Shown here in pieces: positions 1 to 64,000 of a DNA stretch of 64,000 nucleotides. A program made the translations under genes and the position numbers. The notes beneath the pieces were generated by a model. The model did not search any database. It had not been told where the DNA came from and saw nothing but the letters and a program-made list of their open reading frames with translations. Source of the DNA: an uncultured Candidatus Saccharibacteria bacterium. Lineage in GTDB: Bacteria > Patescibacteriota > Saccharimonadia > Saccharimonadales > Saccharimonadaceae. Where the stretch lies: assembly GCA_964581595.1 (NCBI GenBank), contig CAZOPB010000004.1, forward strand, positions 12,018 to 76,017, in the 5' to 3' direction. The stretch's first letter is position 1. Each line of letters opens with the position of its first letter.

Positions 1-316
1 GTTCTTCGTAATAACCCCTCAAACGCTCGACATCAGCAAACAAAGTCGGCTCGCTGACTTGCTCGCTACTCACAATCATGAGACCATCTTCGAAAATTTT
101 GACCTTCACATGCTCATTGGTGATAAAAGAAACAAATTCTTCGTTGGCTACGCCGTATTCAATCGTATCAATACGTAAGTTGTCGCGTAGTTCTAAGAGT
201 TTATTGCCGTCCAGACCAAGCTGCGATGTGCCATCGCGTAAAAAATCGTAAATCTCGGAAAGCTGCAACGTGGTACGCTGGAACCATCCGCCAATATAGA
301 TACTTTGGATTTTCAA
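1..316 (-). CDS. hypothetical protein; the 3' part runs off the left edge of the window
   Basis: The minus-strand frame is open from the window edge up to a TTG at 316-314, which lies 5 nt after a GGAGG (rc of 322-326). The translation LKIQSIYIGGWFQRTTLQLSEIYDFLRDG... matches no family I recognise. It is absent from the ORF track because it has no stop inside the window. Confidence 0.45.
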   Translation of the reverse strand, partial: MKIQSIYIGGWFQRTTLQLSEIYDFLRDGTSQLGLDGNKLLELRDNLRIDTIEYGVANEEFVSFITNEHVKVKIFEDGLMIVSSEQVSEPTLFADVERLRGYYEE

Positions 317-396
317 AATTTCCTCCTCAAGCCGGCTGGCGGCTCGTAATTTTTGACCTCACTTGTTATGTTAATTGTAACATACTTTTAGGCTTT

Positions 397-615
397 TTAA
401 AGAATTTCTAATAACTTTTCCCGGCCACGAGCGCCAGATTTAATGCTAATACGAGTTTTGGCAATGTGAAAATGTTTAGATAATAGCTTAATTAGCGCCG
501 CGTTAGCCTCACCGTCAATTGGTTTCTCGCGAAGATAAACCGTTAAATTATTACCATCTTCGATTACAAGCGGACCTTTCTTGGAATTTGGCTTGACGGT
601 AACATGGTGAATCAT
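397..615 (-). CDS. DUF167/YggU-family small protein
   Basis: MIHHVTVKPNSKKGPLV...LTVYLREKPIDGEANAALIKLLSKHF...ISIKSGARGREK resembles the UPF0235/DUF167 pattern. I chose the internal ATG at 615, because the track start at 654 would overlap the upstream gene. Confidence 0.6.
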   Translation of the reverse strand: MIHHVTVKPNSKKGPLVIEDGNNLTVYLREKPIDGEANAALIKLLSKHFHIAKTRISIKSGARGREKLLEIL

Positions 616-640
616 ATTACATATATTATATAATATAAAG

Positions 641-1345
641 TTAGGATTTATCACTCAAAATCCATTGAATAATTTGTTGCTTGAAAAAGTAATATTCGTC
701 TTTTTCGAATTGCATGTTGGCGATGCAATATTCATGATTAGAAATGTGGCTACAAAAGATACATTCGTGAAGCTGACCGCAATCTTGAATAAAAAGCGAG
801 TTGCTAATGTTGCCGGAGCAAATAATATTATATGAATTTGTGCAGGCACTGGAATCGTCGGCGCGAATGCAAAAATCAACTTTGCCGCTGCGCTGACAGG
901 CTATGGAAAAATTACTTTCGTGAGTACCGTCGCAGAAAAGAATATTTTTGCACTTACCGCAATTAGTAGAATTATAGACATTGATCGATTCATAAATCGG
1001 GTCACTAGCTACGACATTATCGCTATTGAAAACGCGCTCGGTAGTAGTAGAATTAATTTCGTCCCATTCGGCTAGAAGTTCGTGGAGATTATGAAAAGTT
1101 TTCTTCGGGCGCATCCAGCCAGTAGAATCGTCGACTTGATTAGAATTTTGATTGGTAATAAAGGTCTTAGCATTTGGCATAGCCGTCCAAGTCGGCTGAT
1201 GGGTCCGAGAATCTTTGACCTCTACCGGTAAGATAATATCAAAGGCAAATTTTTCCTTTAGCTGCTCAAGCGTATAGGGATTGTCTTGATCGAAAATTGC
1301 TCGGAAAACTTTGTTTGCAATTTCGAGAAATTGATAGTTATTCAT
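641..1345 (-). CDS. hypothetical protein with a Cys-repeat C-terminal half
   Basis: The ATG at 1345 lies 7 nt after AGGAG (rc of 1353-1357) and 4 nt after the stop of the upstream ATPase gene. The C-terminal roughly 110 aa carry about 15 Cys in short repeats (NCGKCKNILFC, SIAC, DFC, SSAC, IICSGN, IQDC, HECIFCSH, EYC). No family recognised. Confidence 0.6.
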   Translation of the reverse strand: MNNYQFLEIANKVFRAIFDQDNPYTLEQLKEKFAFDIILPVEVKDSRTHQPTWTAMPNAKTFITNQNSNQVDDSTGWMRPKKTFHNLHELLAEWDEINSTTTERVFNSDNVVASDPIYESINVYNSTNCGKCKNILFCDGTHESNFSIACQRSGKVDFCIRADDSSACTNSYNIICSGNISNSLFIQDCGQLHECIFCSHISNHEYCIANMQFEKDEYYFFKQQIIQWILSDKS

Positions 1346-1349
1346 TTTT

Positions 1350-3224
1350 TTACTCCTTATTTTTTGGTTTACGATTAGTGGAGAAAGTTTGGGCAAAGGC
1401 GGTGATGTTGTCACCTTCGATCGAAAAGCTGAATTCGGGAACATGCACGGCAGTTTGGTCGGTAGGTTCTGGTATTTTCGCATCGAGTACTTGCGTGCGC
1501 AGGGCGGGCTGAATTTCCATAGATTCAACATCGTAATCCGTGGTGTGGGCTTTAAAAATTGGCATCAAATCATCATCGCTACTAATGCGAACTAGGCATT
1601 CGCGACACTTCAAACCGATAAGAACTTTTTGAGCAGCGTCGGCACTAGCGTCGCCTTCGACTTTGATTGGCAGATTCTCAGCGATTAAATCAGCGTCACT
1701 TTTGGAAACGCGGAAAAGATAGTAATTGGGGATGTTTGCGAAGATAGCCGAGCGCAAAGCGGACTCGATTTGGTCAAAATATTGACCGGCCAGAATTACC
1801 GAAGCATGATATTTCCGTAACTCAGAAAGGAAGCGGGCGATGATAGGATTTTGGACGGTAGCAACTTCATCAATGATAATAATTAAATGCTGACCCGCCG
1901 GCTGTTGCTGGGCAAGCAGGAAAAGTTGCTGCATCAAAAGCCCGGCGATGGTACGAGTAACTTTGTCGCCGAGCTTGAGACGGTTGAGCGAGAAAATCGT
2001 GAGAAAATTCTGCTCAACTTTGCTGGCGAGGTTAGATTGGCCGGAATTTTCGTGATTAAAAACCGGCACCATTTGCATTTCGTCGATAAAAGCGATGATT
2101 GGCGCGATGGCGGCGGCGTAATGCTGAGACTTGATTTCATTAAAATCCGTGAGAAAGAAATGCGATACGCTAGTAGGCAAAGCTGTTTGATATTGCCGGA
2201 GAATCTGATTGCGATATTCGAGATCGAGAAGAAGTTTGCGCAAAGTCAGAAAAGAGAAATTTCGTGCGATCATGAGAAGATAAACTGAATATCTGAGCAC
2301 GCGCTCGAGATTACCATTGTAATTATCGCCAATTAAATTTTGAAAAAGTGAAAGCGTGAGCTCGACATTAACGTTAATATCTTCAACTTTAGCGCTAAAA
2401 AGATCGATACTACTAGCTAAAGTTTGGAAATTAATCAGATTAGTCGCTGAAATATTGGCGCAATCCTTGTAAAGAGCGTCGTGCGGATCGATGACGACGA
2501 TTTTGTACTTCCCAGAATCGTTTCGAGAAACTTTGTCGATGAAAGAAGCGATGAATCGTGATTTGCCAGAGCCACTGCTACCGATGATTAGTGAATGTTT
2601 GGCGAAATCGAAATGATTTAGGTCGAGATAATAAGGGCGCTCAAAATACGGAAAAGGATCAATTTCAAGCAAAGCTTGAGCTGAATTTTCAGTAAGGATA
2701 CTAGTGACTTTGTCGAGCTTAAAATATTTCGGAAACTTTTTATATAAAATAGTTTTAGACTTATCAAAATCAATACTCAAAAGCTTCTCGGGCGTAAAAG
2801 ATGTAAATTTTTTGGAATAAGTTTTGTCTTTGAAATGGTAGAAAATTTGCGCGCGTCCAGAATATAAATTATGAATACTATAAAAATCGAGTAAAACTTC
2901 GTAAGCCTTTCTACCTTGCTTTTGAAAATCTTGAAAAACATCGACGAGATTATCTTTGCGATTAGAATTATAAATGCCAGTAAAGTGACTAGAAGTCTTG
3001 GGAACATTCGCGCACGACTTAAGAAGAAAATTCTCGAGGCTAAAACTATTCGGAATAGGCTGATCGGCGAGCAAAAAGTAATGCAACAAGTTCTGGTTAT
3101 AGGAAAGTTTGATTTGCCAGTGCGAAAAGTTGTCGAGATATTTGGCGACGGCACGCAAAAGAGTGTTCCAGTCGGAAGAACTGACGTGGCCATGCTTCAG
3201 ATAAATTTCATAACAGTACCGCAT
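1350..3224 (-). CDS. HerA/VirB4/FtsK-like P-loop ATPase (DUF87-type) with an unassigned N-terminal domain of about 215 aa
   Basis: Walker A is LIIGSSGSGKSRF, followed by KIVVIDPHDAL; Walker B is HLIIIIDEVAT; late LFRVS/arginine-finger-like region. Length is 624 aa. Confidence 0.65.
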   Translation of the reverse strand: MRYCYEIYLKHGHVSSSDWNTLLRAVAKYLDNFSHWQIKLSYNQNLLHYFLLADQPIPNSFSLENFLLKSCANVPKTSSHFTGIYNSNRKDNLVDVFQDFQKQGRKAYEVLLDFYSIHNLYSGRAQIFYHFKDKTYSKKFTSFTPEKLLSIDFDKSKTILYKKFPKYFKLDKVTSILTENSAQALLEIDPFPYFERPYYLDLNHFDFAKHSLIIGSSGSGKSRFIASFIDKVSRNDSGKYKIVVIDPHDALYKDCANISATNLINFQTLASSIDLFSAKVEDINVNVELTLSLFQNLIGDNYNGNLERVLRYSVYLLMIARNFSFLTLRKLLLDLEYRNQILRQYQTALPTSVSHFFLTDFNEIKSQHYAAAIAPIIAFIDEMQMVPVFNHENSGQSNLASKVEQNFLTIFSLNRLKLGDKVTRTIAGLLMQQLFLLAQQQPAGQHLIIIIDEVATVQNPIIARFLSELRKYHASVILAGQYFDQIESALRSAIFANIPNYYLFRVSKSDADLIAENLPIKVEGDASADAAQKVLIGLKCRECLVRISSDDDLMPIFKAHTTDYDVESMEIQPALRTQVLDAKIPEPTDQTAVHVPEFSFSIEGDNITAFAQTFSTNRKPKNKE

Positions 3225-3293
3225 TTTTCATATTATAACATAAGGCGCTACTGAGAAATTGACATTTTGCGCACGGAAAAAGTAACTGTGAGC

Positions 3294-4118
3294 CTAATAA
3301 ATTGGAATCAGAAAATCGGTTTTGTCATCATGATAATATTCCAAATCTGCCTCGGGGCGTAGCTGATAGGGACAAGTCGGGAGAAACTTTTGGTAAAAAA
3401 GTTCACTAATATTCTGAATGTCTGTAGCATTTTGGGAATTGATCGAAAATTTCAGCCAACGCAAGGGTGGAATATGATATTGCACAAAATCTAAGGCATG
3501 GGGCAGATGCTCAGGCAACCACAAAACGTAATAGTGATATTTATCAAGATCATCACGCCCGTAGTCGTAATGCAGTACGCCATAATCGGGATGCGGTAAA
3601 GTGGCATACTCCTTCGCGACAAGTTCAAACAAAGCTGGAGCGTCGTGGTGAATGTGATGATAATCAGAAATAATTTCAAGACCGCAGAGATCGAGCGCGC
3701 CCATTTTAATAACTTCATAATTCAAATCTTCGATTTCGGCGGGCTTAGCGAGAGATAACTTTGGATAATATTTCAGATGCTGCGCGCTTTGTTTAACTTC
3801 ACTAGGCTTAATCCCGTGATAACGATAGAAAGCACGCGAAAAGGTAGCCGTAGAAGTATAACCATATTTCAGAGCGATGTCGAGAATGCGTAAGTCGGAT
3901 TGAACTAAATCTTTGACGGCCAAAGTCAGGCGACGCTTGCGCACATAATCTGCCAAGGTAACTCCGGTGATGAGCGGAAAAACTTTTTGAATGGTGGCTA
4001 AATTTAGTCCTGCACCATTAGATAGTTCTGAGCAATTAATATCATCGAGATTCTGCTCGATTAAGTCGATAAAGTGATTGAGCTGCTCGTAAAACATTTT
4101 AGCTATTTGATACTCCAA
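3294..4118 (-). CDS. AraC-family transcriptional regulator with a GyrI-like effector domain
   Basis: The N-terminal double HTH reads LATIQKVFPLITGVTLADYVRKRRLTLAVKDL...YGYTSTATFSRAFYRYHGIKPSE. The C-terminal roughly 150 aa resemble the GyrI/SbmC-like fold region. Confidence 0.8.
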   Translation of the reverse strand: MEYQIAKMFYEQLNHFIDLIEQNLDDINCSELSNGAGLNLATIQKVFPLITGVTLADYVRKRRLTLAVKDLVQSDLRILDIALKYGYTSTATFSRAFYRYHGIKPSEVKQSAQHLKYYPKLSLAKPAEIEDLNYEVIKMGALDLCGLEIISDYHHIHHDAPALFELVAKEYATLPHPDYGVLHYDYGRDDLDKYHYYVLWLPEHLPHALDFVQYHIPPLRWLKFSINSQNATDIQNISELFYQKFLPTCPYQLRPEADLEYYHDDKTDFLIPIY

Positions 4119-5520
4119 ATAATTCTAAAACTTCGTGAAAGTGAGAAGAGGCAGTTTGGAATTTGTCACTAAGGCTTAAGATTTCGGAAAAAGAGCTAGA
4201 TATGCCAGCGGTCGGACCTTCCTGTAAAGTAGTTTTTAAGAAGTTTGGCGCCAGCTGGAGACCGGACCTTAGTAAATCCTGGAAATCTCCGGCGGTGCGC
4301 GAAAGGTAAAACTCGGTAATTTGCTGAGCAAGCAAAGTCTTAGTATCGGCAGAATTATTCATAATTGTATTAAGGCCGAAGAGGGCGAGGAAGGCCTTGG
4401 CCATTTTGAAAAGAAAACGCGGCGGAGCGATGTCGTATTGCGTGAAGATACCAATCATTTCGACAAAAAACTGCGGAACAGGAATGTCGTGTAACTTATC
4501 AATTTCCTTGCGCATGTCGGCAGTAAGCTGTGCGCGGTCGACGCGTTCGAATTGGCTCTGCTGAAATAGTAAGTCTATAATGCGTTCGACTTTGCTGGTA
4601 TACGAGCTTAAGAAAAGTTCACGCGTAAGCTCGGCTTCGGCAGGACTAAATTCAAAAATCAAGCCCATATCGAGAAAACCGACATTCCCCGCTGCGTCAA
4701 GATAAATATTGCCACCATGCGGATCCCCATGGAAAACTACTGGAAGCTGATGGAAAAGCGCGTAGAAAGACAGCCGGATGTAATCGTTTTCGGCTTGAGA
4801 GATCTTGGCTTTGTTTGCAACGGTTAATTCAAGCTGATTAACTGTCGGATGAGGAATAAATTCCATAACAATGACATTCGGAGTACACAAATCTGCATAA
4901 AGCTCAGGTGTAACGATTTTAGTACGAATACCTTTGATTTTGCCATTTACACTCTCGGCGAATTCACGATAACGCAGAATATTATGTTGCTCATTTTGAA
5001 AATCAGTTTCTTGGTAGATCCAATCAAGATAATATTCGAGAGCTTTGTCGCTACCAAAAAGATTGCGAAACCGAACAAGCTTACCGAAACGGTGAATGAT
5101 TTTGCGAATTTGTCGGACGTCATGCTCGATGCGATGCGTCACATCGCAACGTTTGACTTTAACTGCGACAATCCTACCGTCTTTGAGCACGGCGCGGTGA
5201 ACTTGGGAAATCGAGGCAGAACCGAGTGGAGCTTCGTCAATTGATTGAAAAACTTGTTCAAGCTTATCACCATATTCTTGCTGGAGAATATGTTGAATCT
5301 TATCAAACGAGAGTGGGCGACAATGGTCGCAAATGCTAGAAAGCTGCTGACGATCCGCTTCCGTAAAGATGTTGCCAACATTTTGCATGGCGAGAATCTG
5401 GGCGACTTTGATATAGACGACACCCATACTACTCGCAAAGTCGCAAACGACCTTGCCGGTGTTTTGGCGTAAAATGAATTTCTTGATAAGTGCTAGGAAA
5501 GCTTGCCAATATAGCCGCAT
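4099..5520 (-). CDS. ABC1/UbiB-family atypical protein kinase
   Basis: Motifs GSASISQVHRAVLKDGRIVAVKVKR, HGDPHGGNIYLD and FLDMGL are present. The 3' end overlaps the AraC gene start by 20 nt. Confidence 0.8.
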   Translation of the reverse strand: MRLYWQAFLALIKKFILRQNTGKVVCDFASSMGVVYIKVAQILAMQNVGNIFTEADRQQLSSICDHCRPLSFDKIQHILQQEYGDKLEQVFQSIDEAPLGSASISQVHRAVLKDGRIVAVKVKRCDVTHRIEHDVRQIRKIIHRFGKLVRFRNLFGSDKALEYYLDWIYQETDFQNEQHNILRYREFAESVNGKIKGIRTKIVTPELYADLCTPNVIVMEFIPHPTVNQLELTVANKAKISQAENDYIRLSFYALFHQLPVVFHGDPHGGNIYLDAAGNVGFLDMGLIFEFSPAEAELTRELFLSSYTSKVERIIDLLFQQSQFERVDRAQLTADMRKEIDKLHDIPVPQFFVEMIGIFTQYDIAPPRFLFKMAKAFLALFGLNTIMNNSADTKTLLAQQITEFYLSRTAGDFQDLLRSGLQLAPNFLKTTLQEGPTAGISSSFSEILSLSDKFQTASSHFHEVLELFGVSNS

Positions 5521-5531
5521 TGCATTCCAAC

Positions 5532-5825
5532 CTAACGACTTATCGGATAATTTTGCTGAATAGATTCGGAAAGGCTTAGCTTGAGACTGACTAGGCTGTC
5601 ACTATGGCTAGCAATAGCCGTCTCGGAAAGTTCCTTCTCATCTAACTCTTCGATAGCTTCGACCGGGCGACGATTAAGCCCAGCGATAATAACTGGAATG
5701 ACTAGGCATTCGGCAACATGAAAAAGTAAATGCCCAATGATTAGTACGCCACCAAGCAAACCGAGCTTGCCGGCTTTAAACTTCTTGATTTGCTCATCGA
5801 TATGACAGTGACAACAGTGCTTCAT
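5532..5825 (-). CDS. small Cys/His-rich membrane protein, hypothetical
   Basis: An N-terminal MKHCCHCH motif is followed by two hydrophobic helices (LGLLGGVLIIGHLLF, CLVIPVIIAGL). Confidence 0.5.
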   Translation of the reverse strand: MKHCCHCHIDEQIKKFKAGKLGLLGGVLIIGHLLFHVAECLVIPVIIAGLNRRPVEAIEELDEKELSETAIASHSDSLVSLKLSLSESIQQNYPISR

Positions 5826-5847
5826 ACTTATATTATACCATACTTTA

Positions 5848-6531
5848 TTAAAACTTCATGCCACGGAGTTTCTGCTTGTCTTCGGCGGAAATACGACGAG
5901 ATTCACAGGCCTTTTGGATAGCCTTATTATGAGCGAAAGTGGAAAGCTGATCATGTAAAAGATATTCAAGCGTCTGGTCGCGAAATTTGGTAAAAAGCTC
6001 GGCGACTAGCCAAGCCTTGGCCATTTCGACATAATGATAGTCGGATTTAACAGAATCAAGCAAACTAAAAATCCTATCTAAGTATTCGGCGCAAATAAAA
6101 TGGTCAAGTATCATCACAAACATAAAGCGGAGTTCGTATTCAGCGTTGCTTTTGGCATAACTAGTGATAAAATCCCAAACTTCCGGTAAATCTTCGTCGC
6201 GAAAGTTAAAACTCGCGCAAAAACAGTCACAAATCGCCCAGTTATTAATTAGTGGAACGAACCAAGCAACGTAACCTAGCCGCTCGGATAAGCTCATCGG
6301 CGCCGTAGCAATCACGACGCCAGCAATGAGAACTTCCTCGTAATAATGCGGCTCGAAGCCATCGAGAAATTGCCAATAATCACCTTTTGTGATTTGCTTG
6401 GCAAGTTTACGCTGCTCGGGCATGCGCACGCCGATGACATACTGAGCTTGTGGGCAAGTCTTGAGATGGAATTCGCGATAAGCTACATCCTCAAGATCGA
6501 AAAGTCGTTCACGAAGCTCTGTAGGTGTCAT
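5848..6531 (-). CDS. DNA alkylation repair protein (AlkD-like HEAT-repeat family)
   Basis: FDLEDVAYREFHLKTCPQAQYVIGVRMPEQRKLAKQI and the following helical repeats fit the AlkD-like family pattern. Confidence 0.65.
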   Translation of the reverse strand: MTPTELRERLFDLEDVAYREFHLKTCPQAQYVIGVRMPEQRKLAKQITKGDYWQFLDGFEPHYYEEVLIAGVVIATAPMSLSERLGYVAWFVPLINNWAICDCFCASFNFRDEDLPEVWDFITSYAKSNAEYELRFMFVMILDHFICAEYLDRIFSLLDSVKSDYHYVEMAKAWLVAELFTKFRDQTLEYLLHDQLSTFAHNKAIQKACESRRISAEDKQKLRGMKF

Positions 6532-6534
6532 AAT

Positions 6535-7599
6535 CTACTCGGATAAAAACTCGTCTAGACTAAAGCCCTCGGTATCAACATTTTCGTGGCCAAGGTCAAA
6601 GCGCATCTGAGGATTTTTAGTAACGATTTCTTCGCGCGGATAACCTTCGATGCGAATATCATCAACCGTGAAATCGAAGAAGTTCTTTTTCTCGGGATTG
6701 AGCCAAAGGCGAGGCTGGCAATCGACCGGCTCGCGAGCGATGAGCTCTTTGGCAAGCTCGATATGACGATCATAAATCTGAATATTTTGGACGAACCAAG
6801 AGAAACGGCCGGGTTGGTAGCCGCAATGCCGGGCAACCAGGCAGAGGAAAGTAGTATATTGAACTTGATTGATACAGCCCGCGGCCATGAAGTCGCTCGA
6901 GCGCTGATACAAACACATATCAAGATAGTCAATGCCATCCTTACCATGACGGACATTCCAAGCGGTCTGATAAGCACAAGGTTTAAGACCGTGTTTTTCT
7001 TTGAAATCGTCGACTTGCCACATATTAATAATATGGCGGCGACCATCAGGATTATTCTTAATATCATCGAGCAAATCTTGGACTAGATTGTGGCGCCGAA
7101 CCGTCTCACCATAGACGGTGCCGATTGTGCGATCACCAATATCCCATTCATCCCACCAAGTAATACCATATTTTTCTTTGAGCAAATCGAGATTATTGGA
7201 CTGATCTTGATAAATCCAGAGTAATTCACTAATCGCCCACTTCACAGCAATCGGGCGCAAAGTGATGAGCGGAAATTCACCCTTGGACAAATCATAAGTC
7301 GTCATGATATGGTTAATGCTCAGAGTATGCGCAGGCACGCCGTCGCCATATTTGGAGCTGGGCCATTTATCCATGCAGCCTTCGTCAAGAATGCGCGAAA
7401 TAATTTCCTTAGTATATTGATCGCCTTTAGTACCGTGCGGAGTTTCAGCTGGTTTCTCTGGCTCTGACGCAGAGACTTTTTCAAGCGTTTTTCCTTCAAT
7501 TTCACTACTGCGTTTTGTGTAAGTCTGAGTCTTCCAGACTGGAATGAGACCAAATAAGCGTCGTTCCCTGACTTCGGTCGTTTCTGTGATTTTTGCCAT
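6535..7599 (-). CDS. thyA: thymidylate synthase (ThyA) with an N-terminal extension of about 60 aa
   Basis: Motifs RRHIINMWQV, LKPCAYQTAWNV (active-site Cys) and SSDFMAAG are present. GGAGG lies upstream of the ATG at 7599. Confidence 0.9.
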   Translation of the reverse strand: MAKITETTEVRERRLFGLIPVWKTQTYTKRSSEIEGKTLEKVSASEPEKPAETPHGTKGDQYTKEIISRILDEGCMDKWPSSKYGDGVPAHTLSINHIMTTYDLSKGEFPLITLRPIAVKWAISELLWIYQDQSNNLDLLKEKYGITWWDEWDIGDRTIGTVYGETVRRHNLVQDLLDDIKNNPDGRRHIINMWQVDDFKEKHGLKPCAYQTAWNVRHGKDGIDYLDMCLYQRSSDFMAAGCINQVQYTTFLCLVARHCGYQPGRFSWFVQNIQIYDRHIELAKELIAREPVDCQPRLWLNPEKKNFFDFTVDDIRIEGYPREEIVTKNPQMRFDLGHENVDTEGFSLDEFLSE

Positions 7600-7736
7600 A
7601 AAATTACCTCCACTTATAGCTATAGCTACTGTACCTGCCCACCGGTTGTTTATCTTATAATTAGTATACCAGAAAAGATTAGTAAATGGCGTGTAGAATT
7701 TACAACGAGATGAACTTTACATGTTAAAATAGAAGC

Positions 7737-8189
7737 ATGAAAAAGCGTGGTTTTGAAATCGCAAAAGGCTGGGAGGGGCGCGGGATAAATTTACCGAAAC
7801 GGGCGACAAAGAACTCGGCGGCTTATGATATTGAAGCGGCAGAGGACGTGCGAGTGCCAGCGTTTCGGCCGGGAGTGAAGCCGACTTTGATTTCGACCGG
7901 GCTGAAGGCTTATTGTGAGCCAGATGAATTCTATGTGGTATGCAATCGGAGCTCGGGACCGAACAAAGGAATTGTACTGAGCAATGGAATCGGTATCGTC
8001 GATGCGGATTACTATGAAAATAGTGACAATGACGGGCATTTCCGAGTGATCGTCTATAATGTCTCGGACAAAGAAATTACGATTAAGAAGGGTGACCGAA
8101 TCGCACAGGTGGTATTTCAGAAGTATTTGCTGGCGGATGGCGATCTTGCCGAGGGCGAGAGAACGGGCGGAATCGGGTCGACTGGATAG
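7737..8189 (+). CDS. dut: dUTP diphosphatase
   Basis: Motifs SAAYDI, NRSSGPNKGIVLSNGIGIVDADY and GERTGGIGSTG are present. An extended -10 TGtTAAAAT ends 6 nt before the ATG. Confidence 0.9.
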   Translation: MKKRGFEIAKGWEGRGINLPKRATKNSAAYDIEAAEDVRVPAFRPGVKPTLISTGLKAYCEPDEFYVVCNRSSGPNKGIVLSNGIGIVDADYYENSDNDGHFRVIVYNVSDKEITIKKGDRIAQVVFQKYLLADGDLAEGERTGGIGSTG

Positions 8190-8246
8190 ATTTAGTATAG
8201 TCTCAGATATTGAAATTTCTTGGAGCCAGGGCTGGACTGCATGAGT

Positions 8247-8326
8247 AAAACTCGACAGGCGTGTCGAGTTTTGGAATGCTCCACCCCTGTAAGCTAGAAG
8301 TGAAACTCGACGGGCATGTCGAGTTC
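8247..8326 (+). terminator. two tandem near-identical hairpins downstream of dut
   Basis: The hairpins are AAAACTCGACaggcgtGTCGAGTTTT (8247-8272) and GAAACTCGACgggcatGTCGAGTTC (8302-8326). The first has a T-run and the second does not. Confidence 0.6.
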
Positions 8327-8502
8327 TGAGGTTGGCTCAGGCAGCGGGGGAGTTCTTGAGAGCTTTGATTTTTGACAAAAAAGTTAAATGCTTATGCTTG
8401 GCTTTTGAGATGAGGTGTGCGATAATGGACTTAACGAGGAGGAATTTAGGTACACCCTGATGCTGGGATTCTCTTAGTACATTAAGAAGGAGGTTTGGTA
8501 GT

Positions 8503-9168
8503 ATGACGCCGAGGTGGCTTTTTGAGCGCATAAGGCAGCAATACCTGGCGCTCGGGCAGGAAGAGGTCTTGGCAGTATATGATGCGGATGATATTCTCTG
8601 GATGTTGATGTGGCGAGTAGCACAGGAGCTGAAGCTGGACTGGGAGACGGCGACGGCAGTTTTCTCGATTCGAGACAACAGGCGACTGACGCCTTACCAG
8701 CAGGACGCGATTATCGAAGCTTTTGGCAACCCGAAGATGTTTGAAAACATTGAGTTTTTGCCGGGAACAAGCGAGATCATGCGACCTTGCGAGCTGGGAG
8801 CGAAGGTAATGATTAACAGTAACTCGTTTAATGAGCGAATTGGTGAGCTGAAGTGTATGCAGCTGCTCGCGGCAATTCCTCGCCTGAGGCCAGAAGATAT
8901 TCAGATGAACATTATTTCGCATAGCGAAGCCAAGAAGAAACCGCTGGATCCGCGGACGACGATTTTTGTCGATGACAGTCCGCACAACGTAGCAAAATCT
9001 CCGGCACTGATCAACGTGATGCCGAAGTATATGCCGTGGAGCTGGTGTCCGCAGGCAATCCTGGAGATTAACGGTAAACCGACGGTTTGGCGCAAAGATC
9101 TCATCGCAATCAACGAACTCGTGTATGACCTGACGAAGTATTTGATGGGAGGCGAAAAATGTGCTTAG
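8503..9168 (+). CDS. 5'(3')-deoxyribonucleotidase-like HAD phosphatase (NT5C family), copy 1
   Basis: HAD motif I is VYDADDILW and motif III/IV is IFVDDSPHNV. AGGAGG lies upstream of the start. Confidence 0.65.
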   Translation: MTPRWLFERIRQQYLALGQEEVLAVYDADDILWMLMWRVAQELKLDWETATAVFSIRDNRRLTPYQQDAIIEAFGNPKMFENIEFLPGTSEIMRPCELGAKVMINSNSFNERIGELKCMQLLAAIPRLRPEDIQMNIISHSEAKKKPLDPRTTIFVDDSPHNVAKSPALINVMPKYMPWSWCPQAILEINGKPTVWRKDLIAINELVYDLTKYLMGGEKCA

Positions 9169-9904
9169 TGAGCAGACGAAGAGCGTAGCCAGTAAGCAGG
9201 CTGGCGGTACGGAGGAGATCGTGACCACGAGCTGCAGCGGGCGAGTCATTACGCCGGAAATGATTGAGTTTGCCACACGCAGAAAGCTGGCCAGGCCACT
9301 GAAGACTGTCTTCGATATTGATGATGTGGCGTGGGATCTTTCGGGTACAGTGGCGAAAAAGGTAGGCGTGAATTATGAAGATCTAATTGATTTTCATATT
9401 CTGCAAAATGAGCGCTTAGCTATGGAAAAACGCCTGGCGATAAATGACTGTTATCGGCAGATGGAGACTTTCCAGAACATGCAGTTTTATCCGGGGTTTG
9501 ATCAGGTGATGGACCTACAGAAAATCGGCGCACTGATCCAGATGAACTCGAATTCGTTCTCAGTGGAGGTGCGCGACAGTAAGATTTCTCAGATCTTCGC
9601 AGCGGCGCCGGGAGTGTGGTATGATCATCTGCGGTTCAATGTCGTAGATGAGAAGACTACGCTGAAGAAGCGGTTTGACGACGACACCTATATCTTGGTG
9701 GATGATAGTCCATACAACGTGGCGATATCGCCGGCAACGTGGAATATTATGCCGTGTGTCCCGTGGAATCAGACGACGAAGGCTCGTGCAGTCGTCAGGG
9801 GCAAGACAGTAATTTATGTGCCGGCCGGAGATTTCCGGACCATTATCCGGCTGGTGGCAAATTTGTTGCATCCGGGTATTACCTCCTTGGAAAATTGCGC
9901 CTAA
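9161..9904 (+). CDS. 5'(3')-deoxyribonucleotidase-like HAD phosphatase (NT5C family), copy 2
   Basis: It is paralogous to copy 1, with FDIDDVAWD and ILVDDSPYNV. The GTG at 9161 overlaps the copy-1 stop; an ATG at 9260 is an alternative start. Confidence 0.6.
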   Translation: MLSEQTKSVASKQAGGTEEIVTTSCSGRVITPEMIEFATRRKLARPLKTVFDIDDVAWDLSGTVAKKVGVNYEDLIDFHILQNERLAMEKRLAINDCYRQMETFQNMQFYPGFDQVMDLQKIGALIQMNSNSFSVEVRDSKISQIFAAAPGVWYDHLRFNVVDEKTTLKKRFDDDTYILVDDSPYNVAISPATWNIMPCVPWNQTTKARAVVRGKTVIYVPAGDFRTIIRLVANLLHPGITSLENCA

Positions 9905-9920
9905 GTACCATAGGCGTAAT

Positions 9921-9953
9921 AGCCCTCTGCACGAGCAGGGGGCTTTTTCTTTT
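9921..9953 (+). terminator. intrinsic terminator after the nucleotidase pair
   Basis: The stem is AGCCCTCTGC-acga-GCAGGGGGCT, followed by TTTTTCTTTT. Confidence 0.7.
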
Positions 9954-10049
9954 AGAAATTTGCTTTGGCTATTTTATATGACTAGCCTTTTGCTACACGA
10001 ACCTACATTCTTATTAATGAAATTATGCAACAATATCCTATGATTCGGT

Positions 10050-10928
10050 TTAGCGCTTGCGTTTCTTGCGGTGCTGGGCGGCAGATTTCTTACGGGGATT
10101 TTGTGAATGATGATAGTCTTTGGGTGAGGTGTAATTTATTTTCTCAATAATAGGTGGTTCGTCGGCAGTGGGCTTGGCTGGCTTAGTTTTGCTAAGATTC
10201 TCTGACTTAACTTTACGAGCTTTCTCGGGTTTAATAGGCTCAACTGGGATTTCCTCCTCGATTTCAATGACCTGAATATGTGGGAGGACGACATTCTTGG
10301 CAAGTTTACCACTCATAATGAAATCCAATAAGTATAAAACATAGCCGGCTAATAAAATTCCTACGCTGGCCGCCAATATCCATTCAAGAAAATTCCAAAG
10401 GCCGAAATTATAATAATTAAGAATCTCGAGCGGATAGATTAGTTCGGAAGTACTGGGCAGAAAACCGGCAGTAAAAATCATGGTCGCTACATAGCAAGCC
10501 GGTAAGGCTAGCCAATAGAATGGCGCCATAATTCGCCAACGACCTTTTTTCACGAAGAGAAGCCAATCGAGAAAAGTCAAAACTGGCAGGACGAAGCATA
10601 ACATCCAGACCAGCCAAGTCTCAAGATGCGGCAGAGCAAAATGATGCTGGACGGAAAGAATTGCTACGGCAATCATGAGAATGTAGCTCATGATAATCAT
10701 ACCTTCGAAGACGGGTGCAGGATTTTTGCCAGAAATCTTTTTGCGAGCAAGGGCAAGATCAAGGGCAGAAATGAGAAAGTAAATGGCGGTGAGGATGAGC
10801 ACCCAGGTCGGGAAAAGCCGAAAAGCGGCGAGGCCAAACTGGCTAAGTAAATACCATTCAAGCGCCAAAGCAAGCGTACCAATAGTAAGTTTATAAAATG
10901 CAGCAACGGCTTTGCGATGAATATACAT
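10050..10928 (-). CDS. polytopic membrane protein with a Lys-rich C-terminal tail, hypothetical
   Basis: There are about 7 hydrophobic segments, then a tail reading EKARKVKSENLSKTKPAKP...HRKKRKR. Confidence 0.55.
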   Translation of the reverse strand: MYIHRKAVAAFYKLTIGTLALALEWYLLSQFGLAAFRLFPTWVLILTAIYFLISALDLALARKKISGKNPAPVFEGMIIMSYILMIAVAILSVQHHFALPHLETWLVWMLCFVLPVLTFLDWLLFVKKGRWRIMAPFYWLALPACYVATMIFTAGFLPSTSELIYPLEILNYYNFGLWNFLEWILAASVGILLAGYVLYLLDFIMSGKLAKNVVLPHIQVIEIEEEIPVEPIKPEKARKVKSENLSKTKPAKPTADEPPIIEKINYTSPKDYHHSQNPRKKSAAQHRKKRKR

Positions 10929-11145
10929 GATAATTTAATTATAATGCTTTCTCGGAAAACTGGCAACGGAAAATTATACTCGGAAAGTTGGAAAATATGC
11001 TCCGGTTTTCTTAAATTATACTAACAGGTTTCACAAGTATGTTCTTGTGTATATGCGCCAGGCTGCCCCTGTTATTTTGCGGAAAATTACAGCTTAAAAA
11101 ATCGTACCCTCGATTCTATTAATCATACTCGCCGTAAGCTTAATC

Positions 11146-11553
11146 TTACTCGGAAGTTTTATAATCATGCTCGCGGTAATTCTGAATAGCGGCGGCGAGA
11201 GCTTCGTGACCCAGGACAGAGCAATGGAACTTGTGCTGAGGCAATCCGCCTAGATATTCGGCAATTTCGGTAGGGCCGACTTTGAGCGCGTCGTCTAGAG
11301 TCTTGCCTTTGATGAGTTCCGACAAGGCGGAAGTAGAAGCGATGGCGCTGGCGCAGCCGTAAGTCTTCCATTTGACATCGGTAATAATATCGTCTTTGAT
11401 ACGGAGGAACATTTTCATCTGGTCGCCACAGACGGGATTGCCAACGATACCCTCGGCGTCGTGCGGATATTTAGATTCATCGCCCATCAGAAAATTTTGA
11501 GGTTTAAGAAAATGTTTTTTGACGATTTCCGAATACGCCCAAGGTTGTTCCAT
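11146..11553 (-). CDS. iscU: Fe-S cluster scaffold, NifU/IscU type
   Basis: Motifs GNPVCGDQMKMFL, YGCASAIASTSA and HKFHCSVLGHEAL give the three conserved Cys. Confidence 0.8.
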   Translation of the reverse strand: MEQPWAYSEIVKKHFLKPQNFLMGDESKYPHDAEGIVGNPVCGDQMKMFLRIKDDIITDVKWKTYGCASAIASTSALSELIKGKTLDDALKVGPTEIAEYLGGLPQHKFHCSVLGHEALAAAIQNYREHDYKTSE

Positions 11554-11555
11554 GA

Positions 11556-12680
11556 TTAATCTCCTATTTTAATTGTGCTGATGCCCTGCAGCTTCTTAAT
11601 AATATCTGGTAAAACTTGCATAACATGGTCAATATCCTGCTCAGTAGTATTAAGCCCGAGAGAAAAGCGAATGCTGCTATGCGCAATTTCGGCGTCATCT
11701 TGCGTGGCCATAATGACATGACTAGGCGACAGATCGCCTGCGGCGCAGGCCGAGCCAGTACCGACTGCAATGCCGGCAAGATCGAGATAGAGCTGAATAC
11801 TCTCGCCTTCGGCGGCACGAAAGCTCATATTGAGAAGATTTGGCAAGCAGCCCTCGGCCGGGCTATTAACGCTACTATACGGGACTTCTTTTAGAATTCG
11901 CTCTCTTAACTCGTCGCGCAGGGGCTTAATCTTTTCGGCGTACTGGCGGCAGCTCCAATTATCCCAGCACCATTTAGCAGCGACGCCTAGCCCAGCAATC
12001 GCCAAGATATTGCTAGTGCCGGCGCGGAGTTTATTTTCTTGATGACCACCGAAAATAAGCGGCGTCAACTTGCGACTTTTTTTACAATATATTATACCTA
12101 CGCCGAGTGGAGCGCCGATTTTGTGGCCACTGGCCGTAAGGTAATCAACATCCAGATCCTTAACATCGATATGAGTCTTGCCGAGAGCTTGAGTAGCGTC
12201 GGTATGAAATGCAGTATTATTTCGATGACAATTCCCCGCTATTTCTCGAACCGGCTCGAGCGTGCCAAGTTCATTATTGGCCATCATGACAGAAACTAAA
12301 TCAGCATCACTAGGGATATCCGTAGGATCTATTCGTCCCCAACGATCAACCTGGATAAGTTCTAACTTTTTGGCACGGGCCCTGGCGGCTTCTAAGACAG
12401 AAGGGTGCTCAATGCTGCTCACGGCAATATTTTGACCAGCATAGGTATTAATAATAGTATTATTCGACTCGCTGCCGCCAGAAGTGAAGATAATTTCTTC
12501 AGGCTCGGCGTTAATCAATCGAGCAACATTAGCTCTAGCTTCCTCAATAATTACTCTTCCCTGCTGGCCAGGACTATGCAAGGCCGAAGCATTACCAAAG
12601 TCGAGGTCGATAAGCCGTTTTAGGGTTTCTCGAACTTCTGGAAGCATCGGTGTAGTAGCAGCATTATCGAGGTAAATCAT
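11556..12680 (-). CDS. iscS: cysteine desulfurase (class I, NifS/IscS-like)
   Basis: MIYLDNAATTP, the PLP-lysine motif SGHKIGAPLGVGIIY and GSACAAG are present. The gene lies directly upstream of the scaffold gene. Confidence 0.85.
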   Translation of the reverse strand: MIYLDNAATTPMLPEVRETLKRLIDLDFGNASALHSPGQQGRVIIEEARANVARLINAEPEEIIFTSGGSESNNTIINTYAGQNIAVSSIEHPSVLEAARARAKKLELIQVDRWGRIDPTDIPSDADLVSVMMANNELGTLEPVREIAGNCHRNNTAFHTDATQALGKTHIDVKDLDVDYLTASGHKIGAPLGVGIIYCKKSRKLTPLIFGGHQENKLRAGTSNILAIAGLGVAAKWCWDNWSCRQYAEKIKPLRDELRERILKEVPYSSVNSPAEGCLPNLLNMSFRAAEGESIQLYLDLAGIAVGTGSACAAGDLSPSHVIMATQDDAEIAHSSIRFSLGLNTTEQDIDHVMQVLPDIIKKLQGISTIKIGD

Positions 12681-12681
12681 G

Positions 12682-13161
12682 TTATTTCCTAGTATATTCT
12701 ACGATTTCGTATTTAATTCCTTCGTATACGCCATCATGAAGGACCTTGCGGGTGAATTTCGACTTGTCAAATTCCGGAAAAAATGTATCGGCAGGCTGCA
12801 CGGCGGCGACTTCGGTCAAGTAAAGTTTCTCGGCGTCATTGATAAACATTTGGTATAATGCGTTGCCACCAATAATGAATTTCTGAGAGTTCTCTTTCTC
12901 TAAAAAACTTCTCAGCTCAGATTCATCATGACAAACTTTAACTCCAGTAACGTCTTGCCGCGACAAAATGATGTTTTCACGGTTTGGCAATGGTTTATTG
13001 CCGATAGATTCGTAAGTCTTGCGGCCCATGATGACGGTATTTCCCTGTGTAGTCTGGCGGAAAAAGCGCATGTCCTCGGGAATATGCCAGAGGAGATCTC
13101 CAGCCTTCCCAATACCAAGATCTTGACTGACGCAAGCGATGAGACATAGGTTGCTTATCAT
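12682..13161 (-). CDS. folA: dihydrofolate reductase
   Basis: Motifs IGKAGDLLWHIPEDMRFFRQTT, VIMGRKTYESI and FIIGGNALY are present. Confidence 0.9.
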   Translation of the reverse strand: MISNLCLIACVSQDLGIGKAGDLLWHIPEDMRFFRQTTQGNTVIMGRKTYESIGNKPLPNRENIILSRQDVTGVKVCHDESELRSFLEKENSQKFIIGGNALYQMFINDAEKLYLTEVAAVQPADTFFPEFDKSKFTRKVLHDGVYEGIKYEIVEYTRK

Positions 13162-13652
13162 TATTCTTCCCTTAAGATCTTTCCAGTACCAAGCTCGAGA
13201 TGCAAGAGGCGCTGATTACGAGAACCGCGAAATTTTAGGGTGAGATCGCGTTCGGCGAGAATAAAAGGTCCATCGATCAGCGCATCAAGGCTCTTCAGGA
13301 AGTCGACTGCCGCATCGCCCATTTCGAGGATTTTTTCGTAAGTGAAGCCCGAGAAAGACCAGACGTTCCAGCCGAGCTCGTTGCGACACCAATCAGCGAT
13401 GACCTTACAAGCTTCGGGCTGTGCGAACGGCTCGCCACCGCAAAAGGTAATGCCGGTTTGCCCGCGGAAGGTTTTGAGCTCGGCTTTGATATCTTCGATA
13501 TCAACCAAGACGCCGCCATTAAAGTCCCAGGTCTCAGGATTCTGACAGCCAGGACAATGATTAGGGCAGCCTTGAGTCCAAAGTACGGCGCGAAGGCCGT
13601 AGCCATTGACGATGTTGTCGTGTTCGAGGGGACCCGATAATCTTATTTGCAT
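13161..13652 (-). CDS. nrdG: anaerobic ribonucleotide reductase activating protein (radical SAM)
   Basis: WTQGCPNHCPGCQNPETW and ITFCGGEP are present. The gene lies downstream of nrdD. Confidence 0.9.
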   Translation of the reverse strand: MQIRLSGPLEHDNIVNGYGLRAVLWTQGCPNHCPGCQNPETWDFNGGVLVDIEDIKAELKTFRGQTGITFCGGEPFAQPEACKVIADWCRNELGWNVWSFSGFTYEKILEMGDAAVDFLKSLDALIDGPFILAERDLTLKFRGSRNQRLLHLELGTGKILREE

Positions 13653-13731
13653 GTTTTCCTTTGCTGAGATGGGGCTAGCTTAAGCGCGCTAGTCCCATCC
13701 GCTAACTTAGAGTTGATTAATATTATTAATA

Positions 13732-16131
13732 TTAGATTTTGCCGGTCATGGATTCTTGCTCGGCCTTGGCGGCTTCGCGGGCGGCTTTTTCTTCTACGCT
13801 GTAGACGCCATTGATATTGCTCTCGACTTCGCAAGCGCAGACTTTGCTAGAGCAAGGACCAACATTATGCTTGACACGGTCACGTTCTTCGGCCTTCTTA
13901 CCATCGTTCCAACGCTCAAGGCTACCGACGAGATAACCAGTGATACGGCGGAGACGTTCGAAGGGTACATCACCTTCACTTTCGATACGGCCACAGGATG
14001 GGCAACGATCACCTTTGATAATACCAGAGAAACCACAGACTGGATCGCGATCGACTGGGTGATTGACAGAGCCATAGCCGATACCAGATTCTTTCATCTT
14101 ACGAATGACGGCTTCGAAAGCTTCAATGTTTTGAGTAGGATCACCATCGAGCTCGATGTAAGTAATGTGGCCGGCGTTGCAGAGATTATGGTATGGAGCT
14201 TCGATTTCGATTTTGTCGAAGGCGCTAATCGGATAATAGACAGGGACATGGAAGCTGTTCGTGTAGTATTCACGGTCAGTGACGCCAGGGATAACACCAT
14301 ATTCTTTCTTATCAATCTTAGTAAAGCGACCAGCAATACCTTCGGCCGGGGTAGCCAAGAGCGAGAAGTTGAGATGATATTTCTTGGCGTAAGCATCACA
14401 TTTTTCGCGCATATGAGTAATGATATCGAGACCGAGCTCACGAGACTCCTCATCTTCGCCGTGATGCTTACCAGTCATAGCGACGAGACATTCGGCAAGA
14501 CCGATGAAACCAATGCTCAATGTGCCGTGCTTAATAACGTCGCGAAGAGTATCATTTGGCCCGAGCTTTTCGCTACCAAACCAGTTGCCTTGGCCCATGA
14601 GGAATGGGAAATTGCGCACATGCTGATTGGCTTGGAATTCGTAACGCTCGAGGAGCTGGTCGGCGCAGAGGTCCATTTTTTCATCAAGTTCGCGATAAAA
14701 ACCAGACCAGTCGGCTTCCTTACGCTCACCGGTACAAATACCATGCTTAATGCCGAGACGGACAAGGTTGACAGTAGTAAAGCTACAGTTGCCACGACCG
14801 GTAGTGATGCCATCTGATTCGGGGAAGACGCTGCTGTAGACGCGGGTGCGGCAACCCATAGTGGCGATTTCGGTACGATAGTCACCTGGCTTGTAATTTT
14901 TGAGATTGAATGGTGCATCGATAAAGACGAAGTTCGGGAAGAGGCGTTTGGCACTGACTTCCATGCTACGCTTGAAGAGGTCATAATTTTTATCGGAAGG
15001 ATTGTAGTTGATACCTTCCTTGACCTTGAAGATAGAAATTGGGAAGATCGGGGTCTCACCATGACCGAGACCAGCATCGGTAGCGTCAAGCAGAGCCTTA
15101 CTTACTAAGCGACCGGCTTCGGTGGTATCAGTACCAAAGTTGATAGAAGTGAATGGAACTTGAGCGCCGGCACGGGAATGCATGGTATTGAGATTATGGA
15201 TGAAGCCTTCCATAGCTTGGAACGTTTGCTTCTCGACATCTTCGTTAGCATCGTTGATAACGGCGTCTGGAATGCCTAACTCTTTGAGCTTTTCGACATT
15301 TTCGCCGTACTCGGCATCTTCGGGAATTTCGATATTTAATTCGTTGCCGGTGAAGTGATTATACTTTTCAAGATTGCGCTTCAGGGCTTTGCGATAACTC
15401 TTATTGACGCCCGGAGCCATGGCGTAATCGAAGTTCGGAATGGATTGACCGCCGTGCTGCTCGTTTTGGTTGGCCTGAAGGATAATAGCGGCGAGTGCAC
15501 CGTAACTGCCGATGCTATTCGGAGTACGGAGGTGACCGTGGCCGGTATTAAAACCACCGTTCTCAAAGAGCTGAAGCGGGTCGGTCTGACAACAAGTGAG
15601 AGTACCAGTAGCATAGAAATCTAGATCATGAATATGAATATCGCCATTATCATGAGCAGCAGCAAATTCTGGGCGCATCAAGATAGTCTTGGCGAACATT
15701 TTAGAACCTTCGGCGCCAAACTGGAGCATTTTACCCATGGCGGAGTTACCGTCGACGTTTGCATTGCCGCGCTTGACATCGGAATCTTCGGAGGCATCAG
15801 CGATAGCGATAGTCTTGTAGGTGGTCATGAGGTTGCTTTTGGCTTCACGGGTACGGTTGCGTTCTTGACGGAAAGTAATATATTGCTTAGCGGTGCGTTT
15901 GAAGGCGGATTCCATCAAAACTTGTTCGACGATATCTTGAATCTGCTCGACGCTCGGGGTGCGCTGCTTAATAGTCTCATTGGCAATGCGGACAACTTTG
16001 TCGGAAAGCTGCTTGGCGCGATCGTGCTTAAATTCTTCAGTAACGAGACCGGCCTTGGCAATAGCGTCAGTGATTTTTTCTGGTTCGAATGTTACGATAC
16101 TGCCATCTCTTTTAACGATTTTTTTGAACAT
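13732..16131 (-). CDS. nrdD: anaerobic ribonucleoside-triphosphate reductase
   Basis: It has an N-terminal ATP-cone (KIVKRDGSIVTFEPEKITDAI), a Zn ribbon (GDRCPSCGR) and the glycyl-radical motif RITGYLVG. AGGAGG lies upstream. A tail of about 50 aa follows the radical domain. Confidence 0.95.
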   Translation of the reverse strand: MFKKIVKRDGSIVTFEPEKITDAIAKAGLVTEEFKHDRAKQLSDKVVRIANETIKQRTPSVEQIQDIVEQVLMESAFKRTAKQYITFRQERNRTREAKSNLMTTYKTIAIADASEDSDVKRGNANVDGNSAMGKMLQFGAEGSKMFAKTILMRPEFAAAHDNGDIHIHDLDFYATGTLTCCQTDPLQLFENGGFNTGHGHLRTPNSIGSYGALAAIILQANQNEQHGGQSIPNFDYAMAPGVNKSYRKALKRNLEKYNHFTGNELNIEIPEDAEYGENVEKLKELGIPDAVINDANEDVEKQTFQAMEGFIHNLNTMHSRAGAQVPFTSINFGTDTTEAGRLVSKALLDATDAGLGHGETPIFPISIFKVKEGINYNPSDKNYDLFKRSMEVSAKRLFPNFVFIDAPFNLKNYKPGDYRTEIATMGCRTRVYSSVFPESDGITTGRGNCSFTTVNLVRLGIKHGICTGERKEADWSGFYRELDEKMDLCADQLLERYEFQANQHVRNFPFLMGQGNWFGSEKLGPNDTLRDVIKHGTLSIGFIGLAECLVAMTGKHHGEDEESRELGLDIITHMREKCDAYAKKYHLNFSLLATPAEGIAGRFTKIDKKEYGVIPGVTDREYYTNSFHVPVYYPISAFDKIEIEAPYHNLCNAGHITYIELDGDPTQNIEAFEAVIRKMKESGIGYGSVNHPVDRDPVCGFSGIIKGDRCPSCGRIESEGDVPFERLRRITGYLVGSLERWNDGKKAEERDRVKHNVGPCSSKVCACEVESNINGVYSVEEKAAREAAKAEQESMTGKI

Positions 16132-16199
16132 AAAAAATATACCTCCTGTTTGATATGTAATCGTTTTTGTATTATTTATACCTAAATGTTATCTATGTG

Positions 16200-16253
16200 A
16201 CACCATATTTAGTGTCTTATAAGTATTTTATGACACTATATATGGTGTGTCAA
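16200..16253 (-). promoter_or_regulatory. nrdD promoter with two NrdR boxes
   Basis: On the minus strand: TTGACA (rc of 16248-16253), 17 nt, TAAAAT (rc of 16225-16230). The 16-nt palindromic boxes are ACACCATATTTAGTGT (16200-16215) and ACACTATATATGGTGT (16233-16248), with centres 33 bp apart. Box 2 fills the -35/-10 spacer. Confidence 0.75.
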
Positions 16254-16410
16254 TGATTTTGAAGGGGATTTTTGGGCGATTTTGCTACAGGTTAGCACCT
16301 CTATAAAAACTGTGGAAAACCATTTTGGTATTTTATTTTTATGATTTTTTGGGCGTTTTGTGATGACGATTTTGTACATTTTTGCGGATAATGTGTTATT
16401 ATATAAGTAT

Positions 16411-16495
16411 GCCCGAGTGGTGAAATTGGTATACACGTATGCCTTAGGAGCATATGCCGCAAGGTGTGCTGGTTCAAGTCCAGTCTCGGGCACCA
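16411..16495 (+). tRNA. tRNA-Leu, anticodon UAG, class II (long variable arm), CCA encoded
   Basis: Hand-folded cloverleaf: acceptor GCCCGAG/CTCGGGC, anticodon stem TATGC/GCATA with loop CTTAGGA, variable arm TGCCGCAAGGTGT, T arm GCTGG-TTCAAGT-CCAGT, then ACCA. Confidence 0.9.
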
Positions 16496-16889
16496 GAGGA
16501 AAAATAGTCCCGTCAGGGGCTGTTTTTACTCTGGTGCGTAACTTGAATTAGGCGTGAAGGACGCGTAGCGCCTGTGCTGGGTCTAGGCAGCAGGAAGTGA
16601 GTGAGGAAAAATATTGATATTTTTCCTCCGAACTGACGCCCTGCCGCTGAGCAAATCTTTGATTTGCGAAGTTGTCCAGTCTCGGGCGCCATCTCCTAGA
16701 GAAAACCATTTGGTTTTCGCTGGGCGATGTTTTTTGTTTCAAGAGACTGGGTTGAACCGCTAGTCGCCAGACTAGTGGTTCACCGGCGATGGGAGACGAG
16801 AGAAGAATAGATATATTTTATTCTTTCGAGGCGACGCCCCGACGAATTGGTGTTCGTAAGAAAAAACCAAGTTCCAGTCTCGGGCACCA
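16496..16889 (+). repeat. two tandem units of about 197 bp, each ending in a copy of the tRNA-Leu 3' end
   Basis: GTCCAGTCTCGGGCACCA in the tRNA (16478-16495) recurs as GTCCAGTCTCGGGCGCCA (16674-16691) and TCCAGTCTCGGGCACCA (16873-16889). The unit bodies are diverged but collinear: a hairpin after the previous copy, a GC-rich hairpin, an AT-rich hairpin, then GACGCC. Confidence 0.8.
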
Positions 16890-17178
16890 AGCAATACGAG
16901 AGTTGATTTCAGCCAACTCAGCAAAAGGCCCCAACAGATGAAAGTTGAGTCTTTTTTGTTGAATTTTGAGGTTCGAAACCATCAATCTCAAAATTTCTTT
17001 TGTATTACTTTTATAAACGCATACAGAATGAGCAAAATACTTAATAATACGATATATACATATAAATAAATTTAAGCCTAAAAGAGAATTAAACCTGAAT
17101 TAATTTTCTTGTCTAGAAGAATAAAGGATACATATACATATATTTCTAGTGTTAAATCAAATTTATTATTAAACGTTT

Positions 17179-19098
17179 TTATTTTTTATTGTTACTGCTC
17201 GACGGTAATAAATATTGAGCTAAAATCTCTTCTTTTTCTTCCTCGATTTTTTGAATAAGCTCTCTTATCTCTTCGACTCGTTTTTTACATTTATTGATTT
17301 TTTCTACTATATTGCGCTGAACATCAATCGGTGGTAGTGGTATTTTTATCAGTGATAAGTCATCAAATTTAAGCTGCGTGCGAACTCCGCCACCCGCGAG
17401 TCTATTAATTTCTTTATTAATAGCTCGTGTCTTTAGTATGATAAGTAAATACTCTGGATCAATTTTGTTCTCGTCGCAAGAAAACACTACATACATTGGG
17501 CTCACGCAACCTACTTTCGATGCGGTATTTAGAGCAATTGAGCCAACATTGATACGCGATGGATTATATGCAAAAAAGTTCTTCTTTATAACTTTATAAT
17601 TGCTTGTATCGTCAGACGCAACTTTGTGCGCAAAGTGCTTCTCCGGAAGTACAAACCCCTCCTTGTTTGAAACACTCCAGACTGGGATATCCGCATTTTT
17701 CACTCTTTCCTTTTCTTGCATTAATAGGTTTCCTAGCTCTTCCGTGAAATAGTCTGTCTGAATCTCATCCTGTTGTGATACATAGCGCCTCCCAGTGAGG
17801 ATATGGTGCTTATTTGCGAATATCGCTTTTTTATTCACAAAAAAGGCAAACTCACTGTCTAAATTGAGCGACTTATTGGATTGATATGCTTTAATAAGTT
17901 CTACTGCTCTTGGTATTTGACTACCTGGTATATCAGCTTGCGTCGCAGATAGAGTACGCCCGACATTTTCTATGTTGATAAAAAGTATGCCGTCTTGTTT
18001 TTTAGCTTTTGCTTTATCGAGCAGCAAAATATCAGTCTTAACATCGGCATACGGCAAGAATACGCCTTTAGGCAAACTAATTATGGAATACAAACTTTCA
18101 TTTAGAAGATTCTTTCTTAGTTCTGACAATGCTGAGTTATTTTTATTTGATGAAATGCCGTCGGGCACAATAATTGCAGCTCTTCCGGATGGTTTAAGGT
18201 GAGTAGATATATAATCTACGAAAAGAATTTCAGCTCTACTTGCCTGGATACTGAATTTTTTATGTGGATTGATCCCGCCTTTTGGCGTCATGAATGGCGG
18301 GTTAGCTAACACGACATCATACCGATCATCCCAATAGTCTTCTGAACTGAGAGTGTCATGTTCAATAATATTCGGCGACTTAAAACCGTGCAAGAACATG
18401 TTCACGCGAGCAATACGAGTCATATTTGGTTCAATATCAAATCCATAAAAATTATGATGGATCTTTTCCACCTCTTCGCTAGTTAGCCGATTATTTTTAC
18501 CATATTTCTTCATTAGGTGCCTGTAAGCCGAAATTAAAAAGCCAGCCGTACCACAAGCTGGATCTAGAATCTTATCAGTTTTATCCGGATCGATTAGTTC
18601 GACCATGAAATCAATAATGTGCCGTGGGGTACGAAATTGACCAAGGTCGCCCTGAGATCCCATAGTAGACAATAAGTACTCATAGGCATCGCCAATCGAG
18701 TCACCAGAATCGTGTTTGATTTTATCAATTTCACTGAGGAAGAGATTTAGGGTATTCGGATCGTTGAAGTTCAAGGTCGCGCCATTAAATATTTCTCGGA
18801 AAAGTGGAGGTAGATTAGGGTTACGACTCATATTCTCCAGTGCGCTACGGTATAGGGTTACGCGGTCATGACCAGTTACAGATGGACTCATGAGTTCGTG
18901 CCAGCCGTATTTTTCGTATTCTCCGGTGAAATATACCCGCTTACCGCCCAACGACACCGATTCGTCATCATTGTCGGACATAAACTTATAAATTAACGCG
19001 TAAGAGATCGCATCCACTTGCGCAACTGGGCTAGGCAATTTCCCGACTAAGACTGCCCTGGCATTGTCAATAATTTGCTTAAATTGCTTATAGTCCAT
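17179..19098 (-). CDS. hsdM: Type I R-M methyltransferase fused to a single-TRD (half) specificity subunit
   Basis: The gamma N6A MTase motifs are FRTPRHI, LDPACGTAGFL and VVLANPPFM. The C-terminal roughly 190 aa (about 17179-17740) look like one HsdS target-recognition domain plus a conserved helix (PPIDVQRNIVEKINKCKKRVEEIRELIQKIEEEKEEIL). No separate hsdS gene is present. Confidence 0.8.
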   Translation of the reverse strand: MDYKQFKQIIDNARAVLVGKLPSPVAQVDAISYALIYKFMSDNDDESVSLGGKRVYFTGEYEKYGWHELMSPSVTGHDRVTLYRSALENMSRNPNLPPLFREIFNGATLNFNDPNTLNLFLSEIDKIKHDSGDSIGDAYEYLLSTMGSQGDLGQFRTPRHIIDFMVELIDPDKTDKILDPACGTAGFLISAYRHLMKKYGKNNRLTSEEVEKIHHNFYGFDIEPNMTRIARVNMFLHGFKSPNIIEHDTLSSEDYWDDRYDVVLANPPFMTPKGGINPHKKFSIQASRAEILFVDYISTHLKPSGRAAIIVPDGISSNKNNSALSELRKNLLNESLYSIISLPKGVFLPYADVKTDILLLDKAKAKKQDGILFINIENVGRTLSATQADIPGSQIPRAVELIKAYQSNKSLNLDSEFAFFVNKKAIFANKHHILTGRRYVSQQDEIQTDYFTEELGNLLMQEKERVKNADIPVWSVSNKEGFVLPEKHFAHKVASDDTSNYKVIKKNFFAYNPSRINVGSIALNTASKVGCVSPMYVVFSCDENKIDPEYLLIILKTRAINKEINRLAGGGVRTQLKFDDLSLIKIPLPPIDVQRNIVEKINKCKKRVEEIRELIQKIEEEKEEILAQYLLPSSSNNKK

Positions 19099-19099
19099 T

Positions 19100-21643
19100 T
19101 TAATCCTTTACTCTTAGCTTATTTACGTTAATATAGTCTTTGATATAATTTACAATTTGGTTTACGCGATCTATCCCAAGTTCCTTTAACTGTCTCATAG
19201 AGATAGAACCAAAGCCAGATAATTCACCATACCGTTTATCATCGATTGCATCCGCTACTCTTCGGTCAGTAATATAAGCATCGAAGAGTTCGAAGGCATC
19301 ATTATATGACTGGCTAACTAGCTCATTCCCAAATTGCTTATCATTTACAAACTCGTCAAATCTAGCCTTTATATATTCAGCCTTAGTTAATGGTTCTTTA
19401 TTACTCATAATCAGATCTAAAATTTCCCGCAAATCCAGCCGCCGATCGAGCCCGAAAATCTTACGAATCTTCTCTGGAGTCATATAGAATTTAGGTTTAT
19501 CTTCTCCGAGAATATGATTTTTTAGGTAATTGAGTGACGCTTCAATATCACCGCGGTTATAGATACTCATGAATTCATCGTTAGATTTAACTTCGTCCTG
19601 AAAGCTACGAAACATCTCTCGGTCGATGCGCATACCGTCTTTCGTAACCACAGTTTCATCAACTTTTTTAAGGCTGTCAGACTCTGCTAAATCATATGGC
19701 ATTTCAATACCAACCGAAGGATTTGGATAATTTGTCGGAGGTAATGGTATAGTTCCTATGGTCGCCTCTTTCGCTCTCGGCACAACAAGCGGAGCATCAT
19801 AATCGTATTTTTCTTCGAAGTATTCACAGACGGCGAAAAAGTCAATTATATTAAAACTCTCTTTCTTAATCGTGATAAGACTTTCCTCATTAGAGTAATC
19901 AATCCATCTGAAGGTATGCATGCGCGTACCGCGCCCCTTCATTTGAATAAAATCCGACGGACTAAACACTGGTCGCATAAAGACTACGTTTTGCAAATCG
20001 GCGCAATCATATCCCGTCGTCATCATACCGACCGTTACCGCCACTCTAGCCTTACTGCTATCATAATCTGGCAACCAGCTAGTCTGGCCTCGGAGTTTAT
20101 TTTCGGAAAATTGGATTGTGTAATCCTGAGAATGCATAACGTTGCTCGTAATTTGTACGGCAAAATCCGAATTATATTTTCCGGGGAATTGCTCCATAGC
20201 CAATTTGTTTAAAATTTGGGTAATCCTCTCAGCATGTTTCTGACCAACAGTAAAGATGATGGACTTGCCGATTTCTCCGCTAATCGGATCCTTAGCAGCA
20301 TAACGCATAAAGGTCTCACATAGCACCCAGTTAGTTTCGTCATTAAAGAAGTTTTTTTCAAAGTCTCTAATACCGAAGCGTTCATCAATCTCAGAGCCAT
20401 CATCCTGTACTCGATGTACCGCATATCCTTGATCGTCCAGTAATTGAGAAGTAATATTCGTGCGAGCATCGTAGATAATTGGATTGACTAAGAAAGGTCC
20501 ATCCGGATCATTAACGCCGCTCTTTAAGTCATATCGGAAGGTGGGTTGTCCAGACTCACAGCCGAAAGTTCTGTATGTATCGAGCAATTCGCGGCACTCA
20601 AACTCGCGCTCACTATTCTCACTTTGCGTAGTGTTTTTTAAGAAGTCTTTCGGAGTAGCAGTAAGGCCGATCTTATATCCGTTAAAATACTCGAAGACCG
20701 CTCGAGCATTACCGCCAATCGAGCGGTGAGCTTCATCAGAGATAATCAAGTCAAAATCGCTTGGGCTAAAGCTACGATATCTATCCGAAGCAAGTAGCGA
20801 TTGCACCGTGCTCACCACAATGTGAGCGGTTTTCCAATTGTCTTTATCCTCTTTATAGGCTTTTACTATATAGTCGGATCCGATAGCTTGCGTAAAAGCC
20901 TTTTTGGCCTGATTTTCCAGTTCAATACGGTCCACTAAGAATAATACTCGTCGGGCATTGCCGGTTTTTAGGAAGAGCTTGATTATTGCGGCGCAAGTTA
21001 GGGTCTTGCCGGTACCGGTAGCCATTTCCAAAAGAAAGCGCTTCTTACCATTCTTTGCTGCTTTCTGAACCTTTCGGATTGCTTCAACCTGATACTTGCG
21101 AAGGATTTTTAGCTTATGTTTCTCAACAAAAGTTTTTCTTGCACTCTCGTTAATATAGTCGGGATGCTCTCTGAGGGTTGGCATTTGCGACGTTGCAATA
21201 TAGGCATTATCTACGTTCTCGCCGATTAAAGCCTCAACATCTGGATGCCATTCTTTATTTTGTATAAGCAACTCAAGCGACGGAAAACTGCTTATTGGCT
21301 CTGGGCTGCCGAATTGCATATCCCAAAGATAATGCGTATTCCCATTGCTCAGAATAACATAACGGACATGTAGAGAGTTGGCATATTCGCGAGCTTGTTC
21401 CTTAGCAGAGAGCGGAGGAATATCCTCGCGTTTAGCCTCTAATACTGCTATAGGTTTTTGATTTTCGTCTAACAAGAGATAGTCTACGAAACCATTTTTA
21501 GTATTCTCAAAATCATCGCCAAGATTAACTTTATTTTCCACGTCAACGGTCGCCGGACCGTTATCGTCAGCCAGCAGACGCCACCCAGAATCCTCTAGCA
21601 TTCTGTTTATTTTTAATCTTGCTTTTGCTTCCTTAACGCCCAT
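19100..21643 (-). CDS. hsdR: Type I restriction enzyme R subunit
   Basis: The N-terminal PD-(D/E)xK region reads FVDYLLLDENQKPIAVLEAKRE. The SF2 motor motifs are EMATGTGKT, IISDEAHRS and QMKGRGTR. Its stop lies 1 nt before the hsdM-S start. Confidence 0.85.
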   Translation of the reverse strand: MGVKEAKARLKINRMLEDSGWRLLADDNGPATVDVENKVNLGDDFENTKNGFVDYLLLDENQKPIAVLEAKREDIPPLSAKEQAREYANSLHVRYVILSNGNTHYLWDMQFGSPEPISSFPSLELLIQNKEWHPDVEALIGENVDNAYIATSQMPTLREHPDYINESARKTFVEKHKLKILRKYQVEAIRKVQKAAKNGKKRFLLEMATGTGKTLTCAAIIKLFLKTGNARRVLFLVDRIELENQAKKAFTQAIGSDYIVKAYKEDKDNWKTAHIVVSTVQSLLASDRYRSFSPSDFDLIISDEAHRSIGGNARAVFEYFNGYKIGLTATPKDFLKNTTQSENSEREFECRELLDTYRTFGCESGQPTFRYDLKSGVNDPDGPFLVNPIIYDARTNITSQLLDDQGYAVHRVQDDGSEIDERFGIRDFEKNFFNDETNWVLCETFMRYAAKDPISGEIGKSIIFTVGQKHAERITQILNKLAMEQFPGKYNSDFAVQITSNVMHSQDYTIQFSENKLRGQTSWLPDYDSSKARVAVTVGMMTTGYDCADLQNVVFMRPVFSPSDFIQMKGRGTRMHTFRWIDYSNEESLITIKKESFNIIDFFAVCEYFEEKYDYDAPLVVPRAKEATIGTIPLPPTNYPNPSVGIEMPYDLAESDSLKKVDETVVTKDGMRIDREMFRSFQDEVKSNDEFMSIYNRGDIEASLNYLKNHILGEDKPKFYMTPEKIRKIFGLDRRLDLREILDLIMSNKEPLTKAEYIKARFDEFVNDKQFGNELVSQSYNDAFELFDAYITDRRVADAIDDKRYGELSGFGSISMRQLKELGIDRVNQIVNYIKDYINVNKLRVKD

Positions 21644-21682
21644 TTACAATAACTCACTATGTTGCTATACATTATACCAAAC

Positions 21683-21718
21683 TTTTGTCACAAAATCCAC
21701 CTCTTTTTTGTGACAAAA
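21683..21718. promoter_or_regulatory. inverted pair of 13-nt palindromic boxes in the hsdR/abiEi divergent promoter region (candidate AbiEi operator)
   Basis: The boxes are TTTTGTCACAAAA (21683-21695) and TTTTGTGACAAAA (21706-21718), centres 23 bp apart. The second box covers the abiEi -35 (GTGACA 21710-21715, 17 nt before TATAAT 21733-21738). Confidence 0.6.
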
Positions 21719-21746
21719 TGCCTTCTCTAATGTATAATGGTAATAT

Positions 21747-22346
21747 ATGAGTGATCATGAACAAATTGAAATTAAAATCTTGGAAATGCCGTCGGGTAGT
21801 GTTTTTGTTGCTTCTGATTTTATCGATTTAGCTTCTTATGATAATATTCGACAGATTTTTTCGCGCCTTGAAACCGAAGGCAAAATTCGCCGTATTCTCC
21901 CTGGTATTTACGACAGACCAATTTACAGTAATATCCTTAAACAAAAAGTATCACCAGATGTTAATGCCGTCGCAGAAGCAATTGCCCGTAAAAATAATTG
22001 GTTTATTGTCCCTAGCGGCAATGTCGCGTTGAATTTATTAGGAATCTCTACGCAAGTTCCCGCTAAATGGGAGTATTTTAGTAGTGGCGACACTAAGGAT
22101 TACCAAGTTGGCAATATATCTATTAGTTTTATCCGTCGTGCTAATAAAGAGCTAAATCGAATGTCGACAAAGACCGCGCTCGTTATCCAGGCCATTAAAG
22201 CGCTTGGGGAAGAGAATATTTCTGAAGAGATCATAACTAAGCTTTCTGACAAATTAAGCAATGCGGAAAAAGCTCAACTACTTACAGAGGCAAAGCCGAC
22301 TACGGCTTGGATCTATGAAGTAATTAAGAAAATTTGTAAAGCATAA
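21747..22346 (+). CDS. abiEi: AbiEi-type antitoxin / transcriptional regulator (type IV TA)
   Basis: The N-terminal wHTH-like region (FVASDFIDLASYDNIRQIFSRLETEGKIRRILPGIYDRP) and its position directly upstream of an AbiEii gene (1-nt gap) support the call. Confidence 0.75.
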   Translation: MSDHEQIEIKILEMPSGSVFVASDFIDLASYDNIRQIFSRLETEGKIRRILPGIYDRPIYSNILKQKVSPDVNAVAEAIARKNNWFIVPSGNVALNLLGISTQVPAKWEYFSSGDTKDYQVGNISISFIRRANKELNRMSTKTALVIQAIKALGEENISEEIITKLSDKLSNAEKAQLLTEAKPTTAWIYEVIKKICKA

Positions 22347-22347
22347 A

Positions 22348-23352
22348 ATGTACGATTTGGCCAACCTTCCGAAAGCTGAGCTTGATGCTTTACTGCAAGA
22401 AGTTTCTAATGTCAAAAGTCTTAGCAAGGCAATCATTGAGAAGGATCTTTGGGTTTGTACCATCCTGGATTATATTTTTACGAAAAGCCCATGGAAAGAT
22501 AATTTCGCTTTTAAGGGCGGTACTAGTCTTTCTAAGGCCTATAATTTGATCGAGCATTTTTCCGAAGATATCGATTTAATTCTGGATTGGCGGGTGCTTG
22601 GTTACGATAAAACCGAGCCACTAGGAGAGCGCTCAACAAACCAGCAAGATAAACTCAACAAAGAGGTCCTTGCTAGGACATTGGATTTTTTGCAGACGAC
22701 ATTCATTCCAAAGATCACGGCGGACTTATCAAAACTAATTAATCGATATTTACAAATTATTTTTGAAGACAATGCTGTTGTCATTAGCTACGGTAATGAC
22801 TATGCCGACGAATCTATTTTGCATGCTATTCGTCTAGAAATCGGCGCATTAGCCGCCTGGACGCCAACTCAAATCGCAACAATCCGCCCATATATTGCTG
22901 AGACTTATCCGGAACATTTTAGGAATGCGTTTGTTGATGTTCGCACTACTACGCCAGAGCGTACTTTCTGGGAGAAGATTACGATTTTACATCGTGAGGC
23001 CTTCCGTCCGGAAGGTTCACTTCTGCCTCCTCGGATGTCGCGGCATTATTACGACACCTATCGCATGACAAAGCTTGGCATATTGGATCGAGCTTTGCAA
23101 AATTCAAGTCTGCTAAATCAAGTTACTGATTTTAAAGCCAAATTTTACCCACAAAAGTGGGCACACTACGAACTAGCCAAACTCGGCACTATTCGACTTA
23201 CTCCGCCGGAACATAGTCTTAGATTGCTTCAGCGTGACTATGCTGTTATGGCTGGGATGATTTATGGTAAAAGACCAGGATTCAACGAATTGATGGCGGA
23301 AATCGCTGGAATCGAGTATAAAATACAGCATGATCAAAACATAATAAGATAA
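22348..23352 (+). CDS. abiEii: AbiEii/AbiGii nucleotidyltransferase toxin (DUF1814)
   Basis: It has the FKGGTSLSKAY...FSEDIDL NTase signature. Its length and pairing with abiEi also fit. Confidence 0.8.
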   Translation: MYDLANLPKAELDALLQEVSNVKSLSKAIIEKDLWVCTILDYIFTKSPWKDNFAFKGGTSLSKAYNLIEHFSEDIDLILDWRVLGYDKTEPLGERSTNQQDKLNKEVLARTLDFLQTTFIPKITADLSKLINRYLQIIFEDNAVVISYGNDYADESILHAIRLEIGALAAWTPTQIATIRPYIAETYPEHFRNAFVDVRTTTPERTFWEKITILHREAFRPEGSLLPPRMSRHYYDTYRMTKLGILDRALQNSSLLNQVTDFKAKFYPQKWAHYELAKLGTIRLTPPEHSLRLLQRDYAVMAGMIYGKRPGFNELMAEIAGIEYKIQHDQNIIR

Positions 23353-23365
23353 TGAAGGAAGAATA

Positions 23366-24823
23366 ATGTATATTTCAAAAGTCAAATTACATAATTTTAG
23401 GGGATTTAAGAGTGATCATGAATTTACATTCAAAGATGGGGTTAATTTTTTAGTAGGCAATAACAATTGCGGGAAAACGTCACTTTTTAGAGCCGTAGAA
23501 TTTATACAATCAGGTAAGGAAATTAACCCGTACATTACAAAAGGTCTGGATGCTGAAGAATTCGTCTCGGTTGAAATGGAGCTAGCCGGAGAAGATCTGG
23601 AAAGTTTTATCAATTCAGCTGAAGGTCTTAGCAAATATAAACAGTACATTATCGAAGACAATGGATTAAAGGTGCTCAAGATTGCAAGAAGCAGCGAAGA
23701 AACTGAAATCACCCAGAACAAGAAGCCCAAGACTCTCACTATTAAAAATGTGCGTGTTTTTAACCAAAAAACTAATCAGTACGAAAATCCCGTCGGGATA
23801 GATAACACCATTGGCGCACTGTTTGAAACGCAATTTGTGTGGGCAGATATTAATATAGAAGATGTTGCCGACATCTCCAAAACCAAAATTTGCGGCAGAA
23901 TTATTAACAGTGTCATCAACAATAACAACAAAAGCTGGGAGGATTTTGCAAAAGCGCACGCTAAAGCATTTGGCGATATTCGAAATCAGTTGGAGCCAAT
24001 TGAGCAAACGCTTAAAAATAAGATGAGTGAACAATATGGTGACACTGAGATTAAGTTTAATTTCTCGTTACCAGAACTGTCGGATTTTTTAAAGTTTGGT
24101 ACAATCAATTTGTCAGATGATGGGATCCAAACAACTAGTTCGGAAAAAGGTACTGGGATGCAACGCGCACTCGCTCTAGCAATTATTCAAGTGTATGCCG
24201 AGATTGCGTCGAAAGTTGACGATAATATTGCAAAACCGCTTATATTCTTCCTTGATGAGCCAGAGACATTCTTGCATCCAGAAGCGCAGTCCCGTCTGCT
24301 AGAGGCTCTTGGTAAAATAGCGCAATCTTCGCAAATATTCATCGCCACACACTCACCATACCTGCTACGAAGTTTTAAAAGTGGCAATCATACATTATAC
24401 TCTTTCTCGAAACATCAAGGAGCAAATAGCGCAGAAGCCAGTACGGAGCTTAATCTGTTTGGCAAATCTAGTCCCACATGGGGAGAAATCAATTATAGAG
24501 CCTTCGGTGTAGTTTCTTACGAATTTCACGATGAACTTTATGGTTTCATCCAAGCGCACGCCATTAACGAAGATGAGAAGTACTATAAACCAAAAGACTT
24601 TGACCAATATTTGTGTCAAAAGAATCCTAATTTTATTATAAATAAGAAGTATAAGCATCTAAAATCCGACGGTAGTATTTCAGAATATGATACCACTATA
24701 GCAACATATATCCGTAATGTTATCCACCATCCAGAAAATCCCAATAATGCCAGATTCTCCACAGAGGATCTTGAGAAATCAATTAAGGATTTACTTTTAA
24801 TTATGGAAGATATTAGCAAATAA
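23366..24823 (+). CDS. OLD/RecF-like ABC ATPase (AAA_15/AAA_21 type) with an unassigned C-terminal domain of about 130 aa
   Basis: MYISKVKLHNFRGF, Walker A GNNNCGKTS, signature-like EKGTGMQRAL, Walker B IFFLDEPETFLHPE and H-loop IATHSP are present. I can see no TOPRIM, HNH or PD-ExK motif in the C-terminal part (about 24428-24823). It starts 13 nt after the abiEii stop, behind GAAGGAAG. Confidence 0.75.
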   Translation: MYISKVKLHNFRGFKSDHEFTFKDGVNFLVGNNNCGKTSLFRAVEFIQSGKEINPYITKGLDAEEFVSVEMELAGEDLESFINSAEGLSKYKQYIIEDNGLKVLKIARSSEETEITQNKKPKTLTIKNVRVFNQKTNQYENPVGIDNTIGALFETQFVWADINIEDVADISKTKICGRIINSVINNNNKSWEDFAKAHAKAFGDIRNQLEPIEQTLKNKMSEQYGDTEIKFNFSLPELSDFLKFGTINLSDDGIQTTSSEKGTGMQRALALAIIQVYAEIASKVDDNIAKPLIFFLDEPETFLHPEAQSRLLEALGKIAQSSQIFIATHSPYLLRSFKSGNHTLYSFSKHQGANSAEASTELNLFGKSSPTWGEINYRAFGVVSYEFHDELYGFIQAHAINEDEKYYKPKDFDQYLCQKNPNFIINKKYKHLKSDGSISEYDTTIATYIRNVIHHPENPNNARFSTEDLEKSIKDLLLIMEDISK

Positions 24824-24842
24824 TTTATATATCACCGCGCAA

Positions 24843-24880
24843 AAAGAGCCGCTTGCTTTGGATAGCCGCGGCTCTTTTTA
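24843..24880 (+). terminator. intrinsic terminator closing the abiE-ATPase unit
   Basis: AGAGCCGC (24845-24852) pairs with GCGGCTCT (24868-24875), followed by TTTTT. Confidence 0.75.
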
Positions 24881-25426
24881 TGCAAACCCGCGCTACGTTA
24901 TGTTGCCGGCCTACTAAAAATATTTTCAAAAATCATCATTTGTCCGCCTACTTTATGGGGAATTGGTAAGTAGTTAAAACATAAATTACTTTAAAAGTCC
25001 AAATATCTTCTGTAAGAGCGAGCTTACGCGTTAACGCGATAAATTAATCTCGTAAATAAGTCCTTACAAATTCTGCTAACGCCCGACCGTACAGTTTGTT
25101 ATAATTATAGTAGCCATTCGAAAATCGTCGTTTTTCGGACACCAAACGTTTCGTTAGAATTCACTATCTTGGCAGTTTTTCTCGTTCGTTGGTCCAATAG
25201 ACCCACTTCGCTCAAATAAACTACCAATCTGATTAATTCTATCCGAAACTTGAGCGTAATGAAATAGAAAAAACGAGACGCGCGGCGCTCAAAGAAAGCA
25301 CTAATTTAGGAATTCTGGTTATAGTTTATGTTTTTAGTTCCCATCGGGGAATGTTTTTATATTGAAACAGTGCTATGTCGTGTTTGCGCTCTGGACAAAC
25401 GTTTTGATTGCCGCTATACTTAGGTT

Positions 25427-27967
25427 ATGGCTGATTTTTATAACCAGACGACCAAGGAGGTACTGGAAGAGTTCGGGGTGGACCCGGCTCGAGGCTTGAG
25501 CGAAAGAGAGGTGCTCAAGCTTCAGGAAAAATACGGTAAGAATACCCTGAAAATGGCCGAGACGCCGTGGTGGCGGCGAGCTTTGGAGCCGTTTATGGAT
25601 ATTTTTATGGTGATCTTGATAGTGGCGATGATTCTGTCGCTACTACAGCAGAACTGGATAGAGGCAGCTACGATTTTCGTGATTATCGCGCTGAATGCTG
25701 TAATATATTATATACAGCAGTTTTCGACGGAAAGAATCCTAAAAAGTCTGAAACGCAGTACGATGCATTCTGTAACGGTGATGCGCGAGGGGACGGAAGT
25801 TGCGATTGAGGCGACAGAGTTAGTACCAGGCGACATCGTAGTATTAAAAGAAGGTGATCGCGTGCCGGCGGACGGTCGCATTATTAGCGAATCGGGGCTA
25901 CTCACAAACGAGTCAATGCTGACGGGTGAATCCGATTCGATTGCAAAGGATGCGAAGGCAATTTCCGGACAAAAGAAGGTCTATGAGCAGCGTAATATGG
26001 TATTTTCTGGGTCGTTTGTGGTGACTGGGACAGGTAGATACGTGGTGACGGCGACCGGAAATCGTACCGAATATGGTAAAATTGCCTCCCTGGCTTCGTC
26101 GCTGGGCGAGGAAAGTCCAATTCGGGCGAAAATGGATAAGCTGGTGGGGCAAATTGCTATAGTAGTAATTATTATTGCAATTGTGGTTTTGGCGATACAA
26201 CTAGTCGATGGTATCCCCCTATTGCAGGCGTTGGAGTTTACGCTAGCAATGGCGGTGTCGGCGGTGCCAGAAGGGCTGCCAATTGCAATTTCGATTATTT
26301 TGGCGTTATGCGCGGCAAGGATGGCCAAGAAGCAGGCGCTAATTCGCGAGCTTCGGGCAATCGAATCGATCGGAATTGTGACGACGATTGCAAGCGATAA
26401 AACCGGCACTCTGACTGAGAATAGACTAGAGCTAAGAGAAATGTGGACTCCAGAATTAAGCGAAAAAGAGTTCCGTGAGAAGCTGGCATGTGCGGCGCTA
26501 GGGGAATTCTCGATGATGGAGCAGGGCCGTGATAGCCTGGCGATCGACCCGTTGGACACTTGTATTCTTGATTATATGCGAGAGAATGGCTATCCGGTCT
26601 GCCCAATGAAGCCGATTAAATCTTATGCGTTTGATCAGAGTCTAAAGATGTCGGGTAATCTTTATCGTGACGAGAAAGGTAAATTGTTGCTACAGGTAAA
26701 GGGGGCGCCAGAGGTGATTCTAAAGCGAGCGAAACATTCGGATAAACGCCGTGCGGAAGCGGAGGATAAGCTGGTGGAGCTAGCGAATAAAGGTTACAAA
26801 GTATTAGCAGTGGCGAGCGGCAAGATAGATCATGAAATCAATGAGTTGAATAGACTAGGTAAAGATACTCAGCTGGAACTAGAAGGATTTATTGCGGTGG
26901 CAGACGCATTGCGTAAGGCTGTGCCGGCGGCAATTAAGCAGGCTGCGCGGATGGGCGTGAAGACGAAGATGGTGACGGGAGACCATGCAGGAACGGCATT
27001 TGCAATTGGTCGCGAAGCGGGTCTGGCAGAGGACTTCTCGCAGGTATTAGATTGTTCGAATTTGAGTAATATCAATGATAATGATCTGACAGATTTAGTG
27101 AAGACGACGACGATTTTTGCCCGAGTGACGCCAGAAGATAAGTATCGAATTCTTTCGGCGATCAAGGAGACGGAGATTTGTGCGATGACTGGGGATGGCG
27201 TGAATGATGTGCCGGCGCTGGTCGGGGCGCACGTGGGAATAGCGATGGGGGATGCGCCGTCAATCGTACAGGATGCCGGAGACATTGTGTTGTTAGATAA
27301 TAATTTCAAAAATATTACTGAGGCAATTAAAGAAAGTCGGACAGTACTAGCAAATATCCGGAGGATGCTGGGGTATTTACTAGCGACAAATGCTGGCGAG
27401 GTATTGACGATGCTGGGGGCGCTACTGATTTCTGGTGGGCAGCTGCTGACACCGATCCAGATCCTCTGGGTAAATCTAGTGACAGATTCTCTGATGGTGA
27501 TACCAGTAGGCCTAGAACCACCAGAGAAAAAGGTGTTGCAGCAAAAGCCCGAGAGCAAGGATGCGCCGATTTTGCCGGTACAGATGCTCGGGAAAATGAT
27601 ATTAGTAGCCTGCGTAATGGCGGCGGGGACGATGGGAACTTACTATCTGGCGGACTGGCTGCTCGGAAATATAGAACAGGCTAATACACTGGCCTTTACG
27701 GCGCTAGTAGCAATGCAGTGGGCAAATGCGGTCTCGGTGCGAGGGACTTATGAATCAGCCTGGCAAAGGTTCAAAGTGCCACATAAGAGTTTTCACTTGG
27801 CGATGGGGGCGGCGATTATTCTACAATTATTAGCGCTGTTTGGACCATTGGCCAAGATTGTAAATGTAGTAGAAGTGCCATTAGTGGCACTGATACTGAC
27901 GGCAGTGGCGGCGTTTGTGGTGCCGTTAGCGATATTTGAGACTTACAAGAAGGTGAAGAGAAAATAA
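25427..27967 (+). CDS. P-type cation-transporting ATPase (P2, Ca2+-ATPase-like)
   Basis: Motifs TGES, AVPEGLP (TM4), DKTGTLT, MVTGDH and TGDGVNDVPAL are present. Confidence 0.9.
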   Translation: MADFYNQTTKEVLEEFGVDPARGLSEREVLKLQEKYGKNTLKMAETPWWRRALEPFMDIFMVILIVAMILSLLQQNWIEAATIFVIIALNAVIYYIQQFSTERILKSLKRSTMHSVTVMREGTEVAIEATELVPGDIVVLKEGDRVPADGRIISESGLLTNESMLTGESDSIAKDAKAISGQKKVYEQRNMVFSGSFVVTGTGRYVVTATGNRTEYGKIASLASSLGEESPIRAKMDKLVGQIAIVVIIIAIVVLAIQLVDGIPLLQALEFTLAMAVSAVPEGLPIAISIILALCAARMAKKQALIRELRAIESIGIVTTIASDKTGTLTENRLELREMWTPELSEKEFREKLACAALGEFSMMEQGRDSLAIDPLDTCILDYMRENGYPVCPMKPIKSYAFDQSLKMSGNLYRDEKGKLLLQVKGAPEVILKRAKHSDKRRAEAEDKLVELANKGYKVLAVASGKIDHEINELNRLGKDTQLELEGFIAVADALRKAVPAAIKQAARMGVKTKMVTGDHAGTAFAIGREAGLAEDFSQVLDCSNLSNINDNDLTDLVKTTTIFARVTPEDKYRILSAIKETEICAMTGDGVNDVPALVGAHVGIAMGDAPSIVQDAGDIVLLDNNFKNITEAIKESRTVLANIRRMLGYLLATNAGEVLTMLGALLISGGQLLTPIQILWVNLVTDSLMVIPVGLEPPEKKVLQQKPESKDAPILPVQMLGKMILVACVMAAGTMGTYYLADWLLGNIEQANTLAFTALVAMQWANAVSVRGTYESAWQRFKVPHKSFHLAMGAAIILQLLALFGPLAKIVNVVEVPLVALILTAVAAFVVPLAIFETYKKVKRK

Positions 27968-28239
27968 AGTGCGAAGTAGGGGCGTCGCGAAACTAGAGAC
28001 GCGCTAGAGAGCTTCTGGGGAGGTGCTGAGAAGCCGCTAGCACAGGGTTTAGACATTAGCGCTATATGAGCAAGGTTTGGGGTAAAAATACGTCAGAGAG
28101 GCTTTAAAACGGCCTAGAAAGGAATTTGGCTCGCAAATAGTGCAATTTTAGCTAAATTCTCTATTTTGTACAATATTTTATAGAGTTGTCAATAGATAAA
28201 AATCCTTATTTCTTCCCCGTCCGGTGTTATAATATAAGT

Positions 28240-30309
28240 ATGGATATGTCAGCGCCAGTGGAGGATATTAGAGGTGTTGGGCCGAAGACGGCGGAGCTAC
28301 TTCGGAGTGTGAATTTGCGGACGGTAGGTGATCTGCTTTATTGTTTGCCGCGAGTTTATGAAAATTATCAAACCACCGTGACAATCGCCGAGCTAAAACC
28401 TGGCAATGTAGTGGTGCGGGGGCGGATTAGCGATCTAAAGGTGATCCGGACGAGCCGGCGGCGACTCACGATTACTGAGGGCGTAATTCGAGATGAGACG
28501 GGGGCGATTCGGACAGTGTGGTTTAATCAGCCTTACCGAGCAAAGCAGTTTGACTCGAAGCGTGAATACTTTTTTACAGGTAAATATGAGCTGAAAAATG
28601 GTCGCTATACGCTAACTTCACCTTCGGCGACATTAGTGCAGGACGCAGCAGAAGATGGTGAGATGGCAGGGTTCCAACCGATCTACTCGGCAAAAAATAC
28701 CATCAAACCGCAGATGTTCCAAAAAATCATGCTAAATTTGCGACCAGATTTCGCGAAAATTCCAGATTTATTGCCAATTGATGGGACGAGTCCGGATTTC
28801 GTGGAGCCTGGGGCGAGGGCTGAGGCACTGTTTTGCATGCATTTTCCAGAGAGCCCAGAAGACACAGAGCGGGGAAGGCAATATCTGGCGTACGAAGAAC
28901 TATTTGAATTAATCCTAGCGGCGAAGCTAAATAAACAGGCGAACCAAAGGCTAGAAGCGATTTCGCTGCCGTTTGAGGCGAAGTTGATTCAGGCGATTGT
29001 GAAGAGTCTAAAATTCAAGCTGACGGGCGCACAGCGGCGGGCGACTTGGGATATTCTACAAGGACTAGAGAAAAAGGTGCCGATGAACAGATTGCTGCAG
29101 GGCGATGTCGGGTCTGGTAAGACAATCGTGGCAGCACTGGCGGCGGCGCAGACGGCTTATAACGGGCATCAGGTGGCGCTCCTGGCGCCGACGGCGATTT
29201 TGGCCTCGCAACATTACGAGAGCTTGAGCGAATTATTTAGTGAAATTGAGCAGAACAATCCGGAGCTAAAGATGCCAAAAGTAGCCCTGCTGACTGGCGC
29301 GACGAAAGGTAAAAAACAGCTGAAAAAGCAGATTCTGGAGGGTGAAATCGATCTAGTAATCGGTACACACGCGCTGCTGACCGACGACACGAATTTTAAG
29401 TCGTTGGCGTTTTGCATTATTGATGAGCAGCATAGATTTGGCGTGGGACAGAGGCAGAAATTGCTGCTAAAATCCCCAGAGGCGCATGCACCACATCTGC
29501 TGTCGATGACGGCGACGCCGATTCCGCGGTCGTTACAATTGACGGTATTTGGAGATTTGGATGTGTCACTATTAAATGAGCTGCCACCAGGTAGGCAGCC
29601 GATTGTAACGAAAATCTTGAGCGAAGTAGAGCAAAAGGATGAATTGTACCCGAAAATGCGCGAGCTTTTGCAGAAGGGGCAGCAAATTTATTGGATTTGC
29701 CAGGTGATTGAGGAAAAAGCAGCAAATAACGCTACGCCAGTGAAGCGACAGGCAAAGAAGCTGACGGCGCTTTTCCCAGAGGCGAAAGTAGGACTGCTTC
29801 ATGGAAAAATGAAACCAGAAGAAAAAGACCAGATTATGGAGGATTTTGCGAAGAATAAAATCCAGATTCTAGTGTCGACGACAGTGGTAGAAGTAGGCGT
29901 GAATGTGTCAAATGCGAATATGATTATTATCCAAGATGCGGAAAACTATGGCTTGGCGCAATTACATCAGCTGCGGGGGCGAGTTGGGCGCGGAGACCAG
30001 CCGGCGAGCTGCTTCCTGCTAACTACGGGCGAAGATAGGCCGTCAAGGCGACTGAGGGAGATGGAGAAGTCGACTGATGGGTTCTATCTGGCGGAAGTAG
30101 ATCTGAAAATTCGTGGACCCGGGGAGATTTACGGCGCAATGCAACATGGCGAGCTAAACCTACAAGTAGCGAATTTATCGGATACACGGTTAATCGCCCA
30201 AGCGAGCCATCACGCGGAGGAATTTGCAAAAAGACCTGAGGCGATTCAGGATTACCCAGAGCTAGCAAAGAGGATTAAGAAGTATCAGCAGCTCACGACG
30301 TTGAATTGA
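28240..30309 (+). CDS. recG: ATP-dependent DNA helicase RecG
   Basis: Motifs IRGVGPKTAELL, the wedge/OB region, GDVGSGKT, DEQHRFG and LRGRVGRG are present. I chose the ATG at 28240, which lies 6 nt after TGTTATAAT; the track start at 28186 would sit upstream of that promoter. Confidence 0.9.
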   Translation: MDMSAPVEDIRGVGPKTAELLRSVNLRTVGDLLYCLPRVYENYQTTVTIAELKPGNVVVRGRISDLKVIRTSRRRLTITEGVIRDETGAIRTVWFNQPYRAKQFDSKREYFFTGKYELKNGRYTLTSPSATLVQDAAEDGEMAGFQPIYSAKNTIKPQMFQKIMLNLRPDFAKIPDLLPIDGTSPDFVEPGARAEALFCMHFPESPEDTERGRQYLAYEELFELILAAKLNKQANQRLEAISLPFEAKLIQAIVKSLKFKLTGAQRRATWDILQGLEKKVPMNRLLQGDVGSGKTIVAALAAAQTAYNGHQVALLAPTAILASQHYESLSELFSEIEQNNPELKMPKVALLTGATKGKKQLKKQILEGEIDLVIGTHALLTDDTNFKSLAFCIIDEQHRFGVGQRQKLLLKSPEAHAPHLLSMTATPIPRSLQLTVFGDLDVSLLNELPPGRQPIVTKILSEVEQKDELYPKMRELLQKGQQIYWICQVIEEKAANNATPVKRQAKKLTALFPEAKVGLLHGKMKPEEKDQIMEDFAKNKIQILVSTTVVEVGVNVSNANMIIIQDAENYGLAQLHQLRGRVGRGDQPASCFLLTTGEDRPSRRLREMEKSTDGFYLAEVDLKIRGPGEIYGAMQHGELNLQVANLSDTRLIAQASHHAEEFAKRPEAIQDYPELAKRIKKYQQLTTLN

Positions 30310-30393
30310 TTTGTAGAGGAAGATACGCTATAATTAGCGTAAGGATACCCCTTGTAACTTACAATTTATAGTTTGAAAGTGAGGAGAGATACT

Positions 30394-31185
30394 ATGTTGT
30401 TATTCCCTTTCCCATGCGGCGAGCAAAAATTATCCATAAACACACTATGCGACGTACAACGCGAGGTCACGATTCGGTCGACATTTCCGGCTAACCAGAG
30501 AATTATCTTGCAGGGCGGAGCTGAGACAACTTCCTTGAGAAAGTGCCCAAAAATAGGGTTTCGCTTGGCGCATATCCGGCATCCTGTAATACGTGATAAG
30601 TGCTGCGACACGAGTTGCGAATGGCATGAGTTAATGAATCATGTTCATATTGCGTATAACCATGAGCCAGGTATAGCGGCCTGGCTGTCTGGATTCGTGT
30701 CTAATTCCGAAAAAATTATACGCGGGGAGAGTGAAGACTGGAAGCTGCGGCGGGTAGAAATTGGTATGGATGATATTATCCTCAGATACGATAACGGCGA
30801 GATTAGCGGCGATGCCGTGTTGGAGGGGTTCCGAGGAAGGCTTTACTTCGGTGTTCCGATGCGCTGGCGACTTGATGAGCTGCGCGCCGTAATGGTAGAG
30901 ATGGAGGAGGATGAGCACGGCGGACGTTCTGTGAAGATCGAGTCGGATTTACCTTGCGATTTTAGAGAAGACAAGGCATGTTTGCAGTATTACGAGTATT
31001 GTGTATGCGTGAGCATGAGACTGGCTCGTACGGCAGACGGTACAATTGAGCTGACGCGGCGATATCTTTTCTCAGAGCTAGATGAGCCGGCAATCCATGG
31101 ATTGACAGAGTATACATTGGGTTATCTGCTGGGCACTAATGAATCCCTGCAGGGTGCACCCACTCATCGCGCAATTGGACTATAA
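30394..31185 (+). CDS. hypothetical protein (Cys-rich N-terminus, acidic centre)
   Basis: The ATG at 30394 lies 8 nt after GAGGAG. No family is recognised. A terminator follows. Confidence 0.55.
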   Translation: MLLFPFPCGEQKLSINTLCDVQREVTIRSTFPANQRIILQGGAETTSLRKCPKIGFRLAHIRHPVIRDKCCDTSCEWHELMNHVHIAYNHEPGIAAWLSGFVSNSEKIIRGESEDWKLRRVEIGMDDIILRYDNGEISGDAVLEGFRGRLYFGVPMRWRLDELRAVMVEMEEDEHGGRSVKIESDLPCDFREDKACLQYYEYCVCVSMRLARTADGTIELTRRYLFSELDEPAIHGLTEYTLGYLLGTNESLQGAPTHRAIGL

Positions 31186-31190
31186 ACATC

Positions 31191-31220
31191 TAGGCTGCGG
31201 CGAATAAGCTGCAGCCTTTT
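31191..31220 (+). terminator. intrinsic terminator
   Basis: AGGCTGC (31191-31197) pairs with GCAGCCT (31210-31216), followed by TTTT. Confidence 0.7.
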
Positions 31221-31265
31221 TCTCGCCTGAAATCAAGGAATTATGGTATAATAGATAGATAAGTT

Positions 31266-32135
31266 ATGTTTTCTACAACTGCGATAGTCAAAAATTCGAA
31301 GTTCTCCGGTAAAATGGTTGGGACACACCAGCGCTTGGATCAAGCGGCGCGACGTTCTCTGGCGAAAGTTTTGCCGAAGAATAGGTTTTTTCCGGATACG
31401 AAGGAAATTTTGCATTTCGAGGGCTCGCGGGGGCCAGACGGATTGAAGCGTAAAAGTCCGGGGATAGATGAGCCATCGCACATGCTAGTCTTGGGAGATG
31501 TGAAGCCGGGCGAGGAAACCGGGCATGAGAATCTGGACCAGAGATCGGTGGAGACGATGATAGTTGACCACCGTTGGAATCTAGTGCAAGCCTTGAGGGC
31601 AAAGGATGAAGTACGGGCGGCGTTTGAGGCGGCATGGATGGCACATATGATTACGGACGGACTGACGCCGGCGCATCATTTTCCGCTTTCGGAAGTACAG
31701 GATGCGCTAATGACAGATAAGGATTTGGTAAAGGTATTTGGGGCACCGATCAAAGGTGTAATGCACGGGCGGAGTATGCTGGAGACGATGCGGAATAATT
31801 GGCTGTACTGGGGTGCGGGCGGACATATGTCGAAGCATATTGCCTATGAATATGGGGTACTGATGATCACGGCTGCATTGCCACCGAGAGCCTTGGAAGT
31901 AAAGTTGACGGAGGAGGATTTAGCTTGCCTAGATACGGAAGCAAATTTCCAGAAATCGTTAGAAAAGATCCAGAAGCTACAGATGTATGATAGATTTCTA
32001 AGTGATGGCTGGACGACGGAGCTCGCGATGGAGACGAAGAATGTTCTGCTACCGGAAATCGTGAAAATGATTGCGCTAGGCTGGTATTCGGCAATAGCGG
32101 AAGCTAATGGAGAGAAGAGTGAGAAAAGGCGCTGA
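31266..32135 (+). CDS. hypothetical protein, possibly of the zinc-dependent phospholipase C / S1-P1 nuclease superfamily
   Basis: AAWMAHMITDGLTPAHH contains an H-x3-D-x5-H string like the zinc-PLC metal site. Further His/Asp residues lie upstream (GTHQRLDQAA). There is no signal peptide and the start is uncertain (31266 or 31314). Confidence 0.4.
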   Translation: MFSTTAIVKNSKFSGKMVGTHQRLDQAARRSLAKVLPKNRFFPDTKEILHFEGSRGPDGLKRKSPGIDEPSHMLVLGDVKPGEETGHENLDQRSVETMIVDHRWNLVQALRAKDEVRAAFEAAWMAHMITDGLTPAHHFPLSEVQDALMTDKDLVKVFGAPIKGVMHGRSMLETMRNNWLYWGAGGHMSKHIAYEYGVLMITAALPPRALEVKLTEEDLACLDTEANFQKSLEKIQKLQMYDRFLSDGWTTELAMETKNVLLPEIVKMIALGWYSAIAEANGEKSEKRR

Positions 32136-32676
32136 AATTAAAGTCACTTCTGGCGAGCTACGCGGAAGAAAGCTGAAGTCTCCAGAGAATATATTAACTC
32201 ATCCGATGGGAGCGAGAGAGAAGCTGGCGCTATTTAATATGGTGGATGTAGCCGGGAAAAAAGTGTTAGACGCCTATGCAGGGTCGGGTGCACTAGGAAT
32301 CGAAGCGCTGAGTCGCGGAGCAGAGGAAGTGGTGTTCGTAGAAAGTAATCGAAAAATCGCCGGGGTAATAAGTGAGAATCTGAGAACGCTTGGGCTGAGT
32401 GGCAAGGTGGCGGTAGAGACAGTAGAGAGATTTGCCAATGACGGTCAATATGCTGAGTATTTTGATGTGATAATTGCAGATCCGCCATATAATAATTTTG
32501 ATAAAAGTGAAGTAGCGAGCTTAGTGAAATTATTGGATAATGACGGGATAATGGTGCTATCTTCGCCGGCGAAAGAAGAAATAGTAGTCGACGGAATGAC
32601 AATGGTAGGTAGCCGGACGTATGCGGGAGCGAGGTTGACGGTGATGCGGAAAGAGACGGCTAGCTCAGCGAGCTAA
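32107..32676 (+). CDS. rsmD: 16S rRNA (guanine966-N2)-methyltransferase RsmD
   Basis: ITSGELRGRKLKSP, DAYAGSGALGIEALSRGA and IIADPPYN are present. The gene overlaps the previous ORF by 29 nt. Confidence 0.85.
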   Translation: MERRVRKGAEIKVTSGELRGRKLKSPENILTHPMGAREKLALFNMVDVAGKKVLDAYAGSGALGIEALSRGAEEVVFVESNRKIAGVISENLRTLGLSGKVAVETVERFANDGQYAEYFDVIIADPPYNNFDKSEVASLVKLLDNDGIMVLSSPAKEEIVVDGMTMVGSRTYAGARLTVMRKETASSAS

Positions 32677-32685
32677 GGGGGGGGG
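32677..32685 (+). repeat. homopolymeric G9 tract
   Basis: Nine consecutive G start directly after the rsmD stop codon, 39 nt before the truncated FISUMP ORF. Confidence 0.9.
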
Positions 32686-32723
32686 CGGATGCGTAAATTT
32701 CTTTTGCCGCCGGAGCGGGGGAG

Positions 32724-33635
32724 GTGGTAACGGGATTAGGATTCAATGGTATTACTGAGATGCAACAGATGACTAGCAACGTATGTAGTAATGCTGCGCC
32801 TGGTTTAGAAGGAAGGCTAAGGGATACTCGAGATGATAAAGTTTATTGGGTAAGCAAGCTCAAAGATAATAATTGCTGGATGACCCAGAATCTTGATTTA
32901 GACTTAAATCAAGCGGACTTGCTTACCTCAAGCAATTCTGATGTCAGTAATAATTGGCCGTCTAGTGCGCTAAGTAATACTTTGTGGACGGGTGATAGTA
33001 GCAACTACAATTCACTCAACTACTATGATCCGACAAATCTATACTTTACGTTACCAAATGGCATAGTATCTGTGGATGATTTTTCTGAGTGGACTGCTAC
33101 TTATGATCCATACTTCGTAACTGCTACTAACTTTATTGGCTTGGATGGACAGTCTATTTGTAATAAGGGGGCAGGTTCTATGTTAGGCGATTCTACATAT
33201 AAACAATGTCATATCTATTATTATGCATATGCCCACTATCACGTCGGGAACTATTATTCTTGGGGAGCTGCTACCGCTGGGCAAGCGACTTCCTTAATCA
33301 GTAATGTAACAGGTGAACAATCTACTCAAAGTATTTGTCCGAAGGGCTGGACCTTACCTATCAATGGTGCCTATAGTAACCTCTTCGGTTCATACGGTGC
33401 TAATAGCGGTATTACCTATGGCGGCATAGCCATTACTGGCACACCCTTTTACTTCGTATATGGCGGCATCGTCAATAGTAGCTCTCTGGCCAATGCCGGC
33501 AGCCGCGGTTATTACTGGTCCTCTACGGCCAACTATGCGTCCAATGCTTACACCCTGACCTTCAGTACTAGTGTCAACCCGTCCAGCGACACCAATCGCT
33601 ACTACGGCATGTCTGTCCGTTGTGTCGCTAGATAG
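32724..33635 (+). CDS. FISUMP-domain protein, N-terminally truncated paralog (possible pseudogene or silent copy)
   Basis: FISUMP (Fibrobacter succinogenes major paralogous domain) motifs NCWMTQNL, GNYYSWGAA, CPKGWTLP, GYYWSST and SVRCVAR are present. Its first about 60 aa align with aa 226-285 of the 512-aa paralog. It lacks that protein's signal anchor and N-terminal beta-rich domain, and opens with a GTG without a properly spaced SD. Confidence 0.55.
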   Translation: MVTGLGFNGITEMQQMTSNVCSNAAPGLEGRLRDTRDDKVYWVSKLKDNNCWMTQNLDLDLNQADLLTSSNSDVSNNWPSSALSNTLWTGDSSNYNSLNYYDPTNLYFTLPNGIVSVDDFSEWTATYDPYFVTATNFIGLDGQSICNKGAGSMLGDSTYKQCHIYYYAYAHYHVGNYYSWGAATAGQATSLISNVTGEQSTQSICPKGWTLPINGAYSNLFGSYGANSGITYGGIAITGTPFYFVYGGIVNSSSLANAGSRGYYWSSTANYASNAYTLTFSTSVNPSSDTNRYYGMSVRCVAR

Positions 33636-34079
33636 AGCCGGCAAGCAGCCTGCCGCCAAGGGTAAAACCTCGGGTGGGTGAGGTTTTAACTAATTCCCTG
33701 GCGGCAGGGTTCTGGCGGGGGATAGAGTTGAACACACTAGCACCCCACAGCGCGTAAAAGTGCCCTGCAAAATGCTTGTATTCTACCTAATCGTGTGTTA
33801 AAATTAGGCTAAGAAGGTTTATACTTAGTGGCTATCTTTTAGAGATAGTCACTTTTAGCTCCACACGAAAGCGTCCAATTGAGAAACCTAAAGTAACGCT
33901 CATTAGACATACTCCTCCTTTCTACCTGCCAACTCAAAATTAAAGTACAATTCCCCGCCATACGCGGAATGGACCCCTTTTGTAAAAGGTGTCCAACCTC
34001 CAAAACTATTAGTAAGATTTCTCGCTCAAAAGCGCGGTTTCGAGCGAGAAATGGATTATTATAATTTACTAGTAGAAAA

Positions 34080-35618
34080 TTAGCGGGCGACGCAACGGAT
34101 CGGCTGCCCCACGTAATTATAATTTGCAGTACTGTTTAAGTACGCTAAGACCACTTGGCTATTAGTGAAGTACATCGTGTACCTGAAGTTTCCACTGCTA
34201 TTTCCAGTTTGATAATTCCCCACTGAATTAACATCACTTAAAATATTCGATTTACTAGGGTTAGTATATCCAACCGGTAAGAAATATAGTGGGTCTTGCC
34301 TAATATTATATTCACCGGATGAGGGGATTTTTATCAGACTATATTGATTGAGCAGATATCCAAAACCTTTATTAACTACTACTGAGGCATCATCTCGTAC
34401 TGGTAGCTGCCACCCTTTAGGGCAGATACTACTACCTCCTTGTGTGCCGGCAGTTGCTGCTCCGAAGCTATAATAATTCCCAACCATATAGTGGGCGTTA
34501 TACATATGGGCAGACTCGTCTACTGCTACAGTAAAGCTTGGGTCGTTCGATGAGTTCCAAATTCCATTCAGAACATTCAGCCAGACACCGCAGCCTTTTA
34601 TTTCTGTACAATTGCTAGTAGTTAACGGTTCAGTATTAATATAGTATCCAGGATCATAAGATTGTACCGCCCCATAGGTTAGCTGAAAATTTAGTTCCTT
34701 CTGCGTAGTCGCAGGCGTCCATACGCCGGTAATATCAGTGTCAGCGCTAGTCAAATTGACGTCATCGTACAGATCTAAGTCTAGATTTTGCGTCATCCAA
34801 CAGTTACCATCCTTGAGTTTTGTAACCCAATAGACTTTCATATCTCGCGTATCTCGAAGTCTACCACTAGTGCCTTCTGCGGCCCCGCTACATACTGCAG
34901 AAGTCATGTTTTGCATATTCATGATACCGTTAAATCCAGTTGGCTCATCAAATATGGCCACTTCTTTTGCGCTAGCTACCGCACTTAGCAAGACATTGGT
35001 TGAATAATGTCCCGCTGTAGCATCTGTGCCAAACTTAGCCGCAAAGGCGAGATTGAAGTTCTTCTCTTCACTTACGGCATTAGTTGTATAAGCCGGATTC
35101 AGTACAGAACTGTTTTCTGGCACGGAAGTATAAGTTAGGTTTTCTACACTAGCACCAGTCGAATCTAGAGCGTATCCCCACTTATTATTCTCAAAATTTG
35201 TTACAGCGATATTATCACCTACGCCAGTAATCTCTGTATTGCCATTCCTGAGTACTGCCGAATTTCCCGGCGCAGCTTGAACATAGACTTTATAGCCATC
35301 GACGTTAGCCGCATTTACATTAACTGATGTTGTAATGTAATTTACTTCTCCAGCTTTGGCATCCGGCTTAGCCAGATTAGTACTGCCAACTGTTAATTTT
35401 AGTGAAGCATTATCAAGCGTAGCAGTATCAGCATAAGCAGACTCACTATTCGGTGTAAGCGGGCTGATACATAGCCCCATTACCAAAAGGAGAGCCAATG
35501 CGCACATGGCAGGAACAAGATAAGAATTCCATCGTTGTTTGTAGAAATAAGTACTTTTACTATGAAGCATAAAAGTGTTTAACTTTGGTTTCTTTTTTAT
35601 TCTTGCCGTGTGACGCAT
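34080..35618 (-). CDS. FISUMP-domain surface protein (signal anchor + beta-rich domain + FISUMP domain)
   Basis: AGGAGGG lies 6 nt before the ATG at 35618. The hydrophobic anchor is VPAMCALALLLVMGLCI. FISUMP motifs are NCWMTQNL, GNYYSFGAA, CPKGWQLP and PIRCVAR. Confidence 0.8.
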   Translation of the reverse strand: MRHTARIKKKPKLNTFMLHSKSTYFYKQRWNSYLVPAMCALALLLVMGLCISPLTPNSESAYADTATLDNASLKLTVGSTNLAKPDAKAGEVNYITTSVNVNAANVDGYKVYVQAAPGNSAVLRNGNTEITGVGDNIAVTNFENNKWGYALDSTGASVENLTYTSVPENSSVLNPAYTTNAVSEEKNFNLAFAAKFGTDATAGHYSTNVLLSAVASAKEVAIFDEPTGFNGIMNMQNMTSAVCSGAAEGTSGRLRDTRDMKVYWVTKLKDGNCWMTQNLDLDLYDDVNLTSADTDITGVWTPATTQKELNFQLTYGAVQSYDPGYYINTEPLTTSNCTEIKGCGVWLNVLNGIWNSSNDPSFTVAVDESAHMYNAHYMVGNYYSFGAATAGTQGGSSICPKGWQLPVRDDASVVVNKGFGYLLNQYSLIKIPSSGEYNIRQDPLYFLPVGYTNPSKSNILSDVNSVGNYQTGNSSGNFRYTMYFTNSQVVLAYLNSTANYNYVGQPIRCVAR

Positions 35619-35869
35619 TTGTTGGCCCTCCTTTTAGTTTAGTGAGTTCCGCTGCGGTCCGAGGCTCTGTATTTATTGTAAAAAACAAAAGCAGCACCGT
35701 AGCGGGTGTTGACTCCTAAATGCTGGCTTGTTGAAAACAAGTTTGCACACTACGATACTGCAGTTTGTACTCGTTTTCAACAAAAAATAGCTTCTTTTTT
35801 ACCAAGTCAGCAAATATTAATGTAGGAGTCAACACTTCCATTATAGCACAAAAACAAAGGCTTTGTGAA
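35619..35869 (-). promoter_or_regulatory. promoter and structured leader of about 215 nt for the 512-aa FISUMP gene
   Basis: On the minus strand: TTCACA (rc 35864-35869), 18 nt, TGcTATAAT (-10 = rc 35840-35845). There is a perfect 13-bp IR GTGTTGACTCCTA (35706-35718 / 35823-35835) and a nested perfect 11-bp IR TTGTTGAAAAC (35728-35738 / 35773-35783). A block shared with the 454-aa paralog leader lies at 35682-35712. Confidence 0.65.
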
Positions 35870-35874
35870 GATTT

Positions 35875-36765
35875 TTAGTTAAGTAAATCTACAAATCTTA
35901 GAGGCTCGCCGAGCTCCCAGTCCATAATCTTAGCGTATTTACCGTTATGTTGATGGGGATTAAGCTTATCGCAACCGATACATCCTTTCCGGCAGCTCAT
36001 CGGGATGACATATTTAATGCCGTCCATCTGGAAAAGGTTCCACGAAATGATCTCAGCGATTTCTCTAAGCATAGAAAAATGACCGTTGGTCAGTTTTTTG
36101 GTCAAATCAATGGCTTGATCAGGAAATTTTGCATTCCAATAGTCAATAAAAGTATAGAGAAGATTTTCACGGGCAAGGAGGAGATTGTCGCCCTGCCATT
36201 CATAGCCATAGGAAGCGCAGTAGGCCTGCTTGGCCCACTCATACCAAGTCTCAGAATTATGGCAAAATCGCGATACGGCTTGCAATTTGCGGTCGAGAAA
36301 ACCAGTGCGACGCTCTAGTCTTAAGATTTTCTTGCCACTGACGACATTATATCTACTAACGATAAAAGGGGCTTCGCCGCAAGTAATCTCGAGACGCAAT
36401 TCCTGGACGTAGTCGTGCCAATTATTAGTATTAACCGGCCAATTTCCACTCTGCTGGTCGAGAGATTGATTCATGAAACTGACGACTGAGGGCGGAGTAA
36501 AAACCTCGGCTTTGTCGCGAGTGCGAGATTTTTGCTCGGTCTTGCTGCGGGTGATGCGCGGCTGAATGAGATTAATCTGCTCGCCGGTAACATCGTTTAG
36601 CTTAATCTCGGCTTTGGGTCTGTGTCCAGTATAGAAATCGGTCGCCCAGATGAGATGACGCGAAATCTCCTCTGTAGTGCGGGTACGGTCGAGCAAGAGA
36701 GTCGCCAGAATTTCCGGATGCTGGCGGAGAGCGTTCTCACTGGTCTCGGGAAGATTTGCCATCAT
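35875..36765 (-). CDS. hypothetical protein: degenerate gamma-MTase-like core with an N-terminal D-x9-ExK string and a C-terminal Cys3His2 cluster
   Basis: Its ATG directly abuts the TAA of the upstream 1342-aa gene. Motifs are TD-x9-EIK (aa 42-55), EVFTPPSVVSFM (87-98, MTase motif X-like), LEITCGEAPF (125-134, weak motif I), YGYEWQ (186-191), NGHF (227-230) where NPPY would be expected, and C258-x3-C-x2-C-x5-H-x-H273. Confidence 0.6.
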   Translation of the reverse strand: MMANLPETSENALRQHPEILATLLLDRTRTTEEISRHLIWATDFYTGHRPKAEIKLNDVTGEQINLIQPRITRSKTEQKSRTRDKAEVFTPPSVVSFMNQSLDQQSGNWPVNTNNWHDYVQELRLEITCGEAPFIVSRYNVVSGKKILRLERRTGFLDRKLQAVSRFCHNSETWYEWAKQAYCASYGYEWQGDNLLLARENLLYTFIDYWNAKFPDQAIDLTKKLTNGHFSMLREIAEIISWNLFQMDGIKYVIPMSCRKGCIGCDKLNPHQHNGKYAKIMDWELGEPLRFVDLLN

Positions 36766-39700
36766 TTAGAGCTTAATTCCTAGAAATTCCACTTCATTAG
36801 ACGTAAGATTATATTTATTACACAATGTTTTATCTATTTCATCAATAGATTTATTCCAATCGATATCGCTATTCGCAGAAAAATCTTGGTCGAGAATGAC
36901 GTCGCCAAAGGAAGCGCTACGATTCGGCTCTTGCAGGAGGAGGGCGGCGAAAAACTGAGTCCTAGTATACTTCACAAAATTATCGCACTCTGACTTATTG
37001 TTCGACATGAATAGCGCTAGGCGGCTACGACCGAAGGCGGAGCCTTTTGGTAGGATTTCAATCAGCTCGGCGGCGCGGTTTTGGACGTTATCAATAGAAG
37101 GTTTGCCGGAGACAAAAGTCTTCTTGGGATAGGCTGAAGCCATGACGACTTTATAGAGATCTAGGTATCCCTGCCCCTTAGGAATAGTGGATTCGTCGGT
37201 CCAGTAGCGTTTAGCGCGACCAGTGGAGCCGGATTTATCATTGGTTAGCAATAGGACAGGATTTGGCCAATCACTGCGCTCAAAAGAGACTAAGCCCGGA
37301 TTTTGCTCGACAAAGTTTGATTCAATGCCGAAAATTCCCTTTTTGATACGAGAGCACAGCTTAGGGCCGGAAAGTTTGCGATTAATCCTTACGAAGGCGG
37401 GGTTCGGGACGAGATTTTTCGCCTCACTAGTAATCACCCGCACAGAATCATCGCTATACATACGATTAGAGTAGCGAAAATCAGTGCGGGCCTTGCTCAA
37501 ATCGCGCAAGACAATGGCTACGCCCGCCGAGAGATCGGCGCCGCGGCCAAAAATCGGCTCAGGATCTTTATCCTTACGATACCAGGCGCGGCGATCAGCA
37601 GTACCTTCGAAAGCATCAATCGCCACGGTATGACCATCGCTGAGAATCTGCCGGCCAAAGCCACCGAGGCGCTCGGGAGAGTCGAACCAACCGCCAAAGG
37701 GATAAATTAGACAAGTATAATCTCCGAGCTGATCGGCGCTGCGCTGGAAATATTGATAAATCCAGTTGGAATTGCTTTGGGTCTGAGCAGCGGATTTGCT
37801 GACAGTTTCTTGGTAGGGCGGATTGCCGACGACGGCGGTGAATTTCATGTGGTCTCCTTCTATGTTAAATAATTCGTTAATTCTATAAGATAAATTGCGG
37901 CGTTTAGCATCTTTAGTAACGTCATATTCACGGAAATGCTCACGGCTAATAACTCGCTTCGAATCAAAACCAAAAATATAATTCGTCGTAATCGCGGCAA
38001 GAATGGGCGTAGGCGCGAGCCCGTAAACCTGATGTTCCAAAATATGACGAACGCAATCAGTGTCACTATAATATCGACTACGAGTTTGCTCAAAAATACG
38101 CTTAACAATCTCGGTAATGAACATGCCGGATTTCATGTATGGATCGAGGAAGGTATGTTCGGTACTCGCGAAGATGCCCGGCTGATGCCATTCTAGGCGG
38201 TCGATCATGGCTTTGACTACTGAGCGCGGAGTAAAAATTTGATTGGTGTGCTGCGGCAAGATAAAGCTAAAAATGTCATCCGTAGCGTCTTTTTGATAAT
38301 AATTGGCTAGTTGGACGCGGCGACGATTAAATTCCCGAATAGATTCATTGAATTTATCTTCATCAAATAATCCATTGAAATGCGCCGCTTTCGGCTTGCC
38401 ATCTTTATCAACAGTTTCATAATCCATGCCATCACGGAGTTTATAAAAATCTGCCTTGGTAATGCTAGTCAATTCCTCGAAAACATCTTCGGGAATATTG
38501 TCACCAAAATTACCCAAAGTAGTAGCCGGCGTGCCATAAGCCATGAGGAAGCTCGGAATAGTGCGCACAAAACCGCGGAGACGATCACGAACTTTTTCCT
38601 CGGCAGATTTCTGGCGGGGCGGGAGATTATCAATCGATAATTTAGCATGGTAATCTGGATCATCCGGAGTAGGCTCATTTGCGGGGAGCTTTGCGACTAG
38701 CTTCGGCAGGCGACGGCTAAGAGCGTCTTTTACAGCAGCGATAGATGCGGCAGAATAATTGGCGTGATGAGCGGCGGTAATAAATTCATCCATAATCGAT
38801 TCAACGGCATCACCTTCGCTAGTACCGATTTCGGCATATCTTTTATCGTCAAGTAAGCCATACGTAGTGGTGATGACGATATCTTCATTAATATGGAGCG
38901 TCTTGTCTTTATCGAGCCAAATACGTGGAGCGATAGCGAGGTCGGTCTTATGCTTACTGTCGCGTTCGACACTTTGGTCGGCTTTGGCTTCGTCGAGCTT
39001 ATTGATGATTGCACGAATTTCCTCGGGGCAGCCAAAAATCCCGCTAATATTCTTAAACAAGCGATTACTCATAAAGCCGCGATTGACGACTTCTGCGGCG
39101 ATGAGGCGGTTCGGAACCGTAAGGACTTCATGAGCGTCAAGATAATGCATGCGGCCTTCATCATCTTCGGCGATAACGGGGAGAAAATTGATCAATGCTT
39201 TTATCCTGTGCTCGCGAGAGATGCTAGATGTATCAGAGGTGCCAAAATCGGCGATTTCGGCTAAGATTTGAAGGATACGATCGGGAGCAAAATCAAAGAT
39301 GAAACAAGTTTTTTTCGTAAAATATTCGCCACCGGAAGTACAGACGCTAAAAGGATTTTGCGCGCGGAAAGCAGATTGCATGTAGAGGCTGGGTGATTTA
39401 CAATTATTGAGTATGAAAACCGCCGTCCAAGCCGGGATAGTAACCCCGGTAGTGAGCTGCCCGCAAGAAAGGGTAATCGTGCGCGTCTCGAGCGGGTGGA
39501 GACTCGCGTCGGGGCCATCAATACGGTGGCGGACTTCGCTAAGGGCGGTCCTAGTCAGGCGATCTTCGTCACCATTACCGGCGGCGAGGATAATATCTTC
39601 GGGCTGGTAATTAGCTCCAAAATAAACATCTTCGAGTAGAAGCTTCTTAAACTGCTCGCAGGCTTTGATGCCTGGGAGTAGCCAAAAAGTATGACGTAAA

Positions 39701-40794
39701 CTATCACGATAAGCCGCTTGACTAAAGGGATATTGATATTTAGGATTACTAAGGTTTTTAATAAAATCCCGGACGTGAGCTTCGTGGAGGAAATGCTCCT
39801 CACCGGCAATTTTGCCGACTCTGAAGAGTTCTGCCAGATCAAAGGCATATTCACTACCTTCAATCTGAGCTTCTCTAGTAGTGATACCGAGAATGCGCGG
39901 GAGCCGATAAGTAAAGATCTCCATACGCGGCAGACCAGCATAAGGATTTGACCTGGATTTGGAAGGCCAATTTTGCTTCATAGCCTGTTCGTCGGTGTAG
40001 GACCAGTTAAAAATCTGCTGGCTGGAAAATTTGTTATTAGCGATAGCCTTAAACGGCGTGCCAGAAAGGTGTAGAGTGAAGCGGCTCTTGACCTGCTCGA
40101 AGACTCGCAGAGCCTTTTTGGTATCAGCTCCTTCATGACTCTCATCAATGATGACAAGATCCCAGCCAGCAGGGTCAGAGCTTGGCTCAGAATTAGGCGC
40201 AGGATTCTGCCCGAGATTAAAAATCCAAGAGTTCTTTTGCTTAAAACCGGAAATATCGCGACCCTTAATATCTTGCAGGGAGATAAAATGGATGAAATTT
40301 TTGGCGACGAGATCAGGATCTTTAAGCTGCTGCTCGCGAGTATAAATATCGCTGGGGCTACCAAGGCGTTTTTTGACGGCGGCGGAACTAGTGAAGATCC
40401 AGCGGAATTTATCGTCAGCTTGGCCAGCGTCCGCGAAGTCAAAATCTTTGAAATTGCTATACCATGAATCGGCAATGGCCGGACGATTAGTGACAATAAG
40501 GACTTTACTGGCATGAAGCTGAGCGGCAAAGCTATAAGCGGTCAAAGTTTTACCGAAGCGAGGCTTGGCATTCCAGAGGAAAGTCGGCTGGAGACGAGAA
40601 TCATGCTGACACTTTGCGTAATAATCAAGGCTTTGCTGGATGGCGGAATTTTGCTCGTCGCGGAGAGCAAAATCAGTAATATAATCCGCCGAGGGCTTGG
40701 CTTTTGAGACCTTAAACGCTTTAAACATAGTAGAAGATACACTCCTAGACTTTGAATCTAGGAGATCATGAGCGGAATTCACGGTTTTTCGCAT
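36766..40794 (-). CDS. SF2 helicase / N6-adenine DNA methyltransferase (Eco57I-like gamma class) fusion protein with a TRD-sized C-terminal region
   Basis: Helicase motifs are PRFGKT (aa 78-83), IIDESH (215-220), LSGTPF (243-248) and QSAFRAQN (473-480). MTase motifs are QIFTPRSVV (852-860), FLDPYMKSGMF (882-892) and NPPY (991-994), followed by about 350 further aa. No nuclease motif is seen. GTGAGG SD lies upstream. Confidence 0.8.
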   Translation of the reverse strand: MRKTVNSAHDLLDSKSRSVSSTMFKAFKVSKAKPSADYITDFALRDEQNSAIQQSLDYYAKCQHDSRLQPTFLWNAKPRFGKTLTAYSFAAQLHASKVLIVTNRPAIADSWYSNFKDFDFADAGQADDKFRWIFTSSAAVKKRLGSPSDIYTREQQLKDPDLVAKNFIHFISLQDIKGRDISGFKQKNSWIFNLGQNPAPNSEPSSDPAGWDLVIIDESHEGADTKKALRVFEQVKSRFTLHLSGTPFKAIANNKFSSQQIFNWSYTDEQAMKQNWPSKSRSNPYAGLPRMEIFTYRLPRILGITTREAQIEGSEYAFDLAELFRVGKIAGEEHFLHEAHVRDFIKNLSNPKYQYPFSQAAYRDSLRHTFWLLPGIKACEQFKKLLLEDVYFGANYQPEDIILAAGNGDEDRLTRTALSEVRHRIDGPDASLHPLETRTITLSCGQLTTGVTIPAWTAVFILNNCKSPSLYMQSAFRAQNPFSVCTSGGEYFTKKTCFIFDFAPDRILQILAEIADFGTSDTSSISREHRIKALINFLPVIAEDDEGRMHYLDAHEVLTVPNRLIAAEVVNRGFMSNRLFKNISGIFGCPEEIRAIINKLDEAKADQSVERDSKHKTDLAIAPRIWLDKDKTLHINEDIVITTTYGLLDDKRYAEIGTSEGDAVESIMDEFITAAHHANYSAASIAAVKDALSRRLPKLVAKLPANEPTPDDPDYHAKLSIDNLPPRQKSAEEKVRDRLRGFVRTIPSFLMAYGTPATTLGNFGDNIPEDVFEELTSITKADFYKLRDGMDYETVDKDGKPKAAHFNGLFDEDKFNESIREFNRRRVQLANYYQKDATDDIFSFILPQHTNQIFTPRSVVKAMIDRLEWHQPGIFASTEHTFLDPYMKSGMFITEIVKRIFEQTRSRYYSDTDCVRHILEHQVYGLAPTPILAAITTNYIFGFDSKRVISREHFREYDVTKDAKRRNLSYRINELFNIEGDHMKFTAVVGNPPYQETVSKSAAQTQSNSNWIYQYFQRSADQLGDYTCLIYPFGGWFDSPERLGGFGRQILSDGHTVAIDAFEGTADRRAWYRKDKDPEPIFGRGADLSAGVAIVLRDLSKARTDFRYSNRMYSDDSVRVITSEAKNLVPNPAFVRINRKLSGPKLCSRIKKGIFGIESNFVEQNPGLVSFERSDWPNPVLLLTNDKSGSTGRAKRYWTDESTIPKGQGYLDLYKVVMASAYPKKTFVSGKPSIDNVQNRAAELIEILPKGSAFGRSRLALFMSNNKSECDNFVKYTRTQFFAALLLQEPNRSASFGDVILDQDFSANSDIDWNKSIDEIDKTLCNKYNLTSNEVEFLGIKL

Positions 40795-41140
40795 TAATTT
40801 TACCTCACTATCTTGATATATTATACCACAGCTCAGGAGATTTACGAAGAGAGGGGCGAAAAATGTCGTTTTTGGGCGTAAATTGACCGGATTTTATTAT
40901 ATTACAACATAATCATATTATTATGGCAAAATAGTTATGTTTTTATGATTTGGCGCTAGAGGGCATCTAGAAGGCCATGGTGAAGGTTTAGCTCAAAAAT
41001 GAATTTTTATACCTCTTATGCTTAATAGCGCTATTGCAGGGCTTCTACGCACGTTAAACAGGGGTGAGTTTTAATGCTTTTCACCTCCATATTTTCATTT
41101 GACTTCTCCATATGATTATTGTCTAATACAACCACTTTAC

Positions 41141-42499
41141 CTAGTTTTGCAATAATTTGGCCAGTTTTCCTCGCACGCCGCCTTCATCTGGAGCGCCTGC
41201 TAAGGTATCGAGGGCGACACGGAGTAATCCGAGCGCAGTCACATATGAATGGTCCAGAGTAACACTGGTCCGATTCTCAATTCCAGGGATATCTGACGAA
41301 TTGACTAGATGGATAACGGGGCGACGAGCGAAGGGTAGCTCCTTAAACCAATCAGTAGTACTGAGGACGTCTTGCAATTCGCCCAGTCCAGCACCACCAC
41401 CACAGAGCAGGATTTTATTAGGCAACATTTCGCTAAGTTTGAACTCTTCGAGGGTGATTTGCACGCCAGAGAGCCAGACGGCAAGATTGCGCTGGATAGC
41501 AAGCATCATTTTGTCGCGCATGTCGGCGGGGACTTTGGTCGGGTTATTGATGCTGAGCTTATAACTCTCGGCGGTATCAAAATCAACATTTAGGGCTTCG
41601 GCAATCTGGTGAGTGAAGCTGCGGCCGCCGATGCCAAACATCTTGGTACCCTCGACGCCACCATCATCAATTACGGCGATGTCGGTAGTGCCGCCACCAA
41701 TATCCATCACGATAGCCGAGAGATTGCCATCGAGATCATCACCGAGACAGGCCCGGCAGACCGCAAAAGGCTCAACCGCCACGGCTAATAGATCTAACTG
41801 CAGCTCTGCACAAACCTTCTCAATCGCGGAGATATGTACCAGCGGCGCAAAGGCAGTGTAAAATTGAATTACAACATCGGTACCCTTGAAGCCAATGGGA
41901 TTGGAAATCTTATAGCCATCGATCGTGATGCTGACGATCGCGGAATTGATTAATCTAACTTCGACATTGGGATTATTCGTCTCATCAGCAATGTCTTTGC
42001 GAGCCTGCTCGCCGGCGCGATCCTGGACACGTTTAATAATGAGCGACATTTCCTGCTCAGTGAGAGGCTTATTGCCATTCTTGCGACGATAGCGGACGGT
42101 ACTAGTATTACCCTTGATAAGCTCACCGGCAATACCGACGACGACAGTCTTACTGGTGACGCCAGCCATTTTTTCGGCTTGATCGAGGGCCTTTTCACAG
42201 ACTTCGACAACGGCCGGAATATCGGCGATGGCGCCAGCATACATATTACTAGCGCCTTGATGAGCCTTGCCGACGCCGATAATCTCGAGATCACCAGATT
42301 TAGGCTGCTTGGCAATGACGGCTTTGACAAATTCAGTACCAATGTCAAGAGACAGGATCGTATCTTCGCTGCTACGCTTAATATCGAGCTCAGAAGTGAC
42401 GTCTTTTGGAATTTCTTCAGCATTAGTGGAGCGGACTGCTTCGGCAGCAGCTTTGACTTTTGCTTTGGTTGCGCTAACTGTTTTAGAGAAAAAGCCCAT
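41141..42499 (-). CDS. ftsA: actin-like ATPase, cell-division protein FtsA-like
   Basis: LSLDIGTEFVKAVI (phosphate 1), an inserted SHS2/1C-like segment, VMDIGGGTTDIAVI (phosphate 2), ILLCGGGAGL and a C-terminal amphipathic tail GVRGKLAKLLQN are present. PilM cannot be strictly excluded. Confidence 0.65.
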   Translation of the reverse strand: MGFFSKTVSATKAKVKAAAEAVRSTNAEEIPKDVTSELDIKRSSEDTILSLDIGTEFVKAVIAKQPKSGDLEIIGVGKAHQGASNMYAGAIADIPAVVEVCEKALDQAEKMAGVTSKTVVVGIAGELIKGNTSTVRYRRKNGNKPLTEQEMSLIIKRVQDRAGEQARKDIADETNNPNVEVRLINSAIVSITIDGYKISNPIGFKGTDVVIQFYTAFAPLVHISAIEKVCAELQLDLLAVAVEPFAVCRACLGDDLDGNLSAIVMDIGGGTTDIAVIDDGGVEGTKMFGIGGRSFTHQIAEALNVDFDTAESYKLSINNPTKVPADMRDKMMLAIQRNLAVWLSGVQITLEEFKLSEMLPNKILLCGGGAGLGELQDVLSTTDWFKELPFARRPVIHLVNSSDIPGIENRTSVTLDHSYVTALGLLRVALDTLAGAPDEGGVRGKLAKLLQN

Positions 42500-42510
42500 A
42501 TTTTTACCTC

Positions 42511-43887
42511 TTAGATTTCTTCGTAATTATCGCCCTCATTAGTATCATCTTCAATCATAATCCATTCGCCGGTCTCTTCGTCGTAGATGAAATCCATGTC
42601 ATCGTATTCGTTATTATTACCAAGCATCTCCGTGATGGCTTCGACTAGCATATCGACGAGGTCACTAATCGGACGGTAATTTTCGGGAGCCTCTATGCTG
42701 ACTTCTGGGTGACTAAATTCAAAGTTACCGGCAAATTCCGTATCGTTTTGTTTATAGCTGACTCCAGCACTAACTAGCTCATGCCCGAAATCTCTGATAC
42801 CGAGCGTAAACTCAGTGCCTTCGAGACCTTCGCGGATCTTGTCGGCTTCGGCAGACGTATTCTCGAAATTAACCTCACCACCTAAATCATCGACAATGTA
42901 TTTGCGAATACAATTCTCGGCGCTCTTGGCAGCTTCTGACTCCATAAGAGCATTAGAAAAGCTGGCCATTTTGTCATAGTCAATATTAACGCTGTAATTA
43001 GTGACACCGCTAGCCTTAGATTTATTAGACGAAGGAGCAATATTAACAAACCGATTCTGACTATAAACCGAAGCAATTTCGCCATTGATATCACTATGAG
43101 CGACATTCACTAGACAAGCATAGAATTCTTTAGTGGAACGAGCAAGCGCAGGGTCTTCTACGACATTATCAACGACGTCATCTACATCGACTTGCCACCA
43201 CTCGCCATCGACATTACTAAGAAGCTTGTAGATGGCCTGGCCGCTAGCGTCGAGGTCATCGATAGTAATTGACATATCATCCATGAATAAATCTACGGTA
43301 TCCATGAGCTTACCAGTGCGAAAATAGAAAACGCCATCCGACATGACGATGCCGCCGAGCTCGACTTCGTATTGATTATCCGAGAGCAGCTCGCCATTAG
43401 CATCGAGCATACTAGCCTTAATGGTGACGATGCCATCACCCGAAGTAGTAGTAGATTTATTCTTAAGATCGACAGTAATCGAGACTTCACCATTGTCGGT
43501 ATTGGCGTGGCCGGTAAAGGTACCATCGCTGACGACGGTCTTTTGCTGCAAAAAGCCATTGATAGCATCAAAAGCAACCTTTTCTGGATTGTTATAATAG
43601 AGGAAATACCAAGCCGCAGCGCCGCCTAGCCCGAGAATAAGGACTAGCACGATGATAATAACTGCGATGAGGCCTTTATGCTTTTTCTTGGATGGAGTGG
43701 CTGGCGCAACGACGGAGCCATCAGCTCCAGTGACCATAGCAGGATTGTTTGCTGCCTGGCCTGGAATATTCCCGTTTGATAAATTATCGGCACTGACAGC
43801 ACCAGGATTAGCATTAGTATTTGCGGGTTGATTGTTTTGATTTGGCGTATCGCCTCCGCTTCCCTGCATCACGGGGTTTTGGTCCAT
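42511..43887 (-). CDS. single-pass membrane protein with a low-complexity N-terminus and an acidic C-terminus, hypothetical
   Basis: The ATG at 43887 follows AAGGAGGG. The TM helix is GLIAVIIIVLVLILGLGGAAAWYFLYY. It appears to be co-oriented in one operon with the ftsA-like gene. Confidence 0.6.
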   Translation of the reverse strand: MDQNPVMQGSGGDTPNQNNQPANTNANPGAVSADNLSNGNIPGQAANNPAMVTGADGSVVAPATPSKKKHKGLIAVIIIVLVLILGLGGAAAWYFLYYNNPEKVAFDAINGFLQQKTVVSDGTFTGHANTDNGEVSITVDLKNKSTTTSGDGIVTIKASMLDANGELLSDNQYEVELGGIVMSDGVFYFRTGKLMDTVDLFMDDMSITIDDLDASGQAIYKLLSNVDGEWWQVDVDDVVDNVVEDPALARSTKEFYACLVNVAHSDINGEIASVYSQNRFVNIAPSSNKSKASGVTNYSVNIDYDKMASFSNALMESEAAKSAENCIRKYIVDDLGGEVNFENTSAEADKIREGLEGTEFTLGIRDFGHELVSAGVSYKQNDTEFAGNFEFSHPEVSIEAPENYRPISDLVDMLVEAITEMLGNNNEYDDMDFIYDEETGEWIMIEDDTNEGDNYEEI

Positions 43888-44001
43888 AGCCCTCCTTACT
43901 TTTACTTCATTATAACACAAGAATTCAAAAAGTGTAAAGATTTTATGCTTTATGGAAGGATTTATTATACGTTTATGCTAATCTTGTGTTATAATCTACT
44001 T

Positions 44002-45288
44002 ATGGATAGTTTCGTAATAAAAGACATAAAAGCACGGCAGGTTCTCGATAGCCGTGGGAATCCGACAGTAGAGGCGGATGTTTTCTTAAATTCTGGGCAC
44101 GCGGCGAGGGCAATTGTTCCGTCTGGCGCATCGACTGGCGATGGCGAGGCATTGGAACTACGCGATGGCGACCCAAAGTATTACAATGGCAAGAGCGTAG
44201 CGAAAGCAGTCTGGAATGTAAATCATGAGATTCATGATTTGCTGGTAGGAAATTCGGCCGACCAGACGCAAGTCGATCAGCTAATGCTAGAGCTGGACGG
44301 TACGGAAAATAAGAGCCGCTTGGGGGCGAATGCGATTCTAGCGGTGTCGCTAGCCGTAGCGAAGGCGGCGGCTAAGGCGAAGAATCTGCCTTTCTATCAA
44401 TATATCGCGAGCATCGCAGGGACGACGCGTGATATGTGCTTGCCGCTGCCAATGATGAATGTGATGAATGGTGGGGCACATGCAGATTGGTGCACGGATT
44501 TTCAGGAGTATATGATTATCCCGCGTGGGGCAGGCTCGATTAGCGAAGCGATCCGAATGGGCGCAGAAGTGTTCCAAGCCTTAAAGCGCGTACTGAAAGA
44601 CCGTGGCTATCCAGTGACCGTCGGCGACGAAGGTGGGTATGGACCAAAGGTGCGTGAAGGCAACAATGAACCACTTGAGTGTATCATGATGGCAATTGAG
44701 GCAGCTGGTTATCAGGCTGGGCAAGATGTAGTGATTGGGATGGACGTGGCGGCTTCGGAGTTTTGGAATCACGACCATTACGAGCTAAAGACCGATGGCT
44801 CCTGGAAGACGTCGGCGGATATGATTGATTGGTACAATTGGATTATTGACAATTATCCGGTAGTAAGTATTGAAGACGGGCTCGATCAGCATGACTGGGC
44901 GGGATGGAAAGTCTTGACCGAGCGGCTAGGCAATCGGATCCAGATCGTTGGAGATGATCTCTTCGTGACAAATGTGAAGCTGCTCGAGTATGGCATCAAT
45001 GAGCATGCGGCGAACGCGATTTTGATTAAGCCAAATCAAATCGGGACGCTGACGGAGACGATCGCAGCGGTGAAGATGGCAAAAGACGCCGGCTTTAGAA
45101 CGGTCATGTCACACCGTTCGGGCGAGACTGAAGATACGAGCATTGCACATATTGCCGTAGGTCTCGGAACTGGCCAGATTAAGACTGGGTCCTTATCAAG
45201 GTCAGAGCGGATCGCGAAGTATAATGAGCTAATTAGAATTGCAGAGGATCGGCCGGATTTGAGATTGGCGGAACCCTTCGGGCGATAA
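44002..45288 (+). CDS. eno: enolase
   Basis: IKARQVLDSRGNPTVEADV, SHRSGETED and IKTGSLSRSERIAKYN are present. The ATG at 44002 lies 6 nt after TGTTATAAT (43990-43995). The longer track ORF from 43828 has no support. Confidence 0.95.
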   Translation: MDSFVIKDIKARQVLDSRGNPTVEADVFLNSGHAARAIVPSGASTGDGEALELRDGDPKYYNGKSVAKAVWNVNHEIHDLLVGNSADQTQVDQLMLELDGTENKSRLGANAILAVSLAVAKAAAKAKNLPFYQYIASIAGTTRDMCLPLPMMNVMNGGAHADWCTDFQEYMIIPRGAGSISEAIRMGAEVFQALKRVLKDRGYPVTVGDEGGYGPKVREGNNEPLECIMMAIEAAGYQAGQDVVIGMDVAASEFWNHDHYELKTDGSWKTSADMIDWYNWIIDNYPVVSIEDGLDQHDWAGWKVLTERLGNRIQIVGDDLFVTNVKLLEYGINEHAANAILIKPNQIGTLTETIAAVKMAKDAGFRTVMSHRSGETEDTSIAHIAVGLGTGQIKTGSLSRSERIAKYNELIRIAEDRPDLRLAEPFGR

Positions 45289-45310
45289 AGTTACAAAATA
45301 AGAGCATGAG

Positions 45311-45341
45311 AAATCCCCAACCGAGAGGTTGGGGATTTTTT
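45311..45341. terminator. bidirectional intrinsic terminator between eno and the convergent lipoprotein gene
   Basis: AAATCCCCAACC-gaga-GGTTGGGGATTTTTT, with A/T runs on both sides. Confidence 0.8.
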
Positions 45342-45387
45342 GCGATAACATAGAAAGTCCCGACCTACTAGAGGCCGGGGCGTGTGG

Positions 45388-45984
45388 CTAGCTAAATTTG
45401 GGAACGACGCGCTGGAAATTGCCATCCTCGATGAGGAAATAGGCGGATTCGTACTGCGCAGAACTGGCTTCAATGGATACAACGAAGATTCTTTCGTCTT
45501 TCAGCTCGGTTTCACTCCAATAGAGACAGGTATTGCTAGGCGAGTCGGGAGCGTTCGGGTCGCGCCGGCCAACACAAAGCAGATCCGCTTGCCCGCTCCA
45601 TTTCTTCAGGAAGGCAAGACTGACGCCGGAGTCTTCTAATATCTCCTTGAGGAGGCCGAGCATGGCGAGCTGAACGTCGCCGCCGTTTTCGCCATCGAGC
45701 AAATCGTCGAGATAGATGGGGTCGCTATTCTCGATGTCGATTTGCTGCAACTTTTGCGGAAAGGCAGAGATGGTGGCCGCCAAGGTTTCCGGCCACATGA
45801 GACACTCCTGATAGAGGGCGTTGGCGGTCTCCTGGAATTCATCGGTGCGGCCCGATTCAAGACCGGCCGGAGTATCTGCAGAATCGCTTGCGCCAGAGGA
45901 ACAGCCGCACAGACCACAGAGACAAATGACAGACAGGATAATTGCGATAATACGACGAGATTTAGTGATAGACGGATTGAACAT
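45388..45984 (-). CDS. lipoprotein, hypothetical
   Basis: The signal peptide with lipobox is IILSVICLCGLCGC-SSG. AGGAGG lies upstream. The gene is noticeably more GC-rich than its surroundings. Confidence 0.65.
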   Translation of the reverse strand: MFNPSITKSRRIIAIILSVICLCGLCGCSSGASDSADTPAGLESGRTDEFQETANALYQECLMWPETLAATISAFPQKLQQIDIENSDPIYLDDLLDGENGGDVQLAMLGLLKEILEDSGVSLAFLKKWSGQADLLCVGRRDPNAPDSPSNTCLYWSETELKDERIFVVSIEASSAQYESAYFLIEDGNFQRVVPKFS

Positions 45985-46262
45985 ATTTATATCCTCCTAA
46001 TTTTTGTCGCCACTTATAAGCGGCTTTCGACCTGATGTTAGATTAGAACGAAAGCTGCTTATAAATAGCGTGGCTAGCCGAAAAGAACGATAGGAAATTC
46101 CCTATTGCTTTTATTATATCACAAGTTGAGGAAAATACAAGAGTGCGAAGTCTAGTATCTCCGTCAATAGAGTTAGAGTAGACAGAAAGGATGTCATCTC
46201 CGGAATTAGCGTTTAGTGAACTTCTTGGGGACCGGCGTCCAGCCAGCCCGCCGTTGCATTAA

Positions 46263-46549
46263 GTTCCTGCGTAAATCCCTAGCATTTCCGCCAACGGAGT
46301 CGGGGCGAGCATTATCGTCGATCTAGTGTTCATATTGTTCACCTAAAGCCTTTCCAGCTTCTCTAGGTTCGGTAGTACAATAGTTTCCTGTAGTATAATC
46401 CCTAGCATTTCCGCCAACGGAGTCAAGGTGGCGCTCTCGTCAATGCGAGATAATAATTTTTACTCCGACAATCCCGAGCGCAATTCCGACCCGCGCCAGC
46501 CTATTCAATGTTCAAGACTCCTTATGGCGGAGAATGCTAGGGATTCTCC
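46263..46549. repeat. two direct copies plus one inverted partial copy of a 28-nt sequence in an ORF-free spacer
   Basis: AATCCCTAGCATTTCCGCCAACGGAGTC occurs at 46274-46301 and 46397-46424 (identical, 123-bp period, with flanks partly similar from 46263 and 46383). An inverted 22-nt copy (about 20/22 matches) lies at 46524-46545 and forms the hairpin GGAGAAT-N7-ATTCTCC (46529-46549) that abuts the FISUMP-454 stop. Confidence 0.85.
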
Positions 46550-47832
46550 TAATTCTGAGTCGCGGTGATGGTGATATTAGTAGAGTATTCACCATTTGGG
46601 AGGTCGGGGGCGGTGGAGATGCCAATAGTAAAGGGGATGGTTTTGATTTCTGCACCACTAGCAGTATAAAAAGTTTGGAGAGAAGTGGTTAGAGCAGCAT
46701 AATTAGTATCATCTTTTAGTTTAATTCCCCAGCCATTCTCTGCGGTATTTAATAAGCCAGATTTGGAGGGAATGGTAGTAGAACTTGTGGAAGAAGTTAG
46801 AGCGGGGTTAGCAGAACTTATACTAACACTATATGGCTGATTGGAGGCGACTAAGGCCGAGAAGGCGGCGGTGGAGGGATTTACTTCACTTTTCTTTACT
46901 TCTACCTCATTTGTTACGTCGAGAGAGATAGTATTATTTATTGCAACTTCTACATTATTGCTTGGAGTTGATTCGGAGCGGGCGATACAGCGGACATTAT
47001 TACCAAATATACGATTGAACTGTCGGCCACCAAAATTCATGAATTCGTTGTATGGGGATGGACTGAAAGATAGTCCGAATGCACTATCCGCACTGTGCGC
47101 AGTATCGGAATAGTATTCACCATATTGGTATAATGCACCTAATTCTCCGCTAGAGCTGATATATCCCCCCTGTACAAAGCGGTATGGTTGCTCTAAGAGC
47201 TTTTTAGTAGCTACCCCATTTAATAGTTCATAAAAGTTGCCTGAATCAGCGCCTCCAGCTGGAAGCCGCCAGCCCTTCGGACATATACTTGAACTTGCTT
47301 GAATGCTTACAATGTCAGAATTGCCCGTGCCAGCTGTGGCTGTAAACCAATTATAATATCCGCCACAATCTTTGGTTTCATAGTACGCCTTAGATTGATA
47401 CTGGTTAGTAGAATTGAAGCTAGAAATATCGGAGACAGGAACAATGAAAGCCCCTGTTTTCATGTCGCTATCTGACCAACTTATTACTTTACCTACGATT
47501 CGTAAATTCTGCGTCATCCAGCAATTTGATTCATCATTAACACTATTTTTAATCCTTGCAACTGTATAATCACTTTCATCTCGTTTATCGATTAAGGTAT
47601 ATTGTTTATTTAATTCTGAGTTTTGACAAATTTCCGGCGTAATATCCTGCATATAAGTAATATCATCCATAGTACGAGTTTCTTTTTCTGGATAAATTAC
47701 GGTTTCTGCATGAGATAGTTCTGGAGTATAAGTTAATGCGGAAAAAACAAGGAAGGCACCAATGATACAAATAGAAGCTATTATAGATCTGGTTAATAAC
47801 TTATGATTTCTTGGTTTATGTATTAGTAGCAT
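46549..47832 (-). CDS. FISUMP-domain surface protein (signal anchor + FISUMP domain + C-terminal beta-rich domain)
   Basis: The ATG at 47832 lies 4 nt after GGAGGG (rc 47837-47842). The anchor is IIASICIIGAFLVFSAL. FISUMP motifs are NCWMTQNL, CPKGWRLP and NVRCIAR. The C-terminal about 130 aa resemble the N-terminal beta-rich domain of the 512-aa paralog. Confidence 0.8.
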   Translation of the reverse strand: MLLIHKPRNHKLLTRSIIASICIIGAFLVFSALTYTPELSHAETVIYPEKETRTMDDITYMQDITPEICQNSELNKQYTLIDKRDESDYTVARIKNSVNDESNCWMTQNLRIVGKVISWSDSDMKTGAFIVPVSDISSFNSTNQYQSKAYYETKDCGGYYNWFTATAGTGNSDIVSIQASSSICPKGWRLPAGGADSGNFYELLNGVATKKLLEQPYRFVQGGYISSSGELGALYQYGEYYSDTAHSADSAFGLSFSPSPYNEFMNFGGRQFNRIFGNNVRCIARSESTPSNNVEVAINNTISLDVTNEVEVKKSEVNPSTAAFSALVASNQPYSVSISSANPALTSSTSSTTIPSKSGLLNTAENGWGIKLKDDTNYAALTTSLQTFYTASGAEIKTIPFTIGISTAPDLPNGEYSTNITITATQN

Positions 47833-48060
47833 GGTGCCCTCCATTAGATTAGTAACTCGCAGAGAGCTAAAACAAAAGCGACACCGCGAGGGGTGTTCAA
47901 GCCTTTCAATCAATCAACATATAATGTCAATCCGACTGTCGCGATGTCGCATACTGGGATTTACATTATAACGTTGTTTTACAAAAAACAAACTGTTGAT
48001 TGAATTAAATTATGAAAAGCTTGAACAATTCTATTTTACCGCAGTTTTTTAATTATCACA
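47833..48060 (-). promoter_or_regulatory. promoter and structured leader of about 200 nt for the 454-aa FISUMP gene
   Basis: The extended -10 is TGTGATAAT (rc 48052-48060). A long imperfect hairpin spans 47906-48006, with outer arms CAATCAACA/TGTTGATTG and inner 14-bp arms TATAATGTCAATCC / GGATTTACATTATA carrying 1 mismatch. The block shared with the 512-aa leader lies at 47869-47900. Confidence 0.6.
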
Positions 48061-48577
48061 AGCCCATCTTTTCCGAAAAAACCGCTAAAAATTGAAGATT
48101 TTTCGAGTTATTTAACACTTTGTTAAGAAACGCAGGATTTTATCGTTTACATCAGGTATAATTACTGATACGATAGGAGCAGAGCGGAAACTCTGGCGCA
48201 GCTACTATCTGGTCGATAAATATCAAATATTAGCAGGTTAACATGATTGGAAGGTGGGCTATATGGTTCGAAAAGCTTCTTTAGAGCTGACGATTAAAAA
48301 CCGTCAAATCCAAAAAGTGAAAATTACCGTCAGCGAAAGCTAACAGTAATTTTCTCAAATCTATAACTCCATTCTAGCAAACTTTTTGTAAGTCGTCAAT
48401 CTTTCCGCTCTTTTTTGATTTAGTCTGGAAAGCGCTCAGAGGCTATCTAGAGGCTGCAGGAGGGGCTTAGCATAAGCACCTTGCCTATACCAAGGTTTGA
48501 GGTAAAAATTGCTTCTAGGGGCTCTAGATGGTCTCAGGCGTCAAATTCACCTTCGAATCACCACAAAAACTCGGCTT

Positions 48578-51500
48578 CTACTGTACTTTCACGCAATTTT
48601 CGCCCAAGAGCTCACTGAGGGGCTTAGTAAGCTCATCGCTGACATCAACGCGAAAAGGTAGGCGGACAGGGCGTTTGCCGGATTCGTCCTTTAATACCAG
48701 GATGATATCTTGTACGCCAGGATTGAGCTGGCAAAGGTGACGGATTTCCGACAGATTATCAGCATTATTTGGGTCCTCGATAAGGACATAGAGTTTCTCC
48801 TTGCGCGGATCGTGCGGCGGAGTGACTACCCTCCGAGGAGCTTCCTCTACAGCCGGAGTACTACTGCCACTTCTACGATAGCCACCGCCGACGCTACTAG
48901 CCCTAGAGCTACTGCGGCGAGTGGGTTTTGGCGCATCCTTCGGGAGTGGTAGTTTCTGACCGGTAGATTGATAGCTCTCCAGCAGCTCGTCAGGGATGAC
49001 TTCGACCGAATCAGCAATAATCTTGACTTCGGATGTAATATTGCCATCTTTATCCTTGGCGTTAACTCGGCCGGAGACCTTAACGACATTATCCTGAACT
49101 AATTTAGCACCGATTTCTTCATAGAGGCTCGGAAAAACGATTACTTCTTGTTCGGTAGTTTTATTCTCAAGCTTGACGAAGGCCATGCGAGTATTGCTCT
49201 TCGTAACAATCGTACGGATAGCACTAATGATGCCGCCAATAATAACTGCCTTGCCATCATTCTCGGCAGCGACCAATTCATAAGGGTGAGTCTGCTCTTC
49301 AAAATAGGTATCATAACGGTCAAGCGGATGACTGGAGATATAGAGTCCCATGAGGTCGCGTTCCCAAAGCAGCTTTTCTTTCTCTGGCACTTGAGCGGGG
49401 GATTTTTTGATTTCTGGCTCCGGGATAGCTCCAGCATCGCCCATGGCGCCGAAGAGGTCAGTCTGGCCGCTAGCGGCATCTTTTTGGCGCTTTGCGCCGT
49501 AAGCTTGGATATTCTCTAGATTAAATAGTAGATCATTACGATCGCCAAAGCTATCGAAAGCACCGGTCTTGATGGCGGATTCCCAGGATTTTTTGTTGAA
49601 TTTACTAGAATTAACGCGGGCAGCAAAATCGCAAACGCTCTTGAACGGACCATTTTTATCACGTTCAGGGATGACAAACTCTTCGACCAAGGCCTTGCCC
49701 ATGTTCTTAATACCAGAGAGGCCGAAACGGATTTTCTTCTCGGTGCCGACGATACCAAAATCGCCATAGGATTCATTAATATCGGGGCCAAGGACGGGAA
49801 TTCCCATGCGTTTGCACTCGGTAATCTCAATCGCTAAACGATCGGTCGATCGCATATCCGCCGTCATCAACGCCGCCATAAAGGCATCCGGGTAATGCGC
49901 CTTGAGATAAGCCGTCCAGTATGCCACGAGGCCATAACACGCGGCGTGGGATTTGTTGAAACAATAATTCGCGAAATCGAGCAGCTCGCGCCAGAATTCC
50001 TCGGCAATTTCCTCAGTAGCACCGCCGATTTCTACGGCGCCTTTGATAAATTCCGGCTTTACCTTGTTCATGAGGTCGACTTTTTTCTTACCGACAGCCT
50101 TGCGCAAAGTATCGGCCTGACCGCCGGTAAAGCCACACCATTCACGCGAGATCTGCATGAACTGCTCCTGATAAATCATAATGCCGTAAGTATCTTTGAG
50201 GGAATTTTCTAGGCCCGGGTGTAGATAGGTGATCGGTTCTTTCCCGTGTTTACGACGAATGAAGCTATCAATAAATTGCATTGGGCCTGGGCGATAGAGG
50301 GCCACCATAGCGATGATATCCTCAAAACGGTTGGCCTGAAGATCTTTGAGATAGCGTTTCATACCGGCCGATTCCAGCTGGAAGACGCCAGTAGTCTCAG
50401 CGCGCTGGAGGAGCTTGTAAGTTTCTTCATCATCCAGAGGTAAGTTATACATATTAACTTCTTCGTGATAGACTTTGCGGATCATACGCAGAGCATTATT
50501 AATCACGCTCAAGTTCGAAAGGCCGAGAAAGTCCATCTTGAGCAAGCCTAATTCCTCAATCTGCGGACCAGGGTATTGGGTCGTGAGGGGTCCCTTGGCA
50601 CTAACTTCCATAGGAAGGAACTTAACCAAATCATCTGGTGCAATCACCACGCCACAAGCGTGAACACCATGGCTACGAATAGTACCCTCCAAGCGCTCGG
50701 CAAAATTCAAAACTTCGTGCGAAATCGGATTACTATCATACTCATTTTTCAGATCTGGAACTTCTTTGATAGCACGACCAATCGGCACATGATGCCCCTG
50801 CTCAGGATCAGGCACTAATTTAGCCAACCTATCGGCGTCCGCATACGGTACTTCCATGACCCGCGCTACATCGCGCACGGCCATCTTACCCATCATCTTA
50901 CCGAAAGTGACTATATTCCCCACCCTACCTTCGCCATACTTCCTAGTACAGTATTCAATAACCTCGTCGCGGCGAGTATCCTGAATATCAGTATCGATAT
51001 CTGGCATAGAAATACGGTCAGGATTCAAAAAGCGCTCGAAAAGTAAATCATACTTCAGCGGGTCAAGCTCAGTAATTCTCAGAGCATACGCCAAAATACT
51101 ACCAGCGGCCGAGCCACGGCCAGGGCCGTAGACAATACGCTGGCTCTTGCCCCAGTTAATAAAGTCCTGCACGATCAAGAAATAGCCGTTGTATCCCATC
51201 TTATCGACGACGCTGAGTTCATAGTCGATGCGCGGAAGAATCTTGAGTTTCTCCTCAGCGCGTTCGGGAGTTTTGTCGACTGCTTCGAGCATTTTACGGC
51301 ATTCAGCAATCTCGAGATCTAAGGTATCCTCAAGCTTATAACCGCAATAGCGATAAACTAGCCCCTGGAAAACTAGCTTATCAAGATAGGCTTTCTCAAG
51401 CTGCTGCGACGTAGCATTATTTACGTCATCTAGCTCTAGTTTCTTCAGGGCTTCTTCGGGTACAGGAAACTTCGGAATCAAAATCCGCCCTAGCTGAAGA

Positions 51501-52381
51501 TCAATATTGCAGCGATCGGCAATGCGGCGAGTGTTGCGGACAGCCTCGGGGCAAGTCTTACCCCAGCGATCAAGAATTTCTTGAGGAGGAATGACATGTA
51601 GCTCAAAATCCTTGAGCGACATGCGGTTAGGGTTGGAGAGATTTGAAGCGGTACCGACACAGAGAAGGACTTCGTGAGCATCCTGATCTTCGTGTTTGAG
51701 GTAATGAGCATCGCAGGTCACCACGAGCGGAATATCAGTCTCGTCATGAATTTTCATGAGCTCATTATTTACCTTCATCTGCTCATCCCAGTGTGTAGGC
51801 GAATCGGGATGACCATGGTCCTGCATTTCGAGGTAAAAGCGATCACTATAGAGTTTATGATACCATTCAACTAGCTCGCGAGCACGCTTGGGATCATCGG
51901 CACGAATAGCTTCGGAAATCTCAGAACCAGCACAGCCGGAGAGACAGATGATTCCCTCGCTGTATTTTTCCATGCTTTTATGATCAATGCGCGGTTTGTA
52001 ATATTTACCGTGAATCTCGGCCTCGGTCATCAGACGACAAAGATTCTCGAAGCCTTGATTATTCATAGCAAGAAGGGTAATATGAAAGCGCTGCTTATCA
52101 TGGGCAGGATCACGGTCTTCCATATTACGGGCGGCGACGTAAGCTTCAAGACCAAGAATAGGCTTGATACCGGCGTCATTGCAGGTCTTGTAGAGTTCAA
52201 CTAGGCCGCTCATCGTACCGTGATCGGTAACGGCGACGGCTTCCATACCAAGATTTTTGACAAAGTCAACCAGCTCGGGAATTTTAGTCAGACCGTCGAG
52301 CAAAGAATAATGAGTGTGGTTGTGCAAATGGACGAAATCGCTGACTTTTAGTGGTTCGCCTTCTTTAGTTACCTCCGTCAT
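48578..52381 (-). CDS. dnaE: DNA polymerase III alpha subunit (DnaE) with a C-terminal extension of about 100 aa
   Basis: The PHP domain reads FVHLHNHTHYSLLDG, the palm/fingers contain GPGRGSAAGS, followed by an OB region, an R/S-rich linker and an extra terminal module. TATAAT (rc 52388-52393) ends 6 nt before the ATG. Confidence 0.95.
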   Translation of the reverse strand: MTEVTKEGEPLKVSDFVHLHNHTHYSLLDGLTKIPELVDFVKNLGMEAVAVTDHGTMSGLVELYKTCNDAGIKPILGLEAYVAARNMEDRDPAHDKQRFHITLLAMNNQGFENLCRLMTEAEIHGKYYKPRIDHKSMEKYSEGIICLSGCAGSEISEAIRADDPKRARELVEWYHKLYSDRFYLEMQDHGHPDSPTHWDEQMKVNNELMKIHDETDIPLVVTCDAHYLKHEDQDAHEVLLCVGTASNLSNPNRMSLKDFELHVIPPQEILDRWGKTCPEAVRNTRRIADRCNIDLQLGRILIPKFPVPEEALKKLELDDVNNATSQQLEKAYLDKLVFQGLVYRYCGYKLEDTLDLEIAECRKMLEAVDKTPERAEEKLKILPRIDYELSVVDKMGYNGYFLIVQDFINWGKSQRIVYGPGRGSAAGSILAYALRITELDPLKYDLLFERFLNPDRISMPDIDTDIQDTRRDEVIEYCTRKYGEGRVGNIVTFGKMMGKMAVRDVARVMEVPYADADRLAKLVPDPEQGHHVPIGRAIKEVPDLKNEYDSNPISHEVLNFAERLEGTIRSHGVHACGVVIAPDDLVKFLPMEVSAKGPLTTQYPGPQIEELGLLKMDFLGLSNLSVINNALRMIRKVYHEEVNMYNLPLDDEETYKLLQRAETTGVFQLESAGMKRYLKDLQANRFEDIIAMVALYRPGPMQFIDSFIRRKHGKEPITYLHPGLENSLKDTYGIMIYQEQFMQISREWCGFTGGQADTLRKAVGKKKVDLMNKVKPEFIKGAVEIGGATEEIAEEFWRELLDFANYCFNKSHAACYGLVAYWTAYLKAHYPDAFMAALMTADMRSTDRLAIEITECKRMGIPVLGPDINESYGDFGIVGTEKKIRFGLSGIKNMGKALVEEFVIPERDKNGPFKSVCDFAARVNSSKFNKKSWESAIKTGAFDSFGDRNDLLFNLENIQAYGAKRQKDAASGQTDLFGAMGDAGAIPEPEIKKSPAQVPEKEKLLWERDLMGLYISSHPLDRYDTYFEEQTHPYELVAAENDGKAVIIGGIISAIRTIVTKSNTRMAFVKLENKTTEQEVIVFPSLYEEIGAKLVQDNVVKVSGRVNAKDKDGNITSEVKIIADSVEVIPDELLESYQSTGQKLPLPKDAPKPTRRSSSRASSVGGGYRRSGSSTPAVEEAPRRVVTPPHDPRKEKLYVLIEDPNNADNLSEIRHLCQLNPGVQDIILVLKDESGKRPVRLPFRVDVSDELTKPLSELLGENCVKVQ

Positions 52382-52475
52382 ATATTTATTATAGCGCAGA
52401 ATGGGGATTTTTGGGAGAGAAAAACTGCGCTGATTACAAACTCTTTACGCTTTTACCGAAGATGGGCACAAAATA

Positions 52476-52543
52476 TTGACTTTTTAACTAATGTGTGCTA
52501 TAATAGAAGTATAGGGCTGTTTTTGAGCTCTGGTTCTTTGGGA
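52476..52543 (+). promoter_or_regulatory. promoter/leader cassette copy P1
   Basis: TTGACT (52476-52481), 17 nt, TGcTATAAT (52499-52504). The leader blocks are GGGCTGTTTTTGA (52514-52526) and GTTCTTTGGGA (52533-52543). Confidence 0.7.
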
Positions 52544-52557
52544 ATAGGAGGAGGAAT

Positions 52558-53514
52558 GTGCAATTACCACAAGAATTAGTCCGGATGCTTAAATTTCTAG
52601 AAAATGGAGGGTATTTTATCATGTTCAAACCGCTGACGAAATTCCTTGACGGAGCACTGAAAGTGCTGGTGTGGGGACTACTGGGGATAGCGCTCCTGCT
52701 CGCCTTGGTTTCCTGCTCTGCATTGGAGACGTCAAAAGATAACCAGCAGCAGAATACGCAGACGGCGCAAGATCAGATTGCGGAAGATCGGAGGAAGCAC
52801 GTCTTTGCGGCAGATGAGACGATTGATCCGCCGGCTACAGATTCACCGGTTACGGCGGAGCAAACACGGTTTTATCCGGACTTGCCTGCCGAGGTTGAGG
52901 CGGAAGCGGATAGACGCTATTGCTACGAGCTTGGTAAAGATGGCACATTGCTTCGTACGTCCGAGTCTGTCCAGCGCTATAAAGATGAGCATCTTATGCA
53001 GGAATGGGCTCGCGGCGAACTGCCAAAGGAGCGGTTCTTGATGACGCGAGTCGATAAAAACATCTACCTGGTGGAGGATAACGAGCTGATACAGCTAAAC
53101 CTGGACGGGACGGCGAACGTGATTTCTGATGAAGTAATGGACGTCGACGTACCATACGCCGGATATATTCGAGCGCTATATTTTCAGAACGATGCGCTGA
53201 CCTGGTGGAGCCACGATGACTATGGCACCAGAACGACATTAGTAGCTGACGGATTAGAAGACGTGGAAGAAGCTGGTTTTGGTTGCAGTTCTGTGTTAGT
53301 TACAAAGTCGGATGGAACTTACGTCTGGCTGCGCTCGACTTATGAAGGTGAATTTAACGACAACCAGCTTTATACATTCTGCAGAATTGGCAAATCGCAG
53401 AGCATCGAGTATTGGCGAGAAGTATGGAACGACTATGCGACATTTTTCTCTCAGGCGCCGTGTTTGAGCGAGTTTATCGCCTACTGTACTACGCCAATGT
53501 ATTCCTTCTCATGA
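52558..53514 (+). CDS. lipoprotein, hypothetical
   Basis: The signal peptide with lipobox is VLVWGLLGIALLLALVSC. Either a GTG at 52558 (behind GGAGGAGG) or an ATG at 52621 (behind GGAGGG) is the start. No family recognised. Confidence 0.6.
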   Translation: MQLPQELVRMLKFLENGGYFIMFKPLTKFLDGALKVLVWGLLGIALLLALVSCSALETSKDNQQQNTQTAQDQIAEDRRKHVFAADETIDPPATDSPVTAEQTRFYPDLPAEVEAEADRRYCYELGKDGTLLRTSESVQRYKDEHLMQEWARGELPKERFLMTRVDKNIYLVEDNELIQLNLDGTANVISDEVMDVDVPYAGYIRALYFQNDALTWWSHDDYGTRTTLVADGLEDVEEAGFGCSSVLVTKSDGTYVWLRSTYEGEFNDNQLYTFCRIGKSQSIEYWREVWNDYATFFSQAPCLSEFIAYCTTPMYSFS

Positions 53515-53523
53515 TTGCAAAGT

Positions 53524-53552
53524 ACCCCGGGTTTGCACGCCCGGGGTCTTTT
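53524..53552. terminator. intrinsic terminator between convergent genes
   Basis: ACCCCGGG-tttgcacg-CCCGGGGT followed by CTTTT. Confidence 0.75.
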
Positions 53553-53574
53553 CTATACTATTATGCTATGGCAG

Positions 53575-53934
53575 CTACTTACTAGCCTTTTTCTTGCTAT
53601 TTTTAGCTGCTTCGTCGGCGACAGCCTCGGCAACAGCCTCGTTCACTACTTCCCTAGCGGCGGCTTCGGCGGCGTCCTCTTCGGCGTATTTACGCTCCTG
53701 TTTCTCGATAACACGATTAGCAAAGGTCTTGACAATACCGCCAACTGAAGTCATGCCCTTGACATTATCGACGATGTCATCAGCTTTGGTCGCAATAGTC
53801 TGACCAGTTTGGACAATTTTTTTGGCTTCTTCGGCAAGATAAATGAGTTTAATCGCCAAAACAATGCCGGCAACCAAGAAGATAAATAGCGCGACCGAGA
53901 GAATTACTACTAAAATCCATTCTACAGTGGTCAT
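53575..53934 (-). CDS. DUF948-like membrane-anchored coiled-coil protein
   Basis: An N-terminal TM helix (ILVVILSVALFIFLVAGIVLAI) is followed by LAEEAKKIVQTGQTIATKADDIVDNVKG, as in DUF948/YtxH-type stress proteins. Confidence 0.55.
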   Translation of the reverse strand: MTTVEWILVVILSVALFIFLVAGIVLAIKLIYLAEEAKKIVQTGQTIATKADDIVDNVKGMTSVGGIVKTFANRVIEKQERKYAEEDAAEAAAREVVNEAVAEAVADEAAKNSKKKASK

Positions 53935-53936
53935 GA

Positions 53937-54812
53937 TTACTCCTTAACCATTTGCTTGACGTCTTTGGCGTAATCTTCGTTGTCGAGGACGTAGCGAAGA
54001 TGGGCGAGGAAATAATTCTTCGGATCACCAGTGGTCATCCAATTGCCGCTGGTCTTCTTGACGTAAACGCGGCCAGTAGGAATGAGGCTGGCGATGGCAT
54101 CGGCAGTCCAGAGCTCATTATCAAGGCCGGTATTCTTCGGCTTGAGGAAGTCGAAAACTTCTGGCGTGAGTAAGTAACGGCCGTAGGAGGCAAGGTCGGA
54201 TGGAGCATCCTCCGGATCAGGCTTTTCGACCATACCCTTGATACGCATGCTACCATCATCTTCAAGAGAGACGGAGGCGTACTTCTTGATTTCTTCATGC
54301 GGAACTTGCTGAGCGGCGATGATAGCGGCGGCCTCAGGATAATCTTTTTGCGCGTCGATAAGCTCTTTGGTGGCAGATTTACCAAAAACTACATCGTCGG
54401 AATAAACCACGATGAAAGCTTCGTCGTCTTGGATAAAATGACGCGCGGAGGCAACCGGCGAACCATTACCATATGGCAAAGACAAATCTTGTTCAATAAT
54501 GACAATCTTTGGCAATTCAGTAAGCTTATCGACAGGGGCATAGCGATCATCTTTGCCCTGACTATGAAGCTGTTTCTTGATCTTAACTGCGGCACTATTA
54601 AAGTAATCCTCGTAAATAGGCTTACTCTCGGCGGTAGTGACGATAATGATCGTCTCAATGCCAGCTTCGGCGCATTCTTCGACTACGAGCTGCATGATAG
54701 GCTTGGCGCCAATCGGCAACATGCCCTTTGGTACAGTCTTAGTGATTGGTAGATAACGACTAGCGCAACCAGCGTCAGTGATGATTGCTTTAGTTGGTGT
54801 ACGATATTTCAT
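53937..54812 (-). CDS. galU: UTP--glucose-1-phosphate uridylyltransferase
   Basis: KAIITDAGCASRYLPITKTVPKGMLPI (the G-x-G-x-R-x-LP-x-TK loop) and VEKP are present, and the length fits. Confidence 0.85.
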   Translation of the reverse strand: MKYRTPTKAIITDAGCASRYLPITKTVPKGMLPIGAKPIMQLVVEECAEAGIETIIIVTTAESKPIYEDYFNSAAVKIKKQLHSQGKDDRYAPVDKLTELPKIVIIEQDLSLPYGNGSPVASARHFIQDDEAFIVVYSDDVVFGKSATKELIDAQKDYPEAAAIIAAQQVPHEEIKKYASVSLEDDGSMRIKGMVEKPDPEDAPSDLASYGRYLLTPEVFDFLKPKNTGLDNELWTADAIASLIPTGRVYVKKTSGNWMTTGDPKNYFLAHLRYVLDNEDYAKDVKQMVKE

Positions 54813-54844
54813 AAGGTCTCCTTAAGTCTTAATTATACCACACC

Positions 54845-55462
54845 CTATTCTTTCTTACTAGGCTTCCTGGCACGATGGGCGGCCTTGGCGGCGATAGAGC
54901 GAGCCTCACGGTCCTCAACGCTCTGCTCGCGATTGTGGCGGCCATAGATAAGGCTAGATACGCCAAAGATTAGCATGTAAGCACCAAAGAAGCGCAAGAA
55001 ATCAACGTTGGCGAGATGGCCAGAGTTGAAAATGACAAAGCCAAAGATAATGCCGGCAATACCACAAAGAACCCAAATGAAGCGATCGGTCGGATCGACG
55101 GTAGTGCGAAAGCCAATAATAATCTCAAAAATCCCACGCAGAGCTGTATAGGCGGCAAGTAGAGACAAGTGCCAAACCATGCCTTGACTAGAGACAAAGA
55201 GCAAGGCTAGACCAAAACCGGCATCAAAAATGGCCACTAAAGTAGAGACCAACCAGCCTTCTTTGTGATGGCTACGATATAGAGAATTAGCAAATTCGAC
55301 AACTGCTAAAGACAAAAGAAAGATACCAATTAATGGGATTAAGCCATTTGACGTTTCATTGGATGTGAAGAGCGTCAAACAGCCAAAAAGTAAAGTGATC
55401 GCTCCCTGAAAGATGAATACCAGCCAATGGCTATCTATATATTTACGCTTGATCTGCGCCAT
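54845..55462 (-). CDS. HdeD/DUF308-like membrane protein
   Basis: There are six hydrophobic helices with the WLVFIFQGAITLLFG pattern. AGGAGG lies upstream. Confidence 0.55.
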   Translation of the reverse strand: MAQIKRKYIDSHWLVFIFQGAITLLFGCLTLFTSNETSNGLIPLIGIFLLSLAVVEFANSLYRSHHKEGWLVSTLVAIFDAGFGLALLFVSSQGMVWHLSLLAAYTALRGIFEIIIGFRTTVDPTDRFIWVLCGIAGIIFGFVIFNSGHLANVDFLRFFGAYMLIFGVSSLIYGRHNREQSVEDREARSIAAKAAHRARKPSKKE

Positions 55463-55622
55463 AATACCTCCTGTTTACTTTATTGTATCATAATATAAGA
55501 AAAATAAAGTGCTTTTGGATGAGTTTGAGCGGAAAATAGTTATGTTTTCTTAAAATAAACTTAAAATTTAGCAAATAATCAGAGGTGTAACTAAAAATAC
55601 ATGTGAAATTAGGTTGTACTCA

Positions 55623-55685
55623 TTGACTTTTTAGATAATGTATGCTATAATGGAGAGATAGACCTAAAAATCTTGTTCTTTGGGA
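55623..55685 (+). promoter_or_regulatory. promoter/leader cassette copy P2
   Basis: TTGACT (55623-55628), 17 nt, TGcTATAAT (55646-55651), then GTTCTTTGGGA (55675-55685), which runs into the SD. Confidence 0.7.
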
Positions 55686-55693
55686 GGAAAATC

Positions 55694-56224
55694 ATGAATT
55701 CGATGGGAATTGACCAGGGCAGATTGCCTAGCACTATCACGCATTTAATTAATGCAACTTACGTAGCACTACCGCAACAGTTTATGGAGCTGCTTGAGCT
55801 GAGGCCGTTTAACTATGTCCACATGGCTATTGCGTCTGACGAGACGGTAATCATTACGAAGGCCGAAAGTCAAGAGAAGCCGTACTGTACTAAGATAGAT
55901 TGGGTGAATTCAGCTCTACGAATTAACGGATCGGGAAGGATTACTCTGCCTCGGCGTTATCGGGAGCGAATGCAACTGGAAGATTCCGCGCCGCTGATTA
56001 TTTACCTTGACGAGGTGCGGCGGCGGCTGATTTTGCAGAAGCATAACCTGGTGAAATCGGCGCAAGATTGCCTAGGCGGCCTGTACGTTTTGCTGCGGGA
56101 AGAGGCACTGAATGGCACACTGACAAACGATTATGAGATATTGCGACATTTGGAAACAGCCGAGAGGTTAATCCGGGAGAGTGCCGCCAAGAAGGCCGCT
56201 CGACATAAGCGGGCAGTATCTTAA
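55694..56224 (+). CDS. hypothetical protein with SpoVT/AbrB-like (MazE/MraZ-like) segments
   Basis: The ATG at 55694 lies 6 nt after GGGAGG. INGSGRITLPRRYRERMQLEDSAPLIIYLDE resembles an AbrB-type swapped-hairpin strand-loop. A weaker first copy reads YVALPQQFMELLELRPFNYVHMAIASDETVIITK. The C-terminus is basic. Confidence 0.45.
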   Translation: MNSMGIDQGRLPSTITHLINATYVALPQQFMELLELRPFNYVHMAIASDETVIITKAESQEKPYCTKIDWVNSALRINGSGRITLPRRYRERMQLEDSAPLIIYLDEVRRRLILQKHNLVKSAQDCLGGLYVLLREEALNGTLTNDYEILRHLETAERLIRESAAKKAARHKRAVS

Positions 56225-56288
56225 CCTTCTGGATTCACAGTTTTCTCAAACCGAGCTCGGAAGGGCTCGGTTTTCTTATAGTCCTAGA

Positions 56289-57338
56289 TCAGACGTGGCG
56301 GAACTTCTTGCGGAAGGTCTCAATGAGCCAAGTAATGAGATACTTCGGGCGATTCAAGACGAGATCATGCGCAGGAGTATATTTTAGCTCTTCGACGCCA
56401 AAACCGCGTTTGAAGCAGGAGACGCCATAGAAGCGATGATGAATATCGGTCTCCTCAGTAATACCCCAAAAATTATAGCGTTTAATTCCCCGCTGACGAG
56501 CGTCGCGCATGGCTTGCATATGGAGAAGTGGCGCACCGGAATACTTGGTACCGAGCTCGCTACTGACGCCGTAGTGATAAGAAGCTTCATTGCCGTAGAA
56601 AATCATGAAATTTTGGGCCAGGATTTCGTCGCCAAGTTTTGCAGTATAGAGGACAGCCTCGCCGTGTGGAGCGAAAGCCGCAAACTGCTTAACTAGAAAA
56701 TCTTCGGAAAAAGCGACGAAGCGATGACGGCCGGCAGTCTGGAGCTCAATTTGGTAAAATTCATGAATATCATCCGGATTAGTACTGGTTTCGACGGTGA
56801 TATGATTCTTCTTGGCCTTGCGCAGAGCGCGGCGTAAGCGTTGGCGCATACCTTGCAAGATTTCGTCTTCGGATTTTTCGAGATTGAGGATACCGGCAAA
56901 TTCAACTGATAAATACATTGGAGCGCGGCGTAAGCCAAGCTGGTGCATGAGATCAAGACTATGATCTGATAGCTCAAGCTGCGGGCGGACACGCACGAAG
57001 ACGCATTTATAACGTTCACCTTCGGCAGCCATATCTTGAAATACAAAATCAACTAGCTCGCGATCATGCCAGTCGAGGATCGGGCCGCCGGCAATGGCGA
57101 GATAACGCCCACGCTTAGCATTCTCGATAACTCCCGCATAGCAACCGATGATTTCGCCGGATGCATCGCGAAAAAGCCGACGGACGACTTGGTTGCCACG
57201 GCTCTTGTAAAATTCATAAAAATCCCAAGATTGAAGGAAATTAGCTTCGGGGTGGCTAGTGACAAATTTATCCCACTCGGCACGATTTTCCGCGGTGACG
57301 ACTTGATATTTTGACTGATTTTCGATATTTTGCACCAT
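56289..57338 (-). CDS. FemAB-family peptidoglycan bridge-forming aminoacyltransferase, copy 1
   Basis: The overall FemX/FemAB pattern is present: ANFLQSWDFYEF, two GNAT-like halves, ASYHYGVSS and YNFWGI. Confidence 0.75.
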   Translation of the reverse strand: MVQNIENQSKYQVVTAENRAEWDKFVTSHPEANFLQSWDFYEFYKSRGNQVVRRLFRDASGEIIGCYAGVIENAKRGRYLAIAGGPILDWHDRELVDFVFQDMAAEGERYKCVFVRVRPQLELSDHSLDLMHQLGLRRAPMYLSVEFAGILNLEKSEDEILQGMRQRLRRALRKAKKNHITVETSTNPDDIHEFYQIELQTAGRHRFVAFSEDFLVKQFAAFAPHGEAVLYTAKLGDEILAQNFMIFYGNEASYHYGVSSELGTKYSGAPLLHMQAMRDARQRGIKRYNFWGITEETDIHHRFYGVSCFKRGFGVEELKYTPAHDLVLNRPKYLITWLIETFRKKFRHV

Positions 57339-57404
57339 TTTACTCCCTTTTGTAATTATTTTAGCATAAACTAGGCGAATTTTGGAGCGGTTTTTGGATT
57401 TTAC

Positions 57405-57455
57405 TTGACTTTTTAGCTTAAGTGTGATACAATAGAGATAGAAGGCTGTTTTTGA
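57405..57455 (+). promoter_or_regulatory. promoter/leader cassette copy P3
   Basis: TTGACT (57405-57410), 17 nt, TGaTACAAT (57428-57433), then AGGCTGTTTTTGA (57443-57455). Confidence 0.7.
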
Positions 57456-57499
57456 CGGTCTTAGCTCTCAAAAATTTTGAAGAAATGGGGTACAAAGTC

Positions 57500-58315
57500 A
57501 TGAAAACTCACAGAAAATCCAGTAAGATCCTTTCCCTGATCGCCCTGACCCTGGCGCTGGTGATGGCGCTGACGTCGACGGCTTTTGCCGCCGATAACAC
57601 CCGCTACGGCACTTATTCGGCGCCGTACACGATCACGCGCAACGGCGAAGTGGTACTGGCGACCTACGACGAGATTCGGACGGACTGGAACAACGACGGC
57701 TGTCAGCTGGATACTTGTTTCCTGACCGGCGAGTCGATGCTCAGGCGGCTGCGGCTGACTTTTAACGATGCGTACGATTTGTACGATTTTTATCAGTCGG
57801 CGGCGAACGCGAGCACGGTGGATGCCGTGATGTACGCGAAGTTCCAGTACTACGGCAATTTGCGCGCTTACCTGTCGGACACGACCTACAACCAGTATTT
57901 TGCACCGGATGGTGCGGCGATGTTGCAGAATTTGAAGGCGTCGAGCGAATACCGAAATAATGCTTCGGTGCGCTGGCTGGTGGATTCGCAGCTGCGAAAT
58001 CTGGAATCCTATTACGCTCCGGCACTGCGGCGGGCGCTGGCGTTTTTCTGCAACGAGACAATCCTGAAAAACATGAACCTCGCGCAGCTCAAGAGCATGG
58101 CAGCGGCCGTGCTGGAGACGCCGGAGTATATTCAGTTTCACAACACGCTGTTCGGCCATGACTGTAGTACAGTAGAGTCGCTGATGAAGGCGGGATATTC
58201 GCTGGATTACGTGGCGCGACTGTACAGCAATCAGGCAGAAAATGCGGTGAAGGCAATTTGGCCGGATTATGTGGACTGGATGAACAAGTACTGGCGGGCA
58301 AACCGCGCCTGGTAA
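57500..58315 (+). CDS. secreted protein, hypothetical (GC-rich gene)
   Basis: The signal peptide is MKTHRKSSKILSLIALTLALVMALTSTAFA-ADN. A promoter cassette lies upstream and a terminator downstream. GC content is visibly higher than in the flanking fem genes. Confidence 0.65.
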   Translation: MKTHRKSSKILSLIALTLALVMALTSTAFAADNTRYGTYSAPYTITRNGEVVLATYDEIRTDWNNDGCQLDTCFLTGESMLRRLRLTFNDAYDLYDFYQSAANASTVDAVMYAKFQYYGNLRAYLSDTTYNQYFAPDGAAMLQNLKASSEYRNNASVRWLVDSQLRNLESYYAPALRRALAFFCNETILKNMNLAQLKSMAAAVLETPEYIQFHNTLFGHDCSTVESLMKAGYSLDYVARLYSNQAENAVKAIWPDYVDWMNKYWRANRAW

Positions 58316-58357
58316 GCTGTTTTCGGCAAACACCCATTCGCACCTTATTTTAGCAAA

Positions 58358-58390
58358 GGGGCTTCCTGTAGAGGAGGCCCCGTTTTTTTT
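58358..58390 (+). terminator. intrinsic terminator
   Basis: GGGGCTTCC-tgtaga-GGAGGCCCC followed by GTTTTTTTT. Confidence 0.8.
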
Positions 58391-58440
58391 GAGGAGTTTT
58401 GCTAATATAGACTAACTTATCTGAAAAAGTCTCACTTCTC

Positions 58441-59439
58441 CTACAAATGCCGGGCTTTTTTGCGAATAGTCTCAACTAATAAATTGATTTGATACTTGAG
58501 TGGATTAATCACTAAATCTTGAGCCGGAACGAATTCGACGATTTCGCCACCGAAGCCTTTCTTGAAAGTGGTGACGCGGGCATAACGATGATTGGGCTGA
58601 CCAGCCGGAGCGATACCCCAGAGATTGTAACGTTTCACGCCTAGATTCTTAAGATCTCTAATTACTTGCCATTGCAAAGCGTAAGCGCCAGGGAGCTTGT
58701 GATTAAGCTCGGTCGACGCGGCTTCAAAATACTCGGCCTCATCACCGCTAATCAAGATAAGTCCATAAGCTATGGCTTCGCCTTCGGTACTTCTGGCGAT
58801 ATAAAGCCTAGCATTATCGCCGAAGCCCTCTCTCTCAGCTAAAAGCATCTTGAGATCCGGCGGGACAAAATGCTGGCGCGCGGCGGTCTCGGATTGGACT
58901 TGATGAAACTCACGAAAGCTGGATTCGTCGTTACTGTAAGAAACTTTGATGCCAAACTTGGCAGCCCGCCGGACTTCATAGCGGGTCTGACGGCGCATAT
59001 CGGCGAGGAGCTGGTCTTCACTCTTAGATAAATCAAGAATAATGGTATGCTCGGCATGAAGGTGCATAGGAGCTTTCTTAAGATTAAGCCCGCTGAGACG
59101 ATCGGAATCGTTTACTTTAAGCTGCGGGCGAATTCGCACGAAGACGCATTTTTCACGCTTGGCGATGGTGCGAATTTTTTGGAAGACATATCGCTTAGTC
59201 TCTTCATTGGTCCAGTCCATCAGAGGTCCACCGGGGATTTCGAGATAGCGGCCACGCTTGGCGTCTTTAATAATCATTTGACACCAAAAGTGTGGCGCAG
59301 AGCTCGGCTCACCAGATTCGTCGGTGAGATTATATTCGACGATAACTTTGTGCCCGACTAAACTATTGACTTTACCCCATGCGGGCGATTGAAGAAAGTT
59401 GCCCTCAGGAAATTCGCGTAAAACTTGCGACCAATTCAT
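58441..59439 (-). CDS. FemAB-family peptidoglycan bridge-forming aminoacyltransferase, copy 2
   Basis: It is paralogous to copy 1, with GNFLQSPAWGKV, AEYFEAAST and YNLWGI. A 4-nt ATGA overlap links it to the upstream DegT gene. Confidence 0.75.
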   Translation of the reverse strand: MNWSQVLREFPEGNFLQSPAWGKVNSLVGHKVIVEYNLTDESGEPSSAPHFWCQMIIKDAKRGRYLEIPGGPLMDWTNEETKRYVFQKIRTIAKREKCVFVRIRPQLKVNDSDRLSGLNLKKAPMHLHAEHTIILDLSKSEDQLLADMRRQTRYEVRRAAKFGIKVSYSNDESSFREFHQVQSETAARQHFVPPDLKMLLAEREGFGDNARLYIARSTEGEAIAYGLILISGDEAEYFEAASTELNHKLPGAYALQWQVIRDLKNLGVKRYNLWGIAPAGQPNHRYARVTTFKKGFGGEIVEFVPAQDLVINPLKYQINLLVETIRKKARHL

Positions 59440-60632
59440 ACCTCAGCCTCGTATTTACGGATGATTTGGTAGGCTTTTTGCATTTTGGCATCATTACACC
59501 AGGTGGGGATATTGATGATGTGCTGCGAGATTTCGACGGTACGGGGGCATTTGTGGGCGGGGAAATTAGCTTCATCAGCATAACGCTGCGGCGAAACTGG
59601 TGTATCGTACCAGATTTCCGTGAAATTGTAGCCGTTTTTATAAAGCTCGTCAAGGAGAAGCTGGCGGTTTTCGATAATCTTGAACTTGCGAAGTGGAGTG
59701 CGAGGGAGGTGATGAAGCTGCTGATTAGCCAACCTAGCCTGCCAATGAGTGAGACGGCAATTAAGATCCAACTCGGCGTCGGCAGAGCGCTGGACAAAAT
59801 GCAACTTGACTAAGGCTGCCATATAGAGGCGACCGAGTGGCCACCAGATGCGAGAGGTGAGACCAAAAAATGGATACCAACGATCGCGTAAACGGTCGGA
59901 GAGCCTAGGCTTTAGGAGCGGCTGAGTAGGCTTTTGACTATTACGAAAAATAACGGCACCGCCAGAAACGGTATCGATAGCCTTGCCCTTGCCAAAAGAT
60001 AGAGCAACGGCTTCACCAATAGTGCCGACTTCACGACCGTCTGGATAGCGACGACCGGCGGAATGAGCGAGGTCTTCGACGAGATAAGCATTGTATTTGC
60101 GGGCAAGATTTTCAAGCTTGGAGGCATCCCAAGTATATCCTAATGTGTTTTGTACAAGGATTATACTTCTATTGTAGCACAGATTATCAGATTTGTCAAT
60201 GGTTTTTTGCTCTACTCTGTTTTCCGTGGTAGAATCTGCAACTTCTGCGCTAGTTTTTTCGGTTTCTTGGCGGTATTTGGCTTGAAATTCGGCTAATTTG
60301 AGGCCTAATTTGCCATAATTGTATTCTAAATTGGACTTTTCGATGTCAATGAAAACTGGTTCACAGCCGGCAGCTTTGATGGCGCGGACGACAGCGATAC
60401 AGGTAAGGCCCGGCAAAATGACTGGCAAGCGCTCGCCCCTTGCGACACTTTTTATCGCAGCGCAGAGAGCGGAGCGGCCAGTGTGATAGAGGGCGACATT
60501 GCTTGGCTCGACATCATAACGCTTGGCGAGATCGCGGCGGAGCTGCTCGGAATCTTGAGCACTGCCATGCGCAAAGAGATGACGAAAGACCTGCCTTGCA
60601 GAGTAGTTAGAAGCTTGCCCCAGCGAGATCAT
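59436..60632 (-). CDS. DegT/DnrJ/EryC1/StrS-family PLP aminotransferase with an internal insertion
   Basis: LYHTGRSALCAAIK, VILPGLTCIAVVRAIKAAGCEPVFIDI, LVEDLAHSAG and SFGKGKAI (PLP Lys) are present. An insertion of about 45 aa (KYRQETEKTSAEVADSTTENRVEQKTIDKSDN) sits between them. Confidence 0.7.
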   Translation of the reverse strand: MISLGQASNYSARQVFRHLFAHGSAQDSEQLRRDLAKRYDVEPSNVALYHTGRSALCAAIKSVARGERLPVILPGLTCIAVVRAIKAAGCEPVFIDIEKSNLEYNYGKLGLKLAEFQAKYRQETEKTSAEVADSTTENRVEQKTIDKSDNLCYNRSIILVQNTLGYTWDASKLENLARKYNAYLVEDLAHSAGRRYPDGREVGTIGEAVALSFGKGKAIDTVSGGAVIFRNSQKPTQPLLKPRLSDRLRDRWYPFFGLTSRIWWPLGRLYMAALVKLHFVQRSADAELDLNCRLTHWQARLANQQLHHLPRTPLRKFKIIENRQLLLDELYKNGYNFTEIWYDTPVSPQRYADEANFPAHKCPRTVEISQHIINIPTWCNDAKMQKAYQIIRKYEAEV

Positions 60633-61822
60633 TATCGTTTCTCCTTGGCGGATGATTTCGGAGTGGTTTTGGCGGACTTTCGAGTGGAGTTCTTCGCAGA
60701 TTTAGCAGCCTTAGTAGCCTTCACAGCGGCCTTAGCTTCTTTCTGCTTAGCCTTATTGATCTTACGGGCGGTTTGTTTGCGCTTGGCGGCACGTTTCATC
60801 TTCTCGAGACGACTAATTTTGGGGACGGAAGCGCTAGTGATAACCTGGCGTCGAGGCGGGAGGTCGAGATTGGCTTTTTCGTATTCAACACCTTTAAGAT
60901 TCTCGACGATACTCTCGGCAGGTTTCTTATTTGCAGACATGGCAAGAGAAGCGGAATTCTTAGCGACGTCGGTGCCGGTAGGACCAGCGGCTTTTTTAAA
61001 GGCCATAGAGGCAGAACGGTCTTTGAGATTGGGCAGGACGGGCTCGGCGGCTTTTTTGAGCGCCATGGAGGCGGAAACTTCGGCGGTCTTAGTAACCTCT
61101 GGGTCTAGCTCGGGAACAGGCTTTTTCTCTGGGGGCTTTTTGTAGGCGCGGAGGATAGCCTTGGCGAGGTCGGCAGGATGAGTAAGATAGGGAGCATGCG
61201 CCCAGCCGACATGCATATCGAGAGTACTATCAGTAATTTTCTCGTGCATGACTTCAGCCTGGCGAGGCGGAGTGACATTATCATCTAGCCCCCAGATGAT
61301 AGAGGTGGGCACGGTGACTTTGCTAAGATCAAGCTTCTTGTCGCTCTCAAGCATATTAGACAGAGTCTGTTTCATATTCTCGGGAGCCTTAGCGTAATCG
61401 GTAGCGCCAGTGAGCTTGTGCCAAATGCGGGTGAGACCAGGGATTTTCTTGAGGAAACTGAGACGCTTAGACAAAGTGCGCGCGATATCACGACGACTAG
61501 ATTCTTCATAGACACCAGCGGCGTCGAGCAAGATTAGATGCTGTAATTTGTCTGGCTTACGGCTGCAGAGGTTTAATAAGATACGGCCGCCATTACTATG
61601 CCCAAGGGCGACAGCGCCGTCGGGAATATTACGATCAGCCCAGTCGACATATTCATCGATAGTCCAGACTTTTTTGGACTGAGTGGTAAGACCGGGGACG
61701 TGAAGCATTTCGACTTTGATTCCCTGCTTCTCAAGCAAAGCAATTGTGCGCTCCCAAGGGGCGACGGTGTACGTCCAGCCGTGGATGATATAGAGAACCG
61801 GTTTCTTCATTCGAGACCCCAT
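60632..61822 (-). CDS. alpha/beta hydrolase with a repeat-containing, Lys/Ala-rich C-terminal tail
   Basis: The nucleophile elbow is LGHSNGG, the N-terminal HGW region is present, and the His is in WAHAPY. The tail has three SASMALKKAAEP-like repeats, then KRAAKRKQTARKINKAKQKEAKAAVKATKAAKSAKN. TAATG overlap links it to degT. Confidence 0.7.
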   Translation of the reverse strand: MGSRMKKPVLYIIHGWTYTVAPWERTIALLEKQGIKVEMLHVPGLTTQSKKVWTIDEYVDWADRNIPDGAVALGHSNGGRILLNLCSRKPDKLQHLILLDAAGVYEESSRRDIARTLSKRLSFLKKIPGLTRIWHKLTGATDYAKAPENMKQTLSNMLESDKKLDLSKVTVPTSIIWGLDDNVTPPRQAEVMHEKITDSTLDMHVGWAHAPYLTHPADLAKAILRAYKKPPEKKPVPELDPEVTKTAEVSASMALKKAAEPVLPNLKDRSASMAFKKAAGPTGTDVAKNSASLAMSANKKPAESIVENLKGVEYEKANLDLPPRRQVITSASVPKISRLEKMKRAAKRKQTARKINKAKQKEAKAAVKATKAAKSAKNSTRKSAKTTPKSSAKEKR

Positions 61823-63078
61823 TTCGCGCGGCGCTTAACGGCAGCAGCTTCCCGACGGGGGAGCTTAGCGGCATCCTCAGGATTCGCGAGAAGCTTCTCG
61901 ATGATCCACTCAAGATATTGGCTGCCCTTGAAAATCAGAGTCTCGTCGCCAGTGATGTGAGATTCGATGAATTTAAGAGCTTTTTTAGGGTCGAGAGTCG
62001 TGCGAGTGGTGATGCCGAGCTCTTTGAGGCGAGGAGCGGTGTATTCCTTGGTGCGGCGGCCGACAAGAATGACCATCTCGGGATTGGCGTCGGCGATGAG
62101 ATTGGCGAGCTTGTGATGTTCTTCGGACTCGATAGAACCTTGGTCGACGATGTCACCGATGATTAGCCACTTATGACCGGCATGTAGCAAACGTACCATT
62201 TCGAGGGTAGACTGCATACTAATGAGATGGGCGTTGTAGCTACTATCGATAATATTGATGCCCTTAATTCCCTTGAAATACGAGCTACGGCCGGGGGCGA
62301 TTTTCATATCATGAAAGTCGGTCTTAAGCGGGATATTAAGATATTTCACTAAGCTCTCGAGCATGGCAAGCTGAATGGCAAGATCTTTGGGCTGAGGCTG
62401 CGAAAAATGGAAAGTCGTACCGTCAAAAATGAAATCGGTGCGCGAGGGATAGACGCTGTAGCGCTTGAGGGATTTCTTGCTGAGCGGAATAATCTCGGCT
62501 TTAATCCCCCTGACGGCGTCGCGCATGGCTGGATTATCGCCGTCAATGTAAACACGCTTGGTCGTATTAGCAGGGAGGGTGCTAAATTCATGGGCGATGG
62601 CTTTTTCTAGATCAGGATATGTACCATCGGCTACCTCTTGCTCAAACTGAACTGCGTGCGAGAGACCAAATGAAACCCAGAGTGTCACCTCAGGCTTGAG
62701 CCAAGTAGCAAGGAACTCGGTCTCGCGAGGACGTTCACCATCGATTTCGACGACATAGAACTCTCCCCGACGTTTGTAATATAGGGCGCGAATAGGGGCT
62801 AGCAGAATGAGCGGAATCCAGCGTAGTTTCGAACCACGGACGCCGTCCATGCCCAGAAGGTCAAAAGCAATGCCGAAAGCAGAATTAGCATCGTGGGAAT
62901 AATGGGCCTTATCGCCGAGCTCAAATTCGATCATATTAAGCATAGTAGTCTTACCGGCGGAGCCAGTCACGGCGATTACTCGCGGATGCCAACGCCTAAG
63001 AGCGAAATTCGCAAAAAACCGAAAATACCGAGCAGCAACGAAGTAAAACCTCTTCTTGAAACGCATTGCGACAGTCAT
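61807..63078 (-). CDS. Mur ligase family protein (MurF/MurE-like)
   Basis: The P-loop is VIAVTGSAGKTT, and middle and C-terminal Mur ligase domain patterns are present. It overlaps the hydrolase start by 16 nt. TGcTATAAT (rc 63085-63090) ends 6 nt before the ATG. Confidence 0.75.
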   Translation of the reverse strand: MTVAMRFKKRFYFVAARYFRFFANFALRRWHPRVIAVTGSAGKTTMLNMIEFELGDKAHYSHDANSAFGIAFDLLGMDGVRGSKLRWIPLILLAPIRALYYKRRGEFYVVEIDGERPRETEFLATWLKPEVTLWVSFGLSHAVQFEQEVADGTYPDLEKAIAHEFSTLPANTTKRVYIDGDNPAMRDAVRGIKAEIIPLSKKSLKRYSVYPSRTDFIFDGTTFHFSQPQPKDLAIQLAMLESLVKYLNIPLKTDFHDMKIAPGRSSYFKGIKGINIIDSSYNAHLISMQSTLEMVRLLHAGHKWLIIGDIVDQGSIESEEHHKLANLIADANPEMVILVGRRTKEYTAPRLKELGITTRTTLDPKKALKFIESHITGDETLIFKGSQYLEWIIEKLLANPEDAAKLPRREAAAVKRRAKWGLE

Positions 63079-63205
63079 GTTTCTATTATAGCATACCAGC
63101 TGGCGTTTCGAGGGATTGGCGGAAGTTTTCTGGACTAGATGAGGAGTTTTCCACAGGTTTATCTCTGTTATTTTTGCTATTTCGCTAGAAAAATGGCTAT
63201 AGATA

Positions 63206-63255
63206 TTGACTTTTTGGCTGAAGTGTGCTATAATGGAAAGATGGGGGTGTTCTTT
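63206..63255 (+). promoter_or_regulatory. promoter/leader cassette copy P4
   Basis: TTGACT (63206-63211), 17 nt, TGcTATAAT (63229-63234), then GTTCTTT (63249-63255). Confidence 0.7.
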
Positions 63256-63933
63256 ATGAAGTTTAGGAATAAATCGGAAAAAAATGATCCGAAGCGAATA
63301 CTGGAATGGTGGCTAAGAAACTACGCAATCTTTGGGCGCCAGGCCGGCATACTCGGATTGATCGTAAGCCTGAATAATTTTTCGGAGCCATTTACGAGCA
63401 AATACGATATGGTGATGAAAATTGGCGTCGCGCTAATCTCACTAAAACTGCTGACCGATCAAAGCAAATTAGCCCGCAACGTGAATGAAGTCTATCATCA
63501 CCGGCACAAGCAAGATTTACGGACGTTTACAACACCGCCGGGGATGATGATAATCACCATCGTGATGATGCTGATGATCTTCGTGGACAGTGCATGGCGT
63601 GAGCCGGCGACGAGGGGAGCTTATTACATGCTGGGGTGGACGCTGTTTGCGGTGGCGAGCCTGTATGTGTACATACTCATAGAGAAGCTGCGCGGCGTCT
63701 GGAAGAAGCTGTTTGGACTGCATACGACGTCGGGGATTGAAATTGATTTGATTGAGCCAGAATGGTACATAAAATCACAACAGATTTCACAAAGACCCGA
63801 GGAGACCGAATCGCCACGCAAACACTATTTCGCGCCGACTGGCAAGATAAACGTAATTGCCAAATCCATCCGGGATGATCCGATAGTAATCATCGAGATG
63901 AAAGAGGTCAAAGAACCGCCGAAAAAATCCTAA
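63256..63933 (+). CDS. membrane protein, hypothetical
   Basis: The ATG at 63256 follows GGGGG; an ATG at 63241 would be a leaderless alternative. There are four hydrophobic segments. The track N-terminus from 63139 would lie upstream of the promoter. Confidence 0.55.
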   Translation: MKFRNKSEKNDPKRILEWWLRNYAIFGRQAGILGLIVSLNNFSEPFTSKYDMVMKIGVALISLKLLTDQSKLARNVNEVYHHRHKQDLRTFTTPPGMMIITIVMMLMIFVDSAWREPATRGAYYMLGWTLFAVASLYVYILIEKLRGVWKKLFGLHTTSGIEIDLIEPEWYIKSQQISQRPEETESPRKHYFAPTGKINVIAKSIRDDPIVIIEMKEVKEPPKKS

Positions 63934-63939
63934 CCTAAT

Positions 63940-63971
63940 GGCGCACTTCAGAGGAAGTGCGCCAATTTTTT
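63940..63971 (+). terminator. intrinsic terminator
   Basis: GGCGCACTTC-agag-GAAGTGCGCC followed by AATTTTTT. Confidence 0.8.
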
Positions 63972-64000
63972 ACACGAAAATAGCCTCTAGAGCGAGCTCT

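Follow-up and report, generated by a model that had tools for sequence, protein, structure and literature searches.

An OLD-type ABC ATPase with an uncatalogued C-terminal domain behind an AbiE pair in a Saccharibacteria defence island

Closest described systems

PrrC, encoded by the E. coli prr locus within the type IC EcoprrI hsd operon, and RloC each combine in one polypeptide an N-terminal ABC ATPase and the small C-terminal RNase-type domain that it regulates. Their genes are nested in or appended to restriction-modification (R-M) operons, with Fic/DOC and RhuM genes nearby in some cases, and such links of R-M, Fic/DOC and RhuM genes with fusions of an ABC ATPase and an RNase have been described as a theme (PMC3710099). 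The ABC-HEPN fusions of the ERFG_01251 and APECO1_4465 types also join an ABC ATPase to a C-terminal HEPN domain with the classical Rx4-6H motif, and they occur in mobile defence settings (Anantharaman et al. 2013, PMC3710099). OLD nucleases, of which P2 Old represents Class 1 and GajA Class 2, have an ABC head followed by a TOPRIM nuclease. In PARIS (AriA/AriB), AbiL and Septu (PtuA/PtuB), OLD-like ABC ATPases likewise serve as sensors in abortive defence and are often embedded in other systems, the nuclease (TOPRIM/DUF4435 or HNH) being encoded by a separate partner gene. AbiE is known to function with two genes.

The locus described here lies in a 64,000-nucleotide stretch of Saccharibacteria DNA (hereafter the window), in which the gene for an ABC ATPase follows an AbiE pair. 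The ATPase has the same N-terminal ATPase and small C-terminal domain layout as PrrC and RloC, and its family shares their association with R-M operons, with Fic and RhuM genes also among the neighbours. The heads differ, however: that of PrrC and RloC is of the AAA_13 type, whereas that of the window protein is OLD-type (AAA_15/AAA_21) and has no match to PF13166, and a search of the whole genome of the window for AAA_13 gave no match. PrrC is linked to type IC systems only, whereas the window family occurs with R-M systems of types I, II, IIG and III, and here with AbiE. The OLD nucleases provide the closest profile match to the head, with the same ABC architecture, and the window ATPase is a single gene like Class 1 OLD, but TOPRIM is entirely absent and an unrelated helical domain of 125 aa stands instead. 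The ERFG_01251 proteins carry in addition HEPN/TOPRIM-NTD1, which is not seen in the window ATPase; this comparison, and that with the APECO1_4465 type, was by description only. In contrast to PARIS, AbiL and Septu, the candidate effector in the window is fused to the ATPase.

Island layout and the three-gene block

A defence island of low GC content, about 9 kb long, is bounded on the left by a tRNA-Leu gene (16411-16495, + strand; ARAGORN), and the GC content drops from about 0.49 to 0.38-0.41 across roughly 16.5-25.4 kb of the window. This tRNA is 98% identical to the one beside a different island in the syntenic locus L104. Two genes of the island, both on the minus strand, encode a type I-like R-M system: HsdM-S, a methyltransferase with a single fused specificity (TRD) domain (17179-19098, 639 aa; N6_Mtase 2e-55, Methylase_S 9e-12, PADLOC MTase_I 1.5e-91), and HsdR, the restriction subunit (19100-21643, 847 aa; HSDR_N_2, ResIII and Helicase_C; PADLOC REase_I 7e-62), which is divergent from the abiE operon. 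HsdR shares 48% identity with the restriction subunit encoded in the R-MS-ATPase operon of L077 and L078, and HsdM-S is 37% identical to the MS protein of L077, itself located 4 nt upstream of an ATPase homologue.

Three tightly spaced ORFs follow on the + strand, as the earlier note had reported, at 21747-22346 (199 aa), 22348-23352 (334 aa) and 23366-24823 (485 aa), separated by 1 and 13 nt. The window R-M genes adjoin this trio but are divergent from it, and AbiE lies between them and the ATPase gene. The first two ORFs are a canonical AbiE pair, with a DUF6088-type abiEi antitoxin/repressor gene (Pfam DUF6088 6e-36; PADLOC AbiEi 2e-64) directly upstream of the abiEii nucleotidyltransferase toxin gene (Pfam AbiEii PF08843 1.5e-31; PADLOC AbiEii 3e-94). 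The AbiEii translation contains the GGTSL and EDIDL motifs, so that the catalytic motifs of a Pol-beta-type NTase (DUF1814) are present.

The single promoter and single terminator proposed for the trio were also confirmed. The promoter, a sigma-70-type GTGACA-17-TATAAT at 21710-21738 (+ strand), scored 11/12 and was the top site of the region; it ends 8 nt before the abiEi ATG, leaving the transcript nearly leaderless, while the leader of AbiE relatives is about 8 nt longer and has an AAGGA Shine-Dalgarno sequence. A repeat search found a perfect 13-nt inverted repeat, TTTTGTCACAAAA / TTTTGTGACAAAA, with a 10-nt spacer at 21683-21718, the second arm of which overlies the -35 hexamer. The repeat is kept, with covarying arms, at AbiE loci both with and without the ATPase, and promoter and operator therefore belong to AbiE. 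AbiEi is known to regulate its own expression, and the repeat is on this ground the probable AbiEi operator. Downstream of the trio, an intrinsic terminator, AAAAAGAGCCGC ... GCGGCUCUUUUU, was found at 24841-24879 (+ strand) as a 12-bp GC-rich hairpin followed by a U-run (fold dG -26.6 kcal/mol, z -2.5), and was invariant in five related loci; a simple terminator scan had missed it because the loop is long. The trio is probably one transcript in the lineage of the window.

The ATPase gene has its own ribosome-binding site, the Shine-Dalgarno sequence GAAGGAAG (23354-23361, + strand), but apparently no promoter of its own. Homology with L104, which is syntenic and lacks AbiE, begins at 23352; the left edge of the portable ATPase module is at about this position, the abiEii stop, beside the Shine-Dalgarno sequence. 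Residues 1-352 (23366-24421, + strand) form the OLD-type ABC head (AAA_15 3e-29, AAA_21 4e-23, PADLOC Old 3e-49), in which Walker A, signature, Walker B and H-loop are all intact. The motifs quoted in the earlier note (GNNNCGKTS, EKGTGMQRAL, IFFLDEPE, ATHSP and IRNVIHHPENPNN) were all present in the translation, with core residues invariant in 35 homologues. Old was the best PADLOC match, but the alignment joined residues 1-352 to positions 2-347 only of the 578 in the profile. Foldseek matched the head to Rad50, SMC, PtuA and OLD 6p74 (1.3e-7).

The trio is a real block of 3.5 kb (21666-25145) common to at least two genomic contexts, both adjoining divergent R-M genes, of type I in the window and of MmeI type in L110-L115. 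Beyond the ATPase gene, an ORF-free segment at 24831-25145 is conserved at 75-77% identity in L110, L116, L118 and L122 and forms the right-hand flank of a variable cargo slot. L116, L118 and L122, three loci of AbiEii relatives, match the window on either side of the ATPase gene, and their slot holds other cargo, including PDC-M48A/B and a GmrSD_C-like protein. The segment is kept whatever the cargo, with almost no covariation, and a search of Rfam with it gave no match.

Neighbourhoods of the ATPase homologues

Homologues of the ATPase form a large family of uniform length. It comprises more than 865 clusters at 90% identity, and its members come from CPR bacteria, oral streptococci, bifidobacteria, actinomycetes and proteobacteria. 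Identity is about 55% across unrelated phyla, and the distribution is sporadic: of 151 genomes from the family to which the window belongs, 4 have the gene. An R-M gene (type I, II, IIG or III) lies directly beside the ATPase in at least 42 of 79 loci; R-M labels were assigned by seed propagation and the count is therefore a lower bound, roughly 35 loci having unclassified neighbours. Arrangements found, with X for the ATPase, include hsdM-X-hsdS-hsdR, type III mod-res-X, Dam-DpnII-MTase-X and MS fusion-X. The upstream gene is on the strand of the ATPase in 40 of the 45 scorable loci, and in 28 at most 35 nt separate the two genes. On plasmids the gene occurs by itself, flanked by IS elements. 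The Pfam tallies of the neighbours showed no recurrent partner nuclease gene of TOPRIM or HNH type, and the window ATPase itself is flanked by abiEii and the terminator.

AbiE was found beside the ATPase in 2 of 79 loci (L001 and L002), both nearest relatives of the window, with ATPases 94% and 89% identical to that of the window; counted by position, the gene next upstream encoded AbiEii in 2 of 70 loci, and DUF6088 appeared in 2 of 128 second neighbours. The homologue P0007, 69% identical and in a syntenic genome, lies behind a DpnII R-M operon with a 9-nt gap and no AbiE, and the match of that region to the window sets in at the ribosome-binding site of the ATPase gene. From the AbiE side, none of 80 AbiEii relatives (40-81% identity) has the ATPase downstream, and all keep AbiEi upstream. 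The family architecture of AbiE is thus one without the ATPase, as AbiE relatives lack the ATPase and ATPase relatives lack AbiE. A role of the ATPase as third component of AbiE is not supported, since conserved co-occurrence fails in both directions.

The C-terminal domain and the role of the ATPase

Behind the head lies an uncatalogued domain of about 125 aa, predicted to be HEPN-like (residues 359-485; 24440-24820, + strand), for which the AF2 model is confident (pLDDT 94.5, pTM 0.88). Pfam, NCBIfam and PADLOC contain no model for this tail or for the full-length protein. It forms 493 clusters at 50% identity, nearly all of them C-terminal on ATPases of 450-530 aa, and its short relatives are fragments only. 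Among 46 diverse domains, R450 and H455 are invariant and N451 nearly so; H454 is replaced by D in some lineages. This Rx4H motif (R450-N-V-I-H-H455, codons 24713-24730, + strand) is retained at 29-38% identity. E374 is also invariant, and H388 and E390 are near-invariant. The model has the layout H1-H2-variable insert-H3-H4, with E390 within the helix 385-402, a poorly conserved insert at residues 404-443, and a helix at 445-454 that ends in RNVIHH and is followed by a loop and the helix 466-484. In HEPN domains the motif is placed where the penultimate helix ends and the loop towards the last helix begins (PMC3710099), and the predicted layout and motif position of the tail fit that description. 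The motif is also of HEPN form, Rx4-6H with a polar residue (N/D/H) after R.

Profile similarity to HEPN families was sub-threshold. No Pfam family reached threshold with the tail; the most recurrent weak match was HEPN_RiboL-PSP, seen in 5 of 46 members with E values no better than 0.026, and HEPN_Apea gave one sub-threshold match among the 46. By hhalign, the RNxIHH and last helix of the tail aligned with the RNxIAH of true RiboL-PSP HEPN domains (E 0.016, probability 2.9%), and the tail alignment against eight true AAA_13 C-domains (PrrC/RloC), which carry R-x3-E...S-H where the window tail has R-N-x3-H, gave a probability of 0.5%. Foldseek of the tail model against PDB and BFVD returned no HEPN or other match below E 0.03, and the tail lacks the Ex3[KR] motif that characterises many HEPN families. 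The HEPN assignment is accordingly without statistical support. The earlier note had called the ATPase nuclease-less: searches of Pfam, PDB and Foldseek indeed gave no TOPRIM, HNH or PD-ExK match, and profile and structure work on the domain led to no known nuclease or Pfam family, but the label is probably wrong in view of the invariant HEPN-type Rx4H at the canonical place in the fold. R450-N-x-x-x-H455 had been overlooked as such a motif in that note.

Taken together, the region is best explained, with moderate confidence, as a set of independent defence modules, namely a type I-like R-M system, a two-gene AbiE and a single-gene ATPase. The last would be a member of a widespread, uncatalogued, horizontally mobile and portable family that normally resides in R-M operons and here stands behind AbiE, an abortive module on the pattern of PrrC but assembled from other parts. 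This agrees with the second of two options in the earlier note, in which the ATPase is a defence gene by itself and has a new effector or sensor domain: the family is large and sporadic, its members are uniform in length, accompany several R-M types, stand alone on plasmids and have an uncatalogued tail. The first option, a true three-component AbiE variant, is quite improbable. It would make the trio one system in this Saccharibacteria lineage, in which the ATPase senses infection or gates AbiEii, or AbiEii modifies the tail as MNT does HEPN toxins. The tight spacing with one promoter and one terminator argues for it, as do the block itself, which recurs in L110/L002 at 77% nucleotide identity amid unrelated surroundings and occurs in L001 as well, and the pairing of NTase and HEPN as a known regulatory theme (PMC3710099; PMC4621449). 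Conservation of the block in two contexts means that some functional interplay within the lineage is possible. However, the adjacency is limited to ATPases at least 88% identical to that of the window and is missing at the 69%-identical homologue of a syntenic genome, in 77 of the 79 family loci and in 80 of 80 AbiEii relatives; sister loci carry unrelated cargo behind abiEii, and plasmid ATPases stand alone. A further point against it is that AbiE needs no third gene to work. The earlier note had proposed to judge its reading by co-occurrence, and ATPase homologues show no linkage to AbiE beyond the two loci.

Two other readings keep the ATPase as a guard. That the tail is not a nuclease but a sensor or docking domain, binding a phage protein, nucleic acid or a neighbouring defence complex while the effector lies elsewhere (the adjacent R-M system, AbiEii or ATP depletion), is unlikely but deserves some weight: neither fold nor profile searches matched a nuclease, the family sits within the operons of other systems, and the OLD-type ABC sensors of PARIS and Septu use a separate effector. 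The partners are, however, too varied for one docking surface (R-M types I, II, IIG and III, AbiE, and none on plasmids), the invariant E, H, E, R, N, H pattern looks catalytic rather than interface-like, the motif and its position fit HEPN, and a conserved partner nuclease gene was not seen among the neighbours. A more speculative reading, which we consider improbable, would make the family a universal guard cassette, placed promoter-less behind any defence operon to monitor the integrity of that system. Here it would have been recruited to AbiE, with AbiEii and the HEPN-like tail interacting as MNT/HEPN (nucleotidylation switching the RNase, or both attacking tRNA) in an integrated three-gene circuit under AbiEi, and the tail would represent a HEPN clade of its own or a novel RNase fold. 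That the protein is a RecF/SMC-like ATPase with a housekeeping role in DNA repair, present in the island by chance, is highly improbable; this reading could draw on the weak N-terminal profile matches to RecF, SMC_N and Rad50, but the gene is in few of the related genomes, identity is about 55% across unrelated phyla, and its context is constantly that of defence islands and R-M genes, with a low-GC island here and IS-flanked copies on plasmids.

On the favoured reading of independent modules, the ATPase gene would typically dock within another defence operon or at its downstream end, in most cases that of an R-M system, and in the lineage of the window it would have docked 13 nt behind abiEii. 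Docking there would probably place its transcription under the AbiEi-repressed promoter, while AbiE would act separately as a type IV TA/Abi system. The ABC head may be the sensor and switch, as in PrrC and RloC, and the tail takes the place of the TOPRIM nuclease of OLD. A phage cue, such as anti-restriction proteins or DNA ends, may be the trigger; ATP-driven dimerisation of two heads would then join two tails into a composite, HEPN-like and metal-independent RNase site, which may cut tRNA or mRNA and so abort the infection. Both ATPase and RNase activity are predicted for the protein.

These findings caution that tight operon spacing within a defence island is not proof of a multi-component system. 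As Pfam, NCBIfam and PADLOC have no model for it, the family is under-counted in censuses of defence systems. Its promoter-less docking behind R-M systems of types I, II, IIG and III and behind AbiE offers a concrete model, open to testing, of the way in which defence genes come to lie within other systems. If the tail is an RNase, the family would represent a second, independently assembled instance of the PrrC principle, an ATPase-gated suicide RNase that backs up restriction, with a head of OLD type.

The abiE-ATPase trio and its boundaries

Three ORFs were recovered on one stretch exactly where the earlier note had placed them: abiEi (21747-22346, 199 aa), abiEii (22348-23352, 334 aa) and an ABC ATPase gene (23366-24823, 485 aa), separated by 1 nt and 13 nt. 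The identities proposed for the first two products also held. AbiEi is of the DUF6088 type (Pfam 6e-36; PADLOC AbiEi 2e-64), and AbiEii matched PF08843 (1.5e-31; PADLOC 3e-94) and has the nucleotidyltransferase motifs GGTSL and EDIDL. The ATPase matched AAA_15 (3e-29) and AAA_21 (4e-23), and its top match in the PADLOC defence library was Old (3e-49), which covered only residues 1-352 against positions 2-347 of the 578-position profile. Pfam describes AAA_21 (PF13304) as 'putative AbiEii toxin, Type IV TA system'; this wording is a label only and no evidence of a functional link between ATPase and AbiE, and annotators could be misled by it.

The promoter and terminator reported for the trio were likewise found. 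GTGACA-17-TATAAT (21710-21738, 11/12) is the top promoter-like site of the region, located 8 nt upstream of the abiEi ATG, and the ATPase gene is followed by a 12-bp GC-rich hairpin with a U-run (24841-24879, dG -26.6 kcal/mol, z -2.5). The abiE promoter contains a perfect 13-nt inverted repeat (21683-21695 / 21706-21718), with the -35 hexamer under the second arm. The repeat is kept in AbiE loci with and without the ATPase, its arms covarying (GTCCC/GGGAC in L001; GTAACG/CGTTAC in L116 and L119), and therefore belongs to AbiE; it is most likely the AbiEi operator. The abiE leader of the window is about 8 nt shorter than those of its relatives and lacks their AAGGA Shine-Dalgarno sequence, so that the abiEi mRNA should be nearly leaderless here.

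Contigs encoding the ATPase homologue P0003 (89% identical) carry the same abiEi-abiEii-ATPase trio beside a divergent MmeI-type IIG enzyme and FtsX-like genes. Comparison by blastn found that 21666-25145 forms one 3.5-kb block with 77% nucleotide identity to the P0003 loci and that the flanks are unrelated, so within this narrow lineage the trio does form a genuine unit. A second homologue, P0007 (69% identical), is encoded on contigs of a genome that shares synteny with the window (RecG, tRNA, P-type ATPase). There the ATPase gene follows a Dam-DpnII-N6_N4 methylase operon with a 9-nt gap and AbiE is absent. Homology between this locus and the window starts at 23352, with the abiEii stop and the ATPase's own Shine-Dalgarno sequence GAAGGAAG, and extends beyond the terminator to within the P-type ATPase gene. 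The portable unit thus begins at the ribosome-binding site of the ATPase.

Cargo other than the ATPase can lie downstream of AbiE. Three loci whose AbiEii is 78-81% identical (L116, L118 and L122) align with the window over 21669-23278 and 24831-25145 and not over the ATPase gene. Between abiEii and the right-hand segment there is a variable cargo slot, corresponding to 23352-24830 of the window, which holds an unannotated 233-aa ORF (L116:2498-3199), an unannotated 450-aa ORF (L118:4981-6333), or a PDC-M48A/B pair with a GmrSD_C-like protein (L122:720-3021). The segment to the right of the slot (24831-25145) is ORF-free, is 75-77% identical at the nucleotide level in L110, L116, L118 and L122 regardless of cargo, and opens with the invariant terminator hairpin, with further hairpins inside. 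A search for a structured RNA in this segment gave no Rfam match and hardly any covariation. Such a segment may represent a border or a site of recombination, or encode a small RNA.

The trio lies in a low-GC island (16411-25426; about 0.38-0.41 versus 0.49 outside) bordered by tRNA-Leu (16411-16495) and the P-type ATPase gene. At the same site the syntenic L104 genome has another island, with a Dam-DpnII-MTase set and an ATPase homologue followed by NUDIX and hydrolase genes; the site is a hot spot for defence-gene exchange.

Linkage and distribution of the ATPase family

The earlier note offered two alternatives: a three-component AbiE variant, or a single-gene ATPase defence with a novel effector or sensor domain. 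Genes were called around the ATPase in 79 loci and the Pfam families of the neighbours were tallied. Among upstream neighbours (70 scanned), ResIII was found 12 times, N6_Mtase 11, HsdM_N 7, Methylase_S 4, Fic 3 and AbiEii 2; among downstream neighbours (69 scanned), Methylase_S 14; and among second neighbours (128 scanned), HsdR-type domains 13, type III Mod 10-12, N6_Mtase 7, DpnII 3 and DUF6088 2. With labels propagated from seed proteins, a recognisable restriction-modification (R-M) gene stands immediately beside the ATPase in at least 42 of the 79 loci. AbiE does so in L001 and L002 only, with ATPases sharing 94% and 89% identity with that of the window. Viewed from the AbiE side, AbiEi is encoded upstream wherever sequence exists in 80 metagenomic relatives of AbiEii (40-81% identical), and in none of the 80 was the ATPase found downstream, including the closest with 2-4 kb of downstream sequence. 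The family is linked to R-M, not to AbiE. Taken with the exchangeable cargo behind abiEii and the solitary plasmid copies described below, the co-occurrence count speaks against a three-component AbiE variant and gives the outcome that the earlier note had itself named as refuting that idea.

Typical settings, with X for the ATPase gene, are hsdM-X-hsdS-hsdR (CPR bacteria and one gammaproteobacterium; L003 and L023 are examples), type III mod-res-X (Streptococcus mitis group, S. suis), Dam-DpnII-MTase-X, and an HsdM-S fusion followed by X. Of 45 scorable loci, 40 have an upstream gene co-oriented with the ATPase, and in 28 of these it ends no more than 35 nt away, hence the ATPase is habitually a downstream or embedded member of an operon. 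In the Streptococcus loci (L027-L037, L045, L059) the homologue (493 aa, about 50% identical) comes third in the mod-res operon, and in seven of them the housekeeping gene Tex comes next; these copies have W372 replaced by I (PTIGEINY) and retain RNIIHH.

A compact type I-like R-M system is encoded on the minus strand at 17179-21643 of the window, with an HsdR of only 847 aa and an HsdM fused to a single TRD (639 aa). These proteins are 48% (HsdR) and 37% (HsdM-S) identical to those of L077/L078, in which a single strand carries R, MS and ATPase in that order and only 4 nt precede the ATPase gene. The window therefore holds the usual type of partner of the ATPase family, yet on the opposite strand and with AbiE between.

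More than 865 relatives of the ATPase were found (E <= 1e-3), strikingly uniform in length (about 480-490 aa) and sharing about 55% identity even between Saccharibacteria, other CPR phyla, Endomicrobium and others. A genome scan also found homologues in Streptococcus, Gardnerella, Bifidobacterium, many actinomycetes, Campylobacter, Moraxella and Acinetobacter. Only 4 of 151 genomes of the window's taxonomic family have the gene, and none of three others of its genus does, a pattern that marks an accessory gene spread by horizontal transfer. Plasmid copies, annotated merely as 'ATP-binding protein' or 'AAA family ATPase', stand alone between transposases (pLH1; a Klebsiella IncFIB plasmid with two flanking ISNCY copies); no phage-borne copy was found in 50,697 phage records. 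The Klebsiella homologue (L197, NZ_MN310379.1, 4177-8847) is distant (29.5% identity) and keeps RNHIHH; it is the sole gene between the two ISNCY transposase genes, resembling a composite transposon, and a TIR-domain gene is nearby. A decaying copy (52-57% identical) was found in the window's family at G356:C15:129915-131338, with two TGA and one TAG codons in the head and a frame shift ahead of the tail.

The C-terminal domain

The earlier note described the ATPase as having a full OLD-type cassette and no nuclease. The first part stands, as homologues show no variation in the residues of Walker A, signature, Walker B and H-loop; the second is probably wrong, since the C-terminal tail (residues 359-485) is a probable HEPN-like RNase with an Rx4H motif in all 46 diverse tails compared. 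In these tails P370, W372, G373, E374, N376, L391, R450, H455 and P456 are invariant, and H388, E390 and N451 nearly so. H454 is replaced by D in some lineages (RNYIDH), and R450 and H455 persist. The motif, with N following R, is retained at 29-38% overall identity. A tail-only search found 493 clusters (50% identity level, E <= 1e-3), nearly all with the match C-terminal in proteins of 450-530 aa, the shorter ones being fragments; a profile search for stand-alone relatives among proteins of 70-220 aa found fragments of the same fusion only, none with a Pfam tail label.

Structure prediction and profile searches, both suggested by the earlier note, gave a confident model of the tail and no significant match to a known family or known nuclease. 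The AlphaFold2 model from the tail alignment (pLDDT 94.5, pTM 0.88) has predicted helices at residues 372-380, 385-402 (with H388 and E390), 445-454 (ending in RNVIHH and followed by the loop PENxxN) and 466-484, and a poorly conserved insert of short helices and a beta-hairpin at 404-443. An HNH/beta-beta-alpha-Me reading of hairpin and helix was ruled out, as the hairpin residues are unconserved. As modelled, the tail fits every point of the HEPN description in PMC3710099. Foldseek with the full ATPase model found ABC heads only, and with the tail model nothing significant (best E 0.35 in PDB, 0.038 in BFVD); a profile search of PDB sequences with the tail was empty. Pfam matches, for a single tail and for the set of 46, were all sub-threshold, HEPN_RiboL-PSP being the most recurrent (5/46, best E 0.026) and HEPN_Apea occurring once. 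When seven true RiboL-PSP HEPN proteins were compared with the tail by hhalign, only the motif and last helix aligned (E 0.016, probability 2.9%). Given these weak statistics, the tail is called HEPN-like and not a demonstrated HEPN member. Membership of PrrC/RloC was rejected: against eight true AAA_13 nuclease domains, from proteins taken from Streptococcus genomes, hhalign gave a probability of 0.5%, and those domains carry R-x3-E...S-H. By sequence comparison the tail is not of the PrrC/RloC type.

Relation to known systems and a proposed mechanism

Earlier work has described ABC ATPases fused to RNases in association with R-M, Fic/DOC and RhuM genes (PMC3710099), and OLD-type ABCs with alternative nucleases are already known (PMC12839542; a 2024 bioRxiv preprint on embedded defences). 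The present family differs from PrrC/RloC in head and tail alike, from OLD in missing the TOPRIM domain, and from systems with a separate partner nuclease in having none. No Pfam, NCBIfam or PADLOC model was found for the tail or the full-length ATPase, and the family appears neither in the S. thermophilus defence-loci paper nor in the 2024 bioRxiv Hma-embedded defence preprint. It may have been named earlier in the literature, possibly among the ERFG_01251 or APECO1_4465 ABC-HEPN clades or in the classification of ABC ATPases by Krishnan et al. (2020).

It is established for the two families that ABC heads pair upon ATP and that HEPN RNases work as dimers, whose Rx4-6H sites are composite. 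In the simplest model built on this, engagement of the heads, driven by nucleotide, would bring two tails together into an active RNase, which would cut tRNA or mRNA and so abort infection. By analogy with PrrC, PARIS and OLD, candidate triggers are anti-restriction proteins and aberrant DNA ends. In the window the ATPase is probably carried on the AbiEi-repressed transcript, and its dose would then track AbiE derepression; we regard this as a consequence of docking and not as evidence for a joint mechanism. Overall, the trio is confirmed, the three-component AbiE reading is unsupported, and the data support a single-gene ATPase defence with a probable HEPN-like RNase tail.

Follow-up and report, generated by a model that had tools for sequence, protein, structure and literature searches.

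We identified, on the minus strand of a 64,000-nucleotide stretch of DNA (the window), two abutting genes that homology places in a family of T5orf172-helicase-methyltransferase proteins. We read the pair as a nuclease-deleted member of a widespread two-gene family of ATP-dependent, Type ISP-like restriction-modification (R-M) systems, in which the small subunit is a free methyltransferase N-lobe. We think it reasonably probable that the small protein docks in trans on the catalytic lobe at the C-terminus of the large protein, the two together making up an active m6A methyltransferase that is split between polypeptides and tethered to the motor. The first-pass annotation had also read the locus as a Type ISP-like R-M or defence module with motor, gamma methyltransferase and TRD in the large chain and no nuclease there, a description that our analysis bears out. 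The two open reading frames (ORFs), their junction, where the TAA of the large ORF is immediately followed by the ATG of the small ORF, and every quoted motif string were all found as it described them.

The large ORF (36766..40794, minus strand) encodes 1342 residues comprising an SF2 helicase, a coupler, a gamma N6A-methyltransferase and a TRD, and is a nuclease-less allele of its family. The SF2/ResIII motor occupies residues 42-520 (39235..40671, minus strand), with motifs PRFGKT at residues 78-83, IIDESH at 215-220, LSGTPF at 243-248 and QSAFRAQN at 473-480. It is followed by a coupler or linker at residues 521-838 (38281..39234, minus strand), an N-lobe-like segment at residues 839-982 (37849..38280, minus strand) and the catalytic C-lobe with the TRD at residues 983-1342 (36769..37848, minus strand; MKFTAVVGNPPYQ ... 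DIDW..IDxxLxxKYxLTxxEVEFL). The methyltransferase motifs are found at residues 852-863 (QIFTPRSVVKAM), 882-892 (FLDPYMKSGMF) and 991-994 (NPPY). In a Pfam comparison, the protein matched ResIII (residues 42-248) and Eco57I (921-1062), but no nuclease domain. Custom family HMMs gave scores of 747 (HEL), 455 (COUP), 229 (NHALF) and 497 bits (CHALF), PADLOC model PDLC03626 ('REase_MTase_IIG') matched at 6e-28, and all family-invariant residues are retained. The C-lobe and TRD module also corresponds to PADLOC PDLC03375 and occurs as free-standing phage proteins. PDB sequence searches with both proteins and with family profiles returned nothing useful, and a promoter and terminator scan of the locus was uninformative.

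The N-lobe-like segment sits at the canonical place ahead of NPPY, can be aligned to the N6_Mtase and TIGR02987 profiles, and is among the most conserved parts of the large protein. Its motif X reads NQIFTP, its motif I is non-canonical (D-P-Y-M-K-S-G-M-F), and its motif II (QVYGLAPT) has no acidic residue. A K-[SE]-G motif I and the absence of the motif II acid hold across all subfamilies.

More than 8000 homologues of the large protein were found, and a typical family member of ~1415 residues comprises a T5orf172 (GIY-YIG-type) nuclease, an SF2 helicase, a coupler, a gamma N6A-methyltransferase and a TRD. The nuclease domain is N-terminal in 107 of the 120 best homologues and missing from the other 13, indicating that its loss is recurrent. 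In the window, we found neither a match to the nuclease (NUC) HMM nor a tblastn remnant upstream of the large ORF. An allele at the same syntenic locus, L098, is 81% identical, 1488 residues long and still carries the T5orf172 domain. Comparison with L098 by blastn delimits a 463-bp scar (40672..41134, minus strand), made up of intergenic DNA and codons 1-41, in which nothing aligns with the 741 bp encoding the domain in L098. Because the domain is retained in this syntenic relative and homology breaks at the scar, we conclude from the alignment that the nuclease domain was lost in situ from the window large protein.

The small ORF (35875..36765, minus strand) encodes 296 residues that, judged by their motifs (X, I, II and III), amount to the AdoMet-binding N-lobe of a gamma methyltransferase like CamA or TaqI, present as a protein in its own right. 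The model PDLC03390 of PADLOC ('MTase_II', 327 aa) matches the protein over its full length with an E-value of 1.7e-70. Motif X, EVFTPPSVVSFM, is found at residues 87-98 (36472..36507, minus strand). Motif I, LEITCGEAPF, at residues 125-134 (36364..36393, minus strand) is predicted to form strand β1, and motif II with the next helix, YGYEWQGDNLLLAREN, at residues 186-201 (36163..36210, minus strand) to contain β2. A candidate motif III, ISWNLFQMDG, lies on predicted strand β3 at residues 240-249 (36019..36048, minus strand). The strings EVFTP, EITCGEAPF and YGYE are invariant and common to complete fused methyltransferases with a CamA/TaqI-like fold, and these residues stay unchanged whether the small protein is free or fused. 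Motif I had been called weakened, but its residues E126, I127, C129, G130, E131, P133 and F134 are invariant and occur also in complete methyltransferase relatives.

The small protein ends after β3 and a hairpin, with no motif IV, no catalytic lobe and no DNA-recognition domain; NPPY begins only in the extra C-terminal half of its fused relatives. It had been rightly described as derived from a methyltransferase and without a catalytic NPPY, but the string NGHF (residues 227-230), thought to stand in place of NPPY, falls in a stretch that varies among homologues. Because motif IV, (N/D)PP(Y/F/W), is absent, along with the catalytic lobe, the small protein cannot act as a stand-alone methyltransferase. 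Its AF2 model (pLDDT 82.5) is mainly helical with a half-Rossmann strand pattern. A Foldseek search of the PDB with the small protein alone gave no significant match, with MmeI and LlaBIII at E >1 and a TM score of 0.27. The repetition of motif X in the two proteins, also pointed out in the first-pass annotation, is real, and is the sole part that hhalign aligned between the profiles of the small protein and the large-protein N-lobe (33 columns, E 0.005). A recent internal duplication, which would make the two close paralogues, was rejected on these grounds.

Relatives of the pair present the N-lobe and C-lobe in both joined and divided forms, and we count the divided ones in favour of assembly in trans. 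Among 151 representatives, 31 are fusions of a small-protein-like N-lobe with a C-lobe, the latter being the same NPPY and TRD C-lobe that ends the large protein, and the Pfam Eco57I model spans the junction between the two. The AF2 model of one such fusion, P0158 (pLDDT 88.8), matched CamA, M.BseCI, BrxX, BpuSI, MmeI and M.TaqI with E-values of 1e-16 to 1e-10 over ~660 columns. In Tenacibaculum phage PTm1/PTm5, gp277 consists of the C-lobe only, starting at MKFDIIVGNPPYQ, and gp279 is a small-protein homologue; the PTm1 C-lobe shares 74% identity with the C-termini of helicase-type large proteins. At locus L086, a gene for the C-lobe alone, which is a truncated large-subunit gene, precedes a small-protein gene that lies next to a terminase, and L181, a 125-kb phage-like contig, has small-protein and C-lobe-only genes in the opposite order. 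Such C-lobe-only proteins, of ~343 residues, are common, and the phage and prophage modules with a C-lobe and a small protein lack the K-S-G N-lobe. At 51 of 80 viral loci, a small-protein homologue occurs with no C-lobe within 6 kb.

Gene order identifies the small protein as a near-obligate neighbour of helicase-methyltransferase fusions. We counted 62 informative loci with more than 5 kb of sequence upstream of the small gene; directly upstream and on the same strand, a C-lobe was encoded at 61 of these, a helicase at 60 and a nuclease at 56, which upholds the earlier proposal of a dedicated partner. The spacing between the genes is mostly 5-85 bp. Their order is reversed, with the genes still adjacent or overlapping, at L096/L097 and at 26 of 80 IMG/VR loci. 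In P0248, the small module is naturally fused to a nuclease and helicase, which also speaks for the pairing. Genes are inserted between the pair at some loci (DUF1016/YhcG, Fic/DUF4062, AlbA_2, Bro-N, KilA-N and AAA_14), and related loci have GmrSD, Mrr and SduA genes as neighbours, both of which we count as R-M-like operon behaviour. Mrr, SduA and GmrSD were themselves rejected as parts of the module, being independent defence-island neighbours, as was a conserved third (nuclease) gene, since the downstream genes are unconserved (92 of 127 are singletons).

Several observations count against a split methyltransferase. The large protein has a conserved N-lobe-like segment before NPPY, and so the docking site on the C-lobe may be filled in cis, and the small protein may do something other than complete the C-lobe. 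We hold it possible, though doubtful, that the large protein by itself makes up a whole methyltransferase, with AdoMet bound by its K-S-G N-lobe, and that the small protein is an accessory or regulatory subunit that tunes it. As a second or degenerate AdoMet lobe, it would license restriction versus modification or aid DNA binding, by analogy with the dead or truncated methyltransferase partners Dnmt3L and METTL14. The strong conservation of the N-lobe-like segment and its alignment to gamma methyltransferase profiles favour this reading, as do P0248, where the small module joins the nuclease-helicase end and not the methyltransferase end, and L069, where a small-protein homologue lies beside a PLD-SNF2 helicase with no methyltransferase C-lobe within 8 kb. 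L069, P0248, the 51 viral orphans and the lack of a significant PDB match for the small-protein model likewise weigh against the split. However, the phage and prophage modules have dropped the K-S-G N-lobe and retained just the C-lobe and small protein, the small protein keeps all residues invariant in complete fused methyltransferases, and the motif II acid is absent from the large-protein N-lobe in every subfamily. A more tentative and rather unlikely idea is that the detached AdoMet lobe is a trans-acting control subunit needed by the large protein, a separate polypeptide that would set the balance of modification and restriction. Some phages would exploit the split by capturing a minimal methylation module of C-lobe and small protein, and orphan small-protein homologues, from at least three lineages, could hijack or poison a host large subunit; the nuclease-less allele would persist as an epigenetic methyltransferase driven by a motor, or for nuclease-independent exclusion. 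The first-pass annotation had instead proposed a split Type ISP-like enzyme with its nuclease function moved onto the small protein, where a catalytically dead methyltransferase scaffold would carry a D-x9-ExK or Zn/His site. The literal strings TD-x9-EIK (residues 42-55) and C-x3-C-x2-C-x5-H-x-H (258-273) do exist, and a nuclease domain is missing from the large protein, but across 18 homologues D43 and K55 vary and E53 alone is invariant. The Cys3-His2 cluster (35947..35994, minus strand) is missing from homologues P0117, P0120, P0158 and L094; its absence in many homologues dismisses an HNH-like reading, and the cluster is a dispensable, Zn-ribbon-like insertion and not a catalytic site. 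AF2 secondary structure and Foldseek revealed neither a PD-(D/E)xK core (alpha-beta-beta-beta-alpha-beta) nor an HNH in the small protein. The family nuclease is the N-terminal T5orf172 domain of the large protein, deleted here, and the small protein is equally present beside nuclease-bearing large proteins; a small-protein nuclease is thus largely refuted and very improbable.

Two further explanations concern the fate and the setting of the locus. The genes could be functionless remnants decaying after nuclease loss, an idea that draws on the recurrence of that loss and on the B. subtilis dnmA-yeeB-yeeC cluster, which shows no restriction and has been read as a 'relic' in that host (PMC9973331). 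Both ORFs are intact, though, with all family-invariant residues kept, and purifying selection acts on every remaining part (dN/dS 0.02-0.13). Measured against L093, at a dS of ~0.6-0.7 since a shared nuclease-less ancestor, the two genes have dN/dS values of 0.078 (large) and 0.13 (small); by domain, the ratio is 0.09 for the helicase, which is constrained too, 0.13 for the coupler, 0.046 for the N-lobe-like segment and 0.02-0.05 for the C-lobe and TRD. We consider decay unlikely. That the large protein has a DarB-like role in anti-restriction, as also raised in the first-pass annotation, or serves a mobile element seems to us extremely improbable. Phages and plasmids do carry helicase-methyltransferase fusions, and IMG/VR contigs contain relatives of these two genes, but here the pair lies on a chromosome, flanked by a PilM/FtsA-like gene and a FISUMP gene, and its synteny extends to L093, L094 and L098. 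No near-identical DNA was found in phage, plasmid and E. coli collections, and typical relatives bear a nuclease and lie among defence genes.

Under the split-methyltransferase reading, we infer that the system of the source lineage would methylate an asymmetric target and still translocate on DNA, without cutting by itself. It could serve as a motor-coupled modification enzyme, either with an epigenetic role or as protection from cognate alleles that bear a nuclease; alternatively, it could exclude DNA without a nuclease of its own. An asymmetric m6A motif produced by a nuclease-less, motor-coupled enzyme would then be expected in this lineage. No experimentally characterised member of the family emerged from the literature on T5orf172/helicase/methyltransferase proteins, Type ISP/GIY-YIG enzymes and split methyltransferases, nor did any account of the family itself; the one analogue to emerge was the DnmA-YeeB-YeeC cluster.

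If the split is real, the ATP-dependent R-M systems that it defines form a large class, found in at least 581 species genomes; the family is especially common in Saccharibacteria/Patescibacteria and Bacteroidota. It would provide a natural DNA methyltransferase with cofactor-binding and catalytic lobes as separate proteins, and would explain the phage C-lobe/N-lobe pairs and orphan N-lobes. The label 'Type IIG plus Type II methylase' given by current tools would misrepresent how the subunits work together as well as the kind of nuclease, and 'methylase' and 'endonuclease subunit M' are unsuited names for the 296-residue family. Poisoning of a host large subunit by phage orphans, if it occurs, would be a new anti-restriction strategy.

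Methyltransferase fold or function distributed over two polypeptides, one without catalytic motifs, is known from M.AquI, M.EcoHK31I alpha/beta and Dnmt3a-Dnmt3L. These are C5 enzymes with other split points, and none is tethered to a helicase-nuclease. CamA, M.TaqI and M.BseCI fold like the fused small-protein relatives, and the small protein has TaqI-like motifs X, I and II; unlike them, it stops before β4 and NPPY. Type IIG/IIL enzymes (Eco57I with M.Eco57I, MmeI and BpuSI) share an Eco57I-family methyltransferase and a second methyltransferase-like gene beside a fusion, and PADLOC/REBASE-derived models call the large protein REase_MTase_IIG and the small one MTase_II, but those enzymes have no helicase and the companion here is without motif IV. 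The DnmA(YeeA)-YeeB-YeeC proteins of B. subtilis, with homologues in Vibrio crassostreae, comprise a gamma m6A methyltransferase acting on a non-palindromic site, an SF2 helicase and a T5orf172 protein, with an RM-like but atypical phenotype (PMC9973331). Compared by domain content alone, they offer the same three activities as our family, but as three separate proteins, with a complete, MmeI-like methyltransferase and no half-methyltransferase partner described (PMC9973331). The Type ISP enzymes LlaGI and LlaBIII differ in having an Mrr-type PD-(D/E)xK nuclease where the family has a T5orf172/GIY-YIG-type domain and the window allele has none, and in being single polypeptides where a near-obligate second gene here encodes a free methyltransferase N-lobe. 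Further differences are the K-S-G form of large-protein motif I and the absence of any sequence-level PDB match. Nevertheless, the family shares with them the order of nuclease, SF2 translocase, coupler, gamma N6A-methyltransferase and TRD along one chain, and probably also asymmetric-site recognition and ATP-driven translocation.

The module comprises two minus-strand ORFs, a large one of 1342 aa (36766..40794) and a small one of 296 aa (35875..36765), with the ATG of the small ORF immediately 3' of the TAA of the large ORF. Both are as the first-pass annotation gave them, and every motif string it quoted was found in its place. By Pfam, the large protein contains ResIII (aa 42-248) and Eco57I (aa 921-1062) domains; the small protein has zero domain matches in Pfam and NCBIfam. 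Among REBASE-derived PADLOC models, the large protein matched PDLC03626 'REase_MTase_IIG' (6e-28) and the small one PDLC03390 'MTase_II' (1.7e-70). The window is chromosomal and Fibrobacter-like, its gene content including FISUMP domains, RecG, enolase and DnaE, with a PilM/FtsA-like gene on one side of the module and a FISUMP gene on the other. The PilM/FtsA-like gene (452 aa) and an unannotated gene of ~460 aa occupy 41141-43920 on the minus strand; next to enolase, these two are always ahead of the module (window and homologous loci L093, L094 and L098), and the window and L093 copies of the former share 99% identity. Both genes probably belong to the host and mark a site of stable integration, outside the system.

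The small protein had been proposed to carry the relocated nuclease function of a split Type ISP-like enzyme. Across 18 aligned homologues, D43 and K55 in the supposed D-x9-ExK site are variable, as is the stretch read as NGHF in place of NPPY, and the Cys/His cluster is absent from several homologues. Helices make up most of the AF2 model (pLDDT 82.5), which otherwise has three short strands and a hairpin at its end; the PDB holds no significant neighbour. With neither the residues nor the cluster conserved, and with no such neighbour, we rejected a nuclease on the small protein; no evidence supports the relocation, which we judge to be wrong.

Residues invariant in the same alignment include EVFTP, E-I-x-C-G-E-x-P-F, YGYEWQGD, AREN and S-W-N-x-x-Q-M-D-G. 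Clustering the family at 90% identity gives at least 8000 clusters, and at 50% there are 1176 representatives; members occur in no fewer than 581 species genomes. Of the best 151 representatives, 31 are fused proteins of 550-720 aa. In these, the entire small-protein sequence runs into MKFDxVxGNPPYQ, and the C-terminal region closes with DIDW...LYKKYxLTxEEIxFIE; their C-half corresponds to PADLOC PDLC03375, the same module as the final 360 aa of the large protein, and their Pfam Eco57I match spans the junction, beginning at YGYE. The AF2 model of one fusion, P0158 (pLDDT 88.8), matches CamA, M.BseCI, BrxX/PglX, BpuSI, MmeI and M.TaqI over ~660 columns (E 1e-16 to 1e-10). Because fused relatives carry a C-lobe (the catalytic NPPY half plus TRD) after it, and the P0158 model fits CamA/M.TaqI-type enzymes, we assign the small protein, from sequence and predicted structure, as the N-terminal AdoMet-binding lobe (N-lobe) of a gamma-class N6A-methyltransferase, with motifs X, I and II and a candidate motif III, stopping just ahead of beta4/NPPY.

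The two genes usually travel together. In a survey of 80 genome loci using one HMM per module, directly upstream on the same strand we found a C-lobe at 61, a helicase at 60 and a nuclease at 56 of the 62 loci with more than 5 kb upstream, and the gap between the genes was at most 85 bp in 58 of 73 measurable cases. In other branches the small gene comes first and the large gene second, adjacent or overlapping, and P0248 joins small module, nuclease and helicase in one chain. At 15 loci, an insert of 0.4-4.4 kb separates the two genes and encodes DUF1016/YhcG, Fic/DUF4062/HATPase_c_4, AlbA_2, Bro-N, KilA-N or AAA_14, the usual set embedded in Type I R-M operons. Genes downstream of the module showed no conservation among the surveyed loci; those that could be named are other defence genes (Mrr, SduA, GmrSD).

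The large protein has more than 8000 homologues, typically of ~1415 aa, with a GIY-YIG-type T5orf172 domain (PF10544) N-terminal to the helicase. By purpose-built HMMs, this domain is present in 107 of the 120 best matches and absent from 13, the window protein included; no T5orf172 remnant was found upstream of the large ORF in the window. At L098, which shares the order enolase, ~460-aa gene, PilM-like gene, large gene and small gene, the large protein P0272 (1488 aa, 81% identical) retains the domain, and DNA homology with the window is interrupted between window positions 41134 and 40672, a stretch of 463 bp in the window versus 741 bp in L098, the latter including the first 175 codons. 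Since this syntenic allele keeps the domain and homology breaks there, the window allele and that of L093 (88% identical) have lost the nuclease domain by in-situ deletion. The L094 allele (56% identical), at the same locus, is likewise nuclease-less. Codons 1-41 of the large ORF (40672-40794) have a dS of 0.07 between window and L093, versus 0.5-1.3 in the rest of the gene, which suggests a segment of recent origin or exchange.

Between the same two alleles (dS ~0.6-0.7), the large gene has a dN/dS of 0.078 and the small gene one of 0.13. Within the large gene, dN/dS is 0.09 in the helicase domain, 0.13 in the coupler joining helicase and methyltransferase, 0.046 in the internal N-lobe, 0.022 in the NPPY core and 0.046 in the TRD. 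Substitution patterns thus indicate that selection maintains the nuclease-less system, motor included.

How the two proteins might work together is suggested by the large protein's own N-lobe-like segment, which in every subfamily has an unusual motif I, (D/E)-x-x-x-K-[S/E]-G-x-[F/Y], and no acidic residue in motif II; the small-protein motifs, unlike these, are TaqI-like. Moreover, phage contexts retain the C-lobe and small protein alone, as separate genes. In Tenacibaculum phages PTm1/PTm5, gp277 (344 aa) begins exactly with MKFDIIVGNPPYQ and gp279 is a small-protein homologue; at L181, a 125-kb phage-like contig, the small-protein gene precedes a C-lobe-only gene; and at L086, a Saccharimonadales prophage-like region, the C-lobe gene is a 5'-truncated large-subunit gene with the small-protein gene 4 bp later. 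C-lobe-only proteins of ~343 aa are common, and that of PTm1 shares 74% identity with the C-termini of helicase-type large proteins. With no cofactor site in a C-lobe by itself, such pairs would make no sense unless the small protein provided one in trans. On the strength of the unusual segment and the phage pairs, we lean towards a split methyltransferase, in which the small protein would provide the AdoMet-binding lobe to the C-lobe of the large protein; in the window, it and residues 983-1342 would together make up a motor-tethered m6A methyltransferase.

Three observations count against a split methyltransferase: the N-lobe-like segment is highly conserved and occupies the position proper to an N-lobe, a small-protein homologue at L069 is partnered with a PLD-SNF2 helicase without a methyltransferase, and 51 of 80 viral loci carry an orphan homologue. 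An accessory or regulatory role for the small protein would accommodate the first two; set against the phage pairs, we consider it rather unlikely. At L069 (2995-8936), a 1120-aa PLDc_2-SNF2 helicase and a Bro-N protein are encoded upstream of the homologue and no C-lobe of a methyltransferase occurs within 8 kb, a different partner architecture. The orphans (~255 aa; among the 80 best viral loci, IMG/VR L122-L178; e.g. L140 6001-6780 and L123 5950-6735) retain all N-lobe motifs without the Zn cluster and form three lineages, mainly from 55-60 kb human-gut phages and some from jumbo phages. No helicase, nuclease or C-lobe occurs within 6 kb at the 51 loci, and no (N/D)PP(Y/F/W) ORF nearby at 47; these proteins could be anti-defence.

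Two further observations concern the C-lobe. In PTm1 (L179; NC_049340.1 193941-196373), an HTH gene lies between gp277, annotated 'DNA methyltransferase', and gp279, annotated 'restriction endonuclease subunit M'; the two look like one split methyltransferase, making both annotations misleading. Met983 of the large protein (37846-37848), in 'MKF(D/T)xVVGNPPYQ', is conserved within large proteins and falls where free-standing C-lobe genes, gp277 among them, have their start codon; it could be a gene-fusion relic or an internal start.

Elsewhere in the window, a low-GC island (16411-24823; 0.38-0.41 versus ~0.47) immediately follows tRNA-Leu. It encodes an HsdM-HsdS fusion (17179..19098) and an HsdR-like HSDR_N+ResIII protein (19100..21643) on the minus strand, and a DUF6088/AbiEii toxin-antitoxin pair (21747..23352) and an AAA_15/AAA_21 ATPase (23366..24823) on the plus strand. 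It amounts to a further ATP-dependent R-M system, this one with a nuclease, and a defence island, ~15 kb from the module. At 641-3224 on the minus strand, a HerA/DUF87-like ATPase (624 aa) and an overlapping 296-aa ORF may be another defence-type pair.

The pair has lost its nuclease by deletion yet is kept by selection, and probably holds a split methyltransferase; it belongs to a Type ISP-like family of two-subunit systems that is widespread and uncharacterised. Our literature search found no paper describing the fused family or the half-methyltransferase partner, and a sequence-level PDB search found no solved structure for the family. Type ISP is the closest architecture, from which the family differs in nuclease type and in having an adjacent partner gene, where a Type ISP enzyme is a single sufficient chain. 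The closest described functional analogue is DnmA-YeeB-YeeC, in which methyltransferase, helicase and T5orf172 protein are encoded by three separate genes; that cluster gave no restriction in B. subtilis, and homologues in Vibrio affect phage sensitivity (PMC9973331).
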